Positions 1-64,000 of a stretch of DNA of 64,000 nucleotides are shown here, one piece after another; the first letter of the stretch is position 1, and each line of letters opens with the position of its first letter. The notes beneath the pieces were generated by a model. That model did no database searches, was not told the origin of the DNA, and saw only the letters and a list, made by a program, of their open reading frames with translations. This stretch comes from a plasmid. The position numbers were made by a program, and so were the translations under genes. Location of the stretch: the sequence record NZ_CP104305.1. One strand, 5' to 3'.

Positions 1-44
1 TACCTACCATTGTGATGAGTTTGACGAAGTAGCCTACGTTCGAG

Positions 45-305
45 ATGAGACGCAGGCAAAACGATTTAAGACCGAGACAGAAGCAAAAGCATTCGCACAA
101 TGGCTCAACCCAGCGTGTGAAGTCGTCAAATTGCAGGCAGGTGACGACCATGATTGACATTGACCAAAAACAAGCACAAGCGGCATTGAGCGAAATCATT
201 GAGGCACTAGACGGGGATACCTTTAATCACCTGCGTTACGCCTTAGAAGCCGTTGACGCCTATATTCGACAAGGAAAAGAAACCAAAGGAGGTCACCAAT
301 CGTGA
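45..305 (+). CDS. hypothetical small protein
   Basis: 86-aa ORF in the six-frame track; no recognisable motif. Confidence 0.3.
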   Translation: MRRRQNDLRPRQKQKHSHNGSTQRVKSSNCRQVTTMIDIDQKQAQAALSEIIEALDGDTFNHLRYALEAVDAYIRQGKETKGGHQS

Positions 306-442
306 AAACGACCTACGATGAAATTGTGAAACAGCCATGTGATAAACTCGCTCAGACCATGCAAGATATGACCTACTGCTACAACGAGACCGTGGTTCCA
401 AAGAAACACTACAAGAAATTGCTGACAAAATAGCTTGAGGAA

Positions 443-691
443 GTGGTGGCCGACAGCGTGACCGTGAATATGGTCAATGCCTACTACAAAACGCTTGCGG
501 AATTTAACAAAGGCAATCGTGAATGGTTCGTACTTGCCGTTTTGTGTATTGAATTAAACATTAAGCCCGACAAGGCAAGCGCACAAGAACTATCAACCTT
601 GCAGACGATTGCGGCTAACATCAACGCTAAGCAAGCACCATTACTCAATCCCGATATTAAAAATGCGTTTGAGGGTGCTATCAAAGCCTAA
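443..691 (+). CDS. hypothetical protein
   Basis: 82-aa ORF; its stop is followed directly by a clean rho-independent terminator. Confidence 0.4.
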   Translation: MVADSVTVNMVNAYYKTLAEFNKGNREWFVLAVLCIELNIKPDKASAQELSTLQTIAANINAKQAPLLNPDIKNAFEGAIKA

Positions 692-699
692 AGCGGAAA

Positions 700-728
700 G
701 CATCATCTAGTCAGATGATGCTTTTTCT
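700..728 (+). terminator. rho-independent terminator
   Basis: 9-bp stem gcatcatct/agatgatgc with loop agtc, then tttttct. Confidence 0.6.
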
Positions 729-1096
729 GTTATAATGTAGACACAAACAGGGAGCGCCCACGCAAGAGCGCTCCCCTAGCAGAGCCGTTAAAGACGGCTG
801 GCATTCAAACTAACAACCTTAAAGACCGCTAACCCTATGCCAAGAGTTTAATGACGGTCTTTTTTGTTGTCTTGCATTGCCTTTACAAGGTTCACAATGG
901 TGTTCACAAGTGACAGTACGAAACTGCCAAATGCTAACATCAGCGTGATTACCTCAGCAACGGACAAACAGGCACCCCCTTTCACTTAGATTTTGGACGT
1001 CTTTCATAGGCGACCACCTCTTTGTGATTGGATTTGCCAACCGTCATTAACTTTTCTGCTATGAATAGCATACCACAAAAGCAGCTGTGCGCCTAG

Positions 1097-1125
1097 AGCC
1101 ATAAGGAGTATGGCTGTTTTTTTGC
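1097..1125 (+). terminator. rho-independent terminator-like hairpin
   Basis: agccata aggag tatggct followed by gttttttt. Confidence 0.45.
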
Positions 1126-1130
1126 TGGCG

Positions 1131-1321
1131 GGGCTGCGGGCTTTTTGGTTCAACGATTTTCGGCCAAGGCCGAGGAGCGTGGGGCGCCTGCCCCGCCCAC
1201 GCGCTCCAGGCAACGTCCTACGTCGTCTCACACAAATATTCACGACTTTGTTAGGTAACGGGTGAGGAAACCCACCTCACCTCGTTACGTCGTAGCGAGG
1301 ACGCCAAAAAGCCCGCAGTCC
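1131..1321. repeat. GC-rich nested inverted-repeat (cruciform-prone) region
   Basis: Long-range IR gctgcgggctttttgg (1131-1148) / ccaaaaagcccgcag (1304-1320). It encloses further hairpins (ggggcgcctgcccc; gtaacgggtgagg...cctcacctcgttac; cgtcctacgtcg...cgtcgtagcgaggacg). Lies directly downstream of the primase gene. Confidence 0.5.
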
Positions 1322-1334
1322 CGGTAATAGAATA

Positions 1335-2705
1335 CTAACGCTCCAGCGCTTGGTCATGTTGCCGTGGTTCAATATCGCGTTCTGTGGTGGCTACTTTCTG
1401 TTCTAACGTCAGAACCTTTCTTTTGACACGGTCATGAATTTGTAGTCGGTCATTCCAGTCCTTCGGAACATCATTGACGACTTGAAAGTCACCCCTTTGG
1501 TATCGCTGTGCCACTTCTCCAATTCGAGTGACTAGGTTGTTGCGATCCACGGTCGCTAAATCAGGCGCCTGCTGCTTAAAAAACGCTTGCCAATCAACGC
1601 CATTTGCTTGTAGATAGGGCTTTATCTGGTTGGCAACGTTAGGTAAGGCTTCCAGCGACCCCTTGATAAGGGCGTCTTGATAATGATACCCATTTGCCAT
1701 GCCTTGACCAGGCTGTAAGTTGACGACAACCTTTGCATAGGCCATCAAAGCGACGGTAGGAATGGCTGCCTGCTTTGCGGCACTGACAACGGGTGCGAGG
1801 CACTCGTGCGGGATTGCTTGGTCGGCTGGAATAAGACTCGTATACGGCACACTTGCTAAAGCGTGTTCTGAACGCATCTGGTCATAGAAAACATGACCAC
1901 TGGCGTCATTATCAACACCAAAAGCAATCTCTGATGGCGCATGGCCGTTTTTTTCGCAAAAATAAATCAGCCCTTGTTTGACCGTATTCGGTTTCAAACC
2001 GTCCATTGACATCAGCGTGACGTCATTCAAGCCACGGTGTAGTGACCAGTAACTCAAAGCGTCAATCGGCGCTTCAAACATGAGAAGCCGTTCAGGCTTG
2101 CCTAATGACAAGTTAAAGCCAAAGTTTTCCTGTGAGTTTTTGGCAATCTGCTTAAACGTTCCGCGTTTCCCCAAGTGCTCGTGGTCAATTTTTGTGCCTT
2201 GTACAGTTGCCCCAACGATTTTATCTTTATTTGACCAGACAAAGATGGCATTACCATGCTCGTCTTGTTGAATAAACCCTTTGCGATGCAATAAGTCCAC
2301 AATTTGTGGATCAAGTTTCCGAACTGTCGTTAGATACTTAGCGGCTTGAGAAAAGTCAGGACTGTTCTTAAAACCGTATTGAAACGGTTCACGTACCTTG
2401 TGTGTGATCGTGTCAGCTTTTTCTAAGTCGGTATGATTGAGATAAGCGACTGCTTCTCGGAAACTACTGATGCCTAAATAGTGCTGCACAAAATTCAAAG
2501 CGCCGCCGCCAACATCGCGGCTATTCCAACGAAAGAGATTCTTTTTGTCATTAATGACAAGCGAGTCATGCTCGACACCACGCCAATAGCCATTAGACTG
2601 ATGCACCAACGCAATACCATTCGCTTCTGCAATCGCCACAATCGAGACGTGGTTCGCTTGGTCAATCGTTGCCTTGCTAAGTCGTTTTTGCTTGTTTGAG
2701 ACCAT
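1335..2705 (-). CDS. conjugative DNA primase (DUF3991-like N-terminus + Toprim domain)
   Basis: Toprim signature seen: conserved E in LMFEAPIDALS and a DxD in IAFGVDNDASG. Located immediately downstream of the relaxase, as in Gram-positive conjugative elements. Confidence 0.55.
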   Translation of the reverse strand: MVSNKQKRLSKATIDQANHVSIVAIAEANGIALVHQSNGYWRGVEHDSLVINDKKNLFRWNSRDVGGGALNFVQHYLGISSFREAVAYLNHTDLEKADTITHKVREPFQYGFKNSPDFSQAAKYLTTVRKLDPQIVDLLHRKGFIQQDEHGNAIFVWSNKDKIVGATVQGTKIDHEHLGKRGTFKQIAKNSQENFGFNLSLGKPERLLMFEAPIDALSYWSLHRGLNDVTLMSMDGLKPNTVKQGLIYFCEKNGHAPSEIAFGVDNDASGHVFYDQMRSEHALASVPYTSLIPADQAIPHECLAPVVSAAKQAAIPTVALMAYAKVVVNLQPGQGMANGYHYQDALIKGSLEALPNVANQIKPYLQANGVDWQAFFKQQAPDLATVDRNNLVTRIGEVAQRYQRGDFQVVNDVPKDWNDRLQIHDRVKRKVLTLEQKVATTERDIEPRQHDQALER

Positions 2706-2749
2706 CTTGGTTGACTCCTTTCTGCATCAAAAAAGGACGCTGACGCGTC

Positions 2750-4960
2750 CTATCGTTCAATATCATGCTCATGTTGTTGCTGCTCGCGTTCTTCCTGGGT
2801 TTGGTCGGCCTGTAATTCGTCTACTAAATTCGCTATATCTTCCCATTTGTTGACCATGGTGGTTTGCTGCTTAAAGCTCTGTTCTAATGACCGGAGGGTT
2901 TGTTCTTGTTCCTTAATGACACCCCTCAGTTCTTCGTTGGTCAGCATCGGGTTAAACTCGCGATTTTCAAGATTTAACACGGCGGTTTCATACAACTGAA
3001 TTTCATCGTGATATTTTTTAGTTAAACGTTGTTCTTCTTTTTCTGGCGCCTCACTCAGTTTGTCAATAATCGGTTGATACTGATTGCGGGTAAAGACAAA
3101 CTTTGCCAAGTTGTTGTAATCGGTAATTTTAGTATGCAGTGCTTCAATCTTGCTCTGCACCTCGACTAATTGTGCTTTCACTGCCGTTAGTTGCCGACCC
3201 AACGAGGGACGGTCAGTAATATGATTTGCACGCAGCTCGCTAAGGGTGGTCGATAGACGGCTAACTCCCGCTCGCTGTGCTTGCATATATTGACGTTGCC
3301 GGTTGGCAATCAACCACCGACCAAGCATCGGCTGCTCGGTTTTTAAGACGGGCTTTAATGCCTCGCCCGTTAAGCTAATCGACTTAGGTTCCGGGTCATC
3401 AATCGTAGCGACCGGAGCCGCGTTGTAGTGCCAATGATTGCCAAGTTGAACCGTATATTGTTGATGCAGGCGGTCATAACTCACAGCGTCATTAGGTATG
3501 AAAACACGCTCATAACCGGCATCAGGTAGCGTGATGGTTAGCCCCTTATCGGAGTGACCCAGGACGGCTTGAGGCGGGACTTTCACCAATTCAGGATTCA
3601 AGCCCTGGTCAAGATCAATCGCGTGTATGAGGGCTTCTCCACGAATAGAAACAGCACGTGGCCGCTCGCCGGATTGATCCGTGAGCGTGTAGTAGTAGTT
3701 AGCTTGTAAAGCGACTTGTAAATGGTCAGGTTTCCCGCGCAATTCATAGCGATTCAAGTGGACGGTTAATTGTCCTTCACCAGGCACTTCTAACTGAACT
3801 AAAGCACCCTTTTTATCAACGCTCAGCACCTGGTCTTCGGACAAGTCCATGAGTGTTTCTGTGTTGGTCATTTTCGACTTAGTTTGTGCTTGATACTCGG
3901 CCAAAATATCAGGCGCAGGTTGCGTCTCTTTCAGCGCACTTGGGTCATGCCAATGCTCGCTCATAAAAGCTATTTGGTAGCCAGGCGGTAATAAACCGGC
4001 AGGCACTTTAGTGCCATCATGAAACGTAAATTGATAGCTGCCATTTCGTTGTCGTTTGAGGGTGACATCATGCTCTTGTCGGAGCAAAAAAGTCAGGTCA
4101 TCAAGACTGTCACACATTTCGTAAACGTCATTAATCAAGGGAATCAGTCGCTTCTGATTTTGAGCGTTTTCAGCCGTGGTTTGCTTGATACCTTCCGTAG
4201 TAAATGAACCGGTGTCCGACAAACTTTTATCACGAATATTGCGCTGCTGTTCAGGCAGTCGATAACCTCGGTTTTGACCCCGCTGACTGGTCGTGATTTC
4301 CATCTGCTCACATAGCTGTTCAAACATCGCTGGTGACGTTGCTCGTGATGCAATAAATCGAAGCCGGCGGCGCAACTCAGCACGAAATGATTGATGCCTG
4401 TCTCGCTCATGAACAAAGCCATTTTTGTCGAGTTGTTCATCGCGTTTTAAGGACACGGATAAACCATGTTCAGCCGTCAGTCGATTACTAATTTCTTTGA
4501 TACGATTTGCCGTGATGTAAGGCTGACTTCGGAACTTCTTGAGGGTCGTTAAAGAGTACGCATTAAAGACGATATGGTTGTGAATATGATGCTTGTCAAC
4601 GTGGGTTGCAATGACAAACTCAAAGTCGTTGCCAAGCAGCTCGCGCATGAGCTGTAAACCAATCTCGTGAGCTTCCTCTGGGGTGACATGATCGTCGGGT
4701 GAGAAGGACTGAATCAGATGGTAACTTTTAGCTGCTTGTTGCACTCGTTGACCCTCAACTTGACGACCACCAACACGCTCGTAGTTGCCGTTGTATTCGT
4801 GCGACATTCGAGCTGTCATTTCAAACTCCAAAGCAGCAAACGGAGCGTCACAATGAACGGCTTCTACCAACCTGCCATCACGAGTTTTGAGTGGGTCGCT
4901 AATGTACTTAATTGCGTCCCGTGTTGAACGATTAATCGCGTGTATTTTCGTGACTGCCAT
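2750..4960 (-). CDS. conjugative relaxase (MobA/MobL-type relaxase/mobilisation nuclease domain)
   Basis: N-terminus MAVTKIHAI..., HLIQSFSPDD and the 3-His motif ATHVDKHHIHNHIVFN typical of this relaxase family. 736 aa with a long coiled-coil C-terminus. Preceded by mobC. Confidence 0.75.
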   Translation of the reverse strand: MAVTKIHAINRSTRDAIKYISDPLKTRDGRLVEAVHCDAPFAALEFEMTARMSHEYNGNYERVGGRQVEGQRVQQAAKSYHLIQSFSPDDHVTPEEAHEIGLQLMRELLGNDFEFVIATHVDKHHIHNHIVFNAYSLTTLKKFRSQPYITANRIKEISNRLTAEHGLSVSLKRDEQLDKNGFVHERDRHQSFRAELRRRLRFIASRATSPAMFEQLCEQMEITTSQRGQNRGYRLPEQQRNIRDKSLSDTGSFTTEGIKQTTAENAQNQKRLIPLINDVYEMCDSLDDLTFLLRQEHDVTLKRQRNGSYQFTFHDGTKVPAGLLPPGYQIAFMSEHWHDPSALKETQPAPDILAEYQAQTKSKMTNTETLMDLSEDQVLSVDKKGALVQLEVPGEGQLTVHLNRYELRGKPDHLQVALQANYYYTLTDQSGERPRAVSIRGEALIHAIDLDQGLNPELVKVPPQAVLGHSDKGLTITLPDAGYERVFIPNDAVSYDRLHQQYTVQLGNHWHYNAAPVATIDDPEPKSISLTGEALKPVLKTEQPMLGRWLIANRQRQYMQAQRAGVSRLSTTLSELRANHITDRPSLGRQLTAVKAQLVEVQSKIEALHTKITDYNNLAKFVFTRNQYQPIIDKLSEAPEKEEQRLTKKYHDEIQLYETAVLNLENREFNPMLTNEELRGVIKEQEQTLRSLEQSFKQQTTMVNKWEDIANLVDELQADQTQEEREQQQHEHDIER

Positions 4961-5345
4961 TTAAGACCACCCGCTCATAGTGTTCGACAACATCAAGGCG
5001 ATGCAGCAAGTTATCATTCACGAGAGAAAACAAGTCGTAGACTTCATTTTTGACCTCGGCCATATCCTCCGCTGTCACCTTCTCAGTTTCATTTGCACGA
5101 TGAGCAATTTGATTTAAGTTATTGCCGATTCTCGACAATTCATTAAGCATCTTTTTGGTGTTGACGAACTCAATGTGAACCAGCTTGCTGGTCATTAAAG
5201 AACTACGTGCAAAAGTTGTAAACGGAGGGTTACCTGACTTCGCAATTCTTAAGTTTAGAAAGTCCAATTCGTCTCGATTGAACGTCAACAGTTTGGTCAG
5301 TGGCCGCGACCGGTTACCAGCATAGTTTCCCATTTTTTGTTTCAC
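4932..5345 (-). CDS. mobC: relaxosome accessory protein MobC
   Basis: 137 aa with the NNLNQIAHRAN motif of the MobC family; overlaps the relaxase start, indicating an operon. Confidence 0.7.
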   Translation of the reverse strand: MKQKMGNYAGNRSRPLTKLLTFNRDELDFLNLRIAKSGNPPFTTFARSSLMTSKLVHIEFVNTKKMLNELSRIGNNLNQIAHRANETEKVTAEDMAEVKNEVYDLFSLVNDNLLHRLDVVEHYERVVLNGSHENTRD

Positions 5346-5454
5346 TCCTTAGGTGTTATATTAAGGGGTCTCGATTTTGAAATTGAGTCCCTTAACAAAA
5401 ACAAAATCAGTAAATTCCTGATTCTGCTTTTTGGACGATTTTCTACTGTCGCGA

Positions 5455-5585
5455 GATTTGCAAGTGTATATACACTTGCGAGAAATTGACCGAATCTCAG
5501 CTACGCTGATCGTCAATTTTGTTTGGGGGCACGCCCCCAATCCCCCTGTTATTTTGAAGGGGGCTGAGTCGCCCCTTCAAAATCA
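5455..5585. other. candidate oriT (clustered inverted repeats upstream of mobC)
   Basis: Perfect 20-bp palindrome gcaagtgtatatacacttgc (5460-5479), IR ttgggggc ac gcccccaa (5524-5541) and IR ttttgaagggg...ccccttcaaaa (5553-5583), all in the mobC upstream intergenic region. Confidence 0.4.
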
Positions 5586-5858
5586 AAACTCAAACCCTTC
5601 TAAGCCCTCATTCTTATCGAGCCATTGACGATATTCTTCGACCGTTAGGTCGCTCAACTTTCGGATCGTTTCGTCATAACATTCGAGCGTAAATTCTCGC
5701 TCAATGGGGTCTTCCATTCCTGGTTTTTCGCCGGCAATATCCTGTCGAGTTTCCTTCACCTCGGCGAGGATTGCTTGAGGGGTATCTTCGCTCACAGATT
5801 TGCGGTGAAGCAAGATAATGCCGCGGTCAAATTCGTTCATTTCATCAAGTGTTGTCAT
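5583..5858 (-). CDS. hypothetical acidic protein
   Basis: 91-aa ORF with a plausible RBS; no motif. Confidence 0.4.
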   Translation of the reverse strand: MTTLDEMNEFDRGIILLHRKSVSEDTPQAILAEVKETRQDIAGEKPGMEDPIEREFTLECYDETIRKLSDLTVEEYRQWLDKNEGLEGFEF

Positions 5859-5947
5859 AGGGTTTTAATTCCTTTCTTCGGTGAGTAAGGGCTGGAGATT
5901 TGCAAGGTCTTGATTGTCCTCTTTGCCAAGGACTTCAAGCAGTTTTT

Positions 5948-6931
5948 TTAGCGTGTCTTTTCCTGAACTTTTCGCTCCAGCCCTTGCTCTTTTTTTGCCA
6001 AGTTTTTCTCAGTTGCATGTGCTTTTGCTCGCTCTGCCACTTGCTCAAAAGTCCGTGGTCGCTCCTTCATTTTTTGAAGGTTTTGGTCGAGTGTTTGATT
6101 GAATTTTTCGGCCGTGTTTTGAATCCTTGTCAGGCTCTTTGAAAGCTGCGACAAGTCCTTGTCTTTTGACCATGAGGCAAGGTACGGAAAGGTGTAATGA
6201 CTCGTGTCAATACCCAGATGATGACAGACAATAAAAGCGGTACTTTCCGCTTCCAATTCTTTGGTTGAAGTCTCAATTTTTTGACTCGGATCAGCGTGCA
6301 ATTCACTGTGTGCTAACTCATGAACAAGCGTCTCTATTGTTTGTTGCTGGCTCATGCCGGGACGTAGTTGAATTTCTTTTTTTAGCGGACGGGTTAAGCC
6401 GTTTGTCTGTCCTGCTTGTAACTCTTTATTGAAGGTCACATGATAGTCTGTTGCTTGCACGAGCGTCGCGTAGATCGCGGTGTAATCTGGCACTTCGCCC
6501 GTCAGCTCATTTGACAACATTTTAATCGGTTCACCACTTGTTTGTGAGTAATCAAAAACAGCCGCCGGACGAAAGAACATTTTGGACTTTTTTTCGGTTT
6601 TAATCGTGCCGTCAGGCTGCCTGACTTTGCGTTCATATTCTCGCTTGCCACCAGCTAATATCCGAATGCCTTTTTCACCTTTAGTGACTGAGCGATGGAA
6701 CTTTGTTTGCCATGTGTTGAACCCTGCGACAAAGGACGCGTGAGGGTTCTGCAAGTAGATCAATAATTGGTTTCTAACACTGTACTGATGGAACCCACTA
6801 CAAAACTTCAAATACTCTAAATACTCGTCAGTCGAAAAGACTTTCTTAGCCCCTTCCGCAGCGACTTCTAAAAGTTCTTTGGTAGTCTTTGGTGGCTGTT
6901 TCTCTTTTGGCTTTTCTGCCATGACAATCAC
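5948..6931 (-). CDS. ArdC-like antirestriction / ssDNA-binding protein with C-terminal zincin-like metallopeptidase
   Basis: N-terminal ArdC-N-like region (YSVRNQLLIY, FNTWQ) plus an HExxH motif (HELAHSELH) in the C-terminal half. Confidence 0.6.
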   Translation of the reverse strand: MIVMAEKPKEKQPPKTTKELLEVAAEGAKKVFSTDEYLEYLKFCSGFHQYSVRNQLLIYLQNPHASFVAGFNTWQTKFHRSVTKGEKGIRILAGGKREYERKVRQPDGTIKTEKKSKMFFRPAAVFDYSQTSGEPIKMLSNELTGEVPDYTAIYATLVQATDYHVTFNKELQAGQTNGLTRPLKKEIQLRPGMSQQQTIETLVHELAHSELHADPSQKIETSTKELEAESTAFIVCHHLGIDTSHYTFPYLASWSKDKDLSQLSKSLTRIQNTAEKFNQTLDQNLQKMKERPRTFEQVAERAKAHATEKNLAKKEQGLERKVQEKTR

Positions 6932-6940
6932 GCTTTCTTT

Positions 6941-8110
6941 TTATGAATTAGAGCTGCGACTTTCACCAAGTGTCGAGAGGGCGTGTTCAAATGTTTTGAC
7001 CGTTTCTTTGGCTTGTTGTCGCTTCTCCGCTGACTGCTGTGGATCGTTCGCGATTTTGTTAAAAGCGTCGATCCCTGCGGCGTACTTTTTGCCGACTTCA
7101 ATCGCTTGGTTAATCGTCGAATCCTTCAAGTCATCATTGATTTTTTGAGCCTTGTCGAAGTCTTTTTGACGGACATATCCAAGGGCAATAACTTCCGACA
7201 ACGTTTTGCTTTTAAGCTGCTCATTGATCAGCACCGCCGCATCGAATTGTTTGGTATGCACATAGGCCACTGCGAGCTTAATTTGACGTTCTTGTGAGAG
7301 CGTCACTTGGCTGCTCGTCTTAATGACCTGCGGCCAATCATGTTGCAGGTACGCAAGGTCAAACGCGGTCTCAGCTTTTGGGTAGGAACGTTGAAACTTA
7401 ACAAGCTGTTTCACGTTACTTTGATCCGTGAGTTTCTTGCGTACCTCATCGCGGCGAGCTGGATATAATTTTCCAGCTTCCACATATGAACCCTGCTTCA
7501 TCAAAGCCGCATACGTTGGTGGGGCGTTATACGCATCAACCGCCAGCTTTGTGCCAAACAAAAAGCCACCTGCTAGAATCAGCAAAGCGGCAACGGTAAT
7601 GAAACGTTTGAGAACCCTGTGGCTAATCTTGGGAAGTGAAATTGAAGGTCTCTTGACCGTCATTCGCTTCGCTCCTTTAACCGTGGTTCTGTGTGGCTTC
7701 TCGCGTGTCCTTTTTGGGGTTGTATCAACCGCCAATGTGTCGTCGGTAGAAACAGGTTCAGAAGCAGTCTCAGCTTCACTATCTACTGACTCATCAGTGG
7801 TCGGTGGTGCTTCAACTTCTTGTCGTTTAGAAATCAAGTCAGAGATTAAATCTTCAATTTTGCCTTCAATCGGCAGCTTAATTTTCACTGAAAAAACAAC
7901 CCGGTCACGGTGATAAGCCGTAATTTGGCAGCTACCTTCCTGCGCCAAATCAAACAGATGGTCACTAGCTTCTTGTAATTGCGCCAGTCCTTCGTCAAAC
8001 GGCTGCGGGTCGGTAGCTAACGCCAGCCCTTCTTGATTAGTAATCTTGATGGTGTCAGTCTCTTTATTATTTTTCCGACCCACACGCGTTCCTCCTTTCC
8101 TCATAGACAC
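6941..8110 (-). CDS. conjugation-associated membrane-anchored protein (unknown function)
   Basis: 389 aa with a single central TM segment (FITVAALLILAGGFLFGTKL); sits within the T4SS operon. Confidence 0.4.
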   Translation of the reverse strand: MSMRKGGTRVGRKNNKETDTIKITNQEGLALATDPQPFDEGLAQLQEASDHLFDLAQEGSCQITAYHRDRVVFSVKIKLPIEGKIEDLISDLISKRQEVEAPPTTDESVDSEAETASEPVSTDDTLAVDTTPKRTREKPHRTTVKGAKRMTVKRPSISLPKISHRVLKRFITVAALLILAGGFLFGTKLAVDAYNAPPTYAALMKQGSYVEAGKLYPARRDEVRKKLTDQSNVKQLVKFQRSYPKAETAFDLAYLQHDWPQVIKTSSQVTLSQERQIKLAVAYVHTKQFDAAVLINEQLKSKTLSEVIALGYVRQKDFDKAQKINDDLKDSTINQAIEVGKKYAAGIDAFNKIANDPQQSAEKRQQAKETVKTFEHALSTLGESRSSNS

Positions 8111-8118
8111 GCAGACAA

Positions 8119-8349
8119 TTAATGATAATCAGGCGCGTCTTGCTGGTGTTGTTTTTGCAATAACTTCGCCATATCCTCATACGTCATGTGACTTTCCGTC
8201 AATAGTTCATTCACCTTGTCAGCCTGCAAGGCTTTAAGGTCGCGGCGGGCAGTGGCTAATTGTTGCTGCACGCGCTTTTGTTGCGCCTCCAGTTCTTTAA
8301 TACGCTTTTCTTTGGTGCTAATGCGATTCTCAAGACTTGTGCTTGCCAT
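8119..8349 (-). CDS. small coiled-coil protein
   Basis: 76-aa ORF rich in heptad-like E/K/Q; position within the transfer operon. Confidence 0.35.
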   Translation of the reverse strand: MASTSLENRISTKEKRIKELEAQQKRVQQQLATARRDLKALQADKVNELLTESHMTYEDMAKLLQKQHQQDAPDYH

Positions 8350-8366
8350 TCTGGATAGCTCCTTTC

Positions 8367-8891
8367 TTAGTCATGACTTGCCTGGGATTGATTGAGACGA
8401 TAAAGCGTACACCCAACAATCTTCTGTTGCGACATTGGCAAGCGCATCACTAAATCGTTTTTAACTGCATTACCATCGCTGGTAATCGTGTAGGCCAGCC
8501 GCACCATGGCTATTGTTTGGTGTCCCACTTGCGCATAAGTGATCTCGCGATGCTGATACGTTACCTTATAAGACAAATCCGGGCCAACACCTGCTTTCCC
8601 GATATTTGCTGGGGGTACCAGTTGATCAGCGACAGTTTTCGTAGATAATTTCTCAATAGCATCGTGCCGTTTTTGCTGGTCAGCGTGATACCCAACCACC
8701 AAGTCGGCAAATGCAATGACCCGTTTATCAGTTTTTGCGGACTGGCCAACCGTTGTGGCTCTCAAACGCGTTGTCGTCGCCTGTAAGGCGTCCTGGCTAT
8801 CAGCAAAGCGATACCACACAACAATCATTAAAACCGTCACAAGGAGCGCATAAAGAGGTAAAAGCCAACGCGTCCATCTACGTTCTTCCAT
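8367..8891 (-). CDS. T4SS-associated membrane protein (possible VirB8/TcpC analogue)
   Basis: 174 aa with an N-terminal TM helix (WLLPLYALLVTVLMIVVWY); operon position between hydrolase and downstream genes. Confidence 0.35.
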   Translation of the reverse strand: MEERRWTRWLLPLYALLVTVLMIVVWYRFADSQDALQATTTRLRATTVGQSAKTDKRVIAFADLVVGYHADQQKRHDAIEKLSTKTVADQLVPPANIGKAGVGPDLSYKVTYQHREITYAQVGHQTIAMVRLAYTITSDGNAVKNDLVMRLPMSQQKIVGCTLYRLNQSQASHD

Positions 8892-8905
8892 ACTTTCCCT
8901 TCTTT

Positions 8906-11404
8906 CTACCGTGGGTGAATGTAGGTGTAAGCACCGACATTACCTAACGTTTGTAAATTCGGCCCTGGTTGTTGCTTAAAGCCCGTTCCGCCTTGCGAGA
9001 TGGTAATGGTTCCTTTGTCGGAGTCAACAGCTTCTACATAGGCAACATGGCCGTATACAGGGTCTGCTTGCCAGTTACCGACCATTTGACCGGCGGCAAA
9101 GCTCACTAAAGCGCCTTGTTGTGGGGTGTGATCGACACTAAAGCCTGCGGCGGCTGCTGAGTTTCCCCAGTCAGCACCATTGCCCCAGTTATTAGCCGCC
9201 CACCCGGAGCGTGCTTTTGCCCACCAAGTGCATTGACCAACCGGGTAAGAGTTCCCTCCGTTATGCAGCGTGATATTGCCAATCGAGTCACCACTCTTAA
9301 ACCCAAAGATGGCTAAGAGTTTGTTGACGTTAGGCACCCAGTTCAAATTTAGGTTGTTAGGATCGTTCAACGCGCCAACAGGTGCGTAAGCAGCGCCCAA
9401 CTTTTGAACAGTGTTTAGTCCTCTCGTGACAACTAGGTTGTGCAGGGTGGTGCCAGTGGCATCAATCCCAGCTTCCAGTGAAGGGTAGGCAATAATCGTC
9501 CCACCACTCATTTGACCACTAGGATTGTTGGCGCCACGAACCGCTGCACTGGTGCCCCATGAAGATTCAGTCCCCATGATAGCGGCAATCAAGGCCGGAT
9601 TGACCCCTGCCTTTTTCGCGGCATCAATCGAATAGCTTTCCTTGTCTGCCAAAACGCCGTTAGAAAAATACTTCACCCACGCCGCATGAAACTTGCCAGC
9701 GTCAAAGTCCTGTCCTGTCAAGTCGCCCCCGCTAGTGACCAACCCGTAAGTGGTCGCGTAAGTGTACTTAACATTTGGTAGCGCAAAAGCAGGGTTGAGT
9801 TCTTCTTCGATCGGCTGAGCAGGCGAAGCACTGCTTGTACTCTCAGATGAACCCGAACCTGACGTGCTGGTAGCCGGTGCGCTTGAAACACTCCCCTTGG
9901 AAGTCAAACCAGGCGTCGAGGGGACGCTATCAGAGTCCGTCGAAGATGATGGTGCGGTTGAAGATTCCTGGGGCGCACTCTGTTGCGTAATTTTGGTGAG
10001 TTGCAGCGTGATATTCTTTTCGCTTGTTCCTATTTGGTCTCCTTTCTTAACTTCCTGATAGGGTTTAACACTGATTGTTTTGAGACCACCAATGACAGTG
10101 CGCTTGCTGTCGGTGGCAATCGTCACACTGCCGTTTGAGCAGGACAAAACAGTGCCAGACATAACGGCAACAATCTTCTTGCCAACGTCACTAGAAATAC
10201 GAATATGATTCGACATATTCTTCTCACCATTTCGCAATCGCCAAGCATAGCGGTCATTAACCATGATGGTCTCGTCTTGATTCTCAAAGGGCGACCCTAA
10301 AATCTCTTGCGTGCGATACTGCCCGACTTGTTGCATGGCATCGAGGCGGTCTTTATCGTTTTGAGAGAGGGCTTTAGGGTGGTTCTTTTCCCATTCATCA
10401 AAACTAGACAAATTGACGGTCACAGTTTTTGCATCAACTGTGACCGTCATCATCTGATCATGTAATTTTTTAATTTTTTGTTTGAAGGCATCGTCAACTT
10501 TGAAGTCGTCATACTTAATCGACAAATAAGCCAACTCACGGTCAAAGTCAGAGATGAGTTCAATCCCATCAGTGGTAGCTTCTTGACCGTTAATAATGAG
10601 TGAGCGTCCGCTTGTGTTCGCCATACTATCAATGAATTCTTTAGTGGCATCAGTATCCAACTCTGTGATGTAGCTGTAAGCATCAGTCAAAGGCTTAGAA
10701 TCGGCGGTTGTTGACATTGCTGGCACAAGCCAACCAAACATGGAACTCATCATCGCAAGTAAAGAAAATGCAATCCCTATTATCAGTATGATAGACACAG
10801 ATTTAATCATTATCGGGACTGACAGCAGAAGTTTTAACATTTGCCTTGCAGAGCTAATCGGGTGACGCCAAGATAGGGTTGCGCCCTTCAAAGCACGCTG
10901 CTTCATCATCTTTCGGATTGACTTACGACTGTATGAAGTTTGTACCGGTTCGCCTAACTTCTTTGCTAGTCGCTTGCCTTTTCGATTTCTATGACGCTTT
11001 CGTTGTGCCCTTAATCGACTGGCACCTTGTTTAGTTTTTGCTAGGGACTGATACGTTGGATCGTTTTGGTCTTCATTCTGCTGGCTGTTGTTAGCAGCTA
11101 CTACAGCACTCTTTTTTGCGGTTTCAACTGCGCCATGTTGAAGTGCTTGTCGGCTACGATGGCGGAAACGTTTGACCCAACCCGCCTGTTTCTTTTTCGC
11201 CTTGGCACTTTGAGCTAACAGGCCACGTCTAAACTGGCCTTTTTTGCGAACAAAACGTTTACCACCAAAGCCACCAACGCCTTGTATACGGTATTTATTG
11301 CCACGCAGGGCTTTCTTAAACCGACTAGGATCAGCGCTCACTAAAGCATCTTTAGGGTCATGATGCTGCTTGTTAAGCAGCATCTTCTTCCAACTATTCG
11401 CCAA
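8906..11404 (-). CDS. T4SS peptidoglycan hydrolase, PrgK/TraG-like (basic N-terminus + TM, lysozyme-like domain, C-terminal CHAP domain)
   Basis: C-terminal CHAP signature (QCTWWAKARSGW ... GHVAYVEAV); central lytic-transglycosylase/lysozyme-like block (AAIMGTESSWGTS); Lys/Arg-rich cytoplasmic N-terminus then TM; overlaps the virB4 start. Confidence 0.7.
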   Translation of the reverse strand: MANSWKKMLLNKQHHDPKDALVSADPSRFKKALRGNKYRIQGVGGFGGKRFVRKKGQFRRGLLAQSAKAKKKQAGWVKRFRHRSRQALQHGAVETAKKSAVVAANNSQQNEDQNDPTYQSLAKTKQGASRLRAQRKRHRNRKGKRLAKKLGEPVQTSYSRKSIRKMMKQRALKGATLSWRHPISSARQMLKLLLSVPIMIKSVSIILIIGIAFSLLAMMSSMFGWLVPAMSTTADSKPLTDAYSYITELDTDATKEFIDSMANTSGRSLIINGQEATTDGIELISDFDRELAYLSIKYDDFKVDDAFKQKIKKLHDQMMTVTVDAKTVTVNLSSFDEWEKNHPKALSQNDKDRLDAMQQVGQYRTQEILGSPFENQDETIMVNDRYAWRLRNGEKNMSNHIRISSDVGKKIVAVMSGTVLSCSNGSVTIATDSKRTVIGGLKTISVKPYQEVKKGDQIGTSEKNITLQLTKITQQSAPQESSTAPSSSTDSDSVPSTPGLTSKGSVSSAPATSTSGSGSSESTSSASPAQPIEEELNPAFALPNVKYTYATTYGLVTSGGDLTGQDFDAGKFHAAWVKYFSNGVLADKESYSIDAAKKAGVNPALIAAIMGTESSWGTSAAVRGANNPSGQMSGGTIIAYPSLEAGIDATGTTLHNLVVTRGLNTVQKLGAAYAPVGALNDPNNLNLNWVPNVNKLLAIFGFKSGDSIGNITLHNGGNSYPVGQCTWWAKARSGWAANNWGNGADWGNSAAAAGFSVDHTPQQGALVSFAAGQMVGNWQADPVYGHVAYVEAVDSDKGTITISQGGTGFKQQPGPNLQTLGNVGAYTYIHPR

Positions 11405-13877
11405 TCACCTCGCCTCCATCTTCATGCTGTTTCTTACGAGAAATGTATTGCTCCATATCTTCTGGTTTGGTAGACATGATCTTATAGAGCTTCGTCTTTT
11501 TTGGAAAATCATTCTCAAACGGAATAACGGCGTCACCGGCGATCATTAGGCCATGACCGGAATCAGCGTTAGTAATGTAGCCTTCCTCTTGCTCCGACAA
11601 ATGCAACATATCCGTGAGTTGATCACGGTCATTTGCGGCCTGGTCAAGTAATAGAACAAACTCACTGTTAGACAACATACGGCGGGCATTGTCACTTAGT
11701 AACAATGTCTCAACGTTCTGTGTGATGCCGGTTGGTAAAGCGCCCCATTTACGAGCGCGTGACCACAACTCGAAGAAGTAGTTTGAAGCAAATTCGTTAC
11801 TTAACAGGAGCTGCATTTCATCGACATAAATCCACGTCCGTTTGCCTGAGTTCCGGTTCTTTGTGATTCGGTTCCAAATTTGGTCAAGCACAATCAACAT
11901 ACCCATGGAACGCAGGTTTTTACCTAAATCTTTGACGTCATAAACTACCACCGAATTGTCGTTATCCACGTTGGTTTGATGCGCGAACACAGACAATGAC
12001 CCTTCGATGTACGGCTCCAGTTCAAGCGCAATTTGCTTGCCTTCATCTTCTGGCTGAAGCTTGAGAGTGTTCGACAGGTCAACCATTGTTGGCATGGCCG
12101 TGTGCTGCTCAAAATAACGTTGGTAAGTCAGCCGACAAGCACGGTCAATCAAGGTACGCCGTTCAGCGGACAAGCCGTTTTTACCGCCAAGCAACATATC
12201 GCACATAGAAAGAATAAAGTCGGTTTTGAAGATAACGGGGTCTTCGTCATCACCGTAATCTTCGTTAATCTCCATTGGATTGATATGAGCGGTTGCGCCT
12301 TGAGAAATTGGAATGACTTCACCGCCAAGTGCTTGTGCAACGGCAGAATACTCACGTTCAGGATCAATAATCAGTACCTCAGAATCAGCATCACGGAGCC
12401 GTACTGACAACATTTCTTGTTTGCTGGCAAAGGATTTACCAGCACCAGGACGTCCTAAAATCATACCGTTGCCGGCTTTTAAGTTTCTCCGGTCAGCAGT
12501 CACTAAGTTCTGCGTCACTTGATTGACACCATAAACTAGACCACTGCTATCGCTCAATTCTTGCGCTGTAAAGGGAATAAAAATAGCGGCCGCTGATGTT
12601 GTCAGTGTCCGCGAGACGGGTAGATAATTCTGTCCCCACATCAGCACTGAGTTAAGCGCTGCTTCTTGGAGATAATCTAGGTTGGCAAATTCGCAACTGT
12701 GACGACGGCCGGTAGCTTTGATCTGCTCAATAATTTCATCGAGCTGTTGGTCATTCTTGCCTTGTGCCATGACCAAAAACGTCACATCAAAGAGTTGCTG
12801 GTTATCGTCTTGCATTTGTTGAAGCAAGTCCTCAGCTTCATCAAGACTGTGCGTCAAGTTCTCCGGTAGAATATCTGGGTCATAACCGGCCTTCATGGCT
12901 TTCTGCTGCTCATCAGCCTTTTGCTTTTGCATGAAACCTTTCTTCGTCTGCACCATCTTCATACCCTTGACTGGGTCGATTGGGTGAATCTGAATTGAAA
13001 TTTCTAAGTCGGCCATAATGTCTGTCAGGTCAGTAATTAAGCGATCACTAATTTCTGGCGGATAGTCCCGCAAATACAACACCTGCGCCACTTCATCGCC
13101 CATTTCAAAACGGTTTTTGGCGTGCTTGAAGTTGAAACTGGTCGGCGCAATCACAGAGTGCGTGGTCAGACCGCTAAACTTGAGGTCGTCATATTCAAAG
13201 TGAAGCGTCGTGCCAGGCCGTAAAGTCGCGTTCGCGAGCTTTAAGCGGCGCAAACCATTGAGCGGTCGTGCTGTTGACCCCATTTGGTGGAAACTCGTGA
13301 TGACGTTCGCTTGAAGTTGATTCAAACTTGTTTTGGCGCGTTGGCGATTGTCTGCGCGCTGCGTGAAGGTCACATACTTCTCCTTGAGCAGGCTCGTGTT
13401 GCCACTCTCCACCCGTTCTCTCATGATATGGTTCATTTCATCACGGAGCGTATTCAAATCGTCTGGTCGGTGCTTAAAGGACGTCTCCTGCATAAACTGA
13501 CGAATATCCTTCCTGCGATTGATGATATTGACTTGTACAGATGATTCACTGTCAAAACCATTGAGGAACTCAGCATACTTGCTAAAAATGTCGCTCTGAT
13601 GGTCACGATCACTAATTTGGTAGTTAATATCTGAGATCGCGACACTTTTTGAAAACACCCCAGGGGCAACCTCACACAAACCATCTTCATACATGGCGCG
13701 ATAAGCCAGACTGTCCTGTGTTGCCCTTGAAGGGGCATCTTGACGTTTCTGTTTCCCGCGTTCCTTTTTATGGCGCTTTAGTAGCTTCAAAGCCTTGTTA
13801 TGACTGTTCGTCTTCGTACTCTTTGATCTTGTTTCGGTTCTTGTGAACATGAAGGCTAACCTCCTTTCGATTCTCAT
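11394..13877 (-). CDS. VirB4-family conjugal transfer ATPase
   Basis: Walker A GRPGAGKSF, Walker B-like VYVDEMQLL, size ~800 aa, N-terminal DINYQ motif typical of Gram-positive VirB4 homologues. The exact start is uncertain (it overlaps the upstream ORF). Confidence 0.8.
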   Translation of the reverse strand: MRIERRLAFMFTRTETRSKSTKTNSHNKALKLLKRHKKERGKQKRQDAPSRATQDSLAYRAMYEDGLCEVAPGVFSKSVAISDINYQISDRDHQSDIFSKYAEFLNGFDSESSVQVNIINRRKDIRQFMQETSFKHRPDDLNTLRDEMNHIMRERVESGNTSLLKEKYVTFTQRADNRQRAKTSLNQLQANVITSFHQMGSTARPLNGLRRLKLANATLRPGTTLHFEYDDLKFSGLTTHSVIAPTSFNFKHAKNRFEMGDEVAQVLYLRDYPPEISDRLITDLTDIMADLEISIQIHPIDPVKGMKMVQTKKGFMQKQKADEQQKAMKAGYDPDILPENLTHSLDEAEDLLQQMQDDNQQLFDVTFLVMAQGKNDQQLDEIIEQIKATGRRHSCEFANLDYLQEAALNSVLMWGQNYLPVSRTLTTSAAAIFIPFTAQELSDSSGLVYGVNQVTQNLVTADRRNLKAGNGMILGRPGAGKSFASKQEMLSVRLRDADSEVLIIDPEREYSAVAQALGGEVIPISQGATAHINPMEINEDYGDDEDPVIFKTDFILSMCDMLLGGKNGLSAERRTLIDRACRLTYQRYFEQHTAMPTMVDLSNTLKLQPEDEGKQIALELEPYIEGSLSVFAHQTNVDNDNSVVVYDVKDLGKNLRSMGMLIVLDQIWNRITKNRNSGKRTWIYVDEMQLLLSNEFASNYFFELWSRARKWGALPTGITQNVETLLLSDNARRMLSNSEFVLLLDQAANDRDQLTDMLHLSEQEEGYITNADSGHGLMIAGDAVIPFENDFPKKTKLYKIMSTKPEDMEQYISRKKQHEDGGEVIGE

Positions 13878-14169
13878 ATAGCCTTAAACCATTCATTTGT
13901 TGGTAGTGCAGAATAATCCCGATGTACTTTTCTAGCGGCAAGCCTTTAGGCTTAATCCAGCCAAAGGCCAACACCGGCATATCTAGGGGAATTAGCAAAT
14001 TACCGGCACTATCCATTGACCAGTGCAGTCGCCATACAAGGAAATAAATAATAGCCGCTGAATAAACAGCGGCTATCGTGGCACAGATAAGTTGTCTTAA
14101 ATCCATTGTCCCGATAATGCGTTCCTTGTAGGACTTGATTTCCTTTGGAACACGTACACGTAATGCCAT
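13798..14169 (-). CDS. VirB3/PrgI-like small membrane protein
   Basis: 123 aa, two hydrophobic helices, immediately upstream of virB4 and overlapping it. Confidence 0.45.
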   Translation of the reverse strand: MALRVRVPKEIKSYKERIIGTMDLRQLICATIAAVYSAAIIYFLVWRLHWSMDSAGNLLIPLDMPVLAFGWIKPKGLPLEKYIGIILHYQQMNGLRLYENRKEVSLHVHKNRNKIKEYEDEQS

Positions 14170-14184
14170 TCATTTTCACCTCAC

Positions 14185-15018
14185 TTACATGGCAGTTGTC
14201 AGTGACTTCGCCCAGGCATTGGTCTGGAAAACAGCAAAAATAAGCAGAATAGAAAAGCCAAGCAAAGAAGCAATCATAGACCACAAACCGGCCGATGCCA
14301 TATTCGCAAATGCTGTTTTTACCAAGAACGGATAGAACAACTGCACCATGTAGATCAGGGTGCCTTGTATGGAAACAGCCATAAAACTTTTGAAAAAGTT
14401 TTTTGCAATTCCTGAAAATTCGTGGTGTGGCATCGTTGAGATTGGGATTGGAGCCACGGCTAAAAAGACGTACATTTGTAAGAACCGTCCTGTGACAACA
14501 ACGTTGACAAGAACACCAGCCAACATAGTAATTAACATAACAATGATCAAAACCAACCAGATCATTAGTTTTGTCCAAAAACTTTCTTTAGTGATTGGCT
14601 GGTAAATATCATTCAAACTGATTAATCCACTAATTTTCCCGTTGCTTACCAACTTACCAATGCCTTTTGAAAGAATAATACTAACTTGCAAAATTGCATT
14701 CATAAACAAACTCATACTATCCATTGCGATCTTGCAAAATGCCACCTTCACTAAGGCGGCTGAAATCAGCCTGACCCCTGCATCTGAACCACCTCCCATT
14801 GCTTCGACTTGTTCCGAAATACGATACAATTCAAGCAATGCAAACAACGCCAAAATCGTATAACCGACGGGCTTCATAACGTTGGTTTGAATTGCCATCG
14901 CAAAACCATACAGATCCTTACTCCAACTAGACAATGAAGAAGTAATACTATTCGTTCCAGCAGAATTAAGGATTGAATCTAAAATGAACTTAAGCTCACC
15001 CTTGATGGCATTGTCCAC
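14185..15018 (-). CDS. VirB6-like polytopic T4SS membrane protein
   Basis: 277 aa with at least 5 predicted TM helices, located between the coupling protein and virB3/virB4. Confidence 0.5.
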   Translation of the reverse strand: MDNAIKGELKFILDSILNSAGTNSITSSLSSWSKDLYGFAMAIQTNVMKPVGYTILALFALLELYRISEQVEAMGGGSDAGVRLISAALVKVAFCKIAMDSMSLFMNAILQVSIILSKGIGKLVSNGKISGLISLNDIYQPITKESFWTKLMIWLVLIIVMLITMLAGVLVNVVVTGRFLQMYVFLAVAPIPISTMPHHEFSGIAKNFFKSFMAVSIQGTLIYMVQLFYPFLVKTAFANMASAGLWSMIASLLGFSILLIFAVFQTNAWAKSLTTAM

Positions 15019-15036
15019 TTGCGTTTGCCTCCCTTA

Positions 15037-15297
15037 CTAAGTTAAAGAAATCGAGTTAAACAGCGCTCCAGCAGCAATGATTAAACCACCACCAGCAATC
15101 GTCCAGATACCACTTTGAATACCAGGGCCATTGTGATCCTTCAATGCACCGCCAAGGCCAACTAAGCCCCATGCGGCGTAAATAGAACCGCCCGCAATCG
15201 CGAATTTAGCCATCAGTGATACGGCTTGTGTTAAAACGTTCATATTCTGTTCCTCCTTATGATTAAGCTTCTTTGACGATTTGAGTTTGCTCATCAA
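15037..15297 (-). CDS. small Gly-rich hydrophobic protein (possible VirB2-like/pilin-like component)
   Basis: 86 aa with two hydrophobic Gly/Ala-rich helices; overlaps the T4CP gene end. Confidence 0.35.
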   Translation of the reverse strand: MMSKLKSSKKLNHKEEQNMNVLTQAVSLMAKFAIAGGSIYAAWGLVGLGGALKDHNGPGIQSGIWTIAGGGLIIAAGALFNSISLT

Positions 15298-17083
15298 ACT
15301 CTTGCATTAATGCCACAGGCTCAACGCTTACCGGCACATTTAGTACTTGTGGCGTCACGTTTAAGTCTGGGTGATACACATAATCCGAGTGATCCATCTG
15401 TAACTCTTTGAATCGTGGGTGATTTTTTAATTGATATTTTTGAGACAAAAATGGCGGCACCCCTCTGAGCATATAAATGCTCTGGTCGCCGCCGATTCGA
15501 TCGACTTCATCTGGCGAAAGTAAATCCCGCGCAATTTTATCGTAGTTTTGGTTAAAGGAACTGTTACTACCTTTGGTTTCACCATACCGCTGCACATCAA
15601 TCGTTCCTTTGCCAAGAATCTCTGAAATGTACTTGGCGGTTTCACTATCGTGCCCGCCAAGATACAGCAGCGAGTCAGATGCACCTAGAATCGCTTGATA
15701 AGACTTTGGATAGCGTTCCTTAAGCTGGCTCAGTTCCTGCACGATTGGCACACAGAAAATGCCACGTGAACGCAAGGTGTTAATTCGCTTATCAAACTGA
15801 GGAATCTGACCACTGTTTGCAAATTCATCTTGCCAACAAACGACTGTTTCATTGAGACGTCCATTAGGTTGACGGTCTGCGTGTTCGACTAAAGTCGTAA
15901 ATAATGTTTGGTAGACCAAGCTCACTAAAAAGTTAAACGTTTCGCTTTGATCCGGTAGAATCAAAAACAAAATCTGCTTTTCGTCACCCAGGGTTGATAG
16001 GTTCAACGTGTCATCACTCGTAATATTGACAATGCTCGGTACATCAAACGGCGCTAAACGAACACCAAGCGAAATAACAATACTCATGGCCGTCTTAGCT
16101 GGTGCCAGCTTAAAGATGCCATATTGTTTAACCGCGAATGAATCTGGGTGTTTGACAGAAAATTCCGCAAAGATTTGATCGAGTGGCGTTTCATTACCAC
16201 CAGCATCTTCATCAATCGTTGCCAAGCGTACCAAATCCAAAATGTGCGGTAGATTACGCTTTTTAGGAAATTGCTGATCCAGTCTTGCATAATCAAACAA
16301 GGCTTGCATCAGTGCTTTCTCGCCTTTATCAAAAAATGGATCACTTTTACTCTGCGGCGAAGTTGTGTTTTGCATAATCGCGTTCACAACCTCAATAACG
16401 TCATCTTCATTATGGATATAAGCAAACACATTAAAATGATCAGTATGCTCGCGAGTGACAAGATCAAACACTTTTACTTTATAGCCAGAGTTTTCAAAGA
16501 AATTACCAACCCATTTTAGGGTCTGTCCTTTCGTATCTGTGACCACATAAGAGCTAGATCGTTGAAGCAAATTAGGTACGACAACGGTACGTGTCTTCCC
16601 TGAACCAGCGCCACCAATAACTGTCACAAATTGATTACGCTGCAACTTCATAGGACGTTCGTGGTTGAGATCGTTCAAATACAGCTTCTCAGTCGCTGTC
16701 ATGATTAAATTGTTATCGGGGTTCTTGGTGTCTTCAAACGGAAGAATATCTTTACGAGTCCCCCACTGTGCGCTGCCGTGTTCCTCGCCAGGTCGGTAAT
16801 TCTTTTTATTGGTGGCAACATACAATACTACCAACGCTACAACCGCCAGTAGAATCATGCCACCAAGAAATGGCTTACCCCTAAAAGTGAGCGGCCACCA
16901 TGCGACCTTACCAAGGTTGTCAGATACGAAAAGGACTTTGTCGATCATGGTTTTGGCATCTTCCGGCTTAACTGCATAAACAGCACGCGTCAGACCACTG
17001 CCGACACCATAAACAAGTAAGCCACCAAAGACACTCAAACCAACACGCCAAAGCAATTTTTTAAGCTGCTCTTTTTCCATCAA
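15263..17083 (-). CDS. type IV coupling protein (VirD4/TraG/PcfC family)
   Basis: N-terminal TM helices, Walker A VIGGAGSGKT, Walker B region, ~600 aa. Confidence 0.8.
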   Translation of the reverse strand: MMEKEQLKKLLWRVGLSVFGGLLVYGVGSGLTRAVYAVKPEDAKTMIDKVLFVSDNLGKVAWWPLTFRGKPFLGGMILLAVVALVVLYVATNKKNYRPGEEHGSAQWGTRKDILPFEDTKNPDNNLIMTATEKLYLNDLNHERPMKLQRNQFVTVIGGAGSGKTRTVVVPNLLQRSSSYVVTDTKGQTLKWVGNFFENSGYKVKVFDLVTREHTDHFNVFAYIHNEDDVIEVVNAIMQNTTSPQSKSDPFFDKGEKALMQALFDYARLDQQFPKKRNLPHILDLVRLATIDEDAGGNETPLDQIFAEFSVKHPDSFAVKQYGIFKLAPAKTAMSIVISLGVRLAPFDVPSIVNITSDDTLNLSTLGDEKQILFLILPDQSETFNFLVSLVYQTLFTTLVEHADRQPNGRLNETVVCWQDEFANSGQIPQFDKRINTLRSRGIFCVPIVQELSQLKERYPKSYQAILGASDSLLYLGGHDSETAKYISEILGKGTIDVQRYGETKGSNSSFNQNYDKIARDLLSPDEVDRIGGDQSIYMLRGVPPFLSQKYQLKNHPRFKELQMDHSDYVYHPDLNVTPQVLNVPVSVEPVALMQEFDEQTQIVKEA

Positions 17084-17562
17084 CGTTCACGTTCCTTGCT
17101 TCGTTGTCGTGTCCGCGTCTTTTTGTGTTCCTGATTGTGTTCTTTCGCAGTCGTCTTGGCTTTCTCAACCTTCTGTTCCCAAGTTTGATTGTTCTCAGGC
17201 GCCTTTTGAAAGTCCTTCACAACTTTTTCCAAGCCAAGATGAACACGGTCTATATCGTTACCACGGAAGAACACGTGAAATTCATTCGTGCCCTTTACCC
17301 TGATCATGGAGAAATCAATGTTGTATTTTTTGAACTCTTTCTTCAAAGCACGCAAATCTGTTTTATCAATATCGACGTGTTCTAAAGCACCTTTTTTTTG
17401 CAATTCAGCCAAATTTTGGCGGCCTGTGATGCGTTGATTGTGAATGGCCTGTTTGCTCACATCTATCACCTTACCAGGCAATTTAACAGCTAATAACTTA
17501 ATCACTTCTTGCGCTGTCATGGTCGATAGACGAAGCACATATTCCGCTGCTTGATTATCCAT
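17080..17562 (-). CDS. PcfB-like (DUF3801-type) protein that typically precedes Gram-positive T4CP genes
   Basis: 160-aa basic protein whose stop overlaps the T4CP start; positional and compositional match. Confidence 0.45.
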   Translation of the reverse strand: MDNQAAEYVLRLSTMTAQEVIKLLAVKLPGKVIDVSKQAIHNQRITGRQNLAELQKKGALEHVDIDKTDLRALKKEFKKYNIDFSMIRVKGTNEFHVFFRGNDIDRVHLGLEKVVKDFQKAPENNQTWEQKVEKAKTTAKEHNQEHKKTRTRQRSKERER

Positions 17563-17582
17563 TTTGTATCACCTACCCTTTT

Positions 17583-19124
17583 TTACACCGTCTCACTGAC
17601 TGTGATGGTCAAGGTTTGCGTTGTTGACTGACCAAATTTATCCGTGACGGTATACGTCAGTTCATAGCTGCCAGGCTTGCTCGTATCAACGGAACCATCA
17701 ACATCAACGGTAACAGCGCCATAAGGACTCGTTACAGTGACATTTGCCTTTGGATCAAACTGATCACCGACTTTAATCATGGTTGGCACTTTCGACAAAT
17801 CAAGTGTTGGCTTGTCAGCTTTAACGTTGACCGTGACTTGCTTGACCGTCTTTTGTCCGAACTTGTCAGTGACGGTATAGGTCAAATCATTGCTGCCAGG
17901 CTTGCTCGTATCAACGGAACCATAAACGGTCACATTCACAGCACCATAAGGACTGGTTGCGTTGACGTTAGCCATTGGTTCAAACTTATCTCCCACCTTG
18001 AGCGTGGTTGGCACTTTGGAAACATCAAGGGTCGGCGCAGTGGCATAGACACTAACTGTTCGTTTCACGCTTGTAACAGCGCCATTTTTGTCAGTCACTT
18101 CATACGTTAGCTCGTAGTCCCCTGGCTTGCTGGTGTCAACGGTTCCGGTCACTTTAATGTCAGAAGTCAAATCGCCGTCTTGGTAATCGTCAGCCGTCAC
18201 GCCTTGCTTTGGATCAAAGTCATGACCCACTTCTACGCGATTGTCACTAGCAATATGAATCACGGGAGCGTCATTGGTTACCACCACATCACGAGTTGCG
18301 CTTACAGTATGCCCTGCGCTGTCTGTGACTTGATAAGTGACTTGGTAAGTCCCTTCGGTATTAATATCCACGGTGCTGGCATAGACAACCTTGTGGGTCA
18401 AATCGCCATCTTCGGCATCATGCGCACTCACGCCGTCCATCAGGTCATAACTCTTTTGTCCCAGATGCAGATACAACACGTCAGCAAACGAGATTGTAGG
18501 CGCTTGATCGACTGGGGTTGGATTGCCAGGCGTTTGGTCGCCAGGGGTTTGGTTGCCAGGCGTTTGGTCGCCAGGGGTTTGGTTGCCAGGCGTTTGGTCG
18601 CCAGGGGTTTGATTGCCAGGCGTTTGATTGTCTGGTGTTGGTGTTGGTGTTGGTGTTGGTGTTGGTGTTGGCATCTCTACTACTGGTGTCGGAGTCGGTT
18701 CTGGTGCAGTCGGTGTATTATCCGCTGGCTTTGGTGTGTTTTGCTCTGCTGTTCCTTGATCAGCTAACGAAACCAAGTTTTGAGTATTGCTCGATGCAAG
18801 CTGTTTGGATAAATCATCTTTGCTGAATGGAAAGGCGGAGGCGGCTTGATTATCATTGCTACCACTAGGCAAGTCAGGCGCTAAAGCCGCTTGAATTTCT
18901 TTTTCAGTTTTGTTAGAAGAAGATGGCTCTTTTTCTTTCGCTTTCTTTTTCGTGCTGCCTTTCTTCTCTGACGGAAATAGCCACTGCTTGCTCGATGAGC
19001 TACTTTTCTTTGCTGACTGTGAAGTAGGCGCAGCATTTAATTGATACGCTGCATAGCCACCACCACCTAAAACAACGGCACTAATCAAGAGGATTGCGGC
19101 CGTTTTCTTTTTCTTGTTGAACAT
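17583..19124 (-). CDS. membrane-anchored surface protein with Pro/Thr-rich linker and four Ig-like (Big/DUF5011-like) repeats
   Basis: N-terminal TM, PTPTPTPTP and (TPGNQ/TPGDQ)n linker, then four ~75-aa repeats ending in YELTYEVTD/YTVTDKFGQ. Confidence 0.55.
   Translation of the reverse strand: MFNKKKKTAAILLISAVVLGGGGYAAYQLNAAPTSQSAKKSSSSSKQWLFPSEKKGSTKKKAKEKEPSSSNKTEKEIQAALAPDLPSGSNDNQAASAFPFSKDDLSKQLASSNTQNLVSLADQGTAEQNTPKPADNTPTAPEPTPTPVVEMPTPTPTPTPTPTPDNQTPGNQTPGDQTPGNQTPGDQTPGNQTPGDQTPGNPTPVDQAPTISFADVLYLHLGQKSYDLMDGVSAHDAEDGDLTHKVVYASTVDINTEGTYQVTYQVTDSAGHTVSATRDVVVTNDAPVIHIASDNRVEVGHDFDPKQGVTADDYQDGDLTSDIKVTGTVDTSKPGDYELTYEVTDKNGAVTSVKRTVSVYATAPTLDVSKVPTTLKVGDKFEPMANVNATSPYGAVNVTVYGSVDTSKPGSNDLTYTVTDKFGQKTVKQVTVNVKADKPTLDLSKVPTMIKVGDQFDPKANVTVTSPYGAVTVDVDGSVDTSKPGSYELTYTVTDKFGQSTTQTLTITVSETV
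18514..18672. repeat. in-gene tandem repeats (15-bp units x ~8, then 6-bp ggtgtt x ~7)
   Basis: ccaggcgtttggtcg / ccaggggtttggttg alternating, then ggtgttggtgtt...; encode the TPGNQ/TPGDQ and PTPT repeats. Confidence 0.8.
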
Positions 19125-19139
19125 GAATCATACCTCCTT

Positions 19140-19421
19140 TTAAGGCTGTGATCGCAGGAAGGACGCAAGCTCGGTTCCCGGTTCTAAAACCGCTTTAACT
19201 GTGGCGGCATTCGTTGGCACTACCCGAATGACCTTCCCAATTTGGACGGCATCAGGGCACATTTTCCAGCCACTTGCGTAACTGACAATCGCGTCTTGTG
19301 GCACCATCTCTTTACCCCCGCGCTTCCAGCGTGGTAGCAGCAATTCAATGAGGCCATGATGCACTTTCATGTTGCGCAGCTGAGATTGTTTCAAGAGAAC
19401 ATTTGCAGACATTTTAATCAC
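19140..19421 (-). CDS. hypothetical protein (second gene of a two-gene cassette)
   Basis: 93-aa ORF starting 4 bp after the upstream ORF ends. Confidence 0.35.
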   Translation of the reverse strand: MIKMSANVLLKQSQLRNMKVHHGLIELLLPRWKRGGKEMVPQDAIVSYASGWKMCPDAVQIGKVIRVVPTNAATVKAVLEPGTELASFLRSQP

Positions 19422-19425
19422 CTCC

Positions 19426-19725
19426 TCAAATTAAATTTTTGGGTACATCTGGCACGCGATTACCGTTGAATACCAAACTACCGTCACGTTGTGCTTGAAG
19501 ATACGTCACCCGCAGCACAAGCAAATGCGCTAACGTGCCAGGTGGCTGAATTTCACCAATGACAACTAAGGTACCTTTCTCAACCGGAAAACGAGTGTGC
19601 TTTTTAACCCAGTCCTTGCCGACAAGCACGGAGTAGGAAACACCGTTTTGAACGATCGGGCGTGTTAAATAGGTATCACGCAGCCAAATCCCTGATTGTT
19701 CTGCCATAAAAATCCTCCTTTCCAC
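19426..19725 (-). CDS. hypothetical protein with possible AbrB/MazE-like swapped-hairpin fold
   Basis: Segment IVQNGVSYSVLVGKDWVKKH resembles the G-S-x-x-V-x-I-P-K pattern of AbrB/MazE-type domains; strong RBS aaggagg. Confidence 0.35.
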   Translation of the reverse strand: MERRIFMAEQSGIWLRDTYLTRPIVQNGVSYSVLVGKDWVKKHTRFPVEKGTLVVIGEIQPPGTLAHLLVLRVTYLQAQRDGSLVFNGNRVPDVPKNLI

Positions 19726-19742
19726 ACAAAAACCCGTGTTAG

Positions 19743-19778
19743 AAAATCAACACGGGTTCCTTTATTGATGGCTTGCGC
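19743..19778 (-). terminator. rho-independent terminator (minus strand)
   Basis: Stem aacccgtgtt / aacacgggtt with a 9-nt loop; on the minus strand it is followed by tttttgtgtg. Confidence 0.55.
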
Positions 19779-19867
19779 CAAGGCCGCATCGTGGAATCGA
19801 ACCACGTACACCAGTTGCGGCGATGTTTTGAGTTTGCTATGCTACTTGAGCGTTAATACCTAAACAG

Positions 19868-19898
19868 AAGTGTGCCTCTAGGGCACGCTTTTTCTTTT
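19868..19898 (+). terminator. rho-independent terminator (plus strand) in an otherwise minus-strand gene block
   Basis: Stem aagtgtgcc / ggcacgctt (one G-U pair) followed by tttttctttt; it overlaps the stop codon of the 53-aa minus-strand ORF. Confidence 0.45.
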
Positions 19899-20039
19899 GC
19901 AAGCGCGTTCCCTATTTAATGCCTCTCGTTCTTCTTGACGAGAACAACGGCCGCTCACAACACAAGCAGCATAAAGCGTGAACAGTAACAATCCCAGGAC
20001 AATACCTAATATGACAAACAATATAAGCCTCAGCATCAT
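19878..20039 (-). CDS. unannotated 53-aa hydrophobic peptide (TM helix + basic/acidic tail), translationally coupled to the upstream RHH gene
   Basis: Hand-translated: MMLRLILFVILGIVLGLLLFTLYAACVVSGRCSRQEEREALNRERACKRKSVP. Its ATG overlaps the TGA of the RHH ORF (ATGA). It is below the 60-aa cutoff of the ORF track. Confidence 0.35.
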   Translation of the reverse strand: MMLRLILFVILGIVLGLLLFTLYAACVVSGRCSRQEEREALNRERACKRKSVP

Positions 20040-20230
20040 GTCATCTTCTTTCTAGGAATGTTTGTAGCTGGTATGAAACCTGCTTTGATCAATTCTGCTT
20101 CCGCGACAATTAGCCTTCTAAGAAGCTCAGAAGGCCGCTCGCCTGTCGCTTCACAAAGAAACTGGAGCTGTATTCGTTCCTCTGGTGTGATGGTAATTTG
20201 ATAACGACGATTGTGCTTGTTGACTACCAA
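20036..20230 (-). CDS. ribbon-helix-helix (CopG/MetJ-like) DNA-binding protein
   Basis: 64 aa; N-terminal RRYQITITPEE beta-strand motif typical of RHH proteins. Confidence 0.45.
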   Translation of the reverse strand: MVVNKHNRRYQITITPEERIQLQFLCEATGERPSELLRRLIVAEAELIKAGFIPATNIPRKKMT

Positions 20231-20250
20231 GGTTGCCTCCTAATCAAAAG

Positions 20251-20296
20251 TGACGTCACCCTCCATCGCTGTTAAGCAAAAGGTGACGTCACTTTT
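20251..20296. promoter_or_regulatory. candidate operator: inverted repeat of two TGACGTCA-containing half-sites upstream of the RHH gene
   Basis: aaagtgacgtcacc (20251-20264) and ggtgacgtcacttt (20282-20295) are reverse complements; each contains the palindrome gtgacgtcac. Confidence 0.4.
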
Positions 20297-20730
20297 ATTT
20301 TTACCGCTTGCTGGCAAAACGCCAACTTGCTCATAAATCGGCCATAATAAAAACCCCGACCAACAGTTGGGGGCTAGTCGAGGCATGAGAAAGAAGAATT
20401 GATCGATGAACGACACAGCGCATGACCTATTTTCCATTAGGTCTCTGGTGCCCGTTTACAACGCTGGATTCATAGGAAGAGTTAAACAGATATAAGGAAG
20501 TAGTCACCAGACGTTTTTTCTCCAGCGTCTGCGCACCCTTAACATAACAAAAATGACTTCTGTTGCCAAGGCAGTTTCGTTATTTCTTGCTGTCTAATGT
20601 TCCAGTCTGCAACAAAAAAGACAACTCATGAAGTTGTCCTTTGAAGATGAAGCATTCATAGTGTTGAAACACATTTATACTTAGTAGACACTCCCATAAC
20701 TACCGAAGAATGGTTCCCCTAGAACTAATA

Positions 20731-21120
20731 CTATTTCTTACTCTTTTTAACACGTTTTGCCGGTTTCTTGGCCTTAACGCTGGTTTTCAGTTTTAAGGCT
20801 GGCGTGAACTTAACGTTCTTGGTTGCTTCAATTTGGATTGGTTCCCCTGTTCGGGGATTGCGTCCTTTTCTTGCAGCCCGATCCGTCACTCTAAAACTGC
20901 CAAACTCGATAATTTGCACCTTTTCACCAGCAACCAGGGCATCAGTGATGACTTGATTGTAGAGATTAATAAACTTGCGCAGCTCCTCGCCATTACTGTA
21001 CATGCCCGCTTTATCAGCGGCTGTCTGCATTCGTTTAATCAGCATCGCCTTATTCACGGTCAGCGGTGTCGTTGCTGCTTTGGTTACGGCCTTTTTTGGT
21101 GTTGTCTTTTTCTTTGCCAT
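20731..21120 (-). CDS. HU/IHF-family histone-like DNA-binding protein with Lys-rich N- and C-terminal tails
   Basis: Core IIEFGSFRVTDRAARKGRNPRTGEPIQIEATKNVKFTPALKLK matches the HU beta-arm region; flanked by KKKT/AKKPAKRVKKSKK tails. Confidence 0.75.
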   Translation of the reverse strand: MAKKKTTPKKAVTKAATTPLTVNKAMLIKRMQTAADKAGMYSNGEELRKFINLYNQVITDALVAGEKVQIIEFGSFRVTDRAARKGRNPRTGEPIQIEATKNVKFTPALKLKTSVKAKKPAKRVKKSKK

Positions 21121-21294
21121 GTTCTTGACCTCATTTCTTACAGAAGTATTTTCTACTGACCCCTATATCATAAGATAATGCTAGTCATGATGCCATCTTT
21201 AACCTTTGCATATAGCGCTGCTTGTAGGAATCGAACCTACCTAAAACATTAGCAACATCATAAAAAGCAGTCGATTAGACTGCTTCTAAGAATC

Positions 21295-23535
21295 TTAACG
21301 ACTTTGACGCTTGTGGTAGTAAGCAAACCCACCAAAACCTAAGCCAATGACCAGCAATAGAATACCAAGCCAAAAGGCGACGTGGTTATTGCTATCACCT
21401 GTTTGTGGCATGGTGCCTGTCTTCTGTGCGACCGGTGCTGCTGGTGTTGTAGAAGATGGTGTCGTTGGTTTAACTGGTTTAACCACATTTTTTTGGTTCT
21501 TGTTGTTTTTGGCAGAAATCTCAATGACTTGACCGTCATTTGCAAGTGTGATGCCATCTTGCTCAAAGCTGCCTGTATACCCTTCTGGGGTTTTGGTTTC
21601 TTTCAAGCTGTACTTACGGTTAGCAACAATCGCAAATTCCGCATAGCCGTTCTTATCAGTTGTTGCCTTTTGCTGATTGCCAAAATCATCAGTCAACGTA
21701 AATTCCGCGCCAGCAACAGGGTTTCTGAACTGATCGACTTTGTGGATTTTGATGCTGCCAGTATTGATTTCATTCTTGGACGTGTATTCCAAAACTTGAC
21801 CATCGTTGGCAAGCGTAATGCCTGCTTGCTTGTAGGTGCCATGATAGCCAAGTGGGTTCTTGTTTTCTTCAAGAGTGTATGAACGGTTAGCAACAATCGC
21901 AAATTCCGCATAGCCGTTCTTATCAGTTGTTGCCTTTTGTTGATTGCCAAGATCGTCCGTCAACGTAAATTCGGCACCAGCTAAAGGTTTGCCATTCTGA
22001 TCAACTTTATGGACTTTCACAACGCCCTTATTCAACGTGTTCTTAGCCGTATAACTTAAAACCTGACCGTCATTAGCAAGTGTGATGCCTGCTTGCTTGA
22101 AGTTGCCGGTGTACCCTGCTGGGGACTTGGTTTCTTCAAGTGTGTACGTGCGGTTTGCAACAATGTTGAAGGAAGCAAGACCATCTTTGCCAGTCGTTGC
22201 CTTTTGTTGATTGCCTTGATCGTCAGTCAATGTAAATGCAGCACCTGCTAAAGATTTGCCATTTTGATCGACTTTATGGACTTTCACAACGCCCTTATTC
22301 AACGTGTTCTTGGCCGTGTAACTAAAGACCTGACCGTCATTAGCAAGCGTGATACCAGCCTGCTTGAAGCTACCTGTGTACCCTGCTGGGGTCTTGGTTT
22401 CTTCCAGCGAATACGTCGCGCCTTCGGCAATCGTAAAGGTAGCCAGGCCATCTTTACCAGTGACTGCTTTTGTGGCCGTGCCGTTGTTATCTGTCAAAGT
22501 AAATTCAGCACCAGCAAGCGACTTACCGTCCTGATCCACCTTGTGAACCTGCACCTTACCGGTTGCTCGCGTCCAGTTAGCCTGATTATTAGCAAGCAGC
22601 GGCTTAACGAGTCCGGCAATGAGTACCAGGCTGTCTTGATAAGTTTGCGCAGCGTCTGTATAAACAACCGGCACAATCGCGGACACATTGCCGTTGACAT
22701 CAAAAGTGATATTGCCAGTTAGTGTTGATGTTGGCACTAGGATTGAAAATGGTTGACCAACGGTCACCGTATTGTTGGTAATGGCGTTGCCTTTTGCATC
22801 GACAAGTTTCATACCAGGCACTTGGTTCTTGAAGTTCAGTGTCGCTGTGCCCTGCTGGTTACTGTTGACCGTGTAAGTGTACTTGTGATACCCATTTTCC
22901 TTTGTTTGACCATCTGCACTGATGGTAAAGGACGTGTTCGCCGTGTCCTTTTGGTTCATCACATTGTTATAAACCAACGTTGCGGCTGCTTTTACACGAT
23001 TAACAGCGTCTTGACCATATGGCGCATAGATACCGTCCTTGAAGGCGCCAGGACGTGATGCCTGCCAAACAAGTTGATCCCACGATAAATTGCCGCTGAT
23101 AACCCACGAAACCAGCTGAGAAGCATACCAGGCTTCCTGGTTCGTCAGTCCAGCAATATTCCAGTACGCTGTATCGCTTGCTGGGTGCGCCGTAAAGCCA
23201 TATTTGAACAGCCGATATTGTGCATCAGTTCCGAGCTGTCCCTTCTCGTGTGTTTGACCGATTGGAGATTCTCGTTGTGCTTCCAAACAGTAGGCGTAGT
23301 TACCATTGCTGTCTTTGTACGACTGGGAAATCAAGTAATTTAGCGACCCCGTTGGGGTTTTCACCATGGCGTAGCCTGCCCCGTCTGTATTCGCGGCATA
23401 GTCGCCTTTACTGAATGTCATGAACGCAGGCACGTCAGTATCTGCCGCCGCAGATACATGGTTGAGTTGACCGCCAATAAGTCCCAGTGCGACTGCACCA
23501 GTAAAAAAGGCGGCCTTTAGCCATTTATGTTGCAT
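21295..23535 (-). CDS. LPXTG-anchored adhesin: putative N-terminal thioester domain + 4-5 Cna-B/SpaA-type isopeptide repeats
   Basis: Signal peptide; YAYCLEAQ (Cys motif) and YASQLVSWV (TQxA[IV]W-like Gln motif) in the N-terminal ~300 aa; ~90-aa repeats (VKVHKVDQNGK...YTLEETK...GYTG); C-terminal MPQTGD sorting motif + TM + KRQSR. Confidence 0.65.
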   Translation of the reverse strand: MQHKWLKAAFFTGAVALGLIGGQLNHVSAAADTDVPAFMTFSKGDYAANTDGAGYAMVKTPTGSLNYLISQSYKDSNGNYAYCLEAQRESPIGQTHEKGQLGTDAQYRLFKYGFTAHPASDTAYWNIAGLTNQEAWYASQLVSWVISGNLSWDQLVWQASRPGAFKDGIYAPYGQDAVNRVKAAATLVYNNVMNQKDTANTSFTISADGQTKENGYHKYTYTVNSNQQGTATLNFKNQVPGMKLVDAKGNAITNNTVTVGQPFSILVPTSTLTGNITFDVNGNVSAIVPVVYTDAAQTYQDSLVLIAGLVKPLLANNQANWTRATGKVQVHKVDQDGKSLAGAEFTLTDNNGTATKAVTGKDGLATFTIAEGATYSLEETKTPAGYTGSFKQAGITLANDGQVFSYTAKNTLNKGVVKVHKVDQNGKSLAGAAFTLTDDQGNQQKATTGKDGLASFNIVANRTYTLEETKSPAGYTGNFKQAGITLANDGQVLSYTAKNTLNKGVVKVHKVDQNGKPLAGAEFTLTDDLGNQQKATTDKNGYAEFAIVANRSYTLEENKNPLGYHGTYKQAGITLANDGQVLEYTSKNEINTGSIKIHKVDQFRNPVAGAEFTLTDDFGNQQKATTDKNGYAEFAIVANRKYSLKETKTPEGYTGSFEQDGITLANDGQVIEISAKNNKNQKNVVKPVKPTTPSSTTPAAPVAQKTGTMPQTGDSNNHVAFWLGILLLVIGLGFGGFAYYHKRQSR

Positions 23536-23708
23536 TATTTCTCCTTCTTTCTGTTACTTCTTTGTTTGAATCAGTAACTTCCTTCACTACCAACTCACAT
23601 CGGCACCACCTCCCGAAAGGTACAAAAAAACAGCCAATCTAGTCGATTGACTGTTCTAAAGTCATTTAAATTTAGCGAAACCTTACCGGACAGCTACTGC
23701 CATACCAG

Positions 23709-24700
23709 TCACATTAAAGGCGTTCTCAAAAGTGCCAGCATTGATCCAACGGGCGCCGAAGACTGGATCAACAACGTGATAGGCACCATCTTTGAAGCCA
23801 TCAACGCTGACAACATGACCGTTCCAAACAGCACGTCCCCAGGACATTTGCTGGAACTTGGTTGTGCATTACTACTGCCACTATTACTAGAAACACCATT
23901 GCCACTAGTTTGACCCTGAGGTGCGTTTGTCTTGGTAGTGTTGCTAGCTGTCATTGTTGCTGCGGATTGACTACTTGCGGTTTGGCTAGAGGAAGTTGCT
24001 GTCTGTGCCGCAGCTAATTGCGAGTCACCTGCAGCTGCCTGCTTCTTAGCCTGCTCAGCTTGCTGATCTTTAGGCAGATTCTTGATGGCATCGTCTAATT
24101 TTGGTAAGTATTTATCCTTGAATGCTTTGACATTGACCGCATTGATAGCATCACGAGCCTGATTGATTTTCGTCTGATCTGGATCGCCGGTCGTAGCCGC
24201 TTTAACAAGTGCCACTGCTTTGACTTCACGATCAAGCAATGTTGCCTTGTCCTTAATAGTCGCCGCAAACTTAGCTTTATGTGCTTGTAGATAAGTAAAA
24301 TCATTGTTGAAGACTTGAATCTTAAAGTCCTCGTCTTTCAACACCTGATCCTTATCAAGCTCAGTATTCAAAGTATCTTGGACGAAGAAGATTTTCTTGG
24401 CCGCCTGCAACTGTTGTTGATCGACTTTGAACGTCTTCTGTTGTGCTTTCGACAAATCACTCCGCAGCTTATACACTTTATCCTTTTGCGTGTTGGCCTT
24501 AGTCAATGCCGCTTCGCTGAGCTGCTTAGCAGGCATCTCATACTTGCTGTCAGCGTAAAGACTTTTCACTTGCTTGGTCAGACGTGTCAATTGCGGTTGT
24601 CCCGCTTTTTTTGCGTTGATGCTTTAGCTTGATTACCACATCCGGCTAAAAGTAACCCTGACACTAAAATGATACCACCCGTTTTTACCATCATTTTCAT
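23709..24700 (-). pseudogene. lipoprotein gene interrupted by a homopolymer (A7) frameshift
   Basis: An ATG at 24700 with RBS aggagg encodes the lipoprotein signal MKMMVKTGGIILVSGLLLAGC (lipobox LAGC). It stops after the A7 tract (plus-strand T run 24606-24612). With one extra A it reads through into the 293-aa ORF 23709..24590. A possible second frame change exists near 23900. Confidence 0.45.
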
Positions 24701-24738
24701 TTGATTCAGCCTCCTGTTTGGCCTTTTCTTATGCGTGG

Positions 24739-25014
24739 TTATAGCAAATTGCTATCAATGACGATGGTCCTTGCATCATCCTCACCTTGCAAGACTTGCT
24801 TTTCCTTTTCAACTAATTCATCATGGAAATCCGCCAAGTCATCTGCTTCTAGCAGAATCTCAGCGGCTTGATCAAGCGATACCTCATGTGGCGTTAAATC
24901 ATCTAGCGCATCATCAATTTCATTCTGATAAATGCGCTTAGCCTCTTCTGGCGTATCTGCCACAATCAACGCATAATAATCATGATGATCCGTGTCAAAC
25001 TCATAGAATCGCAT
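24739..25014 (-). CDS. hypothetical acidic protein
   Basis: 91-aa ORF in an overlapping four-gene minus-strand cluster; Asp/Glu-rich, like leading-region or antirestriction-type small proteins. Confidence 0.35.
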   Translation of the reverse strand: MRFYEFDTDHHDYYALIVADTPEEAKRIYQNEIDDALDDLTPHEVSLDQAAEILLEADDLADFHDELVEKEKQVLQGEDDARTIVIDSNLL

Positions 25015-25231
25015 GATGATTGCCTCCTATCCGCCGTTCCTTAATTGGATGGTCTCGTCGATATTCCCATTCCTGCTCTGGCAACTCTGGCTTAATCTCC
25101 TCAGTCTCCCCTAGTCTTAAAGCCGTCATGTAATAACCATGATCAACAAAAGTATAACGCACGCCTTTTTCCAAGTGTGGCAGAACCTGCCCTACACCAT
25201 TAACAAAAGGGACTTTTGTTTGTTTAAGCAC
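25001..25231 (-). CDS. hypothetical protein
   Basis: 76-aa ORF overlapping its neighbours. Confidence 0.3.
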   Translation of the reverse strand: MLKQTKVPFVNGVGQVLPHLEKGVRYTFVDHGYYMTALRLGETEEIKPELPEQEWEYRRDHPIKERRIGGNHHAIL

Positions 25232-25442
25232 CCAAACTCACCGCTTTCACACTAGTTCCCAATACCCCACGCCGCACAACGATTCGCTGATCCGTCTTGC
25301 TTTCTGCTAAGATCTCAGTCCATTCACGCTGTCGTACCGGATTGTGCTCATATAACCGTCGCGCCCGATCATACGTTGCGTAATCAACACTCGTCAGCTG
25401 ATGTTGTTGCATAAACACAAGTAACTTGTCGATTGCTTTCAT
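25224..25442 (-). CDS. hypothetical protein
   Basis: 72-aa ORF overlapping its neighbours. Confidence 0.3.
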   Translation of the reverse strand: MKAIDKLLVFMQQHQLTSVDYATYDRARRLYEHNPVRQREWTEILAESKTDQRIVVRRGVLGTSVKAVSLGA

Positions 25443-25449
25443 CTCTAGA

Positions 25450-25707
25450 TTACCTCATTTCAATTTCTGAATGAACCATGTCCTGGTGCCGTTTTCTTTT
25501 TAACCTGACGGTTTTACTTCGATTGAGCCAGGTCATTAGCAAGTGACGTTCCTGCAGACTCAAGTCACGCATGTGAGCGTGGCGATATTTAAAATAGTCT
25601 TCAACCGTCGTGATCTTGCCAAGTTTAGTCATGTTGACAAACTCAGTCACAACTTCATATTGCTGTGACTTTTTTTGCTGTTTCATGGCACTGCTCCTTT
25701 GATTCAA
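25450..25707 (-). CDS. hypothetical basic protein
   Basis: 85-aa ORF, first gene of the small-ORF cluster. Confidence 0.3.
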   Translation of the reverse strand: MNQRSSAMKQQKKSQQYEVVTEFVNMTKLGKITTVEDYFKYRHAHMRDLSLQERHLLMTWLNRSKTVRLKRKRHQDMVHSEIEMR

Positions 25708-26212
25708 CTAACAATATGATGCCTACGCATGAAGCATAGGTGAGGTCTGACCTCATGGTTTCTTAAAAAGCTAATAAACGTTTTTATTGCGTGAAATTCT
25801 CGAGTTTTCTAGGCATGAAACTCGCTAAACCTCAGCGTCTATGACGCTCGATTGACAGCTCTAGGCATATGCTGACGACCTTTCCAGCCATTCACTACCA
25901 CCCAAGCAAGAAACTTGCTGACACTCACCGTCGAGTGATTCACGGTCTGGTTCTAAGCCGCAGCGAAGAACGATCAAACGCATTATGTCTCGCCCGCTTT
26001 GATGGTGACACGGACTACTGGTGGCGGCACGGAATACCGAGGCGTTCCTCACCCGCTTGATTTCGCGGGCAACCATCTCCCCTTCACATACCGGCTGTGA
26101 GGAACACCGTCGAAAAAGGCCGGAGGGAGTTTAAGGCTATTCAGATTTCAAAGAGCTAAAGTTAGTTGTGCGTTCACACGCACGCATCATATTGTGAGTT
26201 GAGTTTGTGAGA

Positions 26213-26458
26213 TTAGGGCAGCTTGTATAAAGCCGCCTGTGGGTGCTTGCGCTTGGCAATCATCGTATGGTCACTGTTGTAAACACTGCGAATCTTGGGG
26301 TAAAGCTGTTCAATTGCCTCTAGCGAAGCATGATCCCGATCGTAAAAGGAACCATTCGCGTGATTGATGAGCACCCTCCGATCAAAAGTCCGAACGCAAA
26401 ATGCCTGTCTTACAACTCCTGAACGTGCTAGAATAGCCATTGTAACCACTCCCTTCAT
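26213..26458 (-). CDS. hypothetical protein
   Basis: 81-aa ORF preceded (upstream, minus strand) by a strong hairpin+T-run at 26490-26525. Confidence 0.3.
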   Translation of the reverse strand: MKGVVTMAILARSGVVRQAFCVRTFDRRVLINHANGSFYDRDHASLEAIEQLYPKIRSVYNSDHTMIAKRKHPQAALYKLP

Positions 26459-26933
26459 AGGATCAGCAGCAACAAGAGAAACACAAAAATAAGGGGCGCG
26501 CTGCCTACTGGCAACGCGCCCCTCACTTCGTCTTGTTTGGCTGCTATTTTGACGTCTCTTACTTTCGCCTAAGACTTCTCTAAGAGAAGTTCCACAGCGG
26601 TCACAAGGTCTGTTAAAATAAACTTGCCGCGCTCAACGCGGTGAAGACGGCAGTTGCTAGGCTAGGTGTTGTCTAGTTCTAGTAACAGTCACAGTGCGCT
26701 TATCCTGGACTACCAATCCAGGTCAGTGCTGTGATGCTGTCTTATTTTTTTGTATTCCCCTTGCTACTGTTGATTCTGAATTCAAGATAACACTTGAATT
26801 TTTTGAATGCAAGCATTAGTGTGTAGAGGAACAAATTAAGTAAGGCAAACATGTGTTGAATTGAGCAGGTAGACAAACAAATGTTCGCCTATATTTATTA
26901 TAGGACCTGGTTCCTTTTTAGACAAGAATTTTT

Positions 26934-27686
26934 CTAATTCTTGTCTTTCTTTTTGCTCTTCTCTAGGTTGGCTAACTCTTCACGAACCCTATGATGGCGG
27001 CGAATCACTTTACGAACTCGGTTATGTTTTTGTTGTGCAGAATCAAATGGCCCCCGGTAATCTTTCTGTCGTTGTCGCTCAGTTCTTTGTCCTTGTTTGA
27101 CTTGAACAGACGAGGCATATTGGCTTGTGAACTCAATCATAAATTGATCTGGTACAACCCGGCCATCTTGTAATTGCCGCTGCTTTTGTTTGGTAACATA
27201 AAGCACCATCACATCATGTAGCTGGCCATCTTTGCCACGAACATGCGCAACTCGCCCTAATGGCCGATCCGGAATGACCAAATCATCAGGGACTAGCCAG
27301 TAGTATTTAGTCGGTCGAATGCGCTTTGGCGTCATGAAGTAACCTGCCATCATAGTAACTTTTCCAAGTACCTTGACGTGACGATTACGATGCTGCGTAA
27401 AGGCTTTTAACTCCGTATCAGTCTCTGTTTTCTCCTGGATCAAGCGTTCTTTGACGGCGGCATAGCTGTGCTTTCTAGCTTCTTCCGCTCGTTGATTAGC
27501 AGTTTTTTGTGCCTCTGCCAGAATATCCTCTCGTTCATCAGGATCACTCGTTTGAATCATGAGTAAATGCAGACCGGCACGTTCTGCCTCAGTTAGCTCT
27601 TTGAGGTTTTTGAGCGCTACCTCTTCCGGAAAGGCTTCACGTTTCCGTTGATTAAACTCTTTAGAATTCATCAGGGTCGCCTCCAT
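26934..27686 (-). CDS. replication-associated protein (RepB-like, downstream partner of RepA_N initiators)
   Basis: 250-aa highly charged protein; overlaps the repA stop by 26 nt, the usual repA-repB arrangement. Confidence 0.4.
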   Translation of the reverse strand: MEATLMNSKEFNQRKREAFPEEVALKNLKELTEAERAGLHLLMIQTSDPDEREDILAEAQKTANQRAEEARKHSYAAVKERLIQEKTETDTELKAFTQHRNRHVKVLGKVTMMAGYFMTPKRIRPTKYYWLVPDDLVIPDRPLGRVAHVRGKDGQLHDVMVLYVTKQKQRQLQDGRVVPDQFMIEFTSQYASSVQVKQGQRTERQRQKDYRGPFDSAQQKHNRVRKVIRRHHRVREELANLEKSKKKDKN

Positions 27687-28710
27687 TAGCTGTCATGAGT
27701 GATTTGTTCCAGTATGCCACCAAGGTCTCTTTCATAGCACCAAACAAGTAATTTTCGACATTGTTAATTTTTTTACTGTCAGAACGTAAAACGTTAAAAA
27801 ACCGGCGCATAGTCTTGTTGATCATTTCTTGGCACTGCGGATCATCTAGAACAATCGTTGTTCCTTGATGTTCCCTTTCTACAGCCTTTTTGGCATTTAG
27901 GATAATACCCAGGAACCGATGCATCTGTTTTGGAGAATTGCACCATAGCCCAAGAAGTTCTATCCCTTCTCTGTTGAGAAAGAGGCCACCTGTTGCTGTT
28001 TCAGGCAAATAATCTTTGGCGTTTTGGACAAGGTCTTGATTTTGTTTTCGCAGAAGTTCAGGCGAATATTGGTTCGTGGAAAAATCCAGTTTCTCTGTCT
28101 CTTTATTGTCTCTAGTATTTATCTCTAAGTCTTTATATAGATTGTGTGTAGATTTTACACTTCCGTGTTTATCAAGGGATTTGGCGGTGTTTTGAATCTT
28201 TTTATCAGGAAGTGTAAATTTTACACTTCCGCGTGTAGCAAGGGATTGAACAGTATTTCGCGGTGGTGTAGATTTTACACTTCCGCGTGTATCAAGGGAT
28301 TTACTTGTTTTTGGAAGTAAATATGCGTCTGTCGCATCAATTTGTAAATTTGCAAGATATAGCCTATTAGGTTCGTTTCTCCCAGTTTTTGGATTAAACC
28401 CTCTTTTTTGTTGATAAAGTAAATTAGCCTCTTCAAGCTCATTTTTGGTATGAACAACTGTTTTGTTGCTAACGTTCAACAATTTTTGCAACTCTTTGTT
28501 TGTAAAAATAAAAAAGACGTTACCGTTCTCATCAACCCAATTGTTCTTTAGGGAAGCCTCTAAGCGATCTTTCAATACCATGTAGGCCGCTTTAGCTTGC
28601 AAACTCAAACTTGTGTATTGTTTTCCGTAGAACAAAACTTTTGGAAATTGAAAATATAGATTCCCGTAAACAGAATTCGCTTGATAAAAATTAAAATTGT
28701 CTGGCATCAT
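27661..28710 (-). CDS. repA: theta-replication initiator, RepA_N family
   Basis: N-terminus FNFYQANSVYGNLYFQFPKVLFYGKQYTSLSLQAKAAYMVLKDRL...NNWVDENGNVFFIFTNKEL matches the RepA_N signature. Three internal protein repeats (TRGSVKST / TRGSVKFT / KHGSVKST) are encoded by DNA iterons. Confidence 0.8.
   Translation of the reverse strand: MMPDNFNFYQANSVYGNLYFQFPKVLFYGKQYTSLSLQAKAAYMVLKDRLEASLKNNWVDENGNVFFIFTNKELQKLLNVSNKTVVHTKNELEEANLLYQQKRGFNPKTGRNEPNRLYLANLQIDATDAYLLPKTSKSLDTRGSVKSTPPRNTVQSLATRGSVKFTLPDKKIQNTAKSLDKHGSVKSTHNLYKDLEINTRDNKETEKLDFSTNQYSPELLRKQNQDLVQNAKDYLPETATGGLFLNREGIELLGLWCNSPKQMHRFLGIILNAKKAVEREHQGTTIVLDDPQCQEMINKTMRRFFNVLRSDSKKINNVENYLFGAMKETLVAYWNKSLMTANGGDPDEF
28130..28320. 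repeat. iterons (about 3.5 x ~60-bp direct repeats) inside repA, a probable origin of replication
   Basis: Repeated tagattttacacttccg(c/t)gt(g/t)ta(t/g)caagggattt units; in-gene iterons are characteristic of RepA_N plasmids. Confidence 0.65.
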
Positions 28711-28780
28711 ATGTTGACCTCCGATTTTGTGAATGAATGCAGTAAATGATAATGTGCCGGAGTCAGTGCGTAGCTTTTAT

Positions 28781-28945
28781 ATATAAATATAGTGCAACAC
28801 AGCCTGGCCCAATAGTCAAATAAACTTTTACGTTTAACGTTAAAGGTTTAAATTTAAAAGATTTAAATTTAAACACAAAACTTTAAACGTAAAAAATTAA
28901 ACGTTAAACATTTGCGTTTAACGTTTAACGTGTTAAAATATATAC
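28781..28945. repeat. iterated centromere-like site (multiple TTTAAAC/GTTTAAC motifs) upstream of parA
   Basis: At least 8 copies of acgtttaa/tttaaacg/tttaaat spaced ~10-20 bp apart, immediately 5' of parA. Confidence 0.45.
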
Positions 28946-28957
28946 GAGGTGATTTCA

Positions 28958-29746
28958 ATGGCAAAGAAAATTTTGATGTATAGCATGAAAGGCGGGATTG
29001 GAAAAACAACGATCCAAAGCATGAACGCCTGGAATCTGGCAAAAGATGGTCACAACGTATTAGCAGTTGATCTTGATCCGCAAGCGAACTTAACTAATAT
29101 TCTATTTAATACTTTTGGTCATAAAGAACCTCAAAGGGGGTTATTCGATTCGTTTGTATCTGGAGATTTGACAACCGCACGGGTTCATTTGAGTGAAAAT
29201 CTTGATTTGCTAGTATCTGACTGGTCAATGAGCTTATTTGTTAGTAAGTTCGAATCCATTGATACAAAAACGCGAAATTTGATTCTGCGAGAATTACTAA
29301 AACCTTTTGAAAATCAGTATGAATATATTCTGCTTGATGTTCCGCCAACAATTAGCACACTTACGAACAATGCCGTTTTGGCGAGTGACTTTGTTGCAAT
29401 TGTCTTGCAAACGCAGCAAGCAAGTTTCGACGGAGCTTTAAAGACAGTAACTTACTTAAACCAATTACGTAATGATTATAGTGCTGACTTTTCAATGATT
29501 GGTGTTGTTGTCTATCTTTTGAAACGTAGTAGTGTTACAGAAAATGATATTGTGAAGACGGCTAAGGAAACGTTTGGAGATTTGCTTTTCACCAACCAGG
29601 TTTTAAATCGAGAAAGAGTTAAAAGATGGGCAATGAATGGAATAACTGATAACGCAAAAGATGTCAATGACCGGAATGTTCATTCTATGTTCAGCTTTGT
29701 AACGGCAGAGACTCTACGACGTATTTCAGAAATGGAGAAGGAGTAA
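28958..29746 (+). CDS. parA: ParA/Soj-family partition ATPase
   Basis: Deviant Walker A KGGIGKTT; ~260 aa; the ATG at 28958 has RBS gaggtg (the track start at 28949 is a GTG inside the RBS). Confidence 0.8.
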   Translation: MAKKILMYSMKGGIGKTTIQSMNAWNLAKDGHNVLAVDLDPQANLTNILFNTFGHKEPQRGLFDSFVSGDLTTARVHLSENLDLLVSDWSMSLFVSKFESIDTKTRNLILRELLKPFENQYEYILLDVPPTISTLTNNAVLASDFVAIVLQTQQASFDGALKTVTYLNQLRNDYSADFSMIGVVVYLLKRSSVTENDIVKTAKETFGDLLFTNQVLNRERVKRWAMNGITDNAKDVNDRNVHSMFSFVTAETLRRISEMEKE

Positions 29747-29750
29747 GTAG

Positions 29751-29984
29751 ATGGCTAATAATTATGATGATCAACTTGCAGCTTTAGCAAAAAAAGTTGA
29801 GAGTAAAGTTCAGGGCAGCAATATCAGTCCCTATTCTCTTCATAAAGAACAAACAAAGTCTGTACAAGTTCGGTTAACTCAATGGAAAAAGCTAAAAATG
29901 ATGAGTGTTGAAAAAGAAATTAAGCTCGTTGATTTGGTGGGTCAAATGATTGACTTTGCGATGCAATCAGAAAAATTCAAGTAG
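29751..29984 (+). CDS. small partition DNA-binding protein (ParR/ParG-like)
   Basis: 77-aa ORF 4 bp after parA; size and position typical of the centromere-binding partner. Confidence 0.45.
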   Translation: MANNYDDQLAALAKKVESKVQGSNISPYSLHKEQTKSVQVRLTQWKKLKMMSVEKEIKLVDLVGQMIDFAMQSEKFK

Positions 29985-30333
29985 TGTTTGTTGGCATTGC
30001 TCCATGTCCATGAATTAGATCATTTTGAATGTATTTGTCAGGACAAATTAAGTATCTTGTATCTCGATATTCAATACTTAGGTTAGAATGTTTCTTTAAA
30101 GAAGCAAGATAATGCTCATACACGCCTTTATCATGTTTGAGACAAGCAATCTCATAGCTTTTGCTCAATCTTGCTTTGAACCGCTGCATGTAGATGAAGA
30201 ATGAGTAGCAGTCTTCAAAGTGGTTATCGACCACCACAAGCCAATAACGAGTGTGAGGCGCACGGGTGAAGTAATGATCGTACTGTGACAGCATCGATTT
30301 AATGCCAAGCCTTAGTTCGGTTTCCTTATCCAT
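29977..30333 (-). CDS. hypothetical protein downstream of the Y-family polymerase
   Basis: ORF in the track is 153 aa but its first 35 codons overlap the polymerase. The internal Met (MDKETELRL...) at 30333 sits just after the polymerase stop. Confidence 0.35.
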   Translation of the reverse strand: MDKETELRLGIKSMLSQYDHYFTRAPHTRYWLVVVDNHFEDCYSFFIYMQRFKARLSKSYEIACLKHDKGVYEHYLASLKKHSNLSIEYRDTRYLICPDKYIQNDLIHGHGAMPTNTT

Positions 30334-31618
30334 GATGCCCACCAACCAATCCGGCGCGATCAATTGCGGTCGCGCCTTTTTCTTTGGAGTAGCCCCGCAC
30401 AATTGCTTTGTAGCCATATAGTTGACGAATCTTGTCAATTGTTTGATCTAACAAAACGTTTGCTTCCTCCTTCTCTGCTGATTCAAATAGACTAAGCTGC
30501 ATCGAGCTTGCTTGACTGATGCGATTAACACGAACTGAAACATTTCTGACGGCATGGCCGTTCCACTTACTATGGAAGAGATAGCGAGTGGCGCGAATCA
30601 AATCGTCAGTGCGGTTTGTGGGATCAATCTTCATTTGCGCACCGAAACCGGAGGTGCCTGCTTCTTCTGCATCAGCATAACCAATCCCAACGCTAACCAC
30701 TTCACCTTGTACTTGATGGTGACGAAGTCGGCCAGCAACCTGATCAGCAATCTCGCTAAGTACGACTTCAATCTCCCTTGCCTGCGTGTAATCACGCATG
30801 AGTACCTGACTATTGCCATAGCCTTTGTTCTCGGCTCGTGGCAAATAGCGACGAGTCAAATCCGAGTAATCAATACCCCACGAATGGAAATACAAGGCAT
30901 CGCCGAGAACGCCGAAGCGTTGATGTAATAAAAGCCGATCGGTGTGTGCAAGATCATAGAGGCTGTGAATGCCTATTGCATTAAGCTTTTTTGCGGTACG
31001 GCTGCCGATTGACCAGAAATCGGCTAAGTCATGTAGTTGCCATATGGTTTCGGGTATCCGGTCGTAAGTCCAAGTGGCTTGCCACGGAGCGGTCTTCTTG
31101 GCTTCGTTATCGAGAGCCAGCTTTGCCAGTAGAGGATTCTGACCAATGCCAACGGTTGTGATGATGCCAAACTGATCAAACACCTTCTTCTGTATTTGGG
31201 TAGCAATTTCTTGATTGGTACCGAAGAGATTGTGTGAGTGGGTGACGTCAATAAAGGATTCATCAATGGAATAGGGGTACCAATGAGCATCGTCAGTAAA
31301 CTGGCGATAAATACGATTAATCCCGTAATTCTTGCGAATGTAATCCGCCATCCGTGGTTCGGCCAGTTCAATCTTCATGTCGTCCCGCAATTGAAAGCGG
31401 CGCGTGCTCAAGCCAACATGGTAACGTTTCTTGCAGTTGGGACTCGCAGCTAACACCAGGCCGCCAGGAGAATCGCCTTTGCTAAGCACGGCAATATCAG
31501 CTGCCAACGGGTGAATGCCGCGTCGAATGGCCTCAACGGAGGCGTAAAAGGACTTGCAGTCAATACACATGATGTCGTGTACCGGTAGTCTCGTTGGATC
31601 ATCTAGTGGCGTGGTCAT
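30326..31618 (-). CDS. Y-family (UmuC/ImpB/DinB-like) translesion DNA polymerase
   Basis: N-terminal MCIDCKSFYASVE (catalytic Asp + FYAS motif), ~430 aa; the ATG at 31618 overlaps the upstream gene's TGA (ATGA). Confidence 0.8.
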   Translation of the reverse strand: MTTPLDDPTRLPVHDIMCIDCKSFYASVEAIRRGIHPLAADIAVLSKGDSPGGLVLAASPNCKKRYHVGLSTRRFQLRDDMKIELAEPRMADYIRKNYGINRIYRQFTDDAHWYPYSIDESFIDVTHSHNLFGTNQEIATQIQKKVFDQFGIITTVGIGQNPLLAKLALDNEAKKTAPWQATWTYDRIPETIWQLHDLADFWSIGSRTAKKLNAIGIHSLYDLAHTDRLLLHQRFGVLGDALYFHSWGIDYSDLTRRYLPRAENKGYGNSQVLMRDYTQAREIEVVLSEIADQVAGRLRHHQVQGEVVSVGIGYADAEEAGTSGFGAQMKIDPTNRTDDLIRATRYLFHSKWNGHAVRNVSVRVNRISQASSMQLSLFESAEKEEANVLLDQTIDKIRQLYGYKAIVRGYSKEKGATAIDRAGLVGGHHG

Positions 31619-31998
31619 GCTAACGCCCACCACCGATCAGGATTGAGCAAAGCTACGTTACGAATATCAGCTGCATTGACTGATTGGGTGTCGCCGTTCT
31701 TGAGTTGTAAATAAACCTGATCGTCCCAATGACCAATAACGGCGCCCTCAATATCTGGTAGCAACCGATCATCGTAGGGTGTGCCAATTTGAACGGCTAC
31801 AATTTTTGCATTTTGCCAGGCATCTTCAAGGATGTCGCTAATGGTTTCTTGAGACTGTTCTGGCTTTGGTTCGACAGGACGTTCAGAAATGGAGGCTTTC
31901 TCCATATAGGCAGAATGATCACTGAGAATCCAACCGAGCCATTTCTTCATGCAACGGTCAGGATAAAGCCACTTTTCTCGTGGCACGTTATTTTCCAT
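31615..31998 (-). CDS. YolD-like protein (UmuD functional analogue) translationally coupled to the Y-family polymerase
   Basis: 127 aa from the RBS-supported ATG at 31998. Pattern W...W...RP...ILEDAWQ...V.VQI....RLLPDIEGAVIGHWDDQVYLQLKNG...IRNVALL resembles the YolD family. Upstream position and ATGA coupling mirror yolD-uvrX. Confidence 0.45.
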   Translation of the reverse strand: MENNVPREKWLYPDRCMKKWLGWILSDHSAYMEKASISERPVEPKPEQSQETISDILEDAWQNAKIVAVQIGTPYDDRLLPDIEGAVIGHWDDQVYLQLKNGDTQSVNAADIRNVALLNPDRWWALA

Positions 31999-32191
31999 AA
32001 TATTAGCCTTCCTTGTTAGTTTTATAGCCATTATACAAACGCACGTTCTTAATAGCAAACATACGTTTGCATAAAAACACAGGACGTTTTATACTGAAAT
32101 TGAAAGACAACAGTAAAAAAGACATGTAGGATGACATGTCTTTTGCTGAAACCATGCTATTAATTGAATCTCATCTTGAGGAGGAAGCAGA

Positions 32192-32506
32192 ATGGATCGC
32201 GAAGAATTTGAAACCTATTTGAATGCTAATAGTCGTGTGGTAGCTGTTTTCCGTAGCCAAGCGCTAGCGTATCAACACAGTAAAAATCGTCAGCGTGCGG
32301 CATCAAAGCGTTGGAGTGAAACAGCCGTAGCAAGTGCTGTCGATAAGATGGTCAGTCAGTTTATTGACAACGTGTATGATAAGCTAAAAGCTAATATTAA
32401 AGAGAACAAGTTTCAGCCTTATGAAAGCTGGGTTGACTTTATTGAGACTAACGAGGTGCTCGATAACTTGGAAGACACGGTTGCTGAAATAGAGTTTGAA
32501 GAGTGA
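32192..32506 (+). CDS. hypothetical protein
   Basis: 104-aa ORF. Confidence 0.35.
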   Translation: MDREEFETYLNANSRVVAVFRSQALAYQHSKNRQRAASKRWSETAVASAVDKMVSQFIDNVYDKLKANIKENKFQPYESWVDFIETNEVLDNLEDTVAEIEFEE

Positions 32507-32520
32507 TACTAAATGATGCT

Positions 32521-32895
32521 GAAAGAGGCATAGATTACAATTATGAAGGTACTACATAAAAGGTGGCTTGCTCACTGCGTGCCTCAATTGAGACTCCTAC
32601 GGAATCGTTATAGCGTGACCGTAGGTCTGCTATAATGGTACGGTAATTACCTTCGGGGCAACGGTGAAGTTCATATCTAATAGAAATATGGGAGCGGTCT
32701 GAGGTCGCGGTGATGTGTTGAATCGTGTGGTGTGGCATAAGCTCTGTCTGAGCTCAACTAACGTTATAATAGCCATGAGGTCTTTCCTTCTTTCTAGATG
32801 GCATGTTGTTTAAACACCATTTTAGCAAGAGGGAGTTGGCCGTTCTTCACATTCCGTGGATGGTAACTTTAATTATGCAATCTAGAATTAATCTT
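32521..32895 (-). mobile_element. IS30-family remnant (internally deleted; retains one terminal IR)
   Basis: The 65-aa ORF 32541..32738 equals the N-terminus of the 306-aa IS30-family transposases at 52963 and 56819 (MxHHTIQxIxAT...ISIRxELHRCPEG), fused to a later transposase segment. 32845-32895 matches the IS end ggtaactttaattatgcaatctag. Confidence 0.6.
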
Positions 32896-32951
32896 TAACC
32901 CTAAATAATTTGAATTGAATAACAATTGATATCCAAAATGAGGTAAAAATC

Positions 32952-34955
32952 ATGGATAATACAAATATATTTGAAAAAGTTGATACATCAATTAAAGAAA
33001 ATCCTAATTATAAAAAAATGATAGCGTCTTTAAAATGCTATCTGTCAGGCAAAAGTATCTCGTCATTTATCATTGATAGACCACTTTCTGGTGCACAAAA
33101 AGATTATCAGTACGAGTATAAGACGGGATTTATGATTCTTGTTCCGGGACTTAAACTTCTCTTTTCAACAATCGAAGAAATTGATACAGAAGAATTTAAG
33201 AATTTCAGGCTTGACTTTTTAGACGATATAAATTCATTGTCTGACAAATATAAACATAAAGAAATATTGGGAAGAACCAGATCCTGGCAAGCACTAACCG
33301 ATAAGATTGATATATCGAAGCTAACTAGCAAAGCAGATCCTTGGCAAAAGTATTCCCTAAATAATACTAACAAACGAAAAGCAGAGCTATTAATCACACT
33401 ACTCACTGGCTCAGTTAATGACCCGCATAATATAAAAGTTGAAGCACCCAGAGACCTTCTAGACGCTATTAAACATCGTATAACGTTGTTTGATGCTGAT
33501 CAAACACGTTTCATATACAATGATTTGAGTAAAAAGGTCTTATCAATACAAGGGCTCGCAGGAACAGGTAAAACAGAACTATTGCTACATAAGCTATATG
33601 ATATTTACGCACATCAAGACACGGCGAACACTCGAGTTGTTTTTACATGCTTTAATAAGATTTTGGCTAATGAAATGAAGAATAGAATACCTGCATTTTT
33701 TGACTTTATGAAAGTTGATGAGCAGATTCAATGGGGTAAGCGTTTGTGGGTTATGCGAAGTTGGGGATCTTTGGCAAATCCTGAAGAAGGAATATATAGT
33801 CATATTTGCTATAAATATAATCTTCCATTTAAACGCTATTCGAATGGAATTAAATTCGATGAATTGTGTACAGAAGCAATATCGATGTTAGAAAAAATTC
33901 CAAATCTAGAGCCATGCTTTGATTACACACTGATTGACGAGGGGCAAGACTTTGATGATTCATTTTTTAGGCTATGCTCGTTAGTTACTAGTAAGCAAGT
34001 AATTATTGCAAGTGATATCTTTCAAAATATCTTCGACAAGAGATCCTCGCAAACAAGCAATCCGGATTTTACACTTAACAAAGTATATCGAACCGATCCC
34101 AAGACTTTTATGTTTGCACAACTCTTTGGATTCGGTGTTGAAGAACCAGTAGGAGTAAACTGGCTAGAGGATAACACTTGGCGAACGTGCGGTTATTCTT
34201 TTGATGTAAAGGGTACAGAGTATACCTTTACAAGAGAGCCGTTGACACGTTTTGAAGATATTGGAAACTGTAATGAAACGCCGTTGATTCTTAGAGGGGC
34301 AGACGACAAAAAGTCTACAATAGAACATGTTGTATCAATTATTCAAGAAATTATTGATCAAAATCCAAGAGTTGAACCAGATGATATTGGAATAGTGTTT
34401 CTATCCGGAAGTAAACAAGACTATGAACAAATAAACAGGTTAGCGATTGAAATTAACAAAAAATACGATTGGTTATGTCAAAAAGGATATGAAACAAAAT
34501 CAAGAGAGTCAAACAGACTTTTTATAAGCAATAGGAATAATGTAAAAGGGTTGGAATTTCCATTTGTTATTTGCGTTATTAATGAAAAAATAGAACAGGA
34601 CTATATAGCTAGAGATTCAATTTATATGGCATTAACACGCTCTTTCATAACGTCATATCTTGTCTACTCACCAGATAATCAACAGCTAATGAGTCAATAT
34701 GATAATCTTTATAACCAGATTATAAAAACAGGAAAGGCCACCGTTTCAAAGCCAAAAATAACTATAAGTGAAACCGATATATCAAATCAAACAAATAAAA
34801 CACAACAACAGGTAGCAGATTCTGTTTTTAAGGATCTTCATATAACAGATAGCGCTAAAAAGGGACGACTGAGTAAGGTAATATCAGTACTAGCAGGCAA
34901 AAGCACTGATTACGCTGCGATTAGGTCAATAGTCGAAAAAAATAAAGATTTTTAA
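32952..34955 (+). CDS. UvrD-like superfamily-1 helicase with ~190-aa N-terminal extension (possible PD-(D/E)xK / NERD-like nuclease)
   Basis: Helicase motifs I GLAGTGKTELL, Ia VVFTCFNKILANEM, II LIDEGQDFDD, VI-like VKGLEFPFVICV. N-terminus has IDRP...YEYK (D...ExK). The gene is markedly AT-rich compared with its flanks. Confidence 0.6.
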   Translation: MDNTNIFEKVDTSIKENPNYKKMIASLKCYLSGKSISSFIIDRPLSGAQKDYQYEYKTGFMILVPGLKLLFSTIEEIDTEEFKNFRLDFLDDINSLSDKYKHKEILGRTRSWQALTDKIDISKLTSKADPWQKYSLNNTNKRKAELLITLLTGSVNDPHNIKVEAPRDLLDAIKHRITLFDADQTRFIYNDLSKKVLSIQGLAGTGKTELLLHKLYDIYAHQDTANTRVVFTCFNKILANEMKNRIPAFFDFMKVDEQIQWGKRLWVMRSWGSLANPEEGIYSHICYKYNLPFKRYSNGIKFDELCTEAISMLEKIPNLEPCFDYTLIDEGQDFDDSFFRLCSLVTSKQVIIASDIFQNIFDKRSSQTSNPDFTLNKVYRTDPKTFMFAQLFGFGVEEPVGVNWLEDNTWRTCGYSFDVKGTEYTFTREPLTRFEDIGNCNETPLILRGADDKKSTIEHVVSIIQEIIDQNPRVEPDDIGIVFLSGSKQDYEQINRLAIEINKKYDWLCQKGYETKSRESNRLFISNRNNVKGLEFPFVICVINEKIEQDYIARDSIYMALTRSFITSYLVYSPDNQQLMSQYDNLYNQIIKTGKATVSKPKITISETDISNQTNKTQQQVADSVFKDLHITDSAKKGRLSKVISVLAGKSTDYAAIRSIVEKNKDF

Positions 34956-34968
34956 AAAAGGAAACAAA

Positions 34969-35637
34969 ATGAAAGAAAAGAAATTATTAGAATTCATAAT
35001 GCCTTTACAGGTGGAGAATCACTTAATAATTCGATGTAAACGTGATGTCATTATTCTGTTGTTAGAAACGATTCAAAGTATTTCTCAATCAGATTTACTT
35101 AGAACTAGGAAGAACTCCTGCAAGAATAGCCGCACAAGTGGAATCATGTACATAATTAGCTCCCGAATGAAAAGATTCTTTTATTGTCGCAAAGATGGTG
35201 GAATAACATCTATTGCATTTCCTTTTAGTTTCACGGAGGATCAATATAGAATTCAATTTGTGGATTCTTTAACAAGACAAGAGATGACCCCACAACTTAC
35301 CTCAAGTTTAATTTCACTATTAAACGATTGTGTTTTTGATTTTGATCATTACAATCCAGATGATATAGAGAGTCAAGATTTAAGTGAAATAGATATTAGC
35401 AATCCCTCGTCGAAAGTTTGGGCAATCATGCAGGAGCTTATTTTATATGATGCCGGTTATTTAAGATATGACATTGATTCTGAGCAAGAGGATAAAGATA
35501 GGCACCCATTAAATCACTTGGACATTAACTTTGATAATGCTTCCACTTTCAAGCTCGGATTACACAGTGAAATCTATATTGAAGAATTACAAAATATAGT
35601 CGATAATTCCACCAATACTCGATATTTTGAGCAATGA
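34969..35637 (+). CDS. unknown 222-aa protein, downstream partner of the helicase
   Basis: Starts 14 bp after the helicase stop; same AT-rich composition; no recognisable motif. Confidence 0.45.
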   Translation: MKEKKLLEFIMPLQVENHLIIRCKRDVIILLLETIQSISQSDLLRTRKNSCKNSRTSGIMYIISSRMKRFFYCRKDGGITSIAFPFSFTEDQYRIQFVDSLTRQEMTPQLTSSLISLLNDCVFDFDHYNPDDIESQDLSEIDISNPSSKVWAIMQELILYDAGYLRYDIDSEQEDKDRHPLNHLDINFDNASTFKLGLHSEIYIEELQNIVDNSTNTRYFEQ

Positions 35638-35928
35638 TTGCAACACTTGGAGTGTACCCTATTGTTGCTACGTATAAAGTTAAGAAACGGTAGTACTCTC
35701 TAGTTTGTAGCGATTTCCTGATTAATTTGGCATCAAACATCATCAGGTTTAATCCCATGAGTAAAGATGATTTTGGATTATCAAAAAACAGCCAACTCTG
35801 ATAAGGTGGCTGTTTTTATTCATGTGACGTATTCACTAACTTAACAGTACTTGAACACACATTCAGATTGAGCAATAATGGGGTTAATCAGTATTCAAAA
35901 ACTTATACGCAGAAAGTAAGGACATTGA

Positions 35929-36606
35929 ATGACACATTTTGGTGAAAAACAATCAAATGATATTCAGGAACCGATTCGATATGGCTATGCACGCGTTTCG
36001 ACGCTCGGACAATCGCTTGATGATCAAATAGCACAACTAAAGACAGCTGGAGTTAGATCCGAGAATCTATTCGCAGAAAAATATACAGGAACAACCGTCC
36101 AACGTCCAAAGTTTGATAAGCTCATTGAACTAGCGGATCAAGGAGACGTTATCATCGTAACCAAACTAGATCGCTTAGCTCGTAATACTAAAGAGGCCTT
36201 AACTGTTTTAGATGATTTACAGGATCGTGGCATCAGTGTCGATGTTTTAAATTTAGGGCGCTTTGCAACCAATGAACAGGGTGAACTAACGGCGATTGCA
36301 AGATTAATGCGAACCATGCTACTGGCCTTCGCTGAAATGGAGCGCGATATGATTGTTGAACGCACACAAGCTGGTAAGGCATATGCTAAGAAACACAATC
36401 CGAATTTTAAAGAAGGGAGACCGCTGGCACGCATGACACCACAAAAAAGACATGCTTATGCGCTATTAAGAGGAACTTCGGGTGAGCGACGTCACACTTA
36501 TACCGAAGTAGCTAAGTTGACCGGCTATAGTAAATCCACTATTCAACGAATTGCTAAGCGTATTGAATCGGAGGAAATGTTTAAACAATGCAGCGAACAA
36601 GAATAA
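35929..36606 (+). CDS. serine recombinase (resolvase/invertase family)
   Basis: IRYGYARVSTLGQSLDDQ catalytic-Ser N-terminal motif; C-terminal HTH. Confidence 0.75.
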   Translation: MTHFGEKQSNDIQEPIRYGYARVSTLGQSLDDQIAQLKTAGVRSENLFAEKYTGTTVQRPKFDKLIELADQGDVIIVTKLDRLARNTKEALTVLDDLQDRGISVDVLNLGRFATNEQGELTAIARLMRTMLLAFAEMERDMIVERTQAGKAYAKKHNPNFKEGRPLARMTPQKRHAYALLRGTSGERRHTYTEVAKLTGYSKSTIQRIAKRIESEEMFKQCSEQE

Positions 36607-36794
36607 AGTTGAACATCTCAGCAAAATAGTCGGTTTTTAAACGAATCTAACAGAAATCCGACGAGAGTTCATCTCAACATTAGAAGAGCATAGGAACAGG
36701 GTTCTCACTTAACTTCTGTTCTTCGTTAACGAGTATACTCGAAAGAAATTAACCGGTATATTCGAGCTAAAACCATCAGGATATGATTTATCGA

Positions 36795-39700
36795 TTATCT
36801 TAAAGAGGAGAAAAACGCAAGTAAGCCATCTTCGAAGTCTGCGGTTTCAAAGAATCCTAAGTTCTGATCCTTTTCAATTTGTGTGATTTTATTTTTCAAC
36901 TTAGGGTTATCATTTAAGCCAACTCCTGGCAAATATAGATCATAGGCTTCGACAATCGCATTACCATTAGATCCGTGGTCAGCTGACCAACGACGTAACT
37001 TTAGTTCTTTGCGTTCAGTTCGGATGGTCTTACGTGCATGTTGCAGCGAATCCGTGTTGAAATGTGTTTTATAGTCGCCATTCTCGATTCCATCGAGAAT
37101 GTCCTCAATTTCATGTCGACTCTCGTCATCCATTGGGGTAATGTGTTCTACAACATTATCCCGGTTTTCCCGCGTCTTTTCGTCCATATAGGCATTAATT
37201 AATGCTACTAACATGTCATAATCAATGATTTCATGACTATACATATCAATGGCAATTTTGATGTTCGTCAGGTCAATCTTCTTTTCTGGCGGTAAAAGCT
37301 CATTGACATCGTTCAGACGGGCTTGCAGGGCACTGAATTCATCATTGTCCTTAATGTTTAACTTGGCCTTATCGCCAGTTACCTTGCCGTCCGCGTCTAG
37401 CACATCAACTTCTGAACCAAGTGCATAACCTTGCTGAACTAATCGTTGAACTTGTTGATTGACCTCCGATGCTAAAACCGCGAACTCCAATTGTAGCTTT
37501 TCAGAACGAGGCGTTTGACTGAAGTCTTCACCGGCAATTTCCTTAAGATGCTCAATCTTTGGTTGCAATTCATCAATTTGTGTCGACATTCTTGGTGCCA
37601 GAATATCGTCGTTAAAAAGGTTCTGTTGATCATCCTTCACCGACTTCTTTTTCGCGTCGGCAAGCGTATCATTACCACCTTTAGTATAAATGATCAAAGC
37701 TTCCTTGACATTTTCCTCCATAACGTCGCCTTTGCGGAAAAAGCGCACCTTGCCATACGGCTTAGCATTTTTGTCAATCGTTCGATTGGTACGCGACATT
37801 GCTTGAATCAGCATGCCCTCCTTAAGCAGTTTGTCGATATAGATGATATTCAGGTACTTAGAATCGAATCCCGTGAGCAGCTGATCTGACACAATGACCA
37901 AGTCAAGTCGCTGAGGATGAGCAGTTTCCTCAGCAACGGTCAATTTTTGATTGTAAGGCTTTTTGTGGGCTAAACGTTTCGTGATATCAGTTAGGTAAGT
38001 CCGTTCTGGATCCTTGTCGTCTAAGAAATTACGGGTCTGATAGCGCGTTGCATAATCTGTCATCGCCTGCTTCAAGGCAGCTTGCAAATCAGACGTCCCT
38101 TCTCCGTTATCCTCATCACGTGAATAAGTCATGGCTACGCGAAGGTCGGGAGCCAATTCTTTGAACAGGTTATAGTATGCAACGACAGCCTGCTTTCCGG
38201 AGACAGCAAACAAGCCATGAAATTGATTTGGCTGACGAACACCCCCCTGAATTGGCCCAGAATGGTTCTCTTGCCAATGAGCAAGGATGTCCTCGACCAC
38301 AGCCTTCCGGAATGGATACGAGGTATACACCTGCTTTTCTAATTCCGGCTCAGTCAGGTCAGCATTCGCTGATGCCTCAATTTCCGGCGTGTAATACGTC
38401 ACATCAAAACCAAGAACGTTACCATCGCCGATAGCATCTTTAATGGTATAGCGGTGGAGCCGCTTACCGAAGATATCATAGGTTGAGATATTCCTTGATG
38501 TCTTCACTTCATTAACTTCATCGCTATAAAAATTAGGTGTACCAGTAAAACCAAACCATGTTGTCTTTGGAAACGCCTTTTTAATCCTAGCGACAGCATC
38601 ACCACTAGCTGACCGATGAGCTTCATCCATTAAAATGACATTGCGATCATTGCATAATAACCCTGACTTAACGGCCTTATCTAAGCCCTGCACCGTAATC
38701 AAGTAGATAAATGATGGGTCACTTTTCTGCTTGAGTACTTGTTTCAGATTATGTCCATTTACAATTTGAATTCGGTCTTCAAAGGTTTTGTAGGCATAGG
38801 ACTTAAAATCGTCATACGTTTGTTTTACTAAATCAACGCGATCCACAATGAACAGAACGTTACGAACTTTTGGCATCGATGCGAGTAGTTGTGCAACCTT
38901 GAATGAAGTGACGGTCTTGCCTGATCCCGTTGTGTGCCAGATATAGCCGCCTTCTTTTTCAATATAGTTGTTTGCTTCCATCGTTCGCATGCGATCCATA
39001 ATTGCCCGTGTTGCCTGAATTTGATACGACCGCATGACCATCAGATTATCATTAGCTGCATCCGGAATCATGTTAACCGTCACTAAACGGTGTAAAGCCG
39101 GAATCCCCATCACTTGATGAATGAACGCCATGGTGGCTGTTACATCCTTACCATTGTCATCACGCCAACCAAACACGAAATCCTTATTGTATGATTGAGC
39201 GTTTTTTGGACGGGCAAAATAATGAGCAGAGTGCTGAGATAGTACAAATTGAACCTGAACAAATGAAAACAGACCGGTATACATGCCGTCATCGTCATAC
39301 TTTTGGAGTTGTTCAAACGCATTCCATTGGTTCTGCAGCGATTCATCCTTCTCTTCGATATGGACAACGGGCAATCCGTTAATCAAGAGCATGATATCAA
39401 TACGTCGTTTTTCACTCAATGTAAATGGCAGCTCACTAAATGTAACTTGGTTGACAATCTCGTAACGAGAATGACCACCGGCCACCTCATCACCATAGAA
39501 AATTTCTATCTCCAATTTTGTTCCATCGTCACGGGTCAAAGGCACTGTTCCAATGCCACCTGACCCCGCCAACATCAGCTGTGCATCGTAGGGTGTCTTA
39601 TTCTTGTTAAGTTCAAGTTTGATACTCTCGAACTCGTTGTCAGAAAGTGGTGTGCCGTCGAGCTTGCGTGCGTTGTTCTGGTTCAGAATATCACGCCAAT

Positions 39701-39806
39701 GGTGATACAGAGCCTTAGTGGTTACACCAGATAAATCATCGCGGTATGTCCAACCTTCCGATTTAAGTTTCTCAATTACCGCTTTTTCAAACTTGTCTTC
39801 CGCCAT
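36795..39806 (-). CDS. hsdR: type I restriction enzyme R subunit
   Basis: 1003 aa; DEAD-box helicase motifs (HTTGSGKT, DEAH-like ILMDEAHRS); operon with hsdS and hsdM. Confidence 0.85.
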   Translation of the reverse strand: MAEDKFEKAVIEKLKSEGWTYRDDLSGVTTKALYHHWRDILNQNNARKLDGTPLSDNEFESIKLELNKNKTPYDAQLMLAGSGGIGTVPLTRDDGTKLEIEIFYGDEVAGGHSRYEIVNQVTFSELPFTLSEKRRIDIMLLINGLPVVHIEEKDESLQNQWNAFEQLQKYDDDGMYTGLFSFVQVQFVLSQHSAHYFARPKNAQSYNKDFVFGWRDDNGKDVTATMAFIHQVMGIPALHRLVTVNMIPDAANDNLMVMRSYQIQATRAIMDRMRTMEANNYIEKEGGYIWHTTGSGKTVTSFKVAQLLASMPKVRNVLFIVDRVDLVKQTYDDFKSYAYKTFEDRIQIVNGHNLKQVLKQKSDPSFIYLITVQGLDKAVKSGLLCNDRNVILMDEAHRSASGDAVARIKKAFPKTTWFGFTGTPNFYSDEVNEVKTSRNISTYDIFGKRLHRYTIKDAIGDGNVLGFDVTYYTPEIEASANADLTEPELEKQVYTSYPFRKAVVEDILAHWQENHSGPIQGGVRQPNQFHGLFAVSGKQAVVAYYNLFKELAPDLRVAMTYSRDEDNGEGTSDLQAALKQAMTDYATRYQTRNFLDDKDPERTYLTDITKRLAHKKPYNQKLTVAEETAHPQRLDLVIVSDQLLTGFDSKYLNIIYIDKLLKEGMLIQAMSRTNRTIDKNAKPYGKVRFFRKGDVMEENVKEALIIYTKGGNDTLADAKKKSVKDDQQNLFNDDILAPRMSTQIDELQPKIEHLKEIAGEDFSQTPRSEKLQLEFAVLASEVNQQVQRLVQQGYALGSEVDVLDADGKVTGDKAKLNIKDNDEFSALQARLNDVNELLPPEKKIDLTNIKIAIDMYSHEIIDYDMLVALINAYMDEKTRENRDNVVEHITPMDDESRHEIEDILDGIENGDYKTHFNTDSLQHARKTIRTERKELKLRRWSADHGSNGNAIVEAYDLYLPGVGLNDNPKLKNKITQIEKDQNLGFFETADFEDGLLAFFSSLR

Positions 39807-39863
39807 CTACCCATCTCCTCCGAAACTGTGCAACTGCGATATTGTCGTCAATCAAGATCCGAA

Positions 39864-41096
39864 CTATACAAACATCTTTTGGAGCAGTGCCTTCTTCAAG
39901 TTTTTGAGAACCTCACCTTTACGTTTAGTTGCAGCGATAAGGTTTTCCAAGGTAATAATGAACTGAGCAACTGCAACTTGTTCGTGCACGGTTGGAATAG
40001 AAACCACTAAATCTCTTACCAACTCTGAATTAATATTGATTTGAGATCCTGGTTGTCCAAATCTAGCCCAATTAGGTCGATATTTCTCTAGGAAATAAAA
40101 CATAAAGTCCAAATCAAATTTTGGATCCATAAATACAATAAAACCGTCGTGTACACCGACCTGAATGTAGTTCTGGACTGGTTTCCCGACAGTTGCGGCA
40201 ATGCTCAATAACAGGTGCTTGGATTTTAAAACCAAAGTCTTTTTCTGACCAGCATCGGATAAGTATTGCTCAACTTGGTGTATTCTGCCGTTTTGTTCTG
40301 TAACATCTGATATTCTTATCCATCCTACCTGAGATGTTTGACTAAACCACTTTTTGTTTTTTATCGGTCTGGGGCTTGCACCTCGTCGAATATTTGCAAG
40401 CTCTCCCAACTTACGCTTTTCCCAAGCGTCAGTGAACCCCTTGAACCGAATATCGGGGATCGGACTTGTTTCAGATGCGAATAATCGTTGCAACAGGCCC
40501 TTCTTCAAGTTTTGAAGAACATCACCTTTACGCTGGTTGACTGCGATGAGGGAATCGAGGCGGGAGAAGAAGGCGCCGATCTTGGTTTGCTCGATAACCT
40601 CCTCAGGGATACCAAGCTCATACTTTGCAAGGTCAGATGGCGTAATACGCTTCTGACTATTTGAAGTTCCTGAGGACATCGCCTCCATATCCCGCGTCAC
40701 CTTATCAGACAACATAATTTGCTCAAGAAGTCCTAGAGCAACCTTATCAGAGGTAAAGGGTACGAATTCACTCGATGTAACTGCATTATCTTCAACTTCT
40801 CGAAGCCACCAAATTCTGCGCTGTCGAACGTTTAACTTGTTAATGAGCAGAACATTCCCTGATATTTTTAGGCGAAGACTCTGCATCATCTTTCCCAAAA
40901 CGACTTGCGGAGTTCTTCCATTATCGAACGCTGGCATACTGTATTCAGCAAATTTTTCAGCGGGTGTATCTTGCGGATTAATACTGTCTCGAACAAAGTT
41001 GCCAAGTTCCCCCAGCTTCCGCTTTTCCCAAGCGTCCGTGAATCCCTTAAACCGAATAGCCGGTTGAGTTCTTTGGTGGTCCCGAACATTACTCAT
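39864..41096 (-). CDS. hsdS: type I RM specificity subunit (two target-recognition domains)
   Basis: 410 aa with duplicated conserved segments (IRFKGFTDAWEKRKLGEL twice; LLQ(R/K)(L/M)F C-terminal repeats); overlaps hsdM. Confidence 0.8.
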   Translation of the reverse strand: MSNVRDHQRTQPAIRFKGFTDAWEKRKLGELGNFVRDSINPQDTPAEKFAEYSMPAFDNGRTPQVVLGKMMQSLRLKISGNVLLINKLNVRQRRIWWLREVEDNAVTSSEFVPFTSDKVALGLLEQIMLSDKVTRDMEAMSSGTSNSQKRITPSDLAKYELGIPEEVIEQTKIGAFFSRLDSLIAVNQRKGDVLQNLKKGLLQRLFASETSPIPDIRFKGFTDAWEKRKLGELANIRRGASPRPIKNKKWFSQTSQVGWIRISDVTEQNGRIHQVEQYLSDAGQKKTLVLKSKHLLLSIAATVGKPVQNYIQVGVHDGFIVFMDPKFDLDFMFYFLEKYRPNWARFGQPGSQININSELVRDLVVSIPTVHEQVAVAQFIITLENLIAATKRKGEVLKNLKKALLQKMFV

Positions 41097-42678
41097 GATC
41101 CAGAACCTCCCTTAACTCATCCAATATCTGCTGATCCTCTTGATGAGTCACCACTAAATCGCTCATCATTTCTTTCAGGTCAGTTGTAAGTCGATTTTCT
41201 TCTTTAGACAGAGCCTTCATACTACTTAATAGCTCCGCAGAATCGACTGGCTCCTCTTCTTCAAAGGTATCAACATAGCGTGGAATATTGAGGTTATAAT
41301 CATTTTCTCGGATTTCGTCCATTGTCGCGACATGTGCGTACTTATCAATATCGTGATGTGCTAGATAGGCTTCAACAATTTTGTTAATGTCTTCTTCTCT
41401 TAATTTATTGCTGTTTTTCTGCCTCTCGTACCCCTTTGAGGCGTCAATAAACAGCACATCATCAGTTGCGCGGTTCTTCTCAAGAACCATGATGATGGTT
41501 GGAATACCTGTATTCGTGAAGATCTTTTCGGGCAGGCCAATAATGGCCACAATGTGGCGATTTTCCAAAAGCTCCTTGCGAATACGTTCCTCGGCAGCCC
41601 CACGGAACAGAACGCCATGTGGCAAAACAATTGCCATCCGACCGTCTGATTTTAAATGGTACAAACTGTGCAATAGGAATGCATAGTCAGCTTTAGACTT
41701 TGGGGCAACTCCAAATCTGAAGCGTGGATCATCTTCTCGATTCGTATTATCCCACTTTTGTGAATAGGGTGGATTTGCCATGACTGCATCAAACATACGA
41801 GGGTTATCAATACCTTCAACAACACCATCAGGCCAATCACCATTCAACGTATCAGCATTACGAAGGTTGATGTCATTATACTCAACGCCATGCATCATCA
41901 GGTTCATACGCGCAAGATTGTAAGTCGTCGTAATCAGTTCTTGTCCATAATACTTAATGGCTCCACGAACGCCAGCATTTTTCATATGAGATGCTGTTGT
42001 CAGAAGCAATGAACCAGATCCCATTGTCGGATCGTACAGATTATATTCTTCAAGGTTTTCACGCCCAGCAGTTAAAATACGAGCCATAACGTCTGATACT
42101 TGGTGTGGTGTATAGAACTCTCCGGCCTTAGCACCAGAATTAGCGGCAAACATACTAATCAAGTATTCGTATAGATCACCTAAGATGTCAGCCTCTTCAC
42201 CTAGCTCCATCTTATCCATGAGGTTAATCCAAGCCATTAATGTTGCCGTACGGGTCTGTGCATTGGCACCTAGCCGTGATGAGGTGAGATCCATATCGGT
42301 AAAGATTCCGGCAAAGTTGTCTTTGGCATCTGGGCTCACACCTTGATCGAAATGAACTAAAGCATCAGAAACCATCATAATATTGAACTTGTCTTCATTA
42401 ATTGCGGTCTTCCAATCCGAGAACATGTCGCCTGGTTGAATCACATAGCCAAGGGTTCGTTGCATAAAGCCCGCCGATTTCTCAGGATTTTGTTTCCAAA
42501 CATCGGCCCATGTTTCGCCACGTAACACCTGATTAAGCCAGTGTTGGGCCTTTTCAGATAAGAACTTGTAGAACATGACTCCAAAGATGTAGTTTTTGTA
42601 TTCTGACGGTTCAATCTTTCCCCGAGTCTCGTTTAATGTCTTCCAGATTAAAGCCTCTTTGTCGGCTGTCAATGCCAT
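41089..42678 (-). CDS. hsdM: type I RM N6-adenine DNA methyltransferase subunit
   Basis: 529 aa; N-terminal HsdM-N region; catalytic NPPY (MANPPYSQKW); AdoMet motif DPTMGSGSLL. Confidence 0.85.
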   Translation of the reverse strand: MALTADKEALIWKTLNETRGKIEPSEYKNYIFGVMFYKFLSEKAQHWLNQVLRGETWADVWKQNPEKSAGFMQRTLGYVIQPGDMFSDWKTAINEDKFNIMMVSDALVHFDQGVSPDAKDNFAGIFTDMDLTSSRLGANAQTRTATLMAWINLMDKMELGEEADILGDLYEYLISMFAANSGAKAGEFYTPHQVSDVMARILTAGRENLEEYNLYDPTMGSGSLLLTTASHMKNAGVRGAIKYYGQELITTTYNLARMNLMMHGVEYNDINLRNADTLNGDWPDGVVEGIDNPRMFDAVMANPPYSQKWDNTNREDDPRFRFGVAPKSKADYAFLLHSLYHLKSDGRMAIVLPHGVLFRGAAEERIRKELLENRHIVAIIGLPEKIFTNTGIPTIIMVLEKNRATDDVLFIDASKGYERQKNSNKLREEDINKIVEAYLAHHDIDKYAHVATMDEIRENDYNLNIPRYVDTFEEEEPVDSAELLSSMKALSKEENRLTTDLKEMMSDLVVTHQEDQQILDELREVLDHE

Positions 42679-42948
42679 TGTGTTCTCCTTTGTTGTACTG
42701 TCTTATTTAGAATTGGCTTTCGCATAAACCTATACTATTATAAATGATTCTGGCACAATTGGGCTTGTAAAGGTCCCCCTCACTAATTTATGAGGTTACC
42801 TTAGTGACAGTTATTCGCTGATCCCTTGATATCAACAAATTTGCGTTTGGTTGATCAGTTGAAATGTTTTGAGGCTGCCGTGACAACTATAATCGCTTAA
42901 TGTTGGACATTAATACCATACAAAGACTTAATTTCTTAGTTCGAAAGG

Positions 42949-43330
42949 ATGGCTTCTATGAGATTATTAGTGTGGCTACTCAAAGTGTATGGACTTATTA
43001 CAATTCTGATTAGCGCATCATTTCTACCAATATCTGTTGTAGATGCGTCAACGCTACCGGCTAAGCCCGCTTCATATTATTATGACAGGGATCAAATTTT
43101 TCCCAGAAAACAAAAAGCCTCATTACAGGCACAAATAAGGCTTGGGCAGATAGTCAAAACGTTCCAGAGATTTATGTGACGACGATGACAGAAAACGGGG
43201 CAGATGTAGATGATTTAGCCTCAAATGTTTTTAAGTCTTGGGGTATCGGTCAATCAAGCAGTGATAGTGGTATCTGCAACAGGTGGTGGATCTTCTGGAG
43301 GTGGCGGAGCATCAATTTGATACTGGAATT
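42949..43330 (+). pseudogene. TPM-domain (YgcG-like) protein gene, frameshifted and truncated
   Basis: ORF1: signal/TM + YYYDRDQIF...QAQI. ORF2 in another frame: VFKSWGIGQSSSDSG. A third frame gives the GGGSSGGGGAS tail. The central part of the domain is missing. Confidence 0.45.
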
Positions 43331-43545
43331 TCTAATCAAGAAGTTGCTTAAGTTAGAAAACAACAACAGCAATTGACGACACAAAGGGGTCCCCATTTGG
43401 ACGGACTTTGTAGCACGATTCTGTACTAGAATGAAGGTAATGGGCAAAATCTGCCGCAGAATTCTAGAGGACGTTTAGTACTAATTTATAGAAGCTCGGT
43501 CATTTATGGGCGAGTAGTTCACAAAAAGAGAGGACTTAGCAAATT

Positions 43546-44088
43546 ATGAAAAAAGCTTTGGTAGGATTTGGAATTATATTAGGAGTCAGTACTCTGACGG
43601 CATGTACCTCAAAAAATGGGGAGAGCGTAACAAGCCGATCAGATGCATCTACTCAGCAAAAAGAAAGTGCATCAACAGTAAAAGCGGAACCATCCACATC
43701 CTCAGAAGAATCTAGTGCTACATCACAGTCCTCAGAAAGTAGCGAAGAGAAGAAGTTACAATACGTAATCGTTTCAAGAAAAAGCGAAAAAAAGAACTTC
43801 ATTCATGGATCAGTTGAACTACATGGAGGGGACGGAACTAAAGTAGACGTTAAAGTCGATGATAACGATATTAAGGCCGGTTCTTATCAAGCAACATGGA
43901 CGCCAGGTGCTATAGGAGGATCAAGCAAAGACTACGGTTATGGCATTATTTATATAAATGGTGATCAGAACTCAATTCAAGTGAAGCCAGACAAGCCAAC
44001 TGATGTTACATTTAAAGATGGTGATACTATTACTTTCCAATTTGCTGGTAATGGAGACAACGATAAGCTTACTTTGGATCAAAAGTAG
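43546..44088 (+). CDS. lipoprotein, unknown function
   Basis: Signal peptide with lipobox LTAC; Ser/Glu-rich linker, then a small beta-rich domain. Confidence 0.5.
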   Translation: MKKALVGFGIILGVSTLTACTSKNGESVTSRSDASTQQKESASTVKAEPSTSSEESSATSQSSESSEEKKLQYVIVSRKSEKKNFIHGSVELHGGDGTKVDVKVDDNDIKAGSYQATWTPGAIGGSSKDYGYGIIYINGDQNSIQVKPDKPTDVTFKDGDTITFQFAGNGDNDKLTLDQK

Positions 44089-44204
44089 ACCCTGGAGATC
44101 TCATCTTTTGTTATGGTTTGGATGTACTGAGAATATTCTTGCCAATGCCTCTTTCTGGACAAAATAGCTGGACTGAGGATCAACTTGGGAAGCATCCTCA
44201 TTGT

Positions 44205-44230
44205 TTTACAATAGGGTGTACCCTATTGTA
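44205..44230. promoter_or_regulatory. palindromic candidate res/crossover site upstream of the resolvase
   Basis: ttacaataggg tgta ccctattgtaa (11-bp perfect arms). The right half-site tgtaccctattgt recurs at 35656-35668, upstream of the other resolvase. Confidence 0.4.
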
Positions 44231-44289
44231 ACTAAAGAGAGAAGGGAGTATTATTAGTTACATATAAGTGACCCGGAGGCGACCTATAA

Positions 44290-44940
44290 TTGGCTAAAAT
44301 CGGTTATGCGCGTGTTAGTACGCGTGATCAAAATCTTGCACGTCAAATTGAACAGCTACATGATGCCGGTGTTAATAAAATCTTTCAAGAGAAGCTTTCA
44401 GGAAAAAATGCCGATCGTCCTCAACTGAAAGCAATGTTAGACTATATTCGTGATGATGATGAAGTAGTGGTACTGAGCCTTGACCGACTTGGTCGCAATT
44501 CTCATGATTTGACTGACATCATCGAAACCATTCGGCATCGTGGAGCTCAATTGAATGTTCTAAATCTGCCTAGCTTTGCAAGTATTGAAGATCCTAACCT
44601 TCGTAACTTGATTACGACAATTATTGTCGAACTATATAAGTATATTGCTCAAGAAGAGCGCGAAACTATTAAGATACGGCAACAACAAGGCATAGAAATT
44701 GCCAAACGCCAGGGCAAATATAAGGGCAAAATTCGCGAATATGGTCCTCATTCACCTAATCGTCAAAAACGCTATATTTATAAAGAAGCCTGTCGCCTTT
44801 TAAATAGGAAGAAAGACGGAGATGAAACTCTGACCAAGCGACAAATTGCTCGCATGTTAGGTATTGCACCAGTAACCTTATATCGCATCGAAAAGTATCA
44901 GGCAGAAGATCTAGCAAACTTTCCCCCTAGTGAGAGGTAA
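44290..44940 (+). CDS. serine recombinase (resolvase family)
   Basis: MAKIGYARVSTRDQNLARQ N-terminus with catalytic Ser; 216 aa; C-terminal HTH. Confidence 0.75.
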   Translation: MAKIGYARVSTRDQNLARQIEQLHDAGVNKIFQEKLSGKNADRPQLKAMLDYIRDDDEVVVLSLDRLGRNSHDLTDIIETIRHRGAQLNVLNLPSFASIEDPNLRNLITTIIVELYKYIAQEERETIKIRQQQGIEIAKRQGKYKGKIREYGPHSPNRQKRYIYKEACRLLNRKKDGDETLTKRQIARMLGIAPVTLYRIEKYQAEDLANFPPSER

Positions 44941-44945
44941 ACATC

Positions 44946-45230
44946 ATGATAGATTTAAGGGGCAAACGAATTCTCTTTACCGGCCGTTTGCGATCTTTTC
45001 GTCGTTTCCAGGCACAACAGTTAGCAACTATTCTAGGAGCAAAACCTGTCAACGGGATTGACAAAAATGTCGATATCCTTGTGGTTGGTATTATTAGCAA
45101 ACCCTATGATCAACTACTTACCACTCAAAAGTTAACGTATGCTAGAACCTATGGCATTCCAAAGATTGACGAATTAGCCTTTATTTCATGGTGCCAATGG
45201 CGATTAGATCAATTGAAAACAACTCTTTAA
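44946..45230 (+). CDS. small BRCT-domain-like protein
   Basis: GKRILFTGRL...FRR..AQQLATILGAKPVNGIDKNVDILVVG matches the BRCT pattern of NAD-ligase-type C-terminal domains. Confidence 0.4.
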   Translation: MIDLRGKRILFTGRLRSFRRFQAQQLATILGAKPVNGIDKNVDILVVGIISKPYDQLLTTQKLTYARTYGIPKIDELAFISWCQWRLDQLKTTL

Positions 45231-45259
45231 GTACCTTCTTATCAAACGGGGAGATTAGT

Positions 45260-45592
45260 ATGCAAAAGCGTATCGATTTGGCCAATCAAACGTTTGGACG
45301 ACTCACAGTCATTAGTTTTTTTGGAAGCAGTTCTAATGGAAACGCGCTTTGGCTCTGTCAATGTCAATGTGGAAATAAATGTATCGTTGACAGTCAACGA
45401 CTTCAAAAAGGACTCACTCGCAGTTGTGGGTGTTTGCGATCAGAAATAAGCAGATCAAACATAAAAGCTAATAACCAGACTAAAAAATACATGGGCAATC
45501 CCAAGAATTTTCAACTAATTAATCGAACAAATTTAGTTGCTTCTACACTTAAACGGTCCAATAACAAATTCGGCATGATAGGTATTAGTTAG
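45260..45592 (+). CDS. zinc-ribbon (CxC...CGC) protein of phage/plasmid type
   Basis: FGRLTVI...WLCQCQCGNKCIV...SCGCL four-Cys motif; the ATG at 45260 has RBS gggaga. Confidence 0.4.
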   Translation: MQKRIDLANQTFGRLTVISFFGSSSNGNALWLCQCQCGNKCIVDSQRLQKGLTRSCGCLRSEISRSNIKANNQTKKYMGNPKNFQLINRTNLVASTLKRSNNKFGMIGIS

Positions 45593-45651
45593 GCTAAAAC
45601 GACTCAAAATTAGGTAGCACGACTTCACTTTCAAAGCCATCTTAATAAACC

Positions 45652-45909
45652 GTGTATATGTTCATGCGGAGGGTGCAATCGCTGCTCCAAAGACAGCAAA
45701 AAAGGATATCATTCCTTTGCAAGAGCAATATAATCAATCACACCAACAAAATTGAACAAATTGATCAGACAATCCGAGTAGGCGCAAATCCCATTGCTTA
45801 TACTGCCGATGAACCTATAGAAAAGGCGCTTCGTCATAAAATGGTTCAGTACTGTAATCCTCCAAATGGCATAAATATTAAGACTAGTTTTCAAGAAAGG
45901 AAGCCGTAA
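45652..45909 (+). CDS. hypothetical protein
   Basis: 85-aa ORF. Confidence 0.25.
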   Translation: MYMFMRRVQSLLQRQQKRISFLCKSNIINHTNKIEQIDQTIRVGANPIAYTADEPIEKALRHKMVQYCNPPNGINIKTSFQERKP

Positions 45910-45910
45910 C

Positions 45911-46282
45911 GTGCGTTTATGGCATCAAGATTTAATTCAGCAACTCCCAAGACAACAATTATTGGGACAGCATCGTGAAATTGCGGCGCTTCGCGGTAAT
46001 GGATGGGGACGGAAACACGCTACCGTTAATTACGTATTTGCACATTCCCCATATAAATTATTTCAATTTCACTGTATTGTGTTACGTGAAATGGAAAAAC
46101 GAGGTTATCATCCAGATCAGAAATGGTATGATCCTCTGTATCGAGGTCAACATTGCCCAGCATACAAACAACTCAATCCGGTTGCACTCACAATACCCAT
46201 CTATCCTGAGCATGACCAACGATATAAACATGTTTGCTTAACCAATTTACAAAACAAGGGAATCTTTTTAAACCTTCCGTGA
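45911..46282 (+). CDS. pyrimidine-dimer DNA glycosylase-like (T4 DenV/endonuclease V family) protein
   Basis: N-terminal MRLWHQDLIQQLPRQQLLGQHREIAAL resembles the DenV N-terminal helix (L..L.DQHLMAEYRELP); size ~120 aa. Confidence 0.4.
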   Translation: MRLWHQDLIQQLPRQQLLGQHREIAALRGNGWGRKHATVNYVFAHSPYKLFQFHCIVLREMEKRGYHPDQKWYDPLYRGQHCPAYKQLNPVALTIPIYPEHDQRYKHVCLTNLQNKGIFLNLP

Positions 46283-46394
46283 TCCTAGTCTGCGATGTTC
46301 ATCTTGGGACATAGGATTGACAAAATAGTATCTCAACAATATATTTACTAAAAGTAAATAAATAGCCAGTATTACGTTGATAGGAGAAAATCAA

Positions 46395-46793
46395 ATGGTA
46401 AACCTTACAGAAGAAATGAAAAATATGTTAAAGAATCAGCTCCCCTTTCTAGCAACAACAGGAAAAGATGGCAAACCTCAAGTTGGTCCCAAGGGTTCAC
46501 TACATGTCTTAGATGACTCACATTTAATCTACTTTGAGCACACCTTTAGGCAGGCCTATAATAATCTCTCGAACAACCATTTGGCGGCGGTTGCGGTTGC
46601 TGATAGAGGCGCTCAAAAGGGATTTCGCTTTGAGGGAACGGCTCATATTCATGAAGCAGATGACTTTGCTAATCAGATTCTAGATAAAACTAACATCTTT
46701 GATCGTTTCCCACGCGCTGGCGTGGTGGTCATTGATGTTGAACGAATCTATAAATTGGATAATACCTTAGAAGCTGGTATTCAAATCGCCTAG
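46395..46793 (+). CDS. pyridoxamine-5'-phosphate-oxidase-like (split-barrel flavin-binding) family protein
   Basis: LPFLATTGKDGKPQVGPKGSL pattern typical of PNPOx-like/general stress protein 26 family; RBS aggaga. Confidence 0.45.
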   Translation: MVNLTEEMKNMLKNQLPFLATTGKDGKPQVGPKGSLHVLDDSHLIYFEHTFRQAYNNLSNNHLAAVAVADRGAQKGFRFEGTAHIHEADDFANQILDKTNIFDRFPRAGVVVIDVERIYKLDNTLEAGIQIA

Positions 46794-47266
46794 GGTTTTT
46801 AAAACAAATTCAACCGAGTAAGTCGAAGAACTTTTTAGTGTCCAAACTCATACAGTGTTTATTTCATGTCATTAAGTATTCATTAGCAAGCAGTTTTGTT
46901 ATACTTTGGTTAGAAGTGATAGAAGTACGTCTAATTCTTAAGAAACCCGTAGCTTACTGTTAACGCCATTACTTCGAGCGTGTCGATTTTCGATACGCCT
47001 TTTTTTGTGTTATTGGATAAAAATCATCCAATAAAAATGAAATATCAAAAAAGACGACTTCTACTATGGAAAGTCGTCTCTGATGAACCCGTTTTTCTAA
47101 TACTCATTCATGTTGCATCGTCTTGCTTCAAATGCTTGAAATATACAGACATAGTGTTTAAATAAGTTGGCCGGTTTCAGTTTATTAAACTCAATATCAG
47201 TCTTAAAATATTGATTCTTTCCTAATTTAAAGTAACCCAAAAAGATATTAGACAAATTTTGAGATC

Positions 47267-48346
47267 CTAATGATCTTCTTTTAATTGAAAGCTTTTATCC
47301 CAAACTTTTTTGACATAAGCCTTATACTTAGTCTGGCCAAGTGGCGTGACAATTACGACTCGATAATGATTACCAGGCAGGCTGATGTCAGTCACCCCAG
47401 TTTGATCTGATTTAAAAGAATGTATATGTCGACCTCGTTTCACCACGACCTGTGTGGCTTCAGCCGGTACTTCCAGCAAATAATGCTTTCGGCCAAGCAT
47501 CAAACTGCGCATTACGAAACCGATCACGCCTAAAATGATCACCGCGCCTAAAAGTGCGACTATTAGCTTTAATTTGTTCCACCAAACCGCCCAACTTGAG
47601 GCCTCGTCATCTGCCTTAACGTAAGGAATTCGGCGACCCGTTATCAACAATCGATGAGAATTAATCATATAAGGCGTGCAGGTCATTAAGGTCACAAGAT
47701 CCTGTCCCGGCACAATTCTTAGCTGCCGGGTATCACTTGGCTCAATAACCTGGCGCTTAAAGACTTGGTAAGCCAATTTATGATTGCCTATGCTAATAAA
47801 AAACTTGTCGCCTTTTTTTAACGCTGGTACTCGGGTAAAAAGTTCAGCGTTTGGCACACCACGATGCGCTGAAATGACAGCATGGGTATTTTTACCACCA
47901 GTTGGATAACTTGTACCATCCAATAAACAGGCGCCAAATTGTAGAAGCCAATCGCTTGTATGATCAAAAACCGGCAGACTAAGGCCAATTTTGGGAATCG
48001 TCAACTGAGCAACTGTCTGACGAGTCAAGATTTGCTGATTGCGTTTGGCCGCTGTTTTTGCGGTTCCTTGATCATTAACGGCATGATTAAAACTGGCAAC
48101 GCCGGGCACTTGCTGACTTGCTGCCAACTGTTTATTTTTTTGCTGATAGTCGTTATATTCCCGCCGCAACACCATCTGATTCTTCCGCGCTTCTTGTTGT
48201 CGATACCTGTCGATGACTTGCTGATTTTGGTAAGAAACGTAAGCATCACTTGCAAATGGATAGCATAAAACACCAAAACCCGCTAAAAGAAGGCATCCAA
48301 TCACAATATCAATCAAGCCTAAAGGTCGACGTGTTCGTTTTGTCAC
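47267..48346 (-). CDS. srtC: class C (pilus-specific) sortase
   Basis: N- and C-terminal TM segments, catalytic TLMTCTPY (TLxTC) motif, His in ISAHRG. Confidence 0.8.
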   Translation of the reverse strand: MTKRTRRPLGLIDIVIGCLLLAGFGVLCYPFASDAYVSYQNQQVIDRYRQQEARKNQMVLRREYNDYQQKNKQLAASQQVPGVASFNHAVNDQGTAKTAAKRNQQILTRQTVAQLTIPKIGLSLPVFDHTSDWLLQFGACLLDGTSYPTGGKNTHAVISAHRGVPNAELFTRVPALKKGDKFFISIGNHKLAYQVFKRQVIEPSDTRQLRIVPGQDLVTLMTCTPYMINSHRLLITGRRIPYVKADDEASSWAVWWNKLKLIVALLGAVIILGVIGFVMRSLMLGRKHYLLEVPAEATQVVVKRGRHIHSFKSDQTGVTDISLPGNHYRVVIVTPLGQTKYKAYVKKVWDKSFQLKEDH

Positions 48347-48419
48347 TCTGATTACCTCGCCATATCAAAACAAGAGCGCCATCGACGCTCTTGCTTGACT
48401 CATTTATCTTATTAACTTT

Positions 48420-49424
48420 TTAGAAACCATTGCGGCGCTTGCGATAGGCAACTGCTCCAAATGCAATTAAGGCAACGCCCAAAATCGCAAAAATGACTGT
48501 GCCAGTACCACCAGTGTGTGGCAGAATACCGCTTGGTGCATCTAGAATGTCGCTAGACGAATTATCAGCTTTAAAGTCTGTATTGGCAGCAGCATCATAA
48601 CCATCCGGCACGTTTGTTTCAACTGCCGTGTAAGTTGTGGTGTTATCAGCAAATCCATTTAAGCCAAACTTACCGCTCTTATCAGACGTGAAAACAGTAG
48701 CATCGCTTTCAGCAACCCACGTCAATCGATAGTTATTGGCCAATACATCGATAAATCCTTCGCCGATGCTGACGCTTTTACCATCTTTATCTGTCAACTT
48801 CAAAAACTTGCCATCACTATTGCTAATCTTAAAGCCGGCTCCTTCAAGCACTTCTTTAGTCTCAGCATCTTTCTTAACAAAAGTGCGCTCATAGGTGGTC
48901 TTTTGAACATTCTTTGGGTAGACATAGACATTCCCGTCGGCTGCTGCCTTGGCCGGTAAGGTTAACCAGAAATCGGCAGACGTATTATAACCAGCTCGCG
49001 GATTGGTTTCATGGAAAAGATAGACAGCAGCACGAGTCTTACCGCTGGCATCTTTTGATTGGGTTGGCAATGCTCGGGTTAGTTGCCCCTTGTCATTAGT
49101 CGTACCGGTTGCGGCAACCGAAGCACTATCAAAACCGCCTTTATAATCCTTAGGCGATGCCCAATAATTGGCTGTCACGTTGTAAATGGTGAAATCAACG
49201 CCTTGTAAAGGCTTAGCACCATTGCCATTCCACATTTGATCAGTCGCACGATCAATGGCAGTAACATCTTTGTCAAACCCGTATTTAGTAAGGACAACGT
49301 TTTGTGTTGTCGTATCATTCGTATCTGCTTGAACCCGAGTGCCATTAAACCCGAGAACCATCAGTAATGTCATTAGGATCGTGCTGGTTAATGTCAGCAC
49401 TTTCTTGGCAATTGTCTTTTTCAT
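48420..49424 (-). CDS. major (backbone) pilin with LPXTG sorting signal
   Basis: Signal peptide, pilin motif VYVYPKNVQ (YPKN), E-box region, LPHTGG + TM + KRRNGF. Confidence 0.7.
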   Translation of the reverse strand: MKKTIAKKVLTLTSTILMTLLMVLGFNGTRVQADTNDTTTQNVVLTKYGFDKDVTAIDRATDQMWNGNGAKPLQGVDFTIYNVTANYWASPKDYKGGFDSASVAATGTTNDKGQLTRALPTQSKDASGKTRAAVYLFHETNPRAGYNTSADFWLTLPAKAAADGNVYVYPKNVQKTTYERTFVKKDAETKEVLEGAGFKISNSDGKFLKLTDKDGKSVSIGEGFIDVLANNYRLTWVAESDATVFTSDKSGKFGLNGFADNTTTYTAVETNVPDGYDAAANTDFKADNSSSDILDAPSGILPHTGGTGTVIFAILGVALIAFGAVAYRKRRNGF

Positions 49425-49426
49425 TC

Positions 49427-50152
49427 TTATCTCTCCCACTTATTAATTTTTTGGTTTTTTATGTTAAAAGCAAGTACTGTCCCGAAGATTATCAACCCGA
49501 GCATTGAAAGCCAAGCTGCAACTGTATCACCCGTTTGTGGCAACAATTGACGTGTTTTCTTTGGAACTTTTTTGGGGGCATCGGTGTGACGACTTACCAT
49601 TTTGTTCTTAGGAAATAAATCAATGCGTGATTGATTCCCATGTTGAAGGTTGCTTGACATGACAACCACAAGATTCTGACTGGCTTCAATATTCTTAGGT
49701 GCCGCCGTTTCTTTAAAAAGATAAACCGCAGCATGCTGCCCCTGTCGGAGTGGTAAATCGCCAAAGTACGCTTCTCCCTGACCAGCCGTCACAACCTGTG
49801 CGATAAGGCTGGAGCTAGCAGGCTGATAGCTATCTTGACTCAACGTCGTTTGTGCTGCTTCAATCGCACCGCCATTTTTGGAGACAAGCTGCCAAAAGTC
49901 AGCGGTCACGTCATAAACTGTGAACGTCACACCGTTTAACGGCACATCTGCCTGCGAAAAGTCGGGTTTTGTTGTCCCGTTATTTGCTTGTTGAGTTGGC
50001 AAGGTATCTTTAAACAACAGCTTATGCAACACAACATCAACAGTGGTCGGCACAGTTGCCGCCTGTGTCTGCTGCAACGTTGTCGTTGCCAAACTGACTA
50101 GTAGTGCCAAGCAAAAGGTCAAAATCACTAACGGACGGAAGGATTTAGTCAT
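49427..50152 (-). CDS. minor/basal pilin with LPXTG-type sorting signal
   Basis: 241 aa, signal peptide, LPQTGD + TM + KNQK tail; overlaps both neighbours. Confidence 0.6.
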   Translation of the reverse strand: MTKSFRPLVILTFCLALLVSLATTTLQQTQAATVPTTVDVVLHKLLFKDTLPTQQANNGTTKPDFSQADVPLNGVTFTVYDVTADFWQLVSKNGGAIEAAQTTLSQDSYQPASSSLIAQVVTAGQGEAYFGDLPLRQGQHAAVYLFKETAAPKNIEASQNLVVVMSSNLQHGNQSRIDLFPKNKMVSRHTDAPKKVPKKTRQLLPQTGDTVAAWLSMLGLIIFGTVLAFNIKNQKINKWER

Positions 50153-52904
50153 GTTGCTTCACCACCCGTCGCTTTATCAAAACAACCAGTAATAAAAGGA
50201 ACGCTGCGCTGATCAATCCCAGTGCGATACCAAGCAATCGCTGATAGCCCTGACCACCTGTATGTGGCAAAATTGCAAGTGGCTGATTAATCGCCTGCAA
50301 AGTGATCGTGCTGCCATCAATCGCTAATGTGTATCCGTTCTTACTTTCGCCCGGCTTCAATGCCTCACCGTCAATCGTGACGGTTGCCTCTTTACCAGTC
50401 GTAGCTACCTGAATGGCAATCTTGGCAGGATTGCTTTGATAGCCATCTGGTGCTTTTGTTTCTGACATCGTATAGGTACCATCTGCAATTAATTTTGTCG
50501 CAAACGCTTGTCCCCCAGATGTCGCCGATGATGTTATCGTCTCAGCTTCGCCAGCACTTGGTTGCAGGGTGAACGCTGCACCTGCAAGATATTGGCTTTG
50601 ATTATCCTGTTTGATGACCCGCAAAGTCATGGATGGCTTTGGTTCATCATATTTCGTTAGCGTCAGAATTTGCTGGTGATCCCCGGTCACCGTAAAATCA
50701 TCTGACTTATCACCAACAGGATTCAAAGTCTGCTGGCCATTAATAACACTCCCTGATGTCACATTGTCCTTTGTGCCATGGTATTGCCATTGCCCATCAG
50801 ACGTTAGCTGAAAAAGATACGTTGTCCCATCAAGTTGATAACCTGTAGGTGCTGCAGCTTCCCGAATACCGTAATACCCCGGCGCTAGTGCCTGCAGATC
50901 CGTTGACGTGATGGCGTTGGTTTTGGATGCCTGCTGAAAACTGTTATCGCTGTACTGGGTTAAGTTAAACTGCATGGCCTTCAACTGATCTGCTGATAAA
51001 TCAGTACCATCGGTTGTTTTTTTCTGAAATTGAAAACCATACTGCTGATTTGTCAAAGTCAACGTTGCTGTTTGCTGATCCATATTTTGAGAACTGATAA
51101 ACGAACTCAAATCAATTCCCGAGGCATCTTCACTCTTAACGACATATGAAAAACTTTGACCCTGATTGTTATACGCAGGTGCCGTAAAGCTAGCTTTCCA
51201 GTTATCAGCTTTTTTAAGGACTAAGGTCTGTTGCCAATTTGGATCAAGCGAACCGTCAGCCACTTTTCGCTGCACCGTGACGTTGAGCGTATCCGGTAAC
51301 GATTGATTGCTTAACTGGCGCCATTGCTTCTGCACATAAACTGTAGTTGCTGGTGCCCTGCCTGAAGGAATCCCAAAGTCAACAGCGGCAGCGCCCGCTT
51401 TTGGTGTCAACAATGTTTCACCATTCATTTGGTACCAAAAATCAGGCTTGAAGCCACCATCCTCTGTTTTGATCCGGACTTGATAATGGATTTGAACTTC
51501 CTGATCCTGACCCAAGTTCATGTGATTCACCGTCAATTGACCATCTTGGATCGCCGCACTTGGCAACTCACTTGCTGGCACAGTTTGCTTGCCGACACTC
51601 GTAACGGTCGCCTGGTTGTTCGCATATTGAAATTGCGTACCAATCGGGTCTGTGATCGTGCCGTCGATGACAGTATTAAAGTTTTTGATAATGTCCTTTG
51701 CCTGATTTTTCAAATAAGCCTCAACAGCATCGGCACTATCAGCATCTTCGTATAAATCCGGTGAATTGGCAATAAGCTGCATGTTTTGGCGTATTTTTTC
51801 TTTCGTCATGTAGTGGCCGTCGTCAGCCAGTTGGATGCCTAACGCGTGCACCTCATTACCACTATCCTTTGCTATCTTGGCCTCACCCAATGTTGCTGGC
51901 CAAGTATCATATATATAATGACCTGAACTATCGGTGTATTTGTATGGCCGTTCGGGGTATGGCCATTCGGGGTATCGCCGTAGAAGTTGTGCGGTGTAGC
52001 CGGGTTCATCTCTGGTAGTTCCAAAGTTAGTGCCATACAATGTGCCGTTTTCCACCACTGAATTTTTTACCTTATCAGAAAAAGTCGGCACACCATCTGT
52101 TAATAAAATCATCATCTTTTTATTGCCACTGGTGTCCGTATTCAGCATGGCCGATCCTTGCCGCAAACCAATCTGCGTATACGTACCACCATTAAAAGTT
52201 GGGCTCAATGCGCTATTAATCGCTTGTTGCTGACTGGTATTTCCTGCTTTGCCTAATCCAACGCGAATATAACCCGGTCCAGTGGTTTTATTGCCGCCAC
52301 CGATATAGCCGGGACTAGAAAAACCAATTAAGCCAACATTGACGTAATCACCCAGACCGGCGTTTTGAATATAAGTCAAGAAATTCTTAACGCCAGTACG
52401 AACGGCACCAGCACGATCTGTGCCGCCATTATTTTCTGGATTGTCTGGCTCCATTGACCCAGACATATCAACAACTAAGACAATATCTACAGGCTTCACA
52501 TTTTGCTGTGTATTGCCTTTGACGTTCAAATAAACGTCGTACAATCCGGGGGTATTCGTCTCTTTAGCATATTTTCGAATCTGATAATCCGGATTATTGG
52601 GATCACCAAATTTCAGGTAAGAATTCGTGGTATTAGTCGCATCACCATCCCAGGTTGTATTGTTATCCCACCCTGAAACTTGATCCCCGCCGCGTTGATT
52701 GATCACATTTTGTTGTCCCGTGACCTGCCACGAATTTTCTGGATAGGTACCATTAGCATTGGTTTTATAGGTTGGGCGAATGTTAGCAGTGGCTGTCACA
52801 ACTGAACTGCCACTTGTCACTAAGCCTGTTAACATACTCATCAAAATCAATAAGACCGCGAACAAATGCCCAGTTCTCGCCACTTTAGCTGTCATCCTCG
52901 TCAC
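50145..52904 (-). CDS. pilus tip adhesin with von Willebrand factor A domain and Cna-B repeats
   Basis: MIDAS motif DIVLVVDMSGSM, 919 aa, C-terminal LPHTGG + TM + KRR. Confidence 0.75.
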   Translation of the reverse strand: MTRMTAKVARTGHLFAVLLILMSMLTGLVTSGSSVVTATANIRPTYKTNANGTYPENSWQVTGQQNVINQRGGDQVSGWDNNTTWDGDATNTTNSYLKFGDPNNPDYQIRKYAKETNTPGLYDVYLNVKGNTQQNVKPVDIVLVVDMSGSMEPDNPENNGGTDRAGAVRTGVKNFLTYIQNAGLGDYVNVGLIGFSSPGYIGGGNKTTGPGYIRVGLGKAGNTSQQQAINSALSPTFNGGTYTQIGLRQGSAMLNTDTSGNKKMMILLTDGVPTFSDKVKNSVVENGTLYGTNFGTTRDEPGYTAQLLRRYPEWPYPERPYKYTDSSGHYIYDTWPATLGEAKIAKDSGNEVHALGIQLADDGHYMTKEKIRQNMQLIANSPDLYEDADSADAVEAYLKNQAKDIIKNFNTVIDGTITDPIGTQFQYANNQATVTSVGKQTVPASELPSAAIQDGQLTVNHMNLGQDQEVQIHYQVRIKTEDGGFKPDFWYQMNGETLLTPKAGAAAVDFGIPSGRAPATTVYVQKQWRQLSNQSLPDTLNVTVQRKVADGSLDPNWQQTLVLKKADNWKASFTAPAYNNQGQSFSYVVKSEDASGIDLSSFISSQNMDQQTATLTLTNQQYGFQFQKKTTDGTDLSADQLKAMQFNLTQYSDNSFQQASKTNAITSTDLQALAPGYYGIREAAAPTGYQLDGTTYLFQLTSDGQWQYHGTKDNVTSGSVINGQQTLNPVGDKSDDFTVTGDHQQILTLTKYDEPKPSMTLRVIKQDNQSQYLAGAAFTLQPSAGEAETITSSATSGGQAFATKLIADGTYTMSETKAPDGYQSNPAKIAIQVATTGKEATVTIDGEALKPGESKNGYTLAIDGSTITLQAINQPLAILPHTGGQGYQRLLGIALGLISAAFLLLLVVLIKRRVVKQHD
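51946..51975. repeat. 15-bp in-frame tandem duplication inside the tip-adhesin gene
   Basis: ggccgttcggggtat ggccattcggggtat (encodes PYPERPY-type repeat). Confidence 0.6.
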
Positions 52905-52943
52905 ATTTTTACCCTCCTCTCAAGTAAACTTTTAACCAATGAC

Positions 52944-53993
52944 CTAGATTGCAATAATAAAGTTACCACCTAGAAAGAGGCTTGCTCACTGCTTGAACTG
53001 GGGTTTGCCAACGGAGACATTTTCTAGGTTTGTTATTGATAAGCGCTGTGGCTTGTTGAATATCGGTCTCTGAAACCTGATCAAACTGTGTTCCCTTCGG
53101 GAAATAGTAGCGAAGTTCTCGATTGAACCGTTCATTTGTGCCCCGTTCATTCGGGTGATAGGCGTGGCAAAAGTAAACCGGTATCCGATAGCGCTTTGTA
53201 AGCGCCTGATCGCAGGAAAAATCTTTACCGTGATCAACCGTCACTGATCGAACCGGACCCGGAAAGTCCACCATCAGTCTTGCAAATCCCTTGAGAACAG
53301 CATTTTGTGATAAGTTTTCAAGCTTAGTTGTCGCCATTAAACGTGTCACCCGATCGACAATGGTCAAAACAGCAGCCTTTGACCAGCGACCACCGCGAAC
53401 TGTATCCATCTCTAAATGTCCTTTTTCGGTTCGCCGGTTAGCTGACTCACTGCAAATCTCAATTGAGGTGCCTACTGCTTGGTTATAGCGCGACCGAAGG
53501 TCTTGTCTTCTTTTATGACGTTTACCGTGATCAAAGAGTTGGCTTGGCTGAAAATCGACTTGTCTTTGATAAATCCAGTGGTAAATCGTGTGTGGCGCAC
53601 AGTGAACGGCATAACCGACCATTTCAGGGGACCAACCTAGGTTTAGCTTCTCAGTTACCATCCGCTTCAACTTAGGCGTTAAAATCGAGTGCCGACCACA
53701 ACGATGCCGACAAGTATCGGCATGATCCTGAGCTATAATGGCGCAGTAATCACCTTCAGGGCAACGGTGAAGCTCATGCCTAATAGAAATACGAGAGCGG
53801 CCTAAGGTCGCGGCGATGTATTGAATCGTGTGGTGTTGCATCAGTTCTATCTGAGATCGTTCAATTAAGGTTATAATGGCCATGGGACCTGTCCTTCTCT
53901 CTAGATGGTATGTTATGCAAACACCATTTTAGCAAGAACGGACAGGTCTTTTTTCACATTTTCTGGGTGGTAACTTTAATTATGCAATCTAGG
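52944..53993 (-). mobile_element. IS30-family insertion sequence, copy 1 (~1.05 kb)
   Basis: Terminal IRs cctagattgcaataataaagttacc / ggtaactttaattatgcaatctagg; single 306-aa DDE transposase. Confidence 0.8.
52963..53883 (-). CDS. IS30-family transposase
   Basis: HTH N-terminus; DDE triad (HLEMDTV, VDHGKDF, NERGTNERFNREL). Confidence 0.85.
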   Translation of the reverse strand: MAIITLIERSQIELMQHHTIQYIAATLGRSRISIRHELHRCPEGDYCAIIAQDHADTCRHRCGRHSILTPKLKRMVTEKLNLGWSPEMVGYAVHCAPHTIYHWIYQRQVDFQPSQLFDHGKRHKRRQDLRSRYNQAVGTSIEICSESANRRTEKGHLEMDTVRGGRWSKAAVLTIVDRVTRLMATTKLENLSQNAVLKGFARLMVDFPGPVRSVTVDHGKDFSCDQALTKRYRIPVYFCHAYHPNERGTNERFNRELRYYFPKGTQFDQVSETDIQQATALINNKPRKCLRWQTPVQAVSKPLSRW

Positions 53994-54200
53994 CACATTT
54001 TTAATGTTACCCTTCTTAAAGGTTCATTTTTTTCATATTTTGAAAGAATTTCTTGCTAGTTCTGAATCAACGGTACTTCCATAATGCAAATTCTGATACG
54101 GTTATCCCAGTTGACCAAATCGCTTGGCATCCATCTCACAAGCTGGACAGTTAGAGATCGCGAACATGGTAGTGTGTTTTTATAGTGCTGATCCTTCCCT

Positions 54201-54569
54201 TCAACCTTGGTATGAAGCTTCAGATAATCGTTGAATCAACATGGGTTCATCTATATCTAAATAAGTTTTTCGACTTGTGTGTAAGGTGTCACCAGTGCGT
54301 ACCTGTGTATTGATCCAGCGAGTACAGTCCGCGTGATGTTCACCACGAAAGTAGACTTTACCAGAATTAAAGCCAACGACCGCAAATTTAGGCTGTACAC
54401 AAGCAGCCGCCAATTTTTTAAGGGAAGAATCCGAAATACTTTCCTCAGAGTTTAGCAAACGTCGCACAGTACGATCATTTATTTTAGCTTGTCTGGCAAA
54501 TTCTGGGTTGCTCAGATTGTTCTTGTCGATGTAGTTCTGAACCATTTTACGAACAGAATCACGATCCAT
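54201..54569 (-). CDS. XRE-family HTH protein
   Basis: LSNPEFARQAKINDRTVRRLL helix-turn-helix; 122 aa. Confidence 0.4.
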   Translation of the reverse strand: MDRDSVRKMVQNYIDKNNLSNPEFARQAKINDRTVRRLLNSEESISDSSLKKLAAACVQPKFAVVGFNSGKVYFRGEHHADCTRWINTQVRTGDTLHTSRKTYLDIDEPMLIQRLSEASYQG

Positions 54570-55191
54570 TAAATCAGACTCCCTCTATTGTAATAAACCA
54601 TTATGGCAGTTAATTGTAACCCCGTACTTGCATATTGATGGATGATACTGAGACGTGTATGCCCAAAAGCCTATACAGCATAGTCCAAACAAGATACTCA
54701 AAGACAAAACCAAGCGTGTTCTTAATTTTATATGGAAGTTCTTTCTCATACATAGTGGAGGCCTTGCTGATAAAATAACACTCAGTAAGGTTTAGTCGGC
54801 CTAGGGGCGTGCGGGCCCTAGGCCGACCCGAACGCCCTGGAAACGTCTTGTCGTTTCAGAATAGGTAACTGGTAAGTCCAGTCTGTACCTAGATCCATTG
54901 GTTGCTGATTGTCGGCTACCATGCAGATCATCCAAAACTTGTGCATAAAGCTTGTGGCCTACCGCCACGCGGGCAAGCCCGCAGGTGCCTTTTCTACGCC
55001 CTGTCAAGTTTAAATCCCGATATGTCAATGAATTCGATTTTGAATATCGAAATTTCTTAGCCACAGGATGCTGAATCCAATCTTAAATTCTGATCTAAAA
55101 TAACCTTAAAACATTTAGTCCGACACCCCAAATAAACCTGCAGGCTTTCCAAAATTTGTGCAGGTATGTACAGTAAGTGTATTGAGTCAGT

Positions 55192-56391
55192 TTATCTTGA
55201 ACAAGCGAGTTCGTATGAGTATAACTGATTCGTGTTTACAAGGTAGTGAATCGTTTTTAGTAGGCGATCCATGCAGGCGACAAGCAGCGGCTTCCTCCGG
55301 GAAGCTGTTGCTTGTCGTTTTGCATAAAAGTCACGGATATGACTCGGCTGTGCTCCTGAGCTAACCATATTTATAACCGTCCAATACAGTAGCTTTCTAG
55401 TATGAGCATCGCCATGCTTGGTGATCTTCCTTTGTGCCGTATAGTCCCCTGATTGTATCTCTCGCAAATCAAGACCAATAAAGCTATTGAGTTTCGCTCT
55501 GGTTTCAAACCGGCGAATATCCCCAAGTTCTGCAATCAAACGTACAGCGGTGTTTTCCGCGATGTTTGGAATGCTCAGGAGGATAACGTACTCCGGTGTT
55601 TTTTCTGCTAGGCTGATCATGGCTTGTACGGTTTCTTCACGTTCGCTAAGCAACTTTAACGCCTTTTGAGTCTCATGCTTTACAGCTTGGACAACAAACG
55701 AGTTGCCGCTAACAGCTGGATATGACCTGGCTCGAGATCTCCATAGTGCGCGTGCTAAATTGCTGGATCTGACCGCTCCCACCCCCTTTAAGTGCATATC
55801 CAGAATCTGCGTCTTGATATTCTCGAAACTTAATCCAGTCAGTTCTGCCGGGTGAGAAAAAAGAGTTAGCGTGTGTAAAGCTGATGGCTTTCTCAAATCA
55901 AGTTCTTCCTCAATTCCTGGAAATGAGAGCTGTATGAGTCGATGTATCCGATTCTTGGTCCGTTTTAAATCCTCTGTTTGCTGATCGTAGTATCGACTAA
56001 TATCCATCAATTCGCGATATACAGGGTCATAGAAGCGTGGTTTGAACGGCTTGGGGTGTTTGGCAAACTCAGTTATTGCTAGCCCGCGGGCATCACGTAC
56101 ATCGTTCTTCCTTGTTCTTGAGCCATCGTCTAACCGTTTCTTAGCGACGAGTGGATTAAGAATATGATATGTAATGCTTTCGTCCAGTAGGTATCGCTCT
56201 AATCGACGTGAGTACACACCAGTAGCCTCGAACACCACTTCTGCACCGCCGTATGAGTCAATGATAGCCTTGAGACTCGTGAATCCAATCATATCTAGCG
56301 TGATATCTCCCTCGTAAACAGTCTTAGCATCAATGGCCACTGACAGTTTAGCTGTTGACTTTGAAACATCTATACCGATAATTTTTCGCAT
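55192..56391 (-). CDS. IS110-family transposase
   Basis: MRKIIGIDVSK N-terminus (DEDD-type), EATGVY motif, ~400 aa from the RBS-supported ATG at 56391 (the track ORF starts further upstream). Confidence 0.75.
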   Translation of the reverse strand: MRKIIGIDVSKSTAKLSVAIDAKTVYEGDITLDMIGFTSLKAIIDSYGGAEVVFEATGVYSRRLERYLLDESITYHILNPLVAKKRLDDGSRTRKNDVRDARGLAITEFAKHPKPFKPRFYDPVYRELMDISRYYDQQTEDLKRTKNRIHRLIQLSFPGIEEELDLRKPSALHTLTLFSHPAELTGLSFENIKTQILDMHLKGVGAVRSSNLARALWRSRARSYPAVSGNSFVVQAVKHETQKALKLLSEREETVQAMISLAEKTPEYVILLSIPNIAENTAVRLIAELGDIRRFETRAKLNSFIGLDLREIQSGDYTAQRKITKHGDAHTRKLLYWTVINMVSSGAQPSHIRDFYAKRQATASRRKPLLVACMDRLLKTIHYLVNTNQLYSYELACSR

Positions 56392-56799
56392 TGTTACACT
56401 ACCTTTCTGAAGCACCCTCACTAAAATCTTAGTAATCAAGTTTTCAAAACGCGGTCTCTCGGACCAATCTACTTTGAGCGAATTTGCTAAGACAAATGAA
56501 GTAGCCACTTTCTACTACGGCTTCACAGAGCCAAAAGGCAACCCGCGGCTTCTGCTTCAATACCACTATAAAGTAATAGAGGCGTACATGGACCCCGTCG
56601 GGTATCATGTACGCCTTTAAGCTTAGTGGATTTCTACTGCCGGTTTTTGCCTGGCTTTGATTCCGCATTCAACCAGCACAACAATTTATGGACGAACACA
56701 TCAATATTCAATTCATCAAATAGGAGGAATAACTAATGAAAAAGGAAAAATGTATCAGGTCAACATTGACGAAATCGAATATCAACCGCACTTCATCAC

Positions 56800-57849
56800 C
56801 TAGATTGCAATAATAAAGTTACCACCTAGAAAGAGGCTTGCTCACTGCTTGAACTGGGGTTTGCCAACGGAGACATTTTCTAGGTTTGTTATTGATAAGC
56901 GCTGTGGCTTGTTGAATATCGGTCTCTGAAACCTGATCAAACTGTGTTCCCTTCGGGAAATAGTAGTGAAGTTCTCGATTGAACCGTTCATTTGTGCCCC
57001 GTTCATTCGGGTGATAGGCGTGGCAAAAGTAAACCGGTATCCGATAGCGCTTTGTAAGCGCCTGATCGCACGAAAACTCTTTACCGTGATCAACCGTCAC
57101 TGATCGAACCGGACCCGGAAAGTCCACCATCAGTCTTGCAAATCCCTTGAGAACAGCATTTTGTGATAAGTTTTCAAGCTTAGTTGTCGCCATTAAACGT
57201 GTCACCCGATCGACAATGGTCAAAACAGCAGCCTTTGACCCGCGACCACCGCGAACTGTATCCATCTCTAAATGTCCTTTTTCGGTTCGCCGATTAGCTG
57301 ACTCACTGCGAATCTCAATTGAGGTGCCTACTGCTTGGTTATAGCGCGACCGAAGGTCTTGTCTTCTTTTATAACGTTTACCGTGATCAAAGAGTTGGCT
57401 TGGCTGAAAATCGACTTGTCTTTGATAAATCCAGTGGTAAATCGTGTGTGGCGCACAGTGAACGGCATAACCGACCATTTCAGGGGACCAACCTAGGTTT
57501 AGCTTCTCAGTTACCATCCGCTTCAACTTAGGCGTTAAAATCGAGTGCCGACCACAACGATGCCGACAAGTATCGGCATGATCCTGAGCTATAATGGCGC
57601 AGTAATCACCTTCAGGGCAACGGTGAAGCTCATGCCTAATAGAAATACGAGAGCGGCCTAAGGTCGCGGCGATGTATTGAATCGTGTGGTGTTGCATCAG
57701 TTCTATCTGAGATCGTTCAATTAAGGTTATAATGGCCATGGGACCTGTCCTTCTCTCTAGATGGTATGTTATGCAAACACCATTTTAGCAAGAACGGACA
57801 GGTCTTTTTTCACATTTTCTGGGTGGTAACTTTAACTATGCAATCTAGG
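56800..57849 (-). mobile_element. IS30-family insertion sequence, copy 2 (near-identical to copy 1, same orientation)
   Basis: Same IRs as copy 1; the transposase differs from copy 1 at only a handful of residues. Confidence 0.8.
56819..57739 (-). CDS. IS30-family transposase
   Basis: 306 aa, about 98% identical by eye to the 52963..53883 product. Confidence 0.85.
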   Translation of the reverse strand: MAIITLIERSQIELMQHHTIQYIAATLGRSRISIRHELHRCPEGDYCAIIAQDHADTCRHRCGRHSILTPKLKRMVTEKLNLGWSPEMVGYAVHCAPHTIYHWIYQRQVDFQPSQLFDHGKRYKRRQDLRSRYNQAVGTSIEIRSESANRRTEKGHLEMDTVRGGRGSKAAVLTIVDRVTRLMATTKLENLSQNAVLKGFARLMVDFPGPVRSVTVDHGKEFSCDQALTKRYRIPVYFCHAYHPNERGTNERFNRELHYYFPKGTQFDQVSETDIQQATALINNKPRKCLRWQTPVQAVSKPLSRW

Positions 57850-58005
57850 ATTTAGCCATATTAGTAAAACACCACACTGATAATGGATAATGCAGATAAC
57901 TTGTATTTTCAAAGTTATTTGAACAAAGAAAAGTATAATACTGTTCAATTAAAACAAGGTAAACAAAAACCACAGCCTTAATTGATTGTGGTTTTGCTTT
58001 TTTCT

Positions 58006-58365
58006 TTAAAAGAAGGTTGAAATGAGTGCTAAAATTGCTAAACCACCTTGGGCTAGAATGATTTTTTTATCACTTGTAATACTGCCATATAATGCCACTA
58101 AAATAATATAAATTAATAGTAATCTACTAATTTCTATTGGATTACTTGACAGAAAAACACTGTATAATAACCCCACACCAATCAAACCATTATAAATCCC
58201 CTGATTTTTAAAAAGCGTGTTTAAAGCTTTGCTTTTCAACTCTTCTTTTGTCATGTTAAATACTCGACTTGTAGCGTCTGAAGTTGTAGCAAACGTTTCT
58301 AAATATAGGATATAGAAAAATTCCAAAGCTACTAAAACAATCAATACTGTTGATAAAATTGACAT
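58006..58365 (-). CDS. small polytopic membrane protein
   Basis: 119 aa, 3-4 hydrophobic helices, AT-rich gene. Confidence 0.4.
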   Translation of the reverse strand: MSILSTVLIVLVALEFFYILYLETFATTSDATSRVFNMTKEELKSKALNTLFKNQGIYNGLIGVGLLYSVFLSSNPIEISRLLLIYIILVALYGSITSDKKIILAQGGLAILALISTFF

Positions 58366-58677
58366 TCTTTCTCCTTTCTTAACTATTTATTTTGATTACT
58401 ATCCAACTATACGTTATTTTAAGTGAGTTGTAAAATATCTTGTAACCACCAATTTAATCTAAGGGATTGAACTTATCCAAGCTAGCTCGTATTTCTTCTT
58501 CTTCTAATCCGATGTATCGGATAGTCACTGCTTGACTAGAATGATTCAAAATTTTCCGCGCGTTTTAAAATCAAGTTAGCCACTTTTATTACAAATTTGG
58601 GACAATAAAAAACATCAAGAACAGATATCCTGTATCATTGAAGTTCCAACACAAACAATGAAAGAGGTATTGTCCTG

Positions 58678-59133
58678 ATGCATGAACAGGATATCACACG
58701 TCGTCAACCAGGTCATCATTTGTCTCAAATGGAACGCGGTAGAATTGCAGAACTTTACGCCACCGGCACCTCCAAACGCGAAATTGCTGCCAAAATTGGC
58801 GTCTGCCATCAAACCATCAATAATGAGATTGACCGAGGGACTGTCAAGCAGGCTAAGCGCATTAATGGCAAACTAATCTATCATACGGAATATAGTCCTG
58901 AAGCTGCTCAGACGCGCTATGAGACCGCACGTCTGAATTGTCATAGGCCGGATAAATTCGCCGCTACAAGCCACTTCCTGGCCTGGTATGTTAATCAGGC
59001 CAAGACTGAACACTGGTCGCCTGATGCAGCCGTTGGCGCCGCACGGCGAGCCAAGCTATTCACCCCGGAGGAGATGGTGTGCACAACCACTTTATATCGC
59101 TACATCGATGATCAACGCTTAGAACCTGTCTAG
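58678..59133 (+). pseudogene. IS30-family transposase, N-terminal part (interrupted)
   Basis: Reading frame runs into the IR of the inserted IS5-family element and stops. Confidence 0.65.
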
Positions 59134-59971
59134 TATCTTTTAAGAACTATCTTCAGGAAGGCCAATACAACCATTTGAAGACTGCTGTTAAGGGCACGTT
59201 CACAGTTTTTCCAAAGTCGCCGACATTTGTCTAGCCAACTCCATGAACGTTCAACGATCCATCGTTGCGGTAACACGGTGAACATATGCAACTCGTTGCG
59301 TTTAGCTACCGTCGTCTTAGCATTCAAAATGAGCTTCACCTGATCCGCAAAGTCATTGCCAGTGTAGCCACCATCAACCATGACATGCTGAACCAGCTCT
59401 AAATTTTGGCTAGCCAAACTAAACATAGCCAATGCACCTGAACGATCTGATACATTAGCTCGTGCCACGAGAATGGCTTGTGGTAAACCATTAATATCAA
59501 CCGCCATATGACGCTTAATCCCTGAAATCTTTTTGCCGCCATCGTAGCCACTATTTTTCGTTAAATCAGTGGTTTTAACACTTTGAGCATCAACAATCAC
59601 AAACGACGTTCGGGCCGATCGGCCCTGTGCAAAGCGATAGGAAGCAACAGTTTTTTTAAAAGCCTTTCTAATAGCGAATCAGCTGTCGGGTCTGGTTTAT
59701 CTCGCCACATATCGTAATAGCGGTAGACAGTGTGCCATTCCGGGAAATCGTGCGGTAATTCACGCCATTGACACCCTGTAGTAAGCGAGTAAAGAATGGC
59801 ATTGAATACGTCATAAAGATCATAACGACGCGGTCTTGTATGCTTGCGGAAGTTTTCTAAATCAGGTTGTATTAACGCAAATTGCGCTCGAGAAATATTG
59901 CTTGGATAATCTGGCATGACAAACTCCTCAGTCGGTTTTCCACAATTCTACCAGATTCAGCAGATACTAGA
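59113..59971 (-). mobile_element. IS5-family (IS427-group-like, two-ORF) insertion sequence nested in the IS30-family element
   Basis: 17-bp terminal IRs agaacctgtctagtatc / gatactagacaggttct; orfA (59597..59917) and orfB (59130..59600) overlap by 4 nt; DDE_Tnp_1-type C-terminus. Confidence 0.7.
59130..59917 (-). CDS. IS5-family transposase OrfA/OrfB (probable programmed frameshift)
   Basis: OrfA 106 aa (GCQWRELP motif); OrfB 156 aa (MVDGGYTG... DDE C-terminal part). Confidence 0.65.
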
Positions 59972-60599
59972 CAGGTTCTTAGAAATTCGGAACATCGATT
60001 TCGTGGAGAAGGCAAATCGGCGGACCAAGCAACACAAGAGCACTAAGCATAAGCGCCTAGCCGGCCGCAGTATTGAGAAGCGTCCTAAGGCTGTCGAACG
60101 CCGCAAGCAGTTCGGACATTGGGAGATGGATACCGTTGTCGGGAAACGCAATGGCCGTGAGAGCGTCATCCTTAGCCTGATTGAGCGGAAGACTCGTTGC
60201 CAACTTCTCCGACTGATCGACGGCCGAGACTCGGACTCTGTGGAGTTTGCGTTACGAGAAATCAAGCTTGAGTGGGGTGACTGTCTGCGCACGATTACCG
60301 CAGACAATGGCCCGGAGTTCTCGACTCTGAATAAGGCCTTTGAGGACACAGATACAGACATCTTCTACGCGCATTCATACACCTCATGCGATCGCGGCTC
60401 CAACGAGGCCCACAATCGCATGATTAGACGTGACTACCCAAAAGGCGAGTCGCTGGATGATGTTAGTCCCAGCCAGGTGCTGGCTACCCAAGACCGTCTT
60501 AACGGGCTTCCCCGGAGAAAGCTAGACTACCGTAGCCCCCAGGAGTGTTTTGAGACCGAAGTGCGCCGGACTCGGCGTTCAGCACAACACGTAAGCTAA
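59916..60599 (+). pseudogene. IS30-family transposase, C-terminal catalytic part (interrupted)
   Basis: DDE motifs in frame with the upstream fragment once the IS5 element is removed (target duplication around tta/tag). Confidence 0.65.
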
Positions 60600-60780
60600 A
60601 CAATGAACCACTCATAAGATAACAGGCTGTTCTTGGGAGTGTCTCAACACCCCGGCTAACTTGTTCTTGCAATTTGGGTTTTTATTTGGAAACGCTACAG
60701 GAAAGAACTGATGAAGAGCGCCAGCTTCTTGGTTAAGCCTGCTTGGTAACAAAAGATACCGAACCCAGTGATGGTGCACT

Positions 60781-61761
60781 CTACGCCGTGATGCCTTGAT
60801 GCAAGCTCACTGGCAGCAAATAATTCGGATCTAGGTAAGCCTTGTGATCGTTGATCCTTTTCAGTAACAGGTCGATCAGTAGTTTTGCGATGTCATCCAG
60901 CGGTTGAACAATCGTTGTCAGCGCTGGGTAATAATTTTGAATGAAGCGAGTGCCGTCATAGCCGATCAGTTTTAGGTCATCTGGAACGCGAATCCCCATG
61001 GTCAAAGCCTGCTGATGGACCTGCATGGCAGTCAGATCATCGGTGCAGAAGATTCCATCGTACTGCCCCTTGGTCAATAAGCGTTGGATCTCCGTGCGGC
61101 GGATGGCTGCCGCGGTCTCAAACGGGATCACCATGGTCGCGGATTCGATTCCATGGGCGGCGAAGTAATCGTGAAAACCTTGTGACCGGGCATTTGTCGG
61201 TGAATTCGGCAATTCCTTACCGGTGATGATTAGCGGGGCTTGCACGCCATTGGCTGACAAGACGGATGCAGCCAAGCGCCCGCCCTGGGCATTGTCGGAA
61301 CTGACGATCGGAATGGTCGGAGCCAGATTACGATCAAAGCTGACGATCGGTAGCCCGTACGCTTTATATTCCGGAATATTTTCATTGTGCGCTCCGGCAA
61401 TGATACCGTCGACCTGATTGGCTGCCAGCAGGCGCAGGTACTCGCGCTCCTTTTTCGGATCATTGGCGCTGTTGCATAAGATTGCCTTATACCCGCGCTC
61501 GAACAGCAGATTCTCGAGCCGGGAGACCAGCTCACCGAAGAATGGGTGACTGACGTCGTAGAAGATCAATCCAATGAGATGCGGTGACTTGCCCTGTAGC
61601 GAGCGAGCCAAAGTATTCGGCCGATAATTCAGCTGATTCATGGCGGCATGAACCGCCTTTTTCGTTTTATCACTGATGGCACCGTAATTATTGATCACGC
61701 GGGAAACCGTGGTCGGCGACACTCCAGCCAATTTGGCGACATCTTCAAGTTTAACGGTCAT
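60781..61761 (-). CDS. LacI-family transcriptional regulator (sucrose-operon-repressor-like)
   Basis: N-terminal HTH VKLEDVAKLAGVSPTTVSRVIN, periplasmic-binding-protein-like sugar-binding core. Confidence 0.8.
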   Translation of the reverse strand: MTVKLEDVAKLAGVSPTTVSRVINNYGAISDKTKKAVHAAMNQLNYRPNTLARSLQGKSPHLIGLIFYDVSHPFFGELVSRLENLLFERGYKAILCNSANDPKKEREYLRLLAANQVDGIIAGAHNENIPEYKAYGLPIVSFDRNLAPTIPIVSSDNAQGGRLAASVLSANGVQAPLIITGKELPNSPTNARSQGFHDYFAAHGIESATMVIPFETAAAIRRTEIQRLLTKGQYDGIFCTDDLTAMQVHQQALTMGIRVPDDLKLIGYDGTRFIQNYYPALTTIVQPLDDIAKLLIDLLLKRINDHKAYLDPNYLLPVSLHQGITA

Positions 61762-62026
61762 AGTTTGGTATTACCCCTTTTTAGATTCCACGCTTGACAC
61801 ATACTGACGGCATCGGCGTTGGTGATCGCAGCTTGGGCTGAGGCGATAACGAATCGCTGTGTTCCATCTGGTCGGTGCATTTTTCTGCCACCCTTGTGCG
61901 GTGTCATTGCGCCCCAATCTGTTTGTCACGATTAGCTTTATCATAACTGAAAGCGGTTGATTGTCAATCGAAAAACATTTTTAAAACTCCAAGCCTAATG
62001 AAGTCTCTCAACAATAAAGAATTAAA

Positions 62027-62066
62027 CTGTCAAACGCTTGACAATTTGTCGAAAGCGCTTTATATT
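62027..62066. promoter_or_regulatory. two cre/LacI-type operator palindromes in the divergent promoter region
   Basis: tgtcaaacgcttgaca (62027-62042) and tgaaagcgctttat (62051-62064). Confidence 0.45.
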
Positions 62067-62130
62067 TTAACCATCGCAAAACCGATATTATTTTTTAGCC
62101 CATTAACCGCTTTCCTGAGGAGGACCTTTT

Positions 62131-64000
62131 ATGAAACATGCTGACGTTGCCAAACGGATCTTGCAAGATATTGGCAAGGATAACATCCAGGCCGCTGCCC
62201 ATTGTGCGACCCGGCTGCGCCTTGTTCTTAAAGACAGCAAGGCGATCAACCAGAAGGCGCTGGACGATGATCCCGACGTGAAAGGCACGTTCGAGACTGG
62301 CGGCCAGTTTCAGATCATCATCGGTCCCGGCGATGTCGATAAGGTTTATGACGCCTTGATTGGCATTACCGGCCTAAAGGAAGCCACCACGGACGACATC
62401 AAGAAGATCGCAACCACCGCCGGCAAACCGAATCCCTTCACCAGTTTCCTGAAGATGCTATCGGATATCTTCATCCCAATCGTGCCGGCATTGGTCGCCG
62501 GCGGGTTGCTGATGGCGTTGTACAACGTTTTGAGCTCACCGGGTTTATTCATGAGCCAGTCGGTCGTTCAGGCGGTGCCGAGCCTCAAGGGGCTAGCCGA
62601 TATGGTTAACACCATGGCCAGTGCGCCATTCACTTTCCTGCCGATCCTACTGGGCTTCTCCGCTACCAAGCGCTTTGGTGGGAACCAGTACCTTGGCGCC
62701 ACCATTGGGATGATCATGGTCCTGCCGACCCTGGTTAACGGTTACCAAGTGGCCGCTGTCACTGCAGCGGGAAAAATGACCTATTGGAACATCTTCGGCT
62801 TACATGTCGCTCAGGCCGGTTATCAAGGTCAGGTTCTTCCTGTCCTTGGGGTCGCCTTTTTACTGGCGACGATTGAGAAGTTCCTACACAAACACCTCAA
62901 GGGCGCAGTTGACTTCACCTTCACACCGCTGTTGTCGATCATTGTCACCGGCTTTCTGACTTTTGTGGTCGTCGGTCCCGTACTGCGAGCCGTTTCTGAT
63001 TTTCTGACGAATGGTCTGGTTGGCTTGTATAATGCGACCGGTTGGTTTGGCATGGCAATATTCGGGGTCTTCTACTCTGCAATTGTCGTCACCGGGCTGC
63101 ATCAGACCTTCCCGGCGATCGAGACCACGCTCATTGCTGCCAAGGCAACGACTGGTGGTTCCTTCATTTTCCCAGTTGCATCAATGGCTAACATCGCGCA
63201 AGGCGGTGCAGCGGCTGCTGTGTTCTTCGCATCTAAGGACAGCAAGCAGCGCGCTTTGGCTTCGAGCTCCAGCATCTCTGCCTTGCTCGGAATCACCGAA
63301 CCGGCGATATTCGGGGTCAACTTGAAACTGCGCTTCCCATTCTACTGTGCCGCGATCGCTTCCGGTATTGCCAGCGCTATTCTCGGCCTCTTCCACGTCC
63401 TTGCTTGGGCCATGGGCAGCGCCGGCGTTCTTGGCTTCATCTCGATCGCACCGAAATCTATTGTGGCCTTTCTGCTGGCCGCAGTAATTAGTTTGGTGAC
63501 CTCCTTCGTCATGACTTTCATCGTTGCCAAACGCGTTTTGAAAAATGAACCCGAAGAAGCACCCGTGGATCCGACCACCGGTGAAGAAACACAAGCAGAC
63601 ACCGTCATTGCCGCTCCAGTCGCCGGCACCATCGAACCAATCACGCAGGTTAACGACAAGGTCTTTTCAGCTGAGATCATGGGTAAAGGAATCGCCATCA
63701 AACCCGCTAGCGATGAGGTTCATTCACCAGTCACCGGCACGGTAACCGTCGCCTATCCGACTCACCACGCTTATGGCATTAAGGCTGATGACGGTGCTGA
63801 GGTGCTCATCCACCTTGGCATTGATACCGTCGACCTCAAAGGCCAGTATTTCACCAGCAAGGTCGGCCAAGGCGACCATGTGAACACTGGCGACCTGCTG
63901 GGAACCTTCGATTACCAAGCCATTGCCAATGCCGGCTATGACACCACCGTCATGATCGTTATCACCAACACGAATGCCTATGCCAGTGTCGAACCAGTCA
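62131..64000 (+). CDS. PTS EIIBCA component, sucrose/beta-glucoside family (partial, runs off the window end)
   Basis: RBS gaggagga; EIIB Cys motif AAHCATRLR; polytopic EIIC region; EIIA-Glc-type C-terminus ([11 protein letters not shown]...IHLGIDTV). Confidence 0.8.

Follow-up and report, generated by a model that had tools for sequence, protein, structure and literature searches.

The protein encoded at the head of the transfer cluster of a conjugative Lacticaseibacillus paracasei plasmid (MOBP/MPF_T; record NZ_CP104305.1) is a cell-wall-anchored member of an already known adhesin family. It is very probably a sortase-anchored TIE-type adhesin with a covalent-capture tip, and its most likely job is that of a mating-pair tether; we infer its internal bonds, its sortase, its target and its role in conjugation. 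Within the window, the 64,000 nucleotides of plasmid DNA that were analysed, the gene is an intact ORF with an ATG start and a 746-aa product, and has a strong ribosome-binding site (Table 1). From its N- to its C-terminus the product has a signal peptide, a domain of ~295 aa, four SpaA/CnaB repeats of 89 aa each and the sorting signal MPQTGD. Inspection of the sequence suggests a signal peptide with a basic n-region, a hydrophobic core and a VSA-A site. A scan for promoters and terminators around the gene found sites no more numerous than in shuffled sequence.

PGAP labels the protein 'SpaA isopeptide-forming pilin-related protein'; its thioester domain goes undetected by the curated profiles of Pfam and NCBIfam. 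A literature search returned no paper specific to this TIE protein in L. paracasei. The protein leaves the current view of the TIE family unchanged; for about 30 Lacticaseibacillus plasmids the gain is a corrected annotation at residue level, with a predicted Cys83-Gln300 pair and four isopeptide triads.

Table 1 Features of the TIE gene, its product and its surroundings (positions in the window).
Feature	Position	Strand	Basis
Complete TIE-type adhesin gene (746 aa + stop)	21295..23535	-	ORF list, translation, motif positions
Ribosome-binding site AAGGAG, ending 5 nt before ATG	23541..23546	-	Upstream sequence GAAAGAAGGAGAAATA-ATG
Predicted Sec signal peptide, aa 1-29 (MQHKWLK / AAFFTGAVALGLIGG / QLNHVSA)	23449..23535	-	Inspection
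Class II thioester domain, aa 30-325	22561..23448	-	phmmer against PDB, AF2 model, Foldseek
Codon of Cys83 (YCLE motif), predicted thioester cysteine	23287..23289	-	Aligned to Cys88 of EfmTIE86 and Cys68 of TIEpLS20
Accessory TQxxΦW motif, here S139-Q140-L-V-S-W144	23104..23118	-	Conservation; role from PMC6194298
Codon of Gln300 (YQDSL), predicted thioester glutamine	22636..22638	-	Aligned to Gln292 of EfmTIE86 and Gln256 of TIEpLS20
CnaB/SpaA isopeptide domain 1, aa 326-414, triad K332/E379/N410	22294..22560	-	Pfam SpaA, repeat alignment, codon check
CnaB/SpaA isopeptide domain 2, aa 415-503, triad K421/E468/N499	22027..22293	-	Aligned residue by residue to BaTIE Lys297/Glu343/Asn373 (6FWV)
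CnaB/SpaA isopeptide domain 3, aa 504-592, triad K510/E557/N588	21760..22026	-	K510 aligned to BaTIE Lys384; triad invariant across repeats
CnaB/SpaA isopeptide domain 4, aa 593-681, triad K599/E646/N677	21493..21759	-	Pfam, repeat and BaTIE alignment, codon check
Pro/Thr-rich linker, aa 682-708 (KNVVKPVKPTTPSSTTPAAPVAQKTGT), putatively wall-spanning	21412..21492	-	Sequence
Cell-wall sorting signal, aa 709-746: MPQTG-D, hydrophobic helix, basic tail HKRQSR	21298..21411	-	TIGR01167
Transfer cluster downstream of the TIE gene, co-directional	1335..21120	-	Pfam domains of the ORFs; PGAP annotation on a plasmid of 96-100% identity
Remnant of two C39-like peptidase genes, deleted and frameshifted	23536..24700	-	Comparison with intact copies in related plasmids

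The N-terminal domain and its predicted thioester

Searched against the PDB with phmmer, the N-terminal 332 aa match the thioester domain (TED) of Enterococcus faecium EfmTIE86 (6FWY) at E=1.6e-44 over aa 49-324, which is far beyond chance; further matches are to BaTIE (6FWV, E=1.1e-11) and SaTIE-TED (6FX6, E=0.25). The AF2 model of the domain (mean pLDDT 91.8, pTM 0.85) superposes on 6FWY in Foldseek with TM scores of 0.84/0.90 and an rmsd of 2.2 Å over 297 columns, and on 6FWV with a TM score of 0.71. These two were the only significant Foldseek matches in the PDB, with no class I structure among them. A class II TED is distinguished by a class I-like head with an inserted beta-sandwich of ~75 residues forming a slipknot, and the Foldseek comparison finds this arrangement in the model; the beta-rich segment spans residues 173-263, and the slipknot threading is predicted from the fold match. 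The model also has a low-confidence loop insertion of ~9 residues at about aa 161-170.

The preliminary description had placed a probable thioester domain at the N-terminus, and the structural matches bear this out. A search with a TED profile, which it had offered as a check, did not: Pfam TED_2 (PF20610) covers aa 73-108 only and, at 15.9 bits, stays below its gathering score of 27, no NCBIfam thioester family matches the protein at E<=1, and no Pfam class I TED match was found in it. The subthreshold TED_2 score and the lack of an NCBIfam match reflect the limited sensitivity of the profiles to a fast-diverging domain. A word-indexed homologue search gave 7 proteins only, near-identical or fragmentary, and the conservation analysis used instead an exhaustive HMMER search, which among 1.84 billion proteins retrieved only 32 cluster representatives at E<=1e-3. 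The assignment as a class II TED is supported alike by sequence, profile and fold.

The thioester is predicted to join Cys83 and Gln300, whose proximity is suggested by homology and fold superposition. The evidence for this pair can be summarised as (i) both residues align to Cys88 and Gln292 of 6FWY, which are joined by continuous electron density (PMC6194298); (ii) in an hhalign comparison with TIEpLS20 (probability 96%, E=2e-9), Cys83 pairs with Cys68, which is functionally essential (PMC8092201), and Gln300 with Gln256; (iii) across 23 TEDs of 19-36% identity only the columns of Y82, C83, P91, G113, Q140 and Q300 are invariant, and Gln300 is invariant in every homologue that covers its column. 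Cys83 is the sole cysteine of the 746 aa. It lies in Y82-C83-L84-E85, which fits the [YFL]C-Φ-ζ motif carried by beta-strand C of class II TEDs and sits at the end of a predicted strand (AF2 model residues 50-53). Y299-Q300-D-S-L corresponds to the ΦQζΦΦ motif of beta-strand Q at the domain C-terminus, with Gln300 where the predicted terminal beta-hairpin begins; this match is loose because the fourth motif position is Ser, and the motif is itself weakly defined.

The earlier reading of YAYCLEAQ (aa 80-87) as the thioester Cys motif therefore agrees with the alignment of Cys83 to EfmTIE86 Cys88 and its invariance. YASQLVSWV (aa 137-145), previously taken as the Gln motif, is indeed a conserved TED motif; it corresponds to the accessory TQxxΦW, and the predicted bond-forming residue is Gln300 in YQDSLVLI and not Gln140. 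Here the accessory motif falls within a predicted helix (model residues 102-116), the counterpart of helix alpha-2, and W144 is at least 90% conserved. The change of Thr to Ser at its first position is rare, occurring in 2 of 33 aligned sequences, this protein and one near-identical to it. The Gln of TQxxΦW adjoins the thioester, for which it is not essential (Miller et al. 2018, PMC6194298).

Stalk and cell-wall anchor

Pfam SpaA (PF17802) matches the protein four times (E=5.5e-68, 225.6 bits against a threshold of 23.1), and the DNA of this region repeats with a period of 267 nt. The four to five SpaA/Cna-B-like repeats of ~90 aa described previously are thus correct as to type, while their number is exactly four, each of 89 aa, starting at aa 326, 415, 504 and 593. 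CnaB domains are marked by a Lys on the first strand, an Asn or Asp on the last and a catalytic Glu or Asp; all four repeats have such a triad, invariably Lys, Asn and Glu, and in each an isopeptide bond is predicted. The triads align with the isopeptide residues of BaTIE (PMC8092201). This supports their identification as CnaB-type isopeptide domains with intact triads.

At the C-terminus, MPQTG (MPQTGD at aa 709-714) is followed by DSNNHVAFWLGILLLVIGLGFGGFAYY and then HKRQSR, and by inspection there is a signal peptide at the other end of the protein. With 22.6 bits the match to TIGR01167 (LPXTG_anchor) exceeds the cut-off of 15.9, in keeping with the original view of MPQTGD as a sortase signal; Pfam Gram_pos_anchor is subthreshold (13.4 < 20). 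Met at the first motif position is non-canonical, and homologues have L, I, M or F there. The closest allele, on the related plasmid L001, has MPQTSD. The xPQTGD class is common to the TIE protein and the SpaB-like basal pilin of the same plasmid. Neither a YPK pilin motif nor the triple-glycine LPxTGGxG, a signature of class C sortase substrates (PMC5536039), was found in the TIE protein, whose signal reads MPQTGDSN. The pilins of this plasmid carry VYPKN and LPHTGGTG (SpaA-like) or LPHTGGQG (SpaC-like). The nearest sortase gene encodes a class C enzyme (47267..48346) and lies 24 kb from the TIE gene.

Plasmid context and characterised relatives

The TIE gene heads the transfer cluster, directly upstream of the transfer genes and on the same strand. 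The cluster encodes HU, a DUF5011 surface protein, a DUF3801 protein, the T4 coupling protein, VirB4, a CHAP/M23 hydrolase, ArdC, a relaxase and a DUF3991/Toprim protein. A comparable TED gene heads the transfer cluster of pLS20 (gene order from NC_015148.1) and of a B. paranthracis plasmid. TEDs were found on 263 PLSDB plasmids, so the statement that TIE-type proteins are frequent on conjugative elements holds as regards their being plasmid-borne. A B. subtilis plasmid homologue (H42) was considered as a further case of the pLS20-type context and rejected, as it adjoins a class D sortase and has no clear transfer operon. The plasmid also carries a SpaCBA-type pilus operon, 24 kb from the TIE gene and with its own VWA-domain tip pilin.

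Upstream of the TIE gene, a 293-aa ORF was considered as a possible partner protein; it has no Pfam match and is instead part of a pseudogene remnant. The remnant is 88% identical to aa 38-288 of the first C39-like peptidase of the related plasmid L003, and its out-of-frame tail matches the C-terminus of the second. Intact copies of these peptidase genes, matched by Pfam Peptidase_C39_2, adjoin the TIE gene in related plasmids. In another relative, L004, the TED is 70% identical, the coupling protein 25% identical and the transfer module as a whole 25-48% identical. The adhesin is thus not tied to one type of T4SS, since L004 keeps this TED beside a very different transfer module. The same comparison speaks against the TED as a hypervariable spot on a conserved backbone, as the transfer module diverges far more than the TED; in L001, everything is 96-100% identical.

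The closest characterised homologue is EfmTIE86 from vancomycin-resistant E. faecium (6FWY; Miller, Banfield & Schwarz-Linek 2018), which is likewise plasmid-borne. Its class II TED is 35-38% identical with the same Cys/Gln positions, and the accessory motif, TQLVSW there and SQLVSW here, is otherwise the same. In both proteins a TED precedes a run of CnaB repeats of ~89 aa, five in EfmTIE86 and four here, and a C39-like peptidase gene lies upstream of the TIE gene both in E. faecium and in relatives of this plasmid. However, on clinical E. faecium plasmids the EfmTIE86 gene belongs to a pilus operon that also encodes a backbone pilin and two sortases of class C, and the tail of its product is of the TGGIG type. 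The L. paracasei gene stands by itself in front of a T4SS cluster, and its product ends in the MPQTGD signal.

TIEpLS20, the product of gene 34 on pLS20 from Bacillus subtilis (Gago-Cordoba et al. 2021), resembles the present protein in that Ig-like stalk domains come after a class II TED. Its gene, too, precedes that of the coupling protein, near the beginning of the transfer operon of a conjugative plasmid of the MOBP/MPF_T type. The relationship is remote (about 17% identity by hhalign; BLASTP E=5e-4). TIEpLS20 does not depend on sortase; it lacks a sorting signal, which the present protein has in classical form, and its C-terminal region of ~250 aa is a different one (PMC8092201). It is experimentally required for conjugation, being needed for mating in liquid (PMC8092201); for the L. 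paracasei protein we infer such a role.

BaTIE of Bacillus anthracis (6FWV) has the same order of signal peptide, class II TED, CnaB isopeptide domains and LPXTG anchor; its isopeptide triads align residue by residue with those here, its TED is about 19% identical, and it has three CnaB domains against four. Class I TED adhesins (Streptococcus pyogenes SfbI, Cpa and FbaB; Clostridium perfringens CpTIE) are the paradigm of covalent target capture (PMC6194298). They use the Cys-Gln thioester chemistry predicted here and have the YC and TQxxΦW motifs (PMC6194298), but lack the ~75-residue beta-sandwich/slipknot insertion that is present in our model. PrgB, the aggregation substance of E. faecalis pCF10, is a functional analogue, an LPXTG-anchored plasmid-encoded adhesin that promotes mating aggregates in liquid culture (PMC8092201); in contrast to the TIE protein it has an unrelated, lectin-like polymer adhesin fold, binds eDNA/LTA non-covalently and has no thioester.

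Proposed function and alternatives

We propose that the TIE protein would be exported by Sec with cleavage of its signal peptide, after which the MPQTG signal would most likely be processed by the chromosomal housekeeping sortase A, fixing the protein to peptidoglycan. The four CnaB domains, each with a Glu-catalysed Lys-Asn isopeptide bond, would form a stiff stalk that keeps the class II TED away from the donor cell. Inside the TED, Cys83 and Gln300 would form an internal thioester, and attack by an amine on the target surface would create a permanent intermolecular amide bond. The protein would in this way tether donor to recipient cells in mating-pair formation or aggregation. Mating-pair adhesion is the most likely role because the gene heads a T4SS/relaxase cluster, as the TIEpLS20 gene does; by analogy, gene position favours it over host adhesion.

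The same molecule could instead be cargo that serves colonisation, forming covalent links to proteins of mucus, to fibrinogen-like proteins or to others of a host or food matrix, with a benefit to the bacterium in the gut or in dairy niches. This is a serious but clearly less probable reading. The best-understood TEDs, those of SfbI and Cpa, bind host fibrinogen covalently (PMC6194298; PMC8092201), the SpaCBA-type operon provides a second surface adhesion structure on the plasmid, the EfmTIE86 gene of clinical E. faecium plasmids is located in a pilus cluster, and L004 retains its TED at 70% identity beside an unrelated transfer module. However, the position and orientation directly upstream of T4SS genes are conserved in the L. 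paracasei, pLS20 and B. paranthracis plasmids, and TIEpLS20 is required for conjugation by experiment (PMC8092201). Adhesion to a host and adhesion between mating cells are not mutually exclusive roles.

A location on the pilus itself, with the TIE protein as a tip subunit joined to the SpaA-like backbone pilin by the class C sortase and the TED displayed on the fibre, is very unlikely. The PGAP name, the presence of the class C sortase and pilins on the plasmid, and the E. faecium homologue in its pilus operon, with a triple-glycine-like TGGIG motif in its tail, would fit such an arrangement, but the protein has neither YPK nor LPxTGGxG, MPQTG-D belongs to a class linked to housekeeping sortase A, and the pilus operon, 24 kb away, has its own VWA-domain tip pilin. 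Least credible of all is a decayed TED without a thioester, which would leave only the non-covalent Ig-like stalk implied by the public annotation. The weak TED_2 score and missing NCBIfam match, the rare Ser in TQxxΦW (2 of 33 aligned sequences) and the decay of the neighbouring C39 peptidase genes would be in line with it. Against this, the protein retains all residues that are invariant among TEDs, the single Cys and Gln300 among them; its confident model fits onto a crystal structure that contains a thioester; the reading frame is undamaged and preceded by a strong ribosome-binding site; and the bond does not require the TQxxΦW residues (Miller et al., PMC6194298).

A covalent mating-pair tether in L. 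paracasei would mean that class II TED adhesins head transfer operons outside Bacillus too, on plasmids of lactobacilli from food and probiotics, in which little is known of mating-pair formation. L. paracasei would offer a tractable and non-pathogenic system for asking which recipient-surface target is attacked by conjugative TED thioesters, and the protein is a possible scaffold for self-ligating surface display or a 'covalent glue' in a food-grade host.

The peptidase genes suggest a further, rather unlikely idea, namely that the class II TED adhesin and the secreted C39-like peptidases encoded immediately upstream, in one case LysM-bearing, form a conserved two-part module of Enterococcus and Lacticaseibacillus plasmids. 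The peptidase would process the adhesin to its mature form or sever the covalent link between donor and recipient, letting mating pairs part. If so, this plasmid, whose lineage has lost the peptidase genes by deletion, would represent a naturally occurring 'adhesin-only' form that aggregates or transfers differently.

Thioester domain and predicted bond

The N-terminal domain of the TIE adhesin is a class II thioester domain (TED). Residues 49-324 match the EfmTIE86 TED of E. faecium (6FWY) at E=1.6e-44 (phmmer, PDB), the domain matches B. anthracis BaTIE (6FWV) at E=1.1e-11 and there is a weak match to S. aureus SaTIE-TED (6FX6); the class II fold was established from these three structures (PMC6194298). 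An AlphaFold2 model built from 23 diverse homologues is confident (mean pLDDT 91.8, pTM 0.85), and its only significant Foldseek matches in the PDB are 6FWY (TM 0.84/0.90, rmsd 2.2 Å) and 6FWV (TM 0.71). Both the 6FWY match and the superposition back the preliminary description, which had called the domain a probable TED. The profile search it proposed behaved otherwise: curated Pfam TED_2 scored 15.9 bits, below its threshold of 27, and it was phmmer that recovered the domain through 6FWY. The NCBIfam scan matched no thioester model. Since curated profiles miss the TED, public databases list the protein as 'SpaA isopeptide-forming pilin-related protein'. The TED is a fast-evolving domain: among 1.84 billion cluster representatives, an exhaustive HMMER search matched only 32 at E<=1e-3.

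YAYCLEAQ (aa 80-87), YASQLVSWV (aa 137-145) and MPQTGD (aa 709-714), the motifs noticed earlier, are all present in the translation. In class II TEDs, strand Q, close to the domain end, carries the thioester Gln within a weak ΦQζΦΦ motif; the Gln and Trp of TQxxΦW adjoin the bond and make hydrogen bonds with the Cys backbone, but the thioester can form without them; in EfmTIE86 it is Cys88-Gln292 (PMC6194298). The phmmer alignment places Cys83 on Cys88 and Gln300, in YQDSLVLI, on Gln292. YASQLVSWV is therefore the accessory motif, with Gln140 and Trp144. Homology predicts a Cys83-Gln300 thioester, so the Cys originally read from YAYCLEAQ stands whilst the bond-forming Gln shifts from YASQLVSWV to Gln300.

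Stalk, anchor and proposed function

The stalk comprises exactly four tandem repeats of 89 aa (aa 326-681; 267-nt period in the DNA), 60-78% identical to the first. Pfam finds four SpaA/CnaB domains (E=5.5e-68), in agreement with the repeat type proposed; the count of "four to five" is the sole number to be corrected. Lys, Glu and Asn are kept in every repeat (K332/E379/N410, K421/E468/N499, K510/E557/N588, K599/E646/N677) and align exactly with BaTIE Lys297/Glu343/Asn373 and Lys384, which form or catalyse the isopeptide bonds of the crystal structure.

The C-terminus (MPQTG, a hydrophobic helix, then HKRQSR) exceeds the TIGR01167 cut-off, as expected of the sortase signal described at the outset. 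In homologues, the motif opens with L, I, M or F. The SpaC- and SpaA-like pilins of the same plasmid end in LPHTGGxG, the 'triple-glycine' LPxTGGxG signature that goes with class C sortases (PMC5536039), the SpaB-like basal pilin has LPQTGD against MPQTGD in TIE, and TIE contains no YPK pilin motif. From this comparison of signals within one plasmid, we infer that TIE would be anchored directly to the wall by the chromosomal housekeeping sortase rather than built into a pilus; a role as pilus-tip subunit is unlikely. The E. faecium locus differs: a C39 peptidase gene is followed by the TIE gene, then by genes for a true backbone pilin and two class C sortases, and its TIE homologue has a TGGIG tail.

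In the best-supported mechanism, the wall-anchored stalk would present a reactive thioester (Cys83-Gln300), and an amine on a surface would be trapped by it in a stable amide linkage, a chemistry established for SfbI and Cpa (PMC6194298, PMC8092201). Decay of the TED is an improbable reading: the protein has no cysteine other than Cys83, and the sole invariant columns among 23 TEDs (19-36% identity with the query) are Y82, C83, P91, G113, Q140 and Q300. Profile comparison with TIEpLS20 (pLS20, 6477-8780) gave 96% probability (E=2e-9), with Cys83 on Cys68 and Gln300 on Gln256; mutation C68S abolishes TIEpLS20 function (PMC8092201). By analogy with this remote relative, mating-pair adhesion is the most likely role. 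Host or matrix adhesion, compatible with a mating role, is a lesser possibility. Class II TEDs have been known since 2018 (PMC6194298), and the part they play on a conjugative plasmid of Gram-positive bacteria was described in 2021 (PMC8092201); our literature search found no paper on this L. paracasei protein. The value of the finding is a corrected annotation and a tractable, food-grade system in which to look for the reaction partners of conjugative TEDs.

Plasmid setting and allele variation

The window is from a conjugative plasmid, as first described, of Lacticaseibacillus paracasei; close relatives are typed MOBP/MPF_T, and it encodes a coupling protein, VirB4 and a relaxase. These lie downstream of TIE on the same strand, together with genes for an HU-like protein, a DUF5011/Ig-like surface protein, DUF3801, a CHAP/M23/glucosaminidase hydrolase, ArdC and a DUF3991/Toprim protein. 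A TED gene likewise precedes the transfer genes in pLS20 and one B. paranthracis plasmid. The claim that thioester proteins are frequent on conjugative elements is borne out, as far as carriage on plasmids goes, by tblastn, which finds TEDs on 263 PLSDB plasmids (129 Bacillus, 102 Enterococcus, 30 Lacticaseibacillus, 2 other lactobacilli).

Adhesin alleles were compared from two plasmids, L001 (22300-24546, -) and L004 (NZ_CP136122.1; 19905-22247, +), and as protein P0008. P0008 (657 aa) has three repeats, exactly one 89-aa unit fewer; the nearest full-length allele (pLPCN-3) has MPQTSD in place of MPQTGD. The signal-peptide region is 97% identical to L004 against 65% to L001, and the TED shows the opposite pattern (98% to L001), which implies that a recombination junction lies within the gene's 5' end. 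Compared with window 15263-28710, L004 is mosaic: it has the replication module in common (RepA 93%, adjacent 250-aa protein 98%), its transfer module, of pLS20_p028/CD1115 type, is very different (T4CP 25%, HU 37%), and a 70%-identical TIE is kept at the module junction.

The E. faecium TIE86-like protein (L002:13833-16223, +) ends in ...PETVRTGGIGTSAF..., TGGxG triple-glycine-like with no canonical LPxTG; two class C sortases adjoin its gene, and the tail resembles a non-canonical sorting signal of pilus type.

Neighbouring and other plasmid features

Features of the window
Feature	Position	Strand	Remarks
DUF5011 surface protein	17583-19124	-	inside transfer cluster
Tandem repeats in its gene	18498-18671		15/30-nt units
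TIE adhesin gene	21295..23535	-	746 aa; ORF list
Ribosome-binding site AAGGAG	last base 5 nt before TIE-gene ATG	-	upstream sequence
Peptidase pseudogene region	23536-24700	-	remnant ORF 23709..24590, just upstream of TIE gene
Low-GC island	32000-36000	+	0.34-0.36 vs about 0.45 elsewhere
UvrD-like helicase	32952-34955	+	667 aa; in low-GC island
Protein without Pfam match	34969-35637	+	222 aa; in low-GC island
Resolvase	35929-36606		after 222-aa protein gene
Three large co-directional ORFs	36795-42678	-	1003, 410, 529 aa
SpaCBA-type pilus operon	47267-52904	-	complete
IS genes flanking pilus operon	52963-53883, 55192-56508, 56819-57739

The peptidase remnant joins two C39-like peptidases out of frame, the N-terminus of the first to the C-terminal ~54 aa of the second; the peptidase domains are deleted, and a further frameshift follows a lipoprotein-type signal. 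The parent genes encode two secreted C39-like peptidases (Peptidase_C39_2), one with a LysM domain. Intact copies lie directly upstream of TIE in another L. paracasei plasmid (L003:7824-10825) and a 45%-identical orthologue upstream of EfmTIE86 (L002:12321-13568), which suggests a conserved peptidase-adhesin pairing lost in the window lineage.

The DUF5011 protein has an N-terminal membrane anchor, four Bact_surface_Ig-like domains and a Pro/Thr-rich TPGNQTPGDQ repeat tract; it lacks a sorting signal and is another possible component of mating contacts.

The pilus operon encodes three pilins and a class C sortase (359 aa): the tip pilin (919 aa) has a VWA domain, the basal pilin is 241 aa long, and the backbone pilin (339 aa) contains VYPKN and LPHTGGTG. 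At about 96-98% identity, >=80% of this stretch recurs in at least 11 plasmids from L. paracasei or L. rhamnosus. The low-GC island is possibly an acquired cassette with a defence or accessory function. On L001, a 75-aa hypothetical protein (26982-27209) is labelled APH(2'')-Ie (aminoglycoside resistance; '100% identity') by PLSDB/RGI; because of its size, this looks like a spurious database call.

Follow-up and report, generated by a model that had tools for sequence, protein, structure and literature searches.

The 64,000-nt stretch of plasmid sequence record NZ_CP104305.1 that we analysed (the window) carries a cassette of two tightly linked genes, encoding proteins of 667 and 222 aa (Table 1), which had already been described in a sequence-only reading of the same DNA. 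The cassette is the lowest-GC 2686-bp stretch of the window (0.336 against 0.441 for the window as a whole, with GC3 values of 0.27 and 0.31 for the two genes), and only 0.3% of sliding windows are equally low, so windowed GC bore out an AT-richness that had previously been judged by eye. The flanks were likewise as first read, namely an IS30 remnant to the left, and a resolvase and a type I restriction-modification (RM) system to the right. The remnant is 82% identical to IS30 transposase genes of Lacticaseibacillus paracasei plasmids, over their 5' end and the sequence upstream of it. A terminator-like inverted repeat 147 nt past the partner stop codon closes the two-gene operon, although it is treated here as a structural observation only, since a consensus terminator scan called no terminator, this repeat included. 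A consensus promoter scan found promoter-like sites at no higher frequency than in shuffled DNA, and a search for direct repeats or target-site duplications on either side of the cassette found none.

Table 1. Features of the two-gene cassette and its flanks, in window coordinates.
Feature	Position	Strand	Description
IS30-family remnant	32702..32885	-	About the first 25 transposase codons plus upstream end; left edge of the AT-rich cassette
STM2767-family SF1 (UvrD-like) helicase	32952..34955	+	667 aa; NF053713 match
Helicase N-terminal domain (aa 1-176)	32952..33479	+	Alpha/beta domain, without conserved nuclease catalytic residues
Helicase core (aa 177-580)	33480..34691	+	Motifs, Pfam, PADLOC PDLC03002 at residues 170-363
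Intergenic spacer/operon junction	34956..34968	+	13 nt; AGGA ribosome-binding site (aaaaaAGGAaacaaa), read from sequence
STM2766-family helicase-associated protein, remotely DUF2290-like	34969..35637	+	222 aa; NF053714 match
Partner conserved core (aa 164-198)	35458..35562	+	Conserved columns; three consecutive predicted beta-strands
Inverted repeat, terminator-like	35784..35817	.	14 bp arms, 6-nt loop, 93% complementary, A-/T-runs at the sides
Resolvase (serine recombinase)	35929-36606		Downstream flank of the pair
Complete type I RM system (HsdR/S/M)	36795-42678		Downstream flank

The surroundings, with RepA_N, ParA and conjugation genes, place the cassette in the accessory part of a conjugative plasmid from L. 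paracasei. The earlier description of an RM/recombinase defence island therefore stands for its RM and resolvase neighbours, but not for the island itself, as the region is plasmid accessory DNA rather than a chromosomal island. Similarity to the backbone of sister plasmid pLPCN-3 stops at about position 32,500, and sister plasmid NZ_CP014988.1 has an intact IS30 at the backbone position occupied here by the remnant. The cassette was absent from PLSDB plasmids, though the backbone is common to them at 97-98% identity. The presence of SIR2 and helicase-related genes at the insertion site in pLPCN-3 prompted us to consider a defence hotspot, but we rejected it in general form, since in three further sister plasmids the cargo at this position consists of PTS, bacteriocin-export or pilin genes; the site is a general IS-bounded cargo region and not defence-specific. 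We read the cassette as horizontally acquired cargo.

The larger protein matched the NCBIfam model NF053713 well above its equivalog cutoff (744.8 bits against 550, E = 8.8e-224, residues 15-666 on model positions 11-663 of 665). Its assignment as an SF1/UvrD helicase, made earlier from motifs, was confirmed by Pfam (UvrD-helicase at 8e-12, Viral_helicase1, UvrD_C_2 and AAA_19, with matches at residues 186-571) and by motifs that are invariant in a 24-member alignment (Walker A G204/G206/K207/T208, D329-E330-x-Q332-D333, Y379-R380, K532-G533-L534-E535 and T562-R563). In the window helicase the core comprises a Q-motif-like LFDxDQTRFIY, Walker A GLAGTGKT (33552-33575), DEGQD (33936-33950), YRTD, NVKGLEFPFV and ALTRS. 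The VKGLEFPFV element had been called motif-VI-like; in the UvrD family it corresponds to motif V, motif VI being the subsequent ALTRS segment. More than 2,100 homologous helicase clusters were found, and among the 120 best listed all but a few were full length (~667 aa), the closest relatives among the matches listed being 50-54% identical. No homologue of the helicase was found in cultured phage genomes.

The N-terminal domain had been proposed to hold a D...EYK arrangement of PD-(D/E)xK or NERD-like type. D51 and E55-Y56-K57 are indeed present in the window helicase, but across the 24-member family position 51 is lysine in 14 of 24 sequences, position 55 is S, D or E, and position 57 is variable; judged by this alignment, the arrangement is no PD-(D/E)xK signature. 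Pfam returned no NERD or nuclease family for the domain, and its likeness to restriction-endonuclease and Schlafen folds was weak. A DNA-binding or partner-docking role would suit it.

The partner had been regarded as a protein lacking any recognisable motif, and as the novel part of the system. Neither description held, given that NCBI models the protein (NF053714; 147.5 bits against an equivalog cutoff of 70, E = 4.1e-43, residues 20-220 on model positions 18-206 of 207), RefSeq annotates it by name, and DUF2290 is probable remote kin (see below). Clustering at 50% identity leaves at least 742 representatives of the family, and the 150 best listed measure 165-244 aa, which indicates standalone proteins. 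A signature of Arg, Asp, His and Lys residues is invariant or nearly so in a 91-sequence alignment (R69, Y164-x-R166-x-D168-x-D170, H179-P180-x-x-H183-x-D185 and K195-x-G197). Most of it falls in the conserved core, a putative active or binding site for which an AlphaFold model (pLDDT 87.5, pTM 0.86) predicts strands at 164-169, 182-187 and 193-198. No solved structural or sequence relative of the partner was found, nor a match to any recognised nuclease, hydrolase or toxin fold, so an effector role for it is putative.

By both profile matches, the pair is a member of the catalogued NCBIfam STM2767/STM2766 family (NF053713 and NF053714), for whose members the literature yielded no paper on function and no reported phenotype. 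Co-occurrence of the two genes, suggested as a check in the sequence-only reading, was complete: in 35/35 fetched loci (29/29 distinct) the helicase gene is followed at once by the partner in the same orientation, at a gap of -17 to +17 nt, and the genes are probably translationally coupled. The prototype pair of Salmonella Typhimurium, which adjoins hin-fljB-fljA, shows the same order and tight linkage (helicase 40% identical over 546 aa, partner 24%); unlike this chromosomal prototype, the window pair is plasmid-borne and a low-GC Firmicutes representative. For E. coli genomes, newer RefSeq annotation carries the STM2767/STM2766 names. Members occur in both Firmicutes and Proteobacteria, S. 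Typhimurium LT2 and the ends of E. coli prophages among them, yet the family is sporadic (37 of 5,426 complete E. coli genomes), and most copies are found on chromosomes or at the end of a prophage, with no rep gene close by.

Neighbouring genes varied among loci. The closest relative has a SIR2 and DUF87/HerA-like pair immediately upstream, a B. cereus locus has a giant SIR2_2 protein as neighbour, a Halobacillus locus has two type II RM systems and Vsr alongside, and the E. coli pair sits at a prophage end at ssrA beside AbiTii. In C. felsineum the neighbours are a RES toxin, a P4-cII-like gene and transposases, and in Niallia IS21 elements lie on either side. On L. lactis pUL021B the pair is near a helicase and DNA methyltransferase gene pair, which we read as type III RM-like; the main text of the lactococcal plasmidome study does not name pUL021B and gives no experimental data on its homologue. 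Neighbours in 15 gut-Clostridia genome loci were heterogeneous and largely metabolic, and a PADLOC and Pfam scan of 109 neighbours from these 15 loci found no dominant defence family apart from an HTH regulator. Five of the 15 Clostridia loci have an Xre-type HTH_3 ORF ahead of the pair. A conserved third gene was considered and rejected, as the 104-aa ORF upstream of the window pair is plasmid backbone unrelated to the HTH_3 ORF.

The nearest experimentally validated relative was the anti-phage system Helicase + DUF2290 (Rousset et al. 2022; 'Helicase-DUF2290' in PADLOC, 'Rst_HelicaseDUF2290' in DefenseFinder; PA1372/PA1371 in Pseudomonas aeruginosa). Profile-profile comparison (hhalign) aligned the helicase with DUF2290-associated helicases at a probability of 100% (E = 4.8e-41, 553 columns, residues 20-604 against 18-662), so that homology extends over almost the full length, N-terminal domain included. 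The partner aligned with DUF2290 at 89.9% (E = 1.7e-6, 47 columns) and also at 85.5% (E = 5.7e-6, 106 columns), albeit in the C-terminal half only, as the N-terminal halves do not align. Both partners have a core motif of the form IR[YF]DxD...HPxxH...[KR] (PIRFDFD...HPxSHLTLG...CRIP in DUF2290), and matched singly, 24/91 partner-family members hit PF10053 (weakly) and 21/91 the PADLOC DUF2290 model. Gene organisation also agrees, with a helicase followed by an abutting or overlapping partner of ~220 aa in eight genuine Helicase + DUF2290 loci. Plasmids and other mobile elements carry both lineages, in some cases within further defence loci (BREX, for instance).

Membership models nevertheless separated the two. 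Genuine DUF2290-associated helicases match PDLC03002 end to end (559-1227 bits), whereas the window helicase does so only in part (82 bits, residues 170-363 on model positions 181-373 of 707). Genuine DUF2290 partners score 67-221 bits on PF10053 and 147-320 on our own 30-sequence DUF2290 HMM, with nothing on an STM2766-family HMM; the window partner gave nothing at E <= 1 on the Pfam and PADLOC DUF2290 models (PF10053, threshold 25 bits; PDLC02998/02999) and no match to our own HMM. The helicases of the two lineages are ~23-28% identical by tblastn and ~20% over the hhalign columns. On these scores the families are discrete, and the combined comparisons support STM2767/STM2766 as a probable remote, distinct sister lineage of the validated system. 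Since the pair fails PADLOC and Pfam models that true members pass, detection tools, as represented by PADLOC 2.0.0 alone, probably miss it. Two scans of viral contigs found no DUF2290 relatives.

Experimental work on the sister system bears on what the pair might do. Helicase + DUF2290 protects against T7 (PMC9122126), and its deletion from P. aeruginosa MPAO1 caused phage-specific rises in susceptibility (bioRxiv 10.64898/2026.09.16.752016). In PAO1, plasmid pNUK73 drives high rep expression, induces the SOS response and imposes a fitness cost only if the helicase PA1372 (partner PA1371) is present (PMC4410645, PMC11637435). When a lactococcal DUF2290/Helicase homologue was challenged with lactococcal phages, it protected against none of those tested (PMC11381338).

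We therefore favour, with moderate confidence, an acquired two-gene STM2767/STM2766 operon, sister to Helicase + DUF2290, acting as a defence or mobile-element-conflict module. Such a role is probable, and the sequence-only proposal of a separately acquired, divergent defence or plasmid-interference candidate gains support from the remote sister system, the linkage in all 29 distinct loci, and the sporadic carriage on mobile elements, often beside RM, SIR2, Abi and toxin genes. Weighing against it are the unprotective lactococcal homologue, the mostly metabolic Clostridia neighbourhoods, a plasmid cargo site that is not specific to defence, the lack of homologues in cultured phage genomes, and a partner-DUF2290 alignment confined to the C-terminal half. 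In the mechanism we envisage, the SF1 helicase, whose ATPase/translocase motifs are intact, would be both ATP-driven motor and sensor, loading onto foreign DNA, whether incoming or replicating, at its ends, nicks or replication intermediates. Its N-terminal domain, whose fold is weakly nuclease-like and which lacks conserved catalytic residues, would bind DNA or dock the partner. The small partner, with its invariant Arg/Asp/His/Lys cluster on a three-stranded sheet, would be the effector blocking replication of the invader, most plausibly as a metal-dependent hydrolase on nucleic acid or as an allosteric switch. Phage or plasmid replication would thereby be disrupted, and DNA-damage signalling would arise as a side effect. 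A bolder version, held tentatively, is that the family is an independent, functional anti-phage or anti-plasmid system probably missed by the tools, whose partner (no solved relative, invariant Arg-Asp-Asp-His-His-Asp-Lys site) represents a new type of effector enzyme, common in divergent form to DUF2290.

An alternative that we consider unlikely is abortive infection of the Hachiman kind, in which the helicase restrains a toxic partner and releases or activates it on sensing damaged or foreign DNA or a phage protein, the freed partner then damaging host and invader nucleic acid until the infected cell dies or arrests. The obligate linkage of a helicase with one small partner fits this reading, as do the ties of the PAO1 sister system to SOS induction and host fitness cost when a plasmid is present, and the AbiTii and RES toxin genes neighbouring the pair in two loci. 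There is also a precedent, in that HamB restrains the HamA nuclease in Hachiman (PMC12278908), so a helicase sensor paired with a small effector in heterodimer style offers a possible mechanistic analogy. However, PADLOC matched neither protein to HamA or HamB and Pfam found no DUF1837, leading us to reject Hachiman membership; the gene order is the reverse of Hachiman, and the partner has no PD-(D/E)xK fold match or other recognisable nuclease or toxin fold. HamB itself has been classed in published work among the SF1/SF2 defence helicases, yet it belongs to a different family.

Less probable still is a non-defence role, with the pair serving the mobile element's own replication, recombination or maintenance, for example as a plasmid or prophage replication helicase or in resolution together with the serine recombinase. 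On the 11.8-kb C. perfringens plasmid p9 the pair directly follows the replication initiation gene, a serine recombinase adjoins it in three Firmicutes plasmids (the window plasmid, p9 and pUL021B), the PAO1 sister helicase raises plasmid rep expression, and the cargo site in sister plasmids is not specific to defence. Against this, the window plasmid encodes a RepA_N/ParA system of its own, near-isogenic plasmids replicate in the absence of the cassette, p9 persists despite a frameshift that splits its partner gene, most occurrences have no rep gene nearby, and the sister family has a demonstrated anti-phage phenotype.

A repair or damage-tolerance helicase working with the adjacent Y-family (ImpB/UmuC) polymerase cassette, or a housekeeping-type PcrA/UvrD paralogue, is very improbable despite the UvrD-like motifs and a polymerase gene ~1.3 kb upstream, as that gene belongs to the conserved backbone, is present in sister plasmids without the cassette and is not linked to the pair in any other locus, while the housekeeping equivalogs score far under their cutoffs (pcrA 23.7 bits against 911, rep 21 against 951, uvrD 13 against 1144), the nearest PDB sequence, PcrA, reaches E = 2.5e-4, and the distribution is sporadic. 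Grouping with housekeeping PcrA or RecD genes in conserved synteny, which the sequence-only reading had named as grounds for abandoning a defence role, was looked for, and both these scores and a context that differed in every genome examined led us to reject PcrA, UvrD, Rep or RecD identity.

If the pair is active, a widespread clade that current tools leave unannotated would be added to Helicase + DUF2290 immunity, and if the partner is a new effector enzyme, solving one lineage would explain both systems. The family is unusually easy to test, with prototype copies in S. Typhimurium LT2 (STM2766/STM2767) and E. coli prophages, and the partner motif common to both lineages points to individual residues to mutate. 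In lactic acid bacteria, a system carried on a plasmid beside a type I RM system could bear on how robust dairy and probiotic L. paracasei strains are to phage and, by analogy with PA1372 and pNUK73, could affect plasmid compatibility and fitness costs. Were the pair inactive, the analysis would still show that the nuclease-helicase reading rested on a non-conserved motif.

Gabija, Nhi and NERD-helicase fusions, to which the pair had been likened, are not its closest relatives. A nuclease-helicase fusion of Nhi-like, NERD or PD-(D/E)xK type (PADLOC C3a187, 'NERD+UvrD') was rejected on the N-terminal domain, where D...EYK is not conserved. Gabija membership was rejected too, as PADLOC GajB models matched short segments only (E = 2e-4 to 5e-3), no GajA match was found, and the neighbours are an IS30 remnant and a resolvase; the window has no GajA-like ATPase/TOPRIM gene, and the partner is unrelated. 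The pair does resemble Gabija in that a small operon of defence type encodes a UvrD-like SF1 helicase, and GajB senses DNA termini (PMC10952713), which offers a plausible analogy for how the window helicase might sense its target.

Both genes of the cassette encode members of families already modelled by NCBI. The helicase scored 744.8 bits against NF053713 ('STM2767 family DEAD/DEAH box helicase', cutoff 550), and the partner, which the sequence-only reading had taken for an unknown protein without a motif, scored 147.5 bits against NF053714 ('STM2766 family helicase-associated protein', cutoff 70). The prototype pair comes from a Salmonella IncHI2 plasmid with a captured hin-fljB-fljA-IS3-helicase-hypothetical segment; the window helicase is 40% identical to its prototype (E 3e-134) and the partner 24% (E 1e-8). 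Both names are in use in recent RefSeq annotation of E. coli. Literature searches, including by accession and model ID, found no functional work on the family; mentions of STM2767 were confined to its use as a landmark in fljAB deletion studies.

The helicase matched the Pfam families UvrD-helicase, Viral_helicase1, UvrD_C_2 and AAA_19. Its Walker A, DExQD, YRT, KGLEF and TRS positions show no variation across 24 aligned members, and we read it as a probably active SF1 ATPase/translocase. A housekeeping identity was rejected (pcrA, rep and uvrD equivalogs scored 13–24 bits against cutoffs above 900; the nearest PDB sequence was PcrA, at E 2.5e-4), and the housekeeping synteny that would have spoken against a defence cassette was not found. 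Among PHROGs, phrog_16361 matched helicase residues 37–317 and phrog_13375 residues 322–578; one family per half suggests that prophage-derived copies in that database are split or truncated. The partner matched phrog_13184. No homologue was found in cultured phage genomes.

The two tightly linked, AT-rich ORFs described from the sequence were confirmed (see table). A 13-nt spacer with an AGGA ribosome-binding site separates them, and the GC content of the cassette is 0.336 versus 0.441 for the whole window (GC3 of 0.27 and 0.31 in the two genes), the lowest of any stretch of equal length in the 64 kb. An inverted repeat downstream looks like a terminator; a consensus scan for terminators did not call it. 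The antisense ORF is probably spurious; gene calls on some metagenomic contigs (L029-L031) include it.

Positions of the cassette, of other features of the window and of related features at comparison loci (L numbers)
Feature	Source	Position	Remarks
Helicase ORF	Window	32952-34955	Same strand as partner; 667 aa
Partner ORF	Window	34969-35637	Same strand as helicase; 222 aa
Partner strands (residues)	AlphaFold model	164-169, 182-187, 193-198	
Inverted repeat	Window	35784-35817	14 bp, A- and T-runs on flanks; 147 nt past second stop codon
Antisense ORF	Window	35549-35758 (-)	69 aa; over 3' end of partner gene
IS30 remnant	Window	32702-32885	Left of cassette
Short ORF and the Y-family polymerase it precedes	Window	31615-32058 (-) and 30326-31633 (-)	ORF of 127-147 aa; polymerase ImpB/UmuC
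Conjugation and pilus regions	Window	1-23438 and 44200-57850	
Ser/Glu-rich lipoprotein-like ORF	Window	43546-44088	180 aa; past type I RM block
Second resolvase-family gene	Window	44290-44940	Past type I RM block
SIR2-containing cargo	pLPCN-3 (L047, NZ_CP050503.1)	46533-56336	Site equivalent to window ~32500
Serine recombinase	Window	35929-36606	Adjoins pair
Serine recombinase	C. perfringens p9 (L041)	5960-6535	Adjoins pair
Serine recombinase	L. lactis pUL021B (L020)	4027-4614	Adjoins pair
Split partner gene	C. perfringens p9 (L041)	4940-5604	ORFs of 51 aa and 163-170 aa
SLFN-g3-type helicase + MazG-like pair	Salinicoccus (L036)	2460-4395	Within 10 kb of STM2767/66 pair
SLFN-g3-type helicase + MazG-like pair	Halobacillus (L037)	19084-21026	Within 10 kb of STM2767/66 pair
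HTH_3 ORF	Clostridia L001	587-886	
HTH_3 ORF	Clostridia L003	6942-7223	
HTH_3 ORF	Clostridia L006	9673-9990	
HTH_3 ORF	Clostridia L009	9679-9951	
HTH_3 ORF	Clostridia L015	9658-9981	

The window is close to a whole conjugative Lacticaseibacillus paracasei plasmid, and CP195899.1 (66,623 bp) has an identical gene string. A RepA_N initiator, ParA and the Y-family polymerase lie 5' of the cassette; a serine resolvase and then a complete type I RM system (HsdR/S/M) lie 3'. The conjugation and pilus regions (94–98% identity) are common to many L. paracasei and L. rhamnosus plasmids, and likeness to the near-isogenic plasmid pLPCN-3 ends at ~32,500. None of the plasmids in PLSDB carries the cassette. 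At precisely the backbone position of the window's remnant, one sister plasmid carries an intact IS30, and the IS-bounded cargo past that point differs between sisters (one set each of PTS, bacteriocin export and pilin genes), while another holds a SIR2 + ATP-binding protein pair with a large helicase-related cluster at the same site. The cassette is therefore a separate acquisition, as had been proposed, into a general cargo zone. Of the defence-island setting proposed with it, the resolvase and complete type I RM system do adjoin, but a defence-specific hotspot was rejected given the PTS, bacteriocin export and pilin genes that sisters hold there.

The VirB4/VirD4-like conjugation module, with its relaxase and CHAP-domain gene, is 98.3% identical to that of pLPCN-3, and the SpaA-type pilus/sortase C cluster is ~98% identical to those of L. 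rhamnosus and L. paracasei plasmids. In pLPCN-3, an 'ATP-binding protein + SIR2 family protein' pair (SIR2-HerA-like) adjoins genes for a helicase-related protein (1146 aa) and a hypothetical one (>1100 aa), a possible alternative defence cargo. The lipoprotein-like ORF and second resolvase-family gene are near the resumption of similarity to other plasmids and may represent the right border of the acquired segment. Sister plasmids annotate the short ORF preceding the polymerase as 'DNA-directed RNA polymerase subunit beta', a label implausible for its size; no Pfam domain was found in it.

A partner homologue followed an STM2767-type helicase on the same strand in all 35 fetched loci (29 distinct), with gaps of -17 to +17 nt, which upholds the linkage of the two genes. 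The helicase family comprises >2,100 clusters, the best 120 of which are all but a few full length (~667 aa), and the partner family 742 representatives at 50% identity, the best 150 being standalone proteins of 165–244 aa. The family occurs sporadically: among 5,426 complete E. coli genomes, 37 carry it, each in single copy. On plasmid p9, both partner ORFs match the family HMM and the helicase is intact; the partner gene there is probably a frameshifted pseudogene.

Elsewhere, the contexts of the pair are mobile or defence-like. In Niallia, IS21 elements lie on either side of it. In C. felsineum its neighbours include transposases, a RES toxin and a P4-cII-like gene; in Salinicoccus, the SLFN-type helicase + MazG-like pair together with a PDDEXK protein and a STAND-like NTPase; in Halobacillus, Vsr and two type II RM systems; and in B. 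cereus, a giant SIR2_2 protein. The window's closest relative has a SIR2 + DUF87/HerA-like pair directly upstream, genes for a helicase and a DNA methyltransferase accompany the pair in L. lactis pUL021B (type III RM-like in our reading), and in E. coli it lies at the end of an ssrA-integrated prophage, where it follows the tail-fibre assembly gene and adjoins AbiTii. Counting against such a context, 15 gut-Clostridia loci have heterogeneous, largely metabolic neighbours.

The SLFN-g3-type helicase + MazG-like pair, met near it in two different Bacilli, may be another small defence-type module. The serine recombinases (resolvase family) adjoin the pair on three unrelated Firmicutes plasmids, that of pUL021B together with a BRCT-domain gene; the pair could travel with a resolvase module or have met plasmid multimer-resolution genes by chance. 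Five of the 15 Clostridia loci encode an Xre-type HTH_3 protein (90–107 aa, 40–45% identical between loci) whose gene immediately precedes that of the helicase in the same orientation; by PADLOC this protein resembles CapH and the control proteins of RM systems. HTH genes also lie 5' of some genuine Helicase+DUF2290 pairs (L019, L023, L026), and the window has no counterpart of the HTH_3 gene.

The partner was modelled confidently by AlphaFold (pLDDT 87.5, pTM 0.86) as an N-terminal helix, a five-strand beta-meander, helices and three consecutive strands. These last strands bear the invariant Y164, R166, D168, D170, H183, D185 and K195, with H179-P180 in the loop preceding a strand, and this conserved Arg/Asp/His/Lys face may form a site for catalysis or ligand binding. 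The Foldseek comparison proposed earlier gave nothing significant against the PDB and PDB sequence profiles gave no match; the fold is without a solved relative, and a nuclease assignment for the partner drew no support from it.

For function, the available data concern Helicase+DUF2290, the sister system. In E. coli it confers protection specific to T7 (PMC9122126), and P. aeruginosa MPAO1 without it becomes more susceptible in a phage-specific manner (bioRxiv 10.64898/2026.09.16.752016). The fitness cost, SOS induction and high rep expression that plasmid pNUK73 causes in PAO1 depend on the helicase PA1372 with its partner PA1371 (PMC4410645, PMC11637435), and a lactococcal homologue gave no protection against the phages tested (PMC11381338). 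Drawing on these data and on the anatomy of the pair, we prefer a model in which the helicase would use ATP to sense and move on the ends or replication intermediates of foreign replicons, its N-terminal domain would dock DNA or the partner, and the partner would be an effector blocking replication; DNA-damage signalling would be incidental. We lean towards a role in defence or mobile-element conflict; the specific division of labour is tentative. A Hachiman-like abortive mechanism appears unlikely, help in mobile-element maintenance or replication more doubtful still, and a DNA repair role highly improbable.

That a helicase with a small partner should act in defence is unsurprising as a general idea. 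Interest in this pair is moderate: the family is widespread and easily tested in LT2 and E. coli, and the partner combines the lack of a solved structural relative with a defined motif open to mutagenesis.

The relationship to Helicase+DUF2290 is remote. The helicase's top PADLOC match was a partial one to PDLC03002 'Helicase' (6.8e-24), which controls, namely helicases adjoining annotated DUF2290 genes on eight plasmids, showed to be the model for helicases of the Helicase-DUF2290 system. Control helicases matched it end to end (559–1227 bits) and their partners passed PF10053 (67–221 bits) and PDLC02998/02999, whereas the window helicase reached 82 bits over model positions 181–373 only and its partner matched neither the Pfam nor the PADLOC DUF2290 models; the PADLOC search suggested from the sequence thus returned no membership. 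The pUL021B homologue likewise failed these models, and HMMs built for this analysis cleanly separated the STM2766-type and DUF2290 partners. Profile-profile comparison nevertheless joined the helicases (probability 100%, E 4.8e-41, 553 columns, N-terminal domain included) and the partners (89.9%, E 1.7e-6, over the core motif; with a larger DUF2290 profile 85.5%, E 5.7e-6, 106 columns), and 24 of 91 partner-family members individually touched PF10053 and 21 of 91 the PADLOC DUF2290 model. We hold the family assignment and this relationship, as judged from sequence, with considerable confidence; the link is new to the literature as far as could be found. Tools built on those models, of which PADLOC 2.0.0 was tried, would probably miss the pair, which is already catalogued by NCBI, uncharacterised in function and not captured by PADLOC 2.0.0. 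By these profiles, it forms a discrete sister lineage outside Helicase+DUF2290 as now defined, failing the full-length helicase and partner models that genuine members pass but sharing with them the partner signature IR[YF]DxD...HPxxH...[KR].
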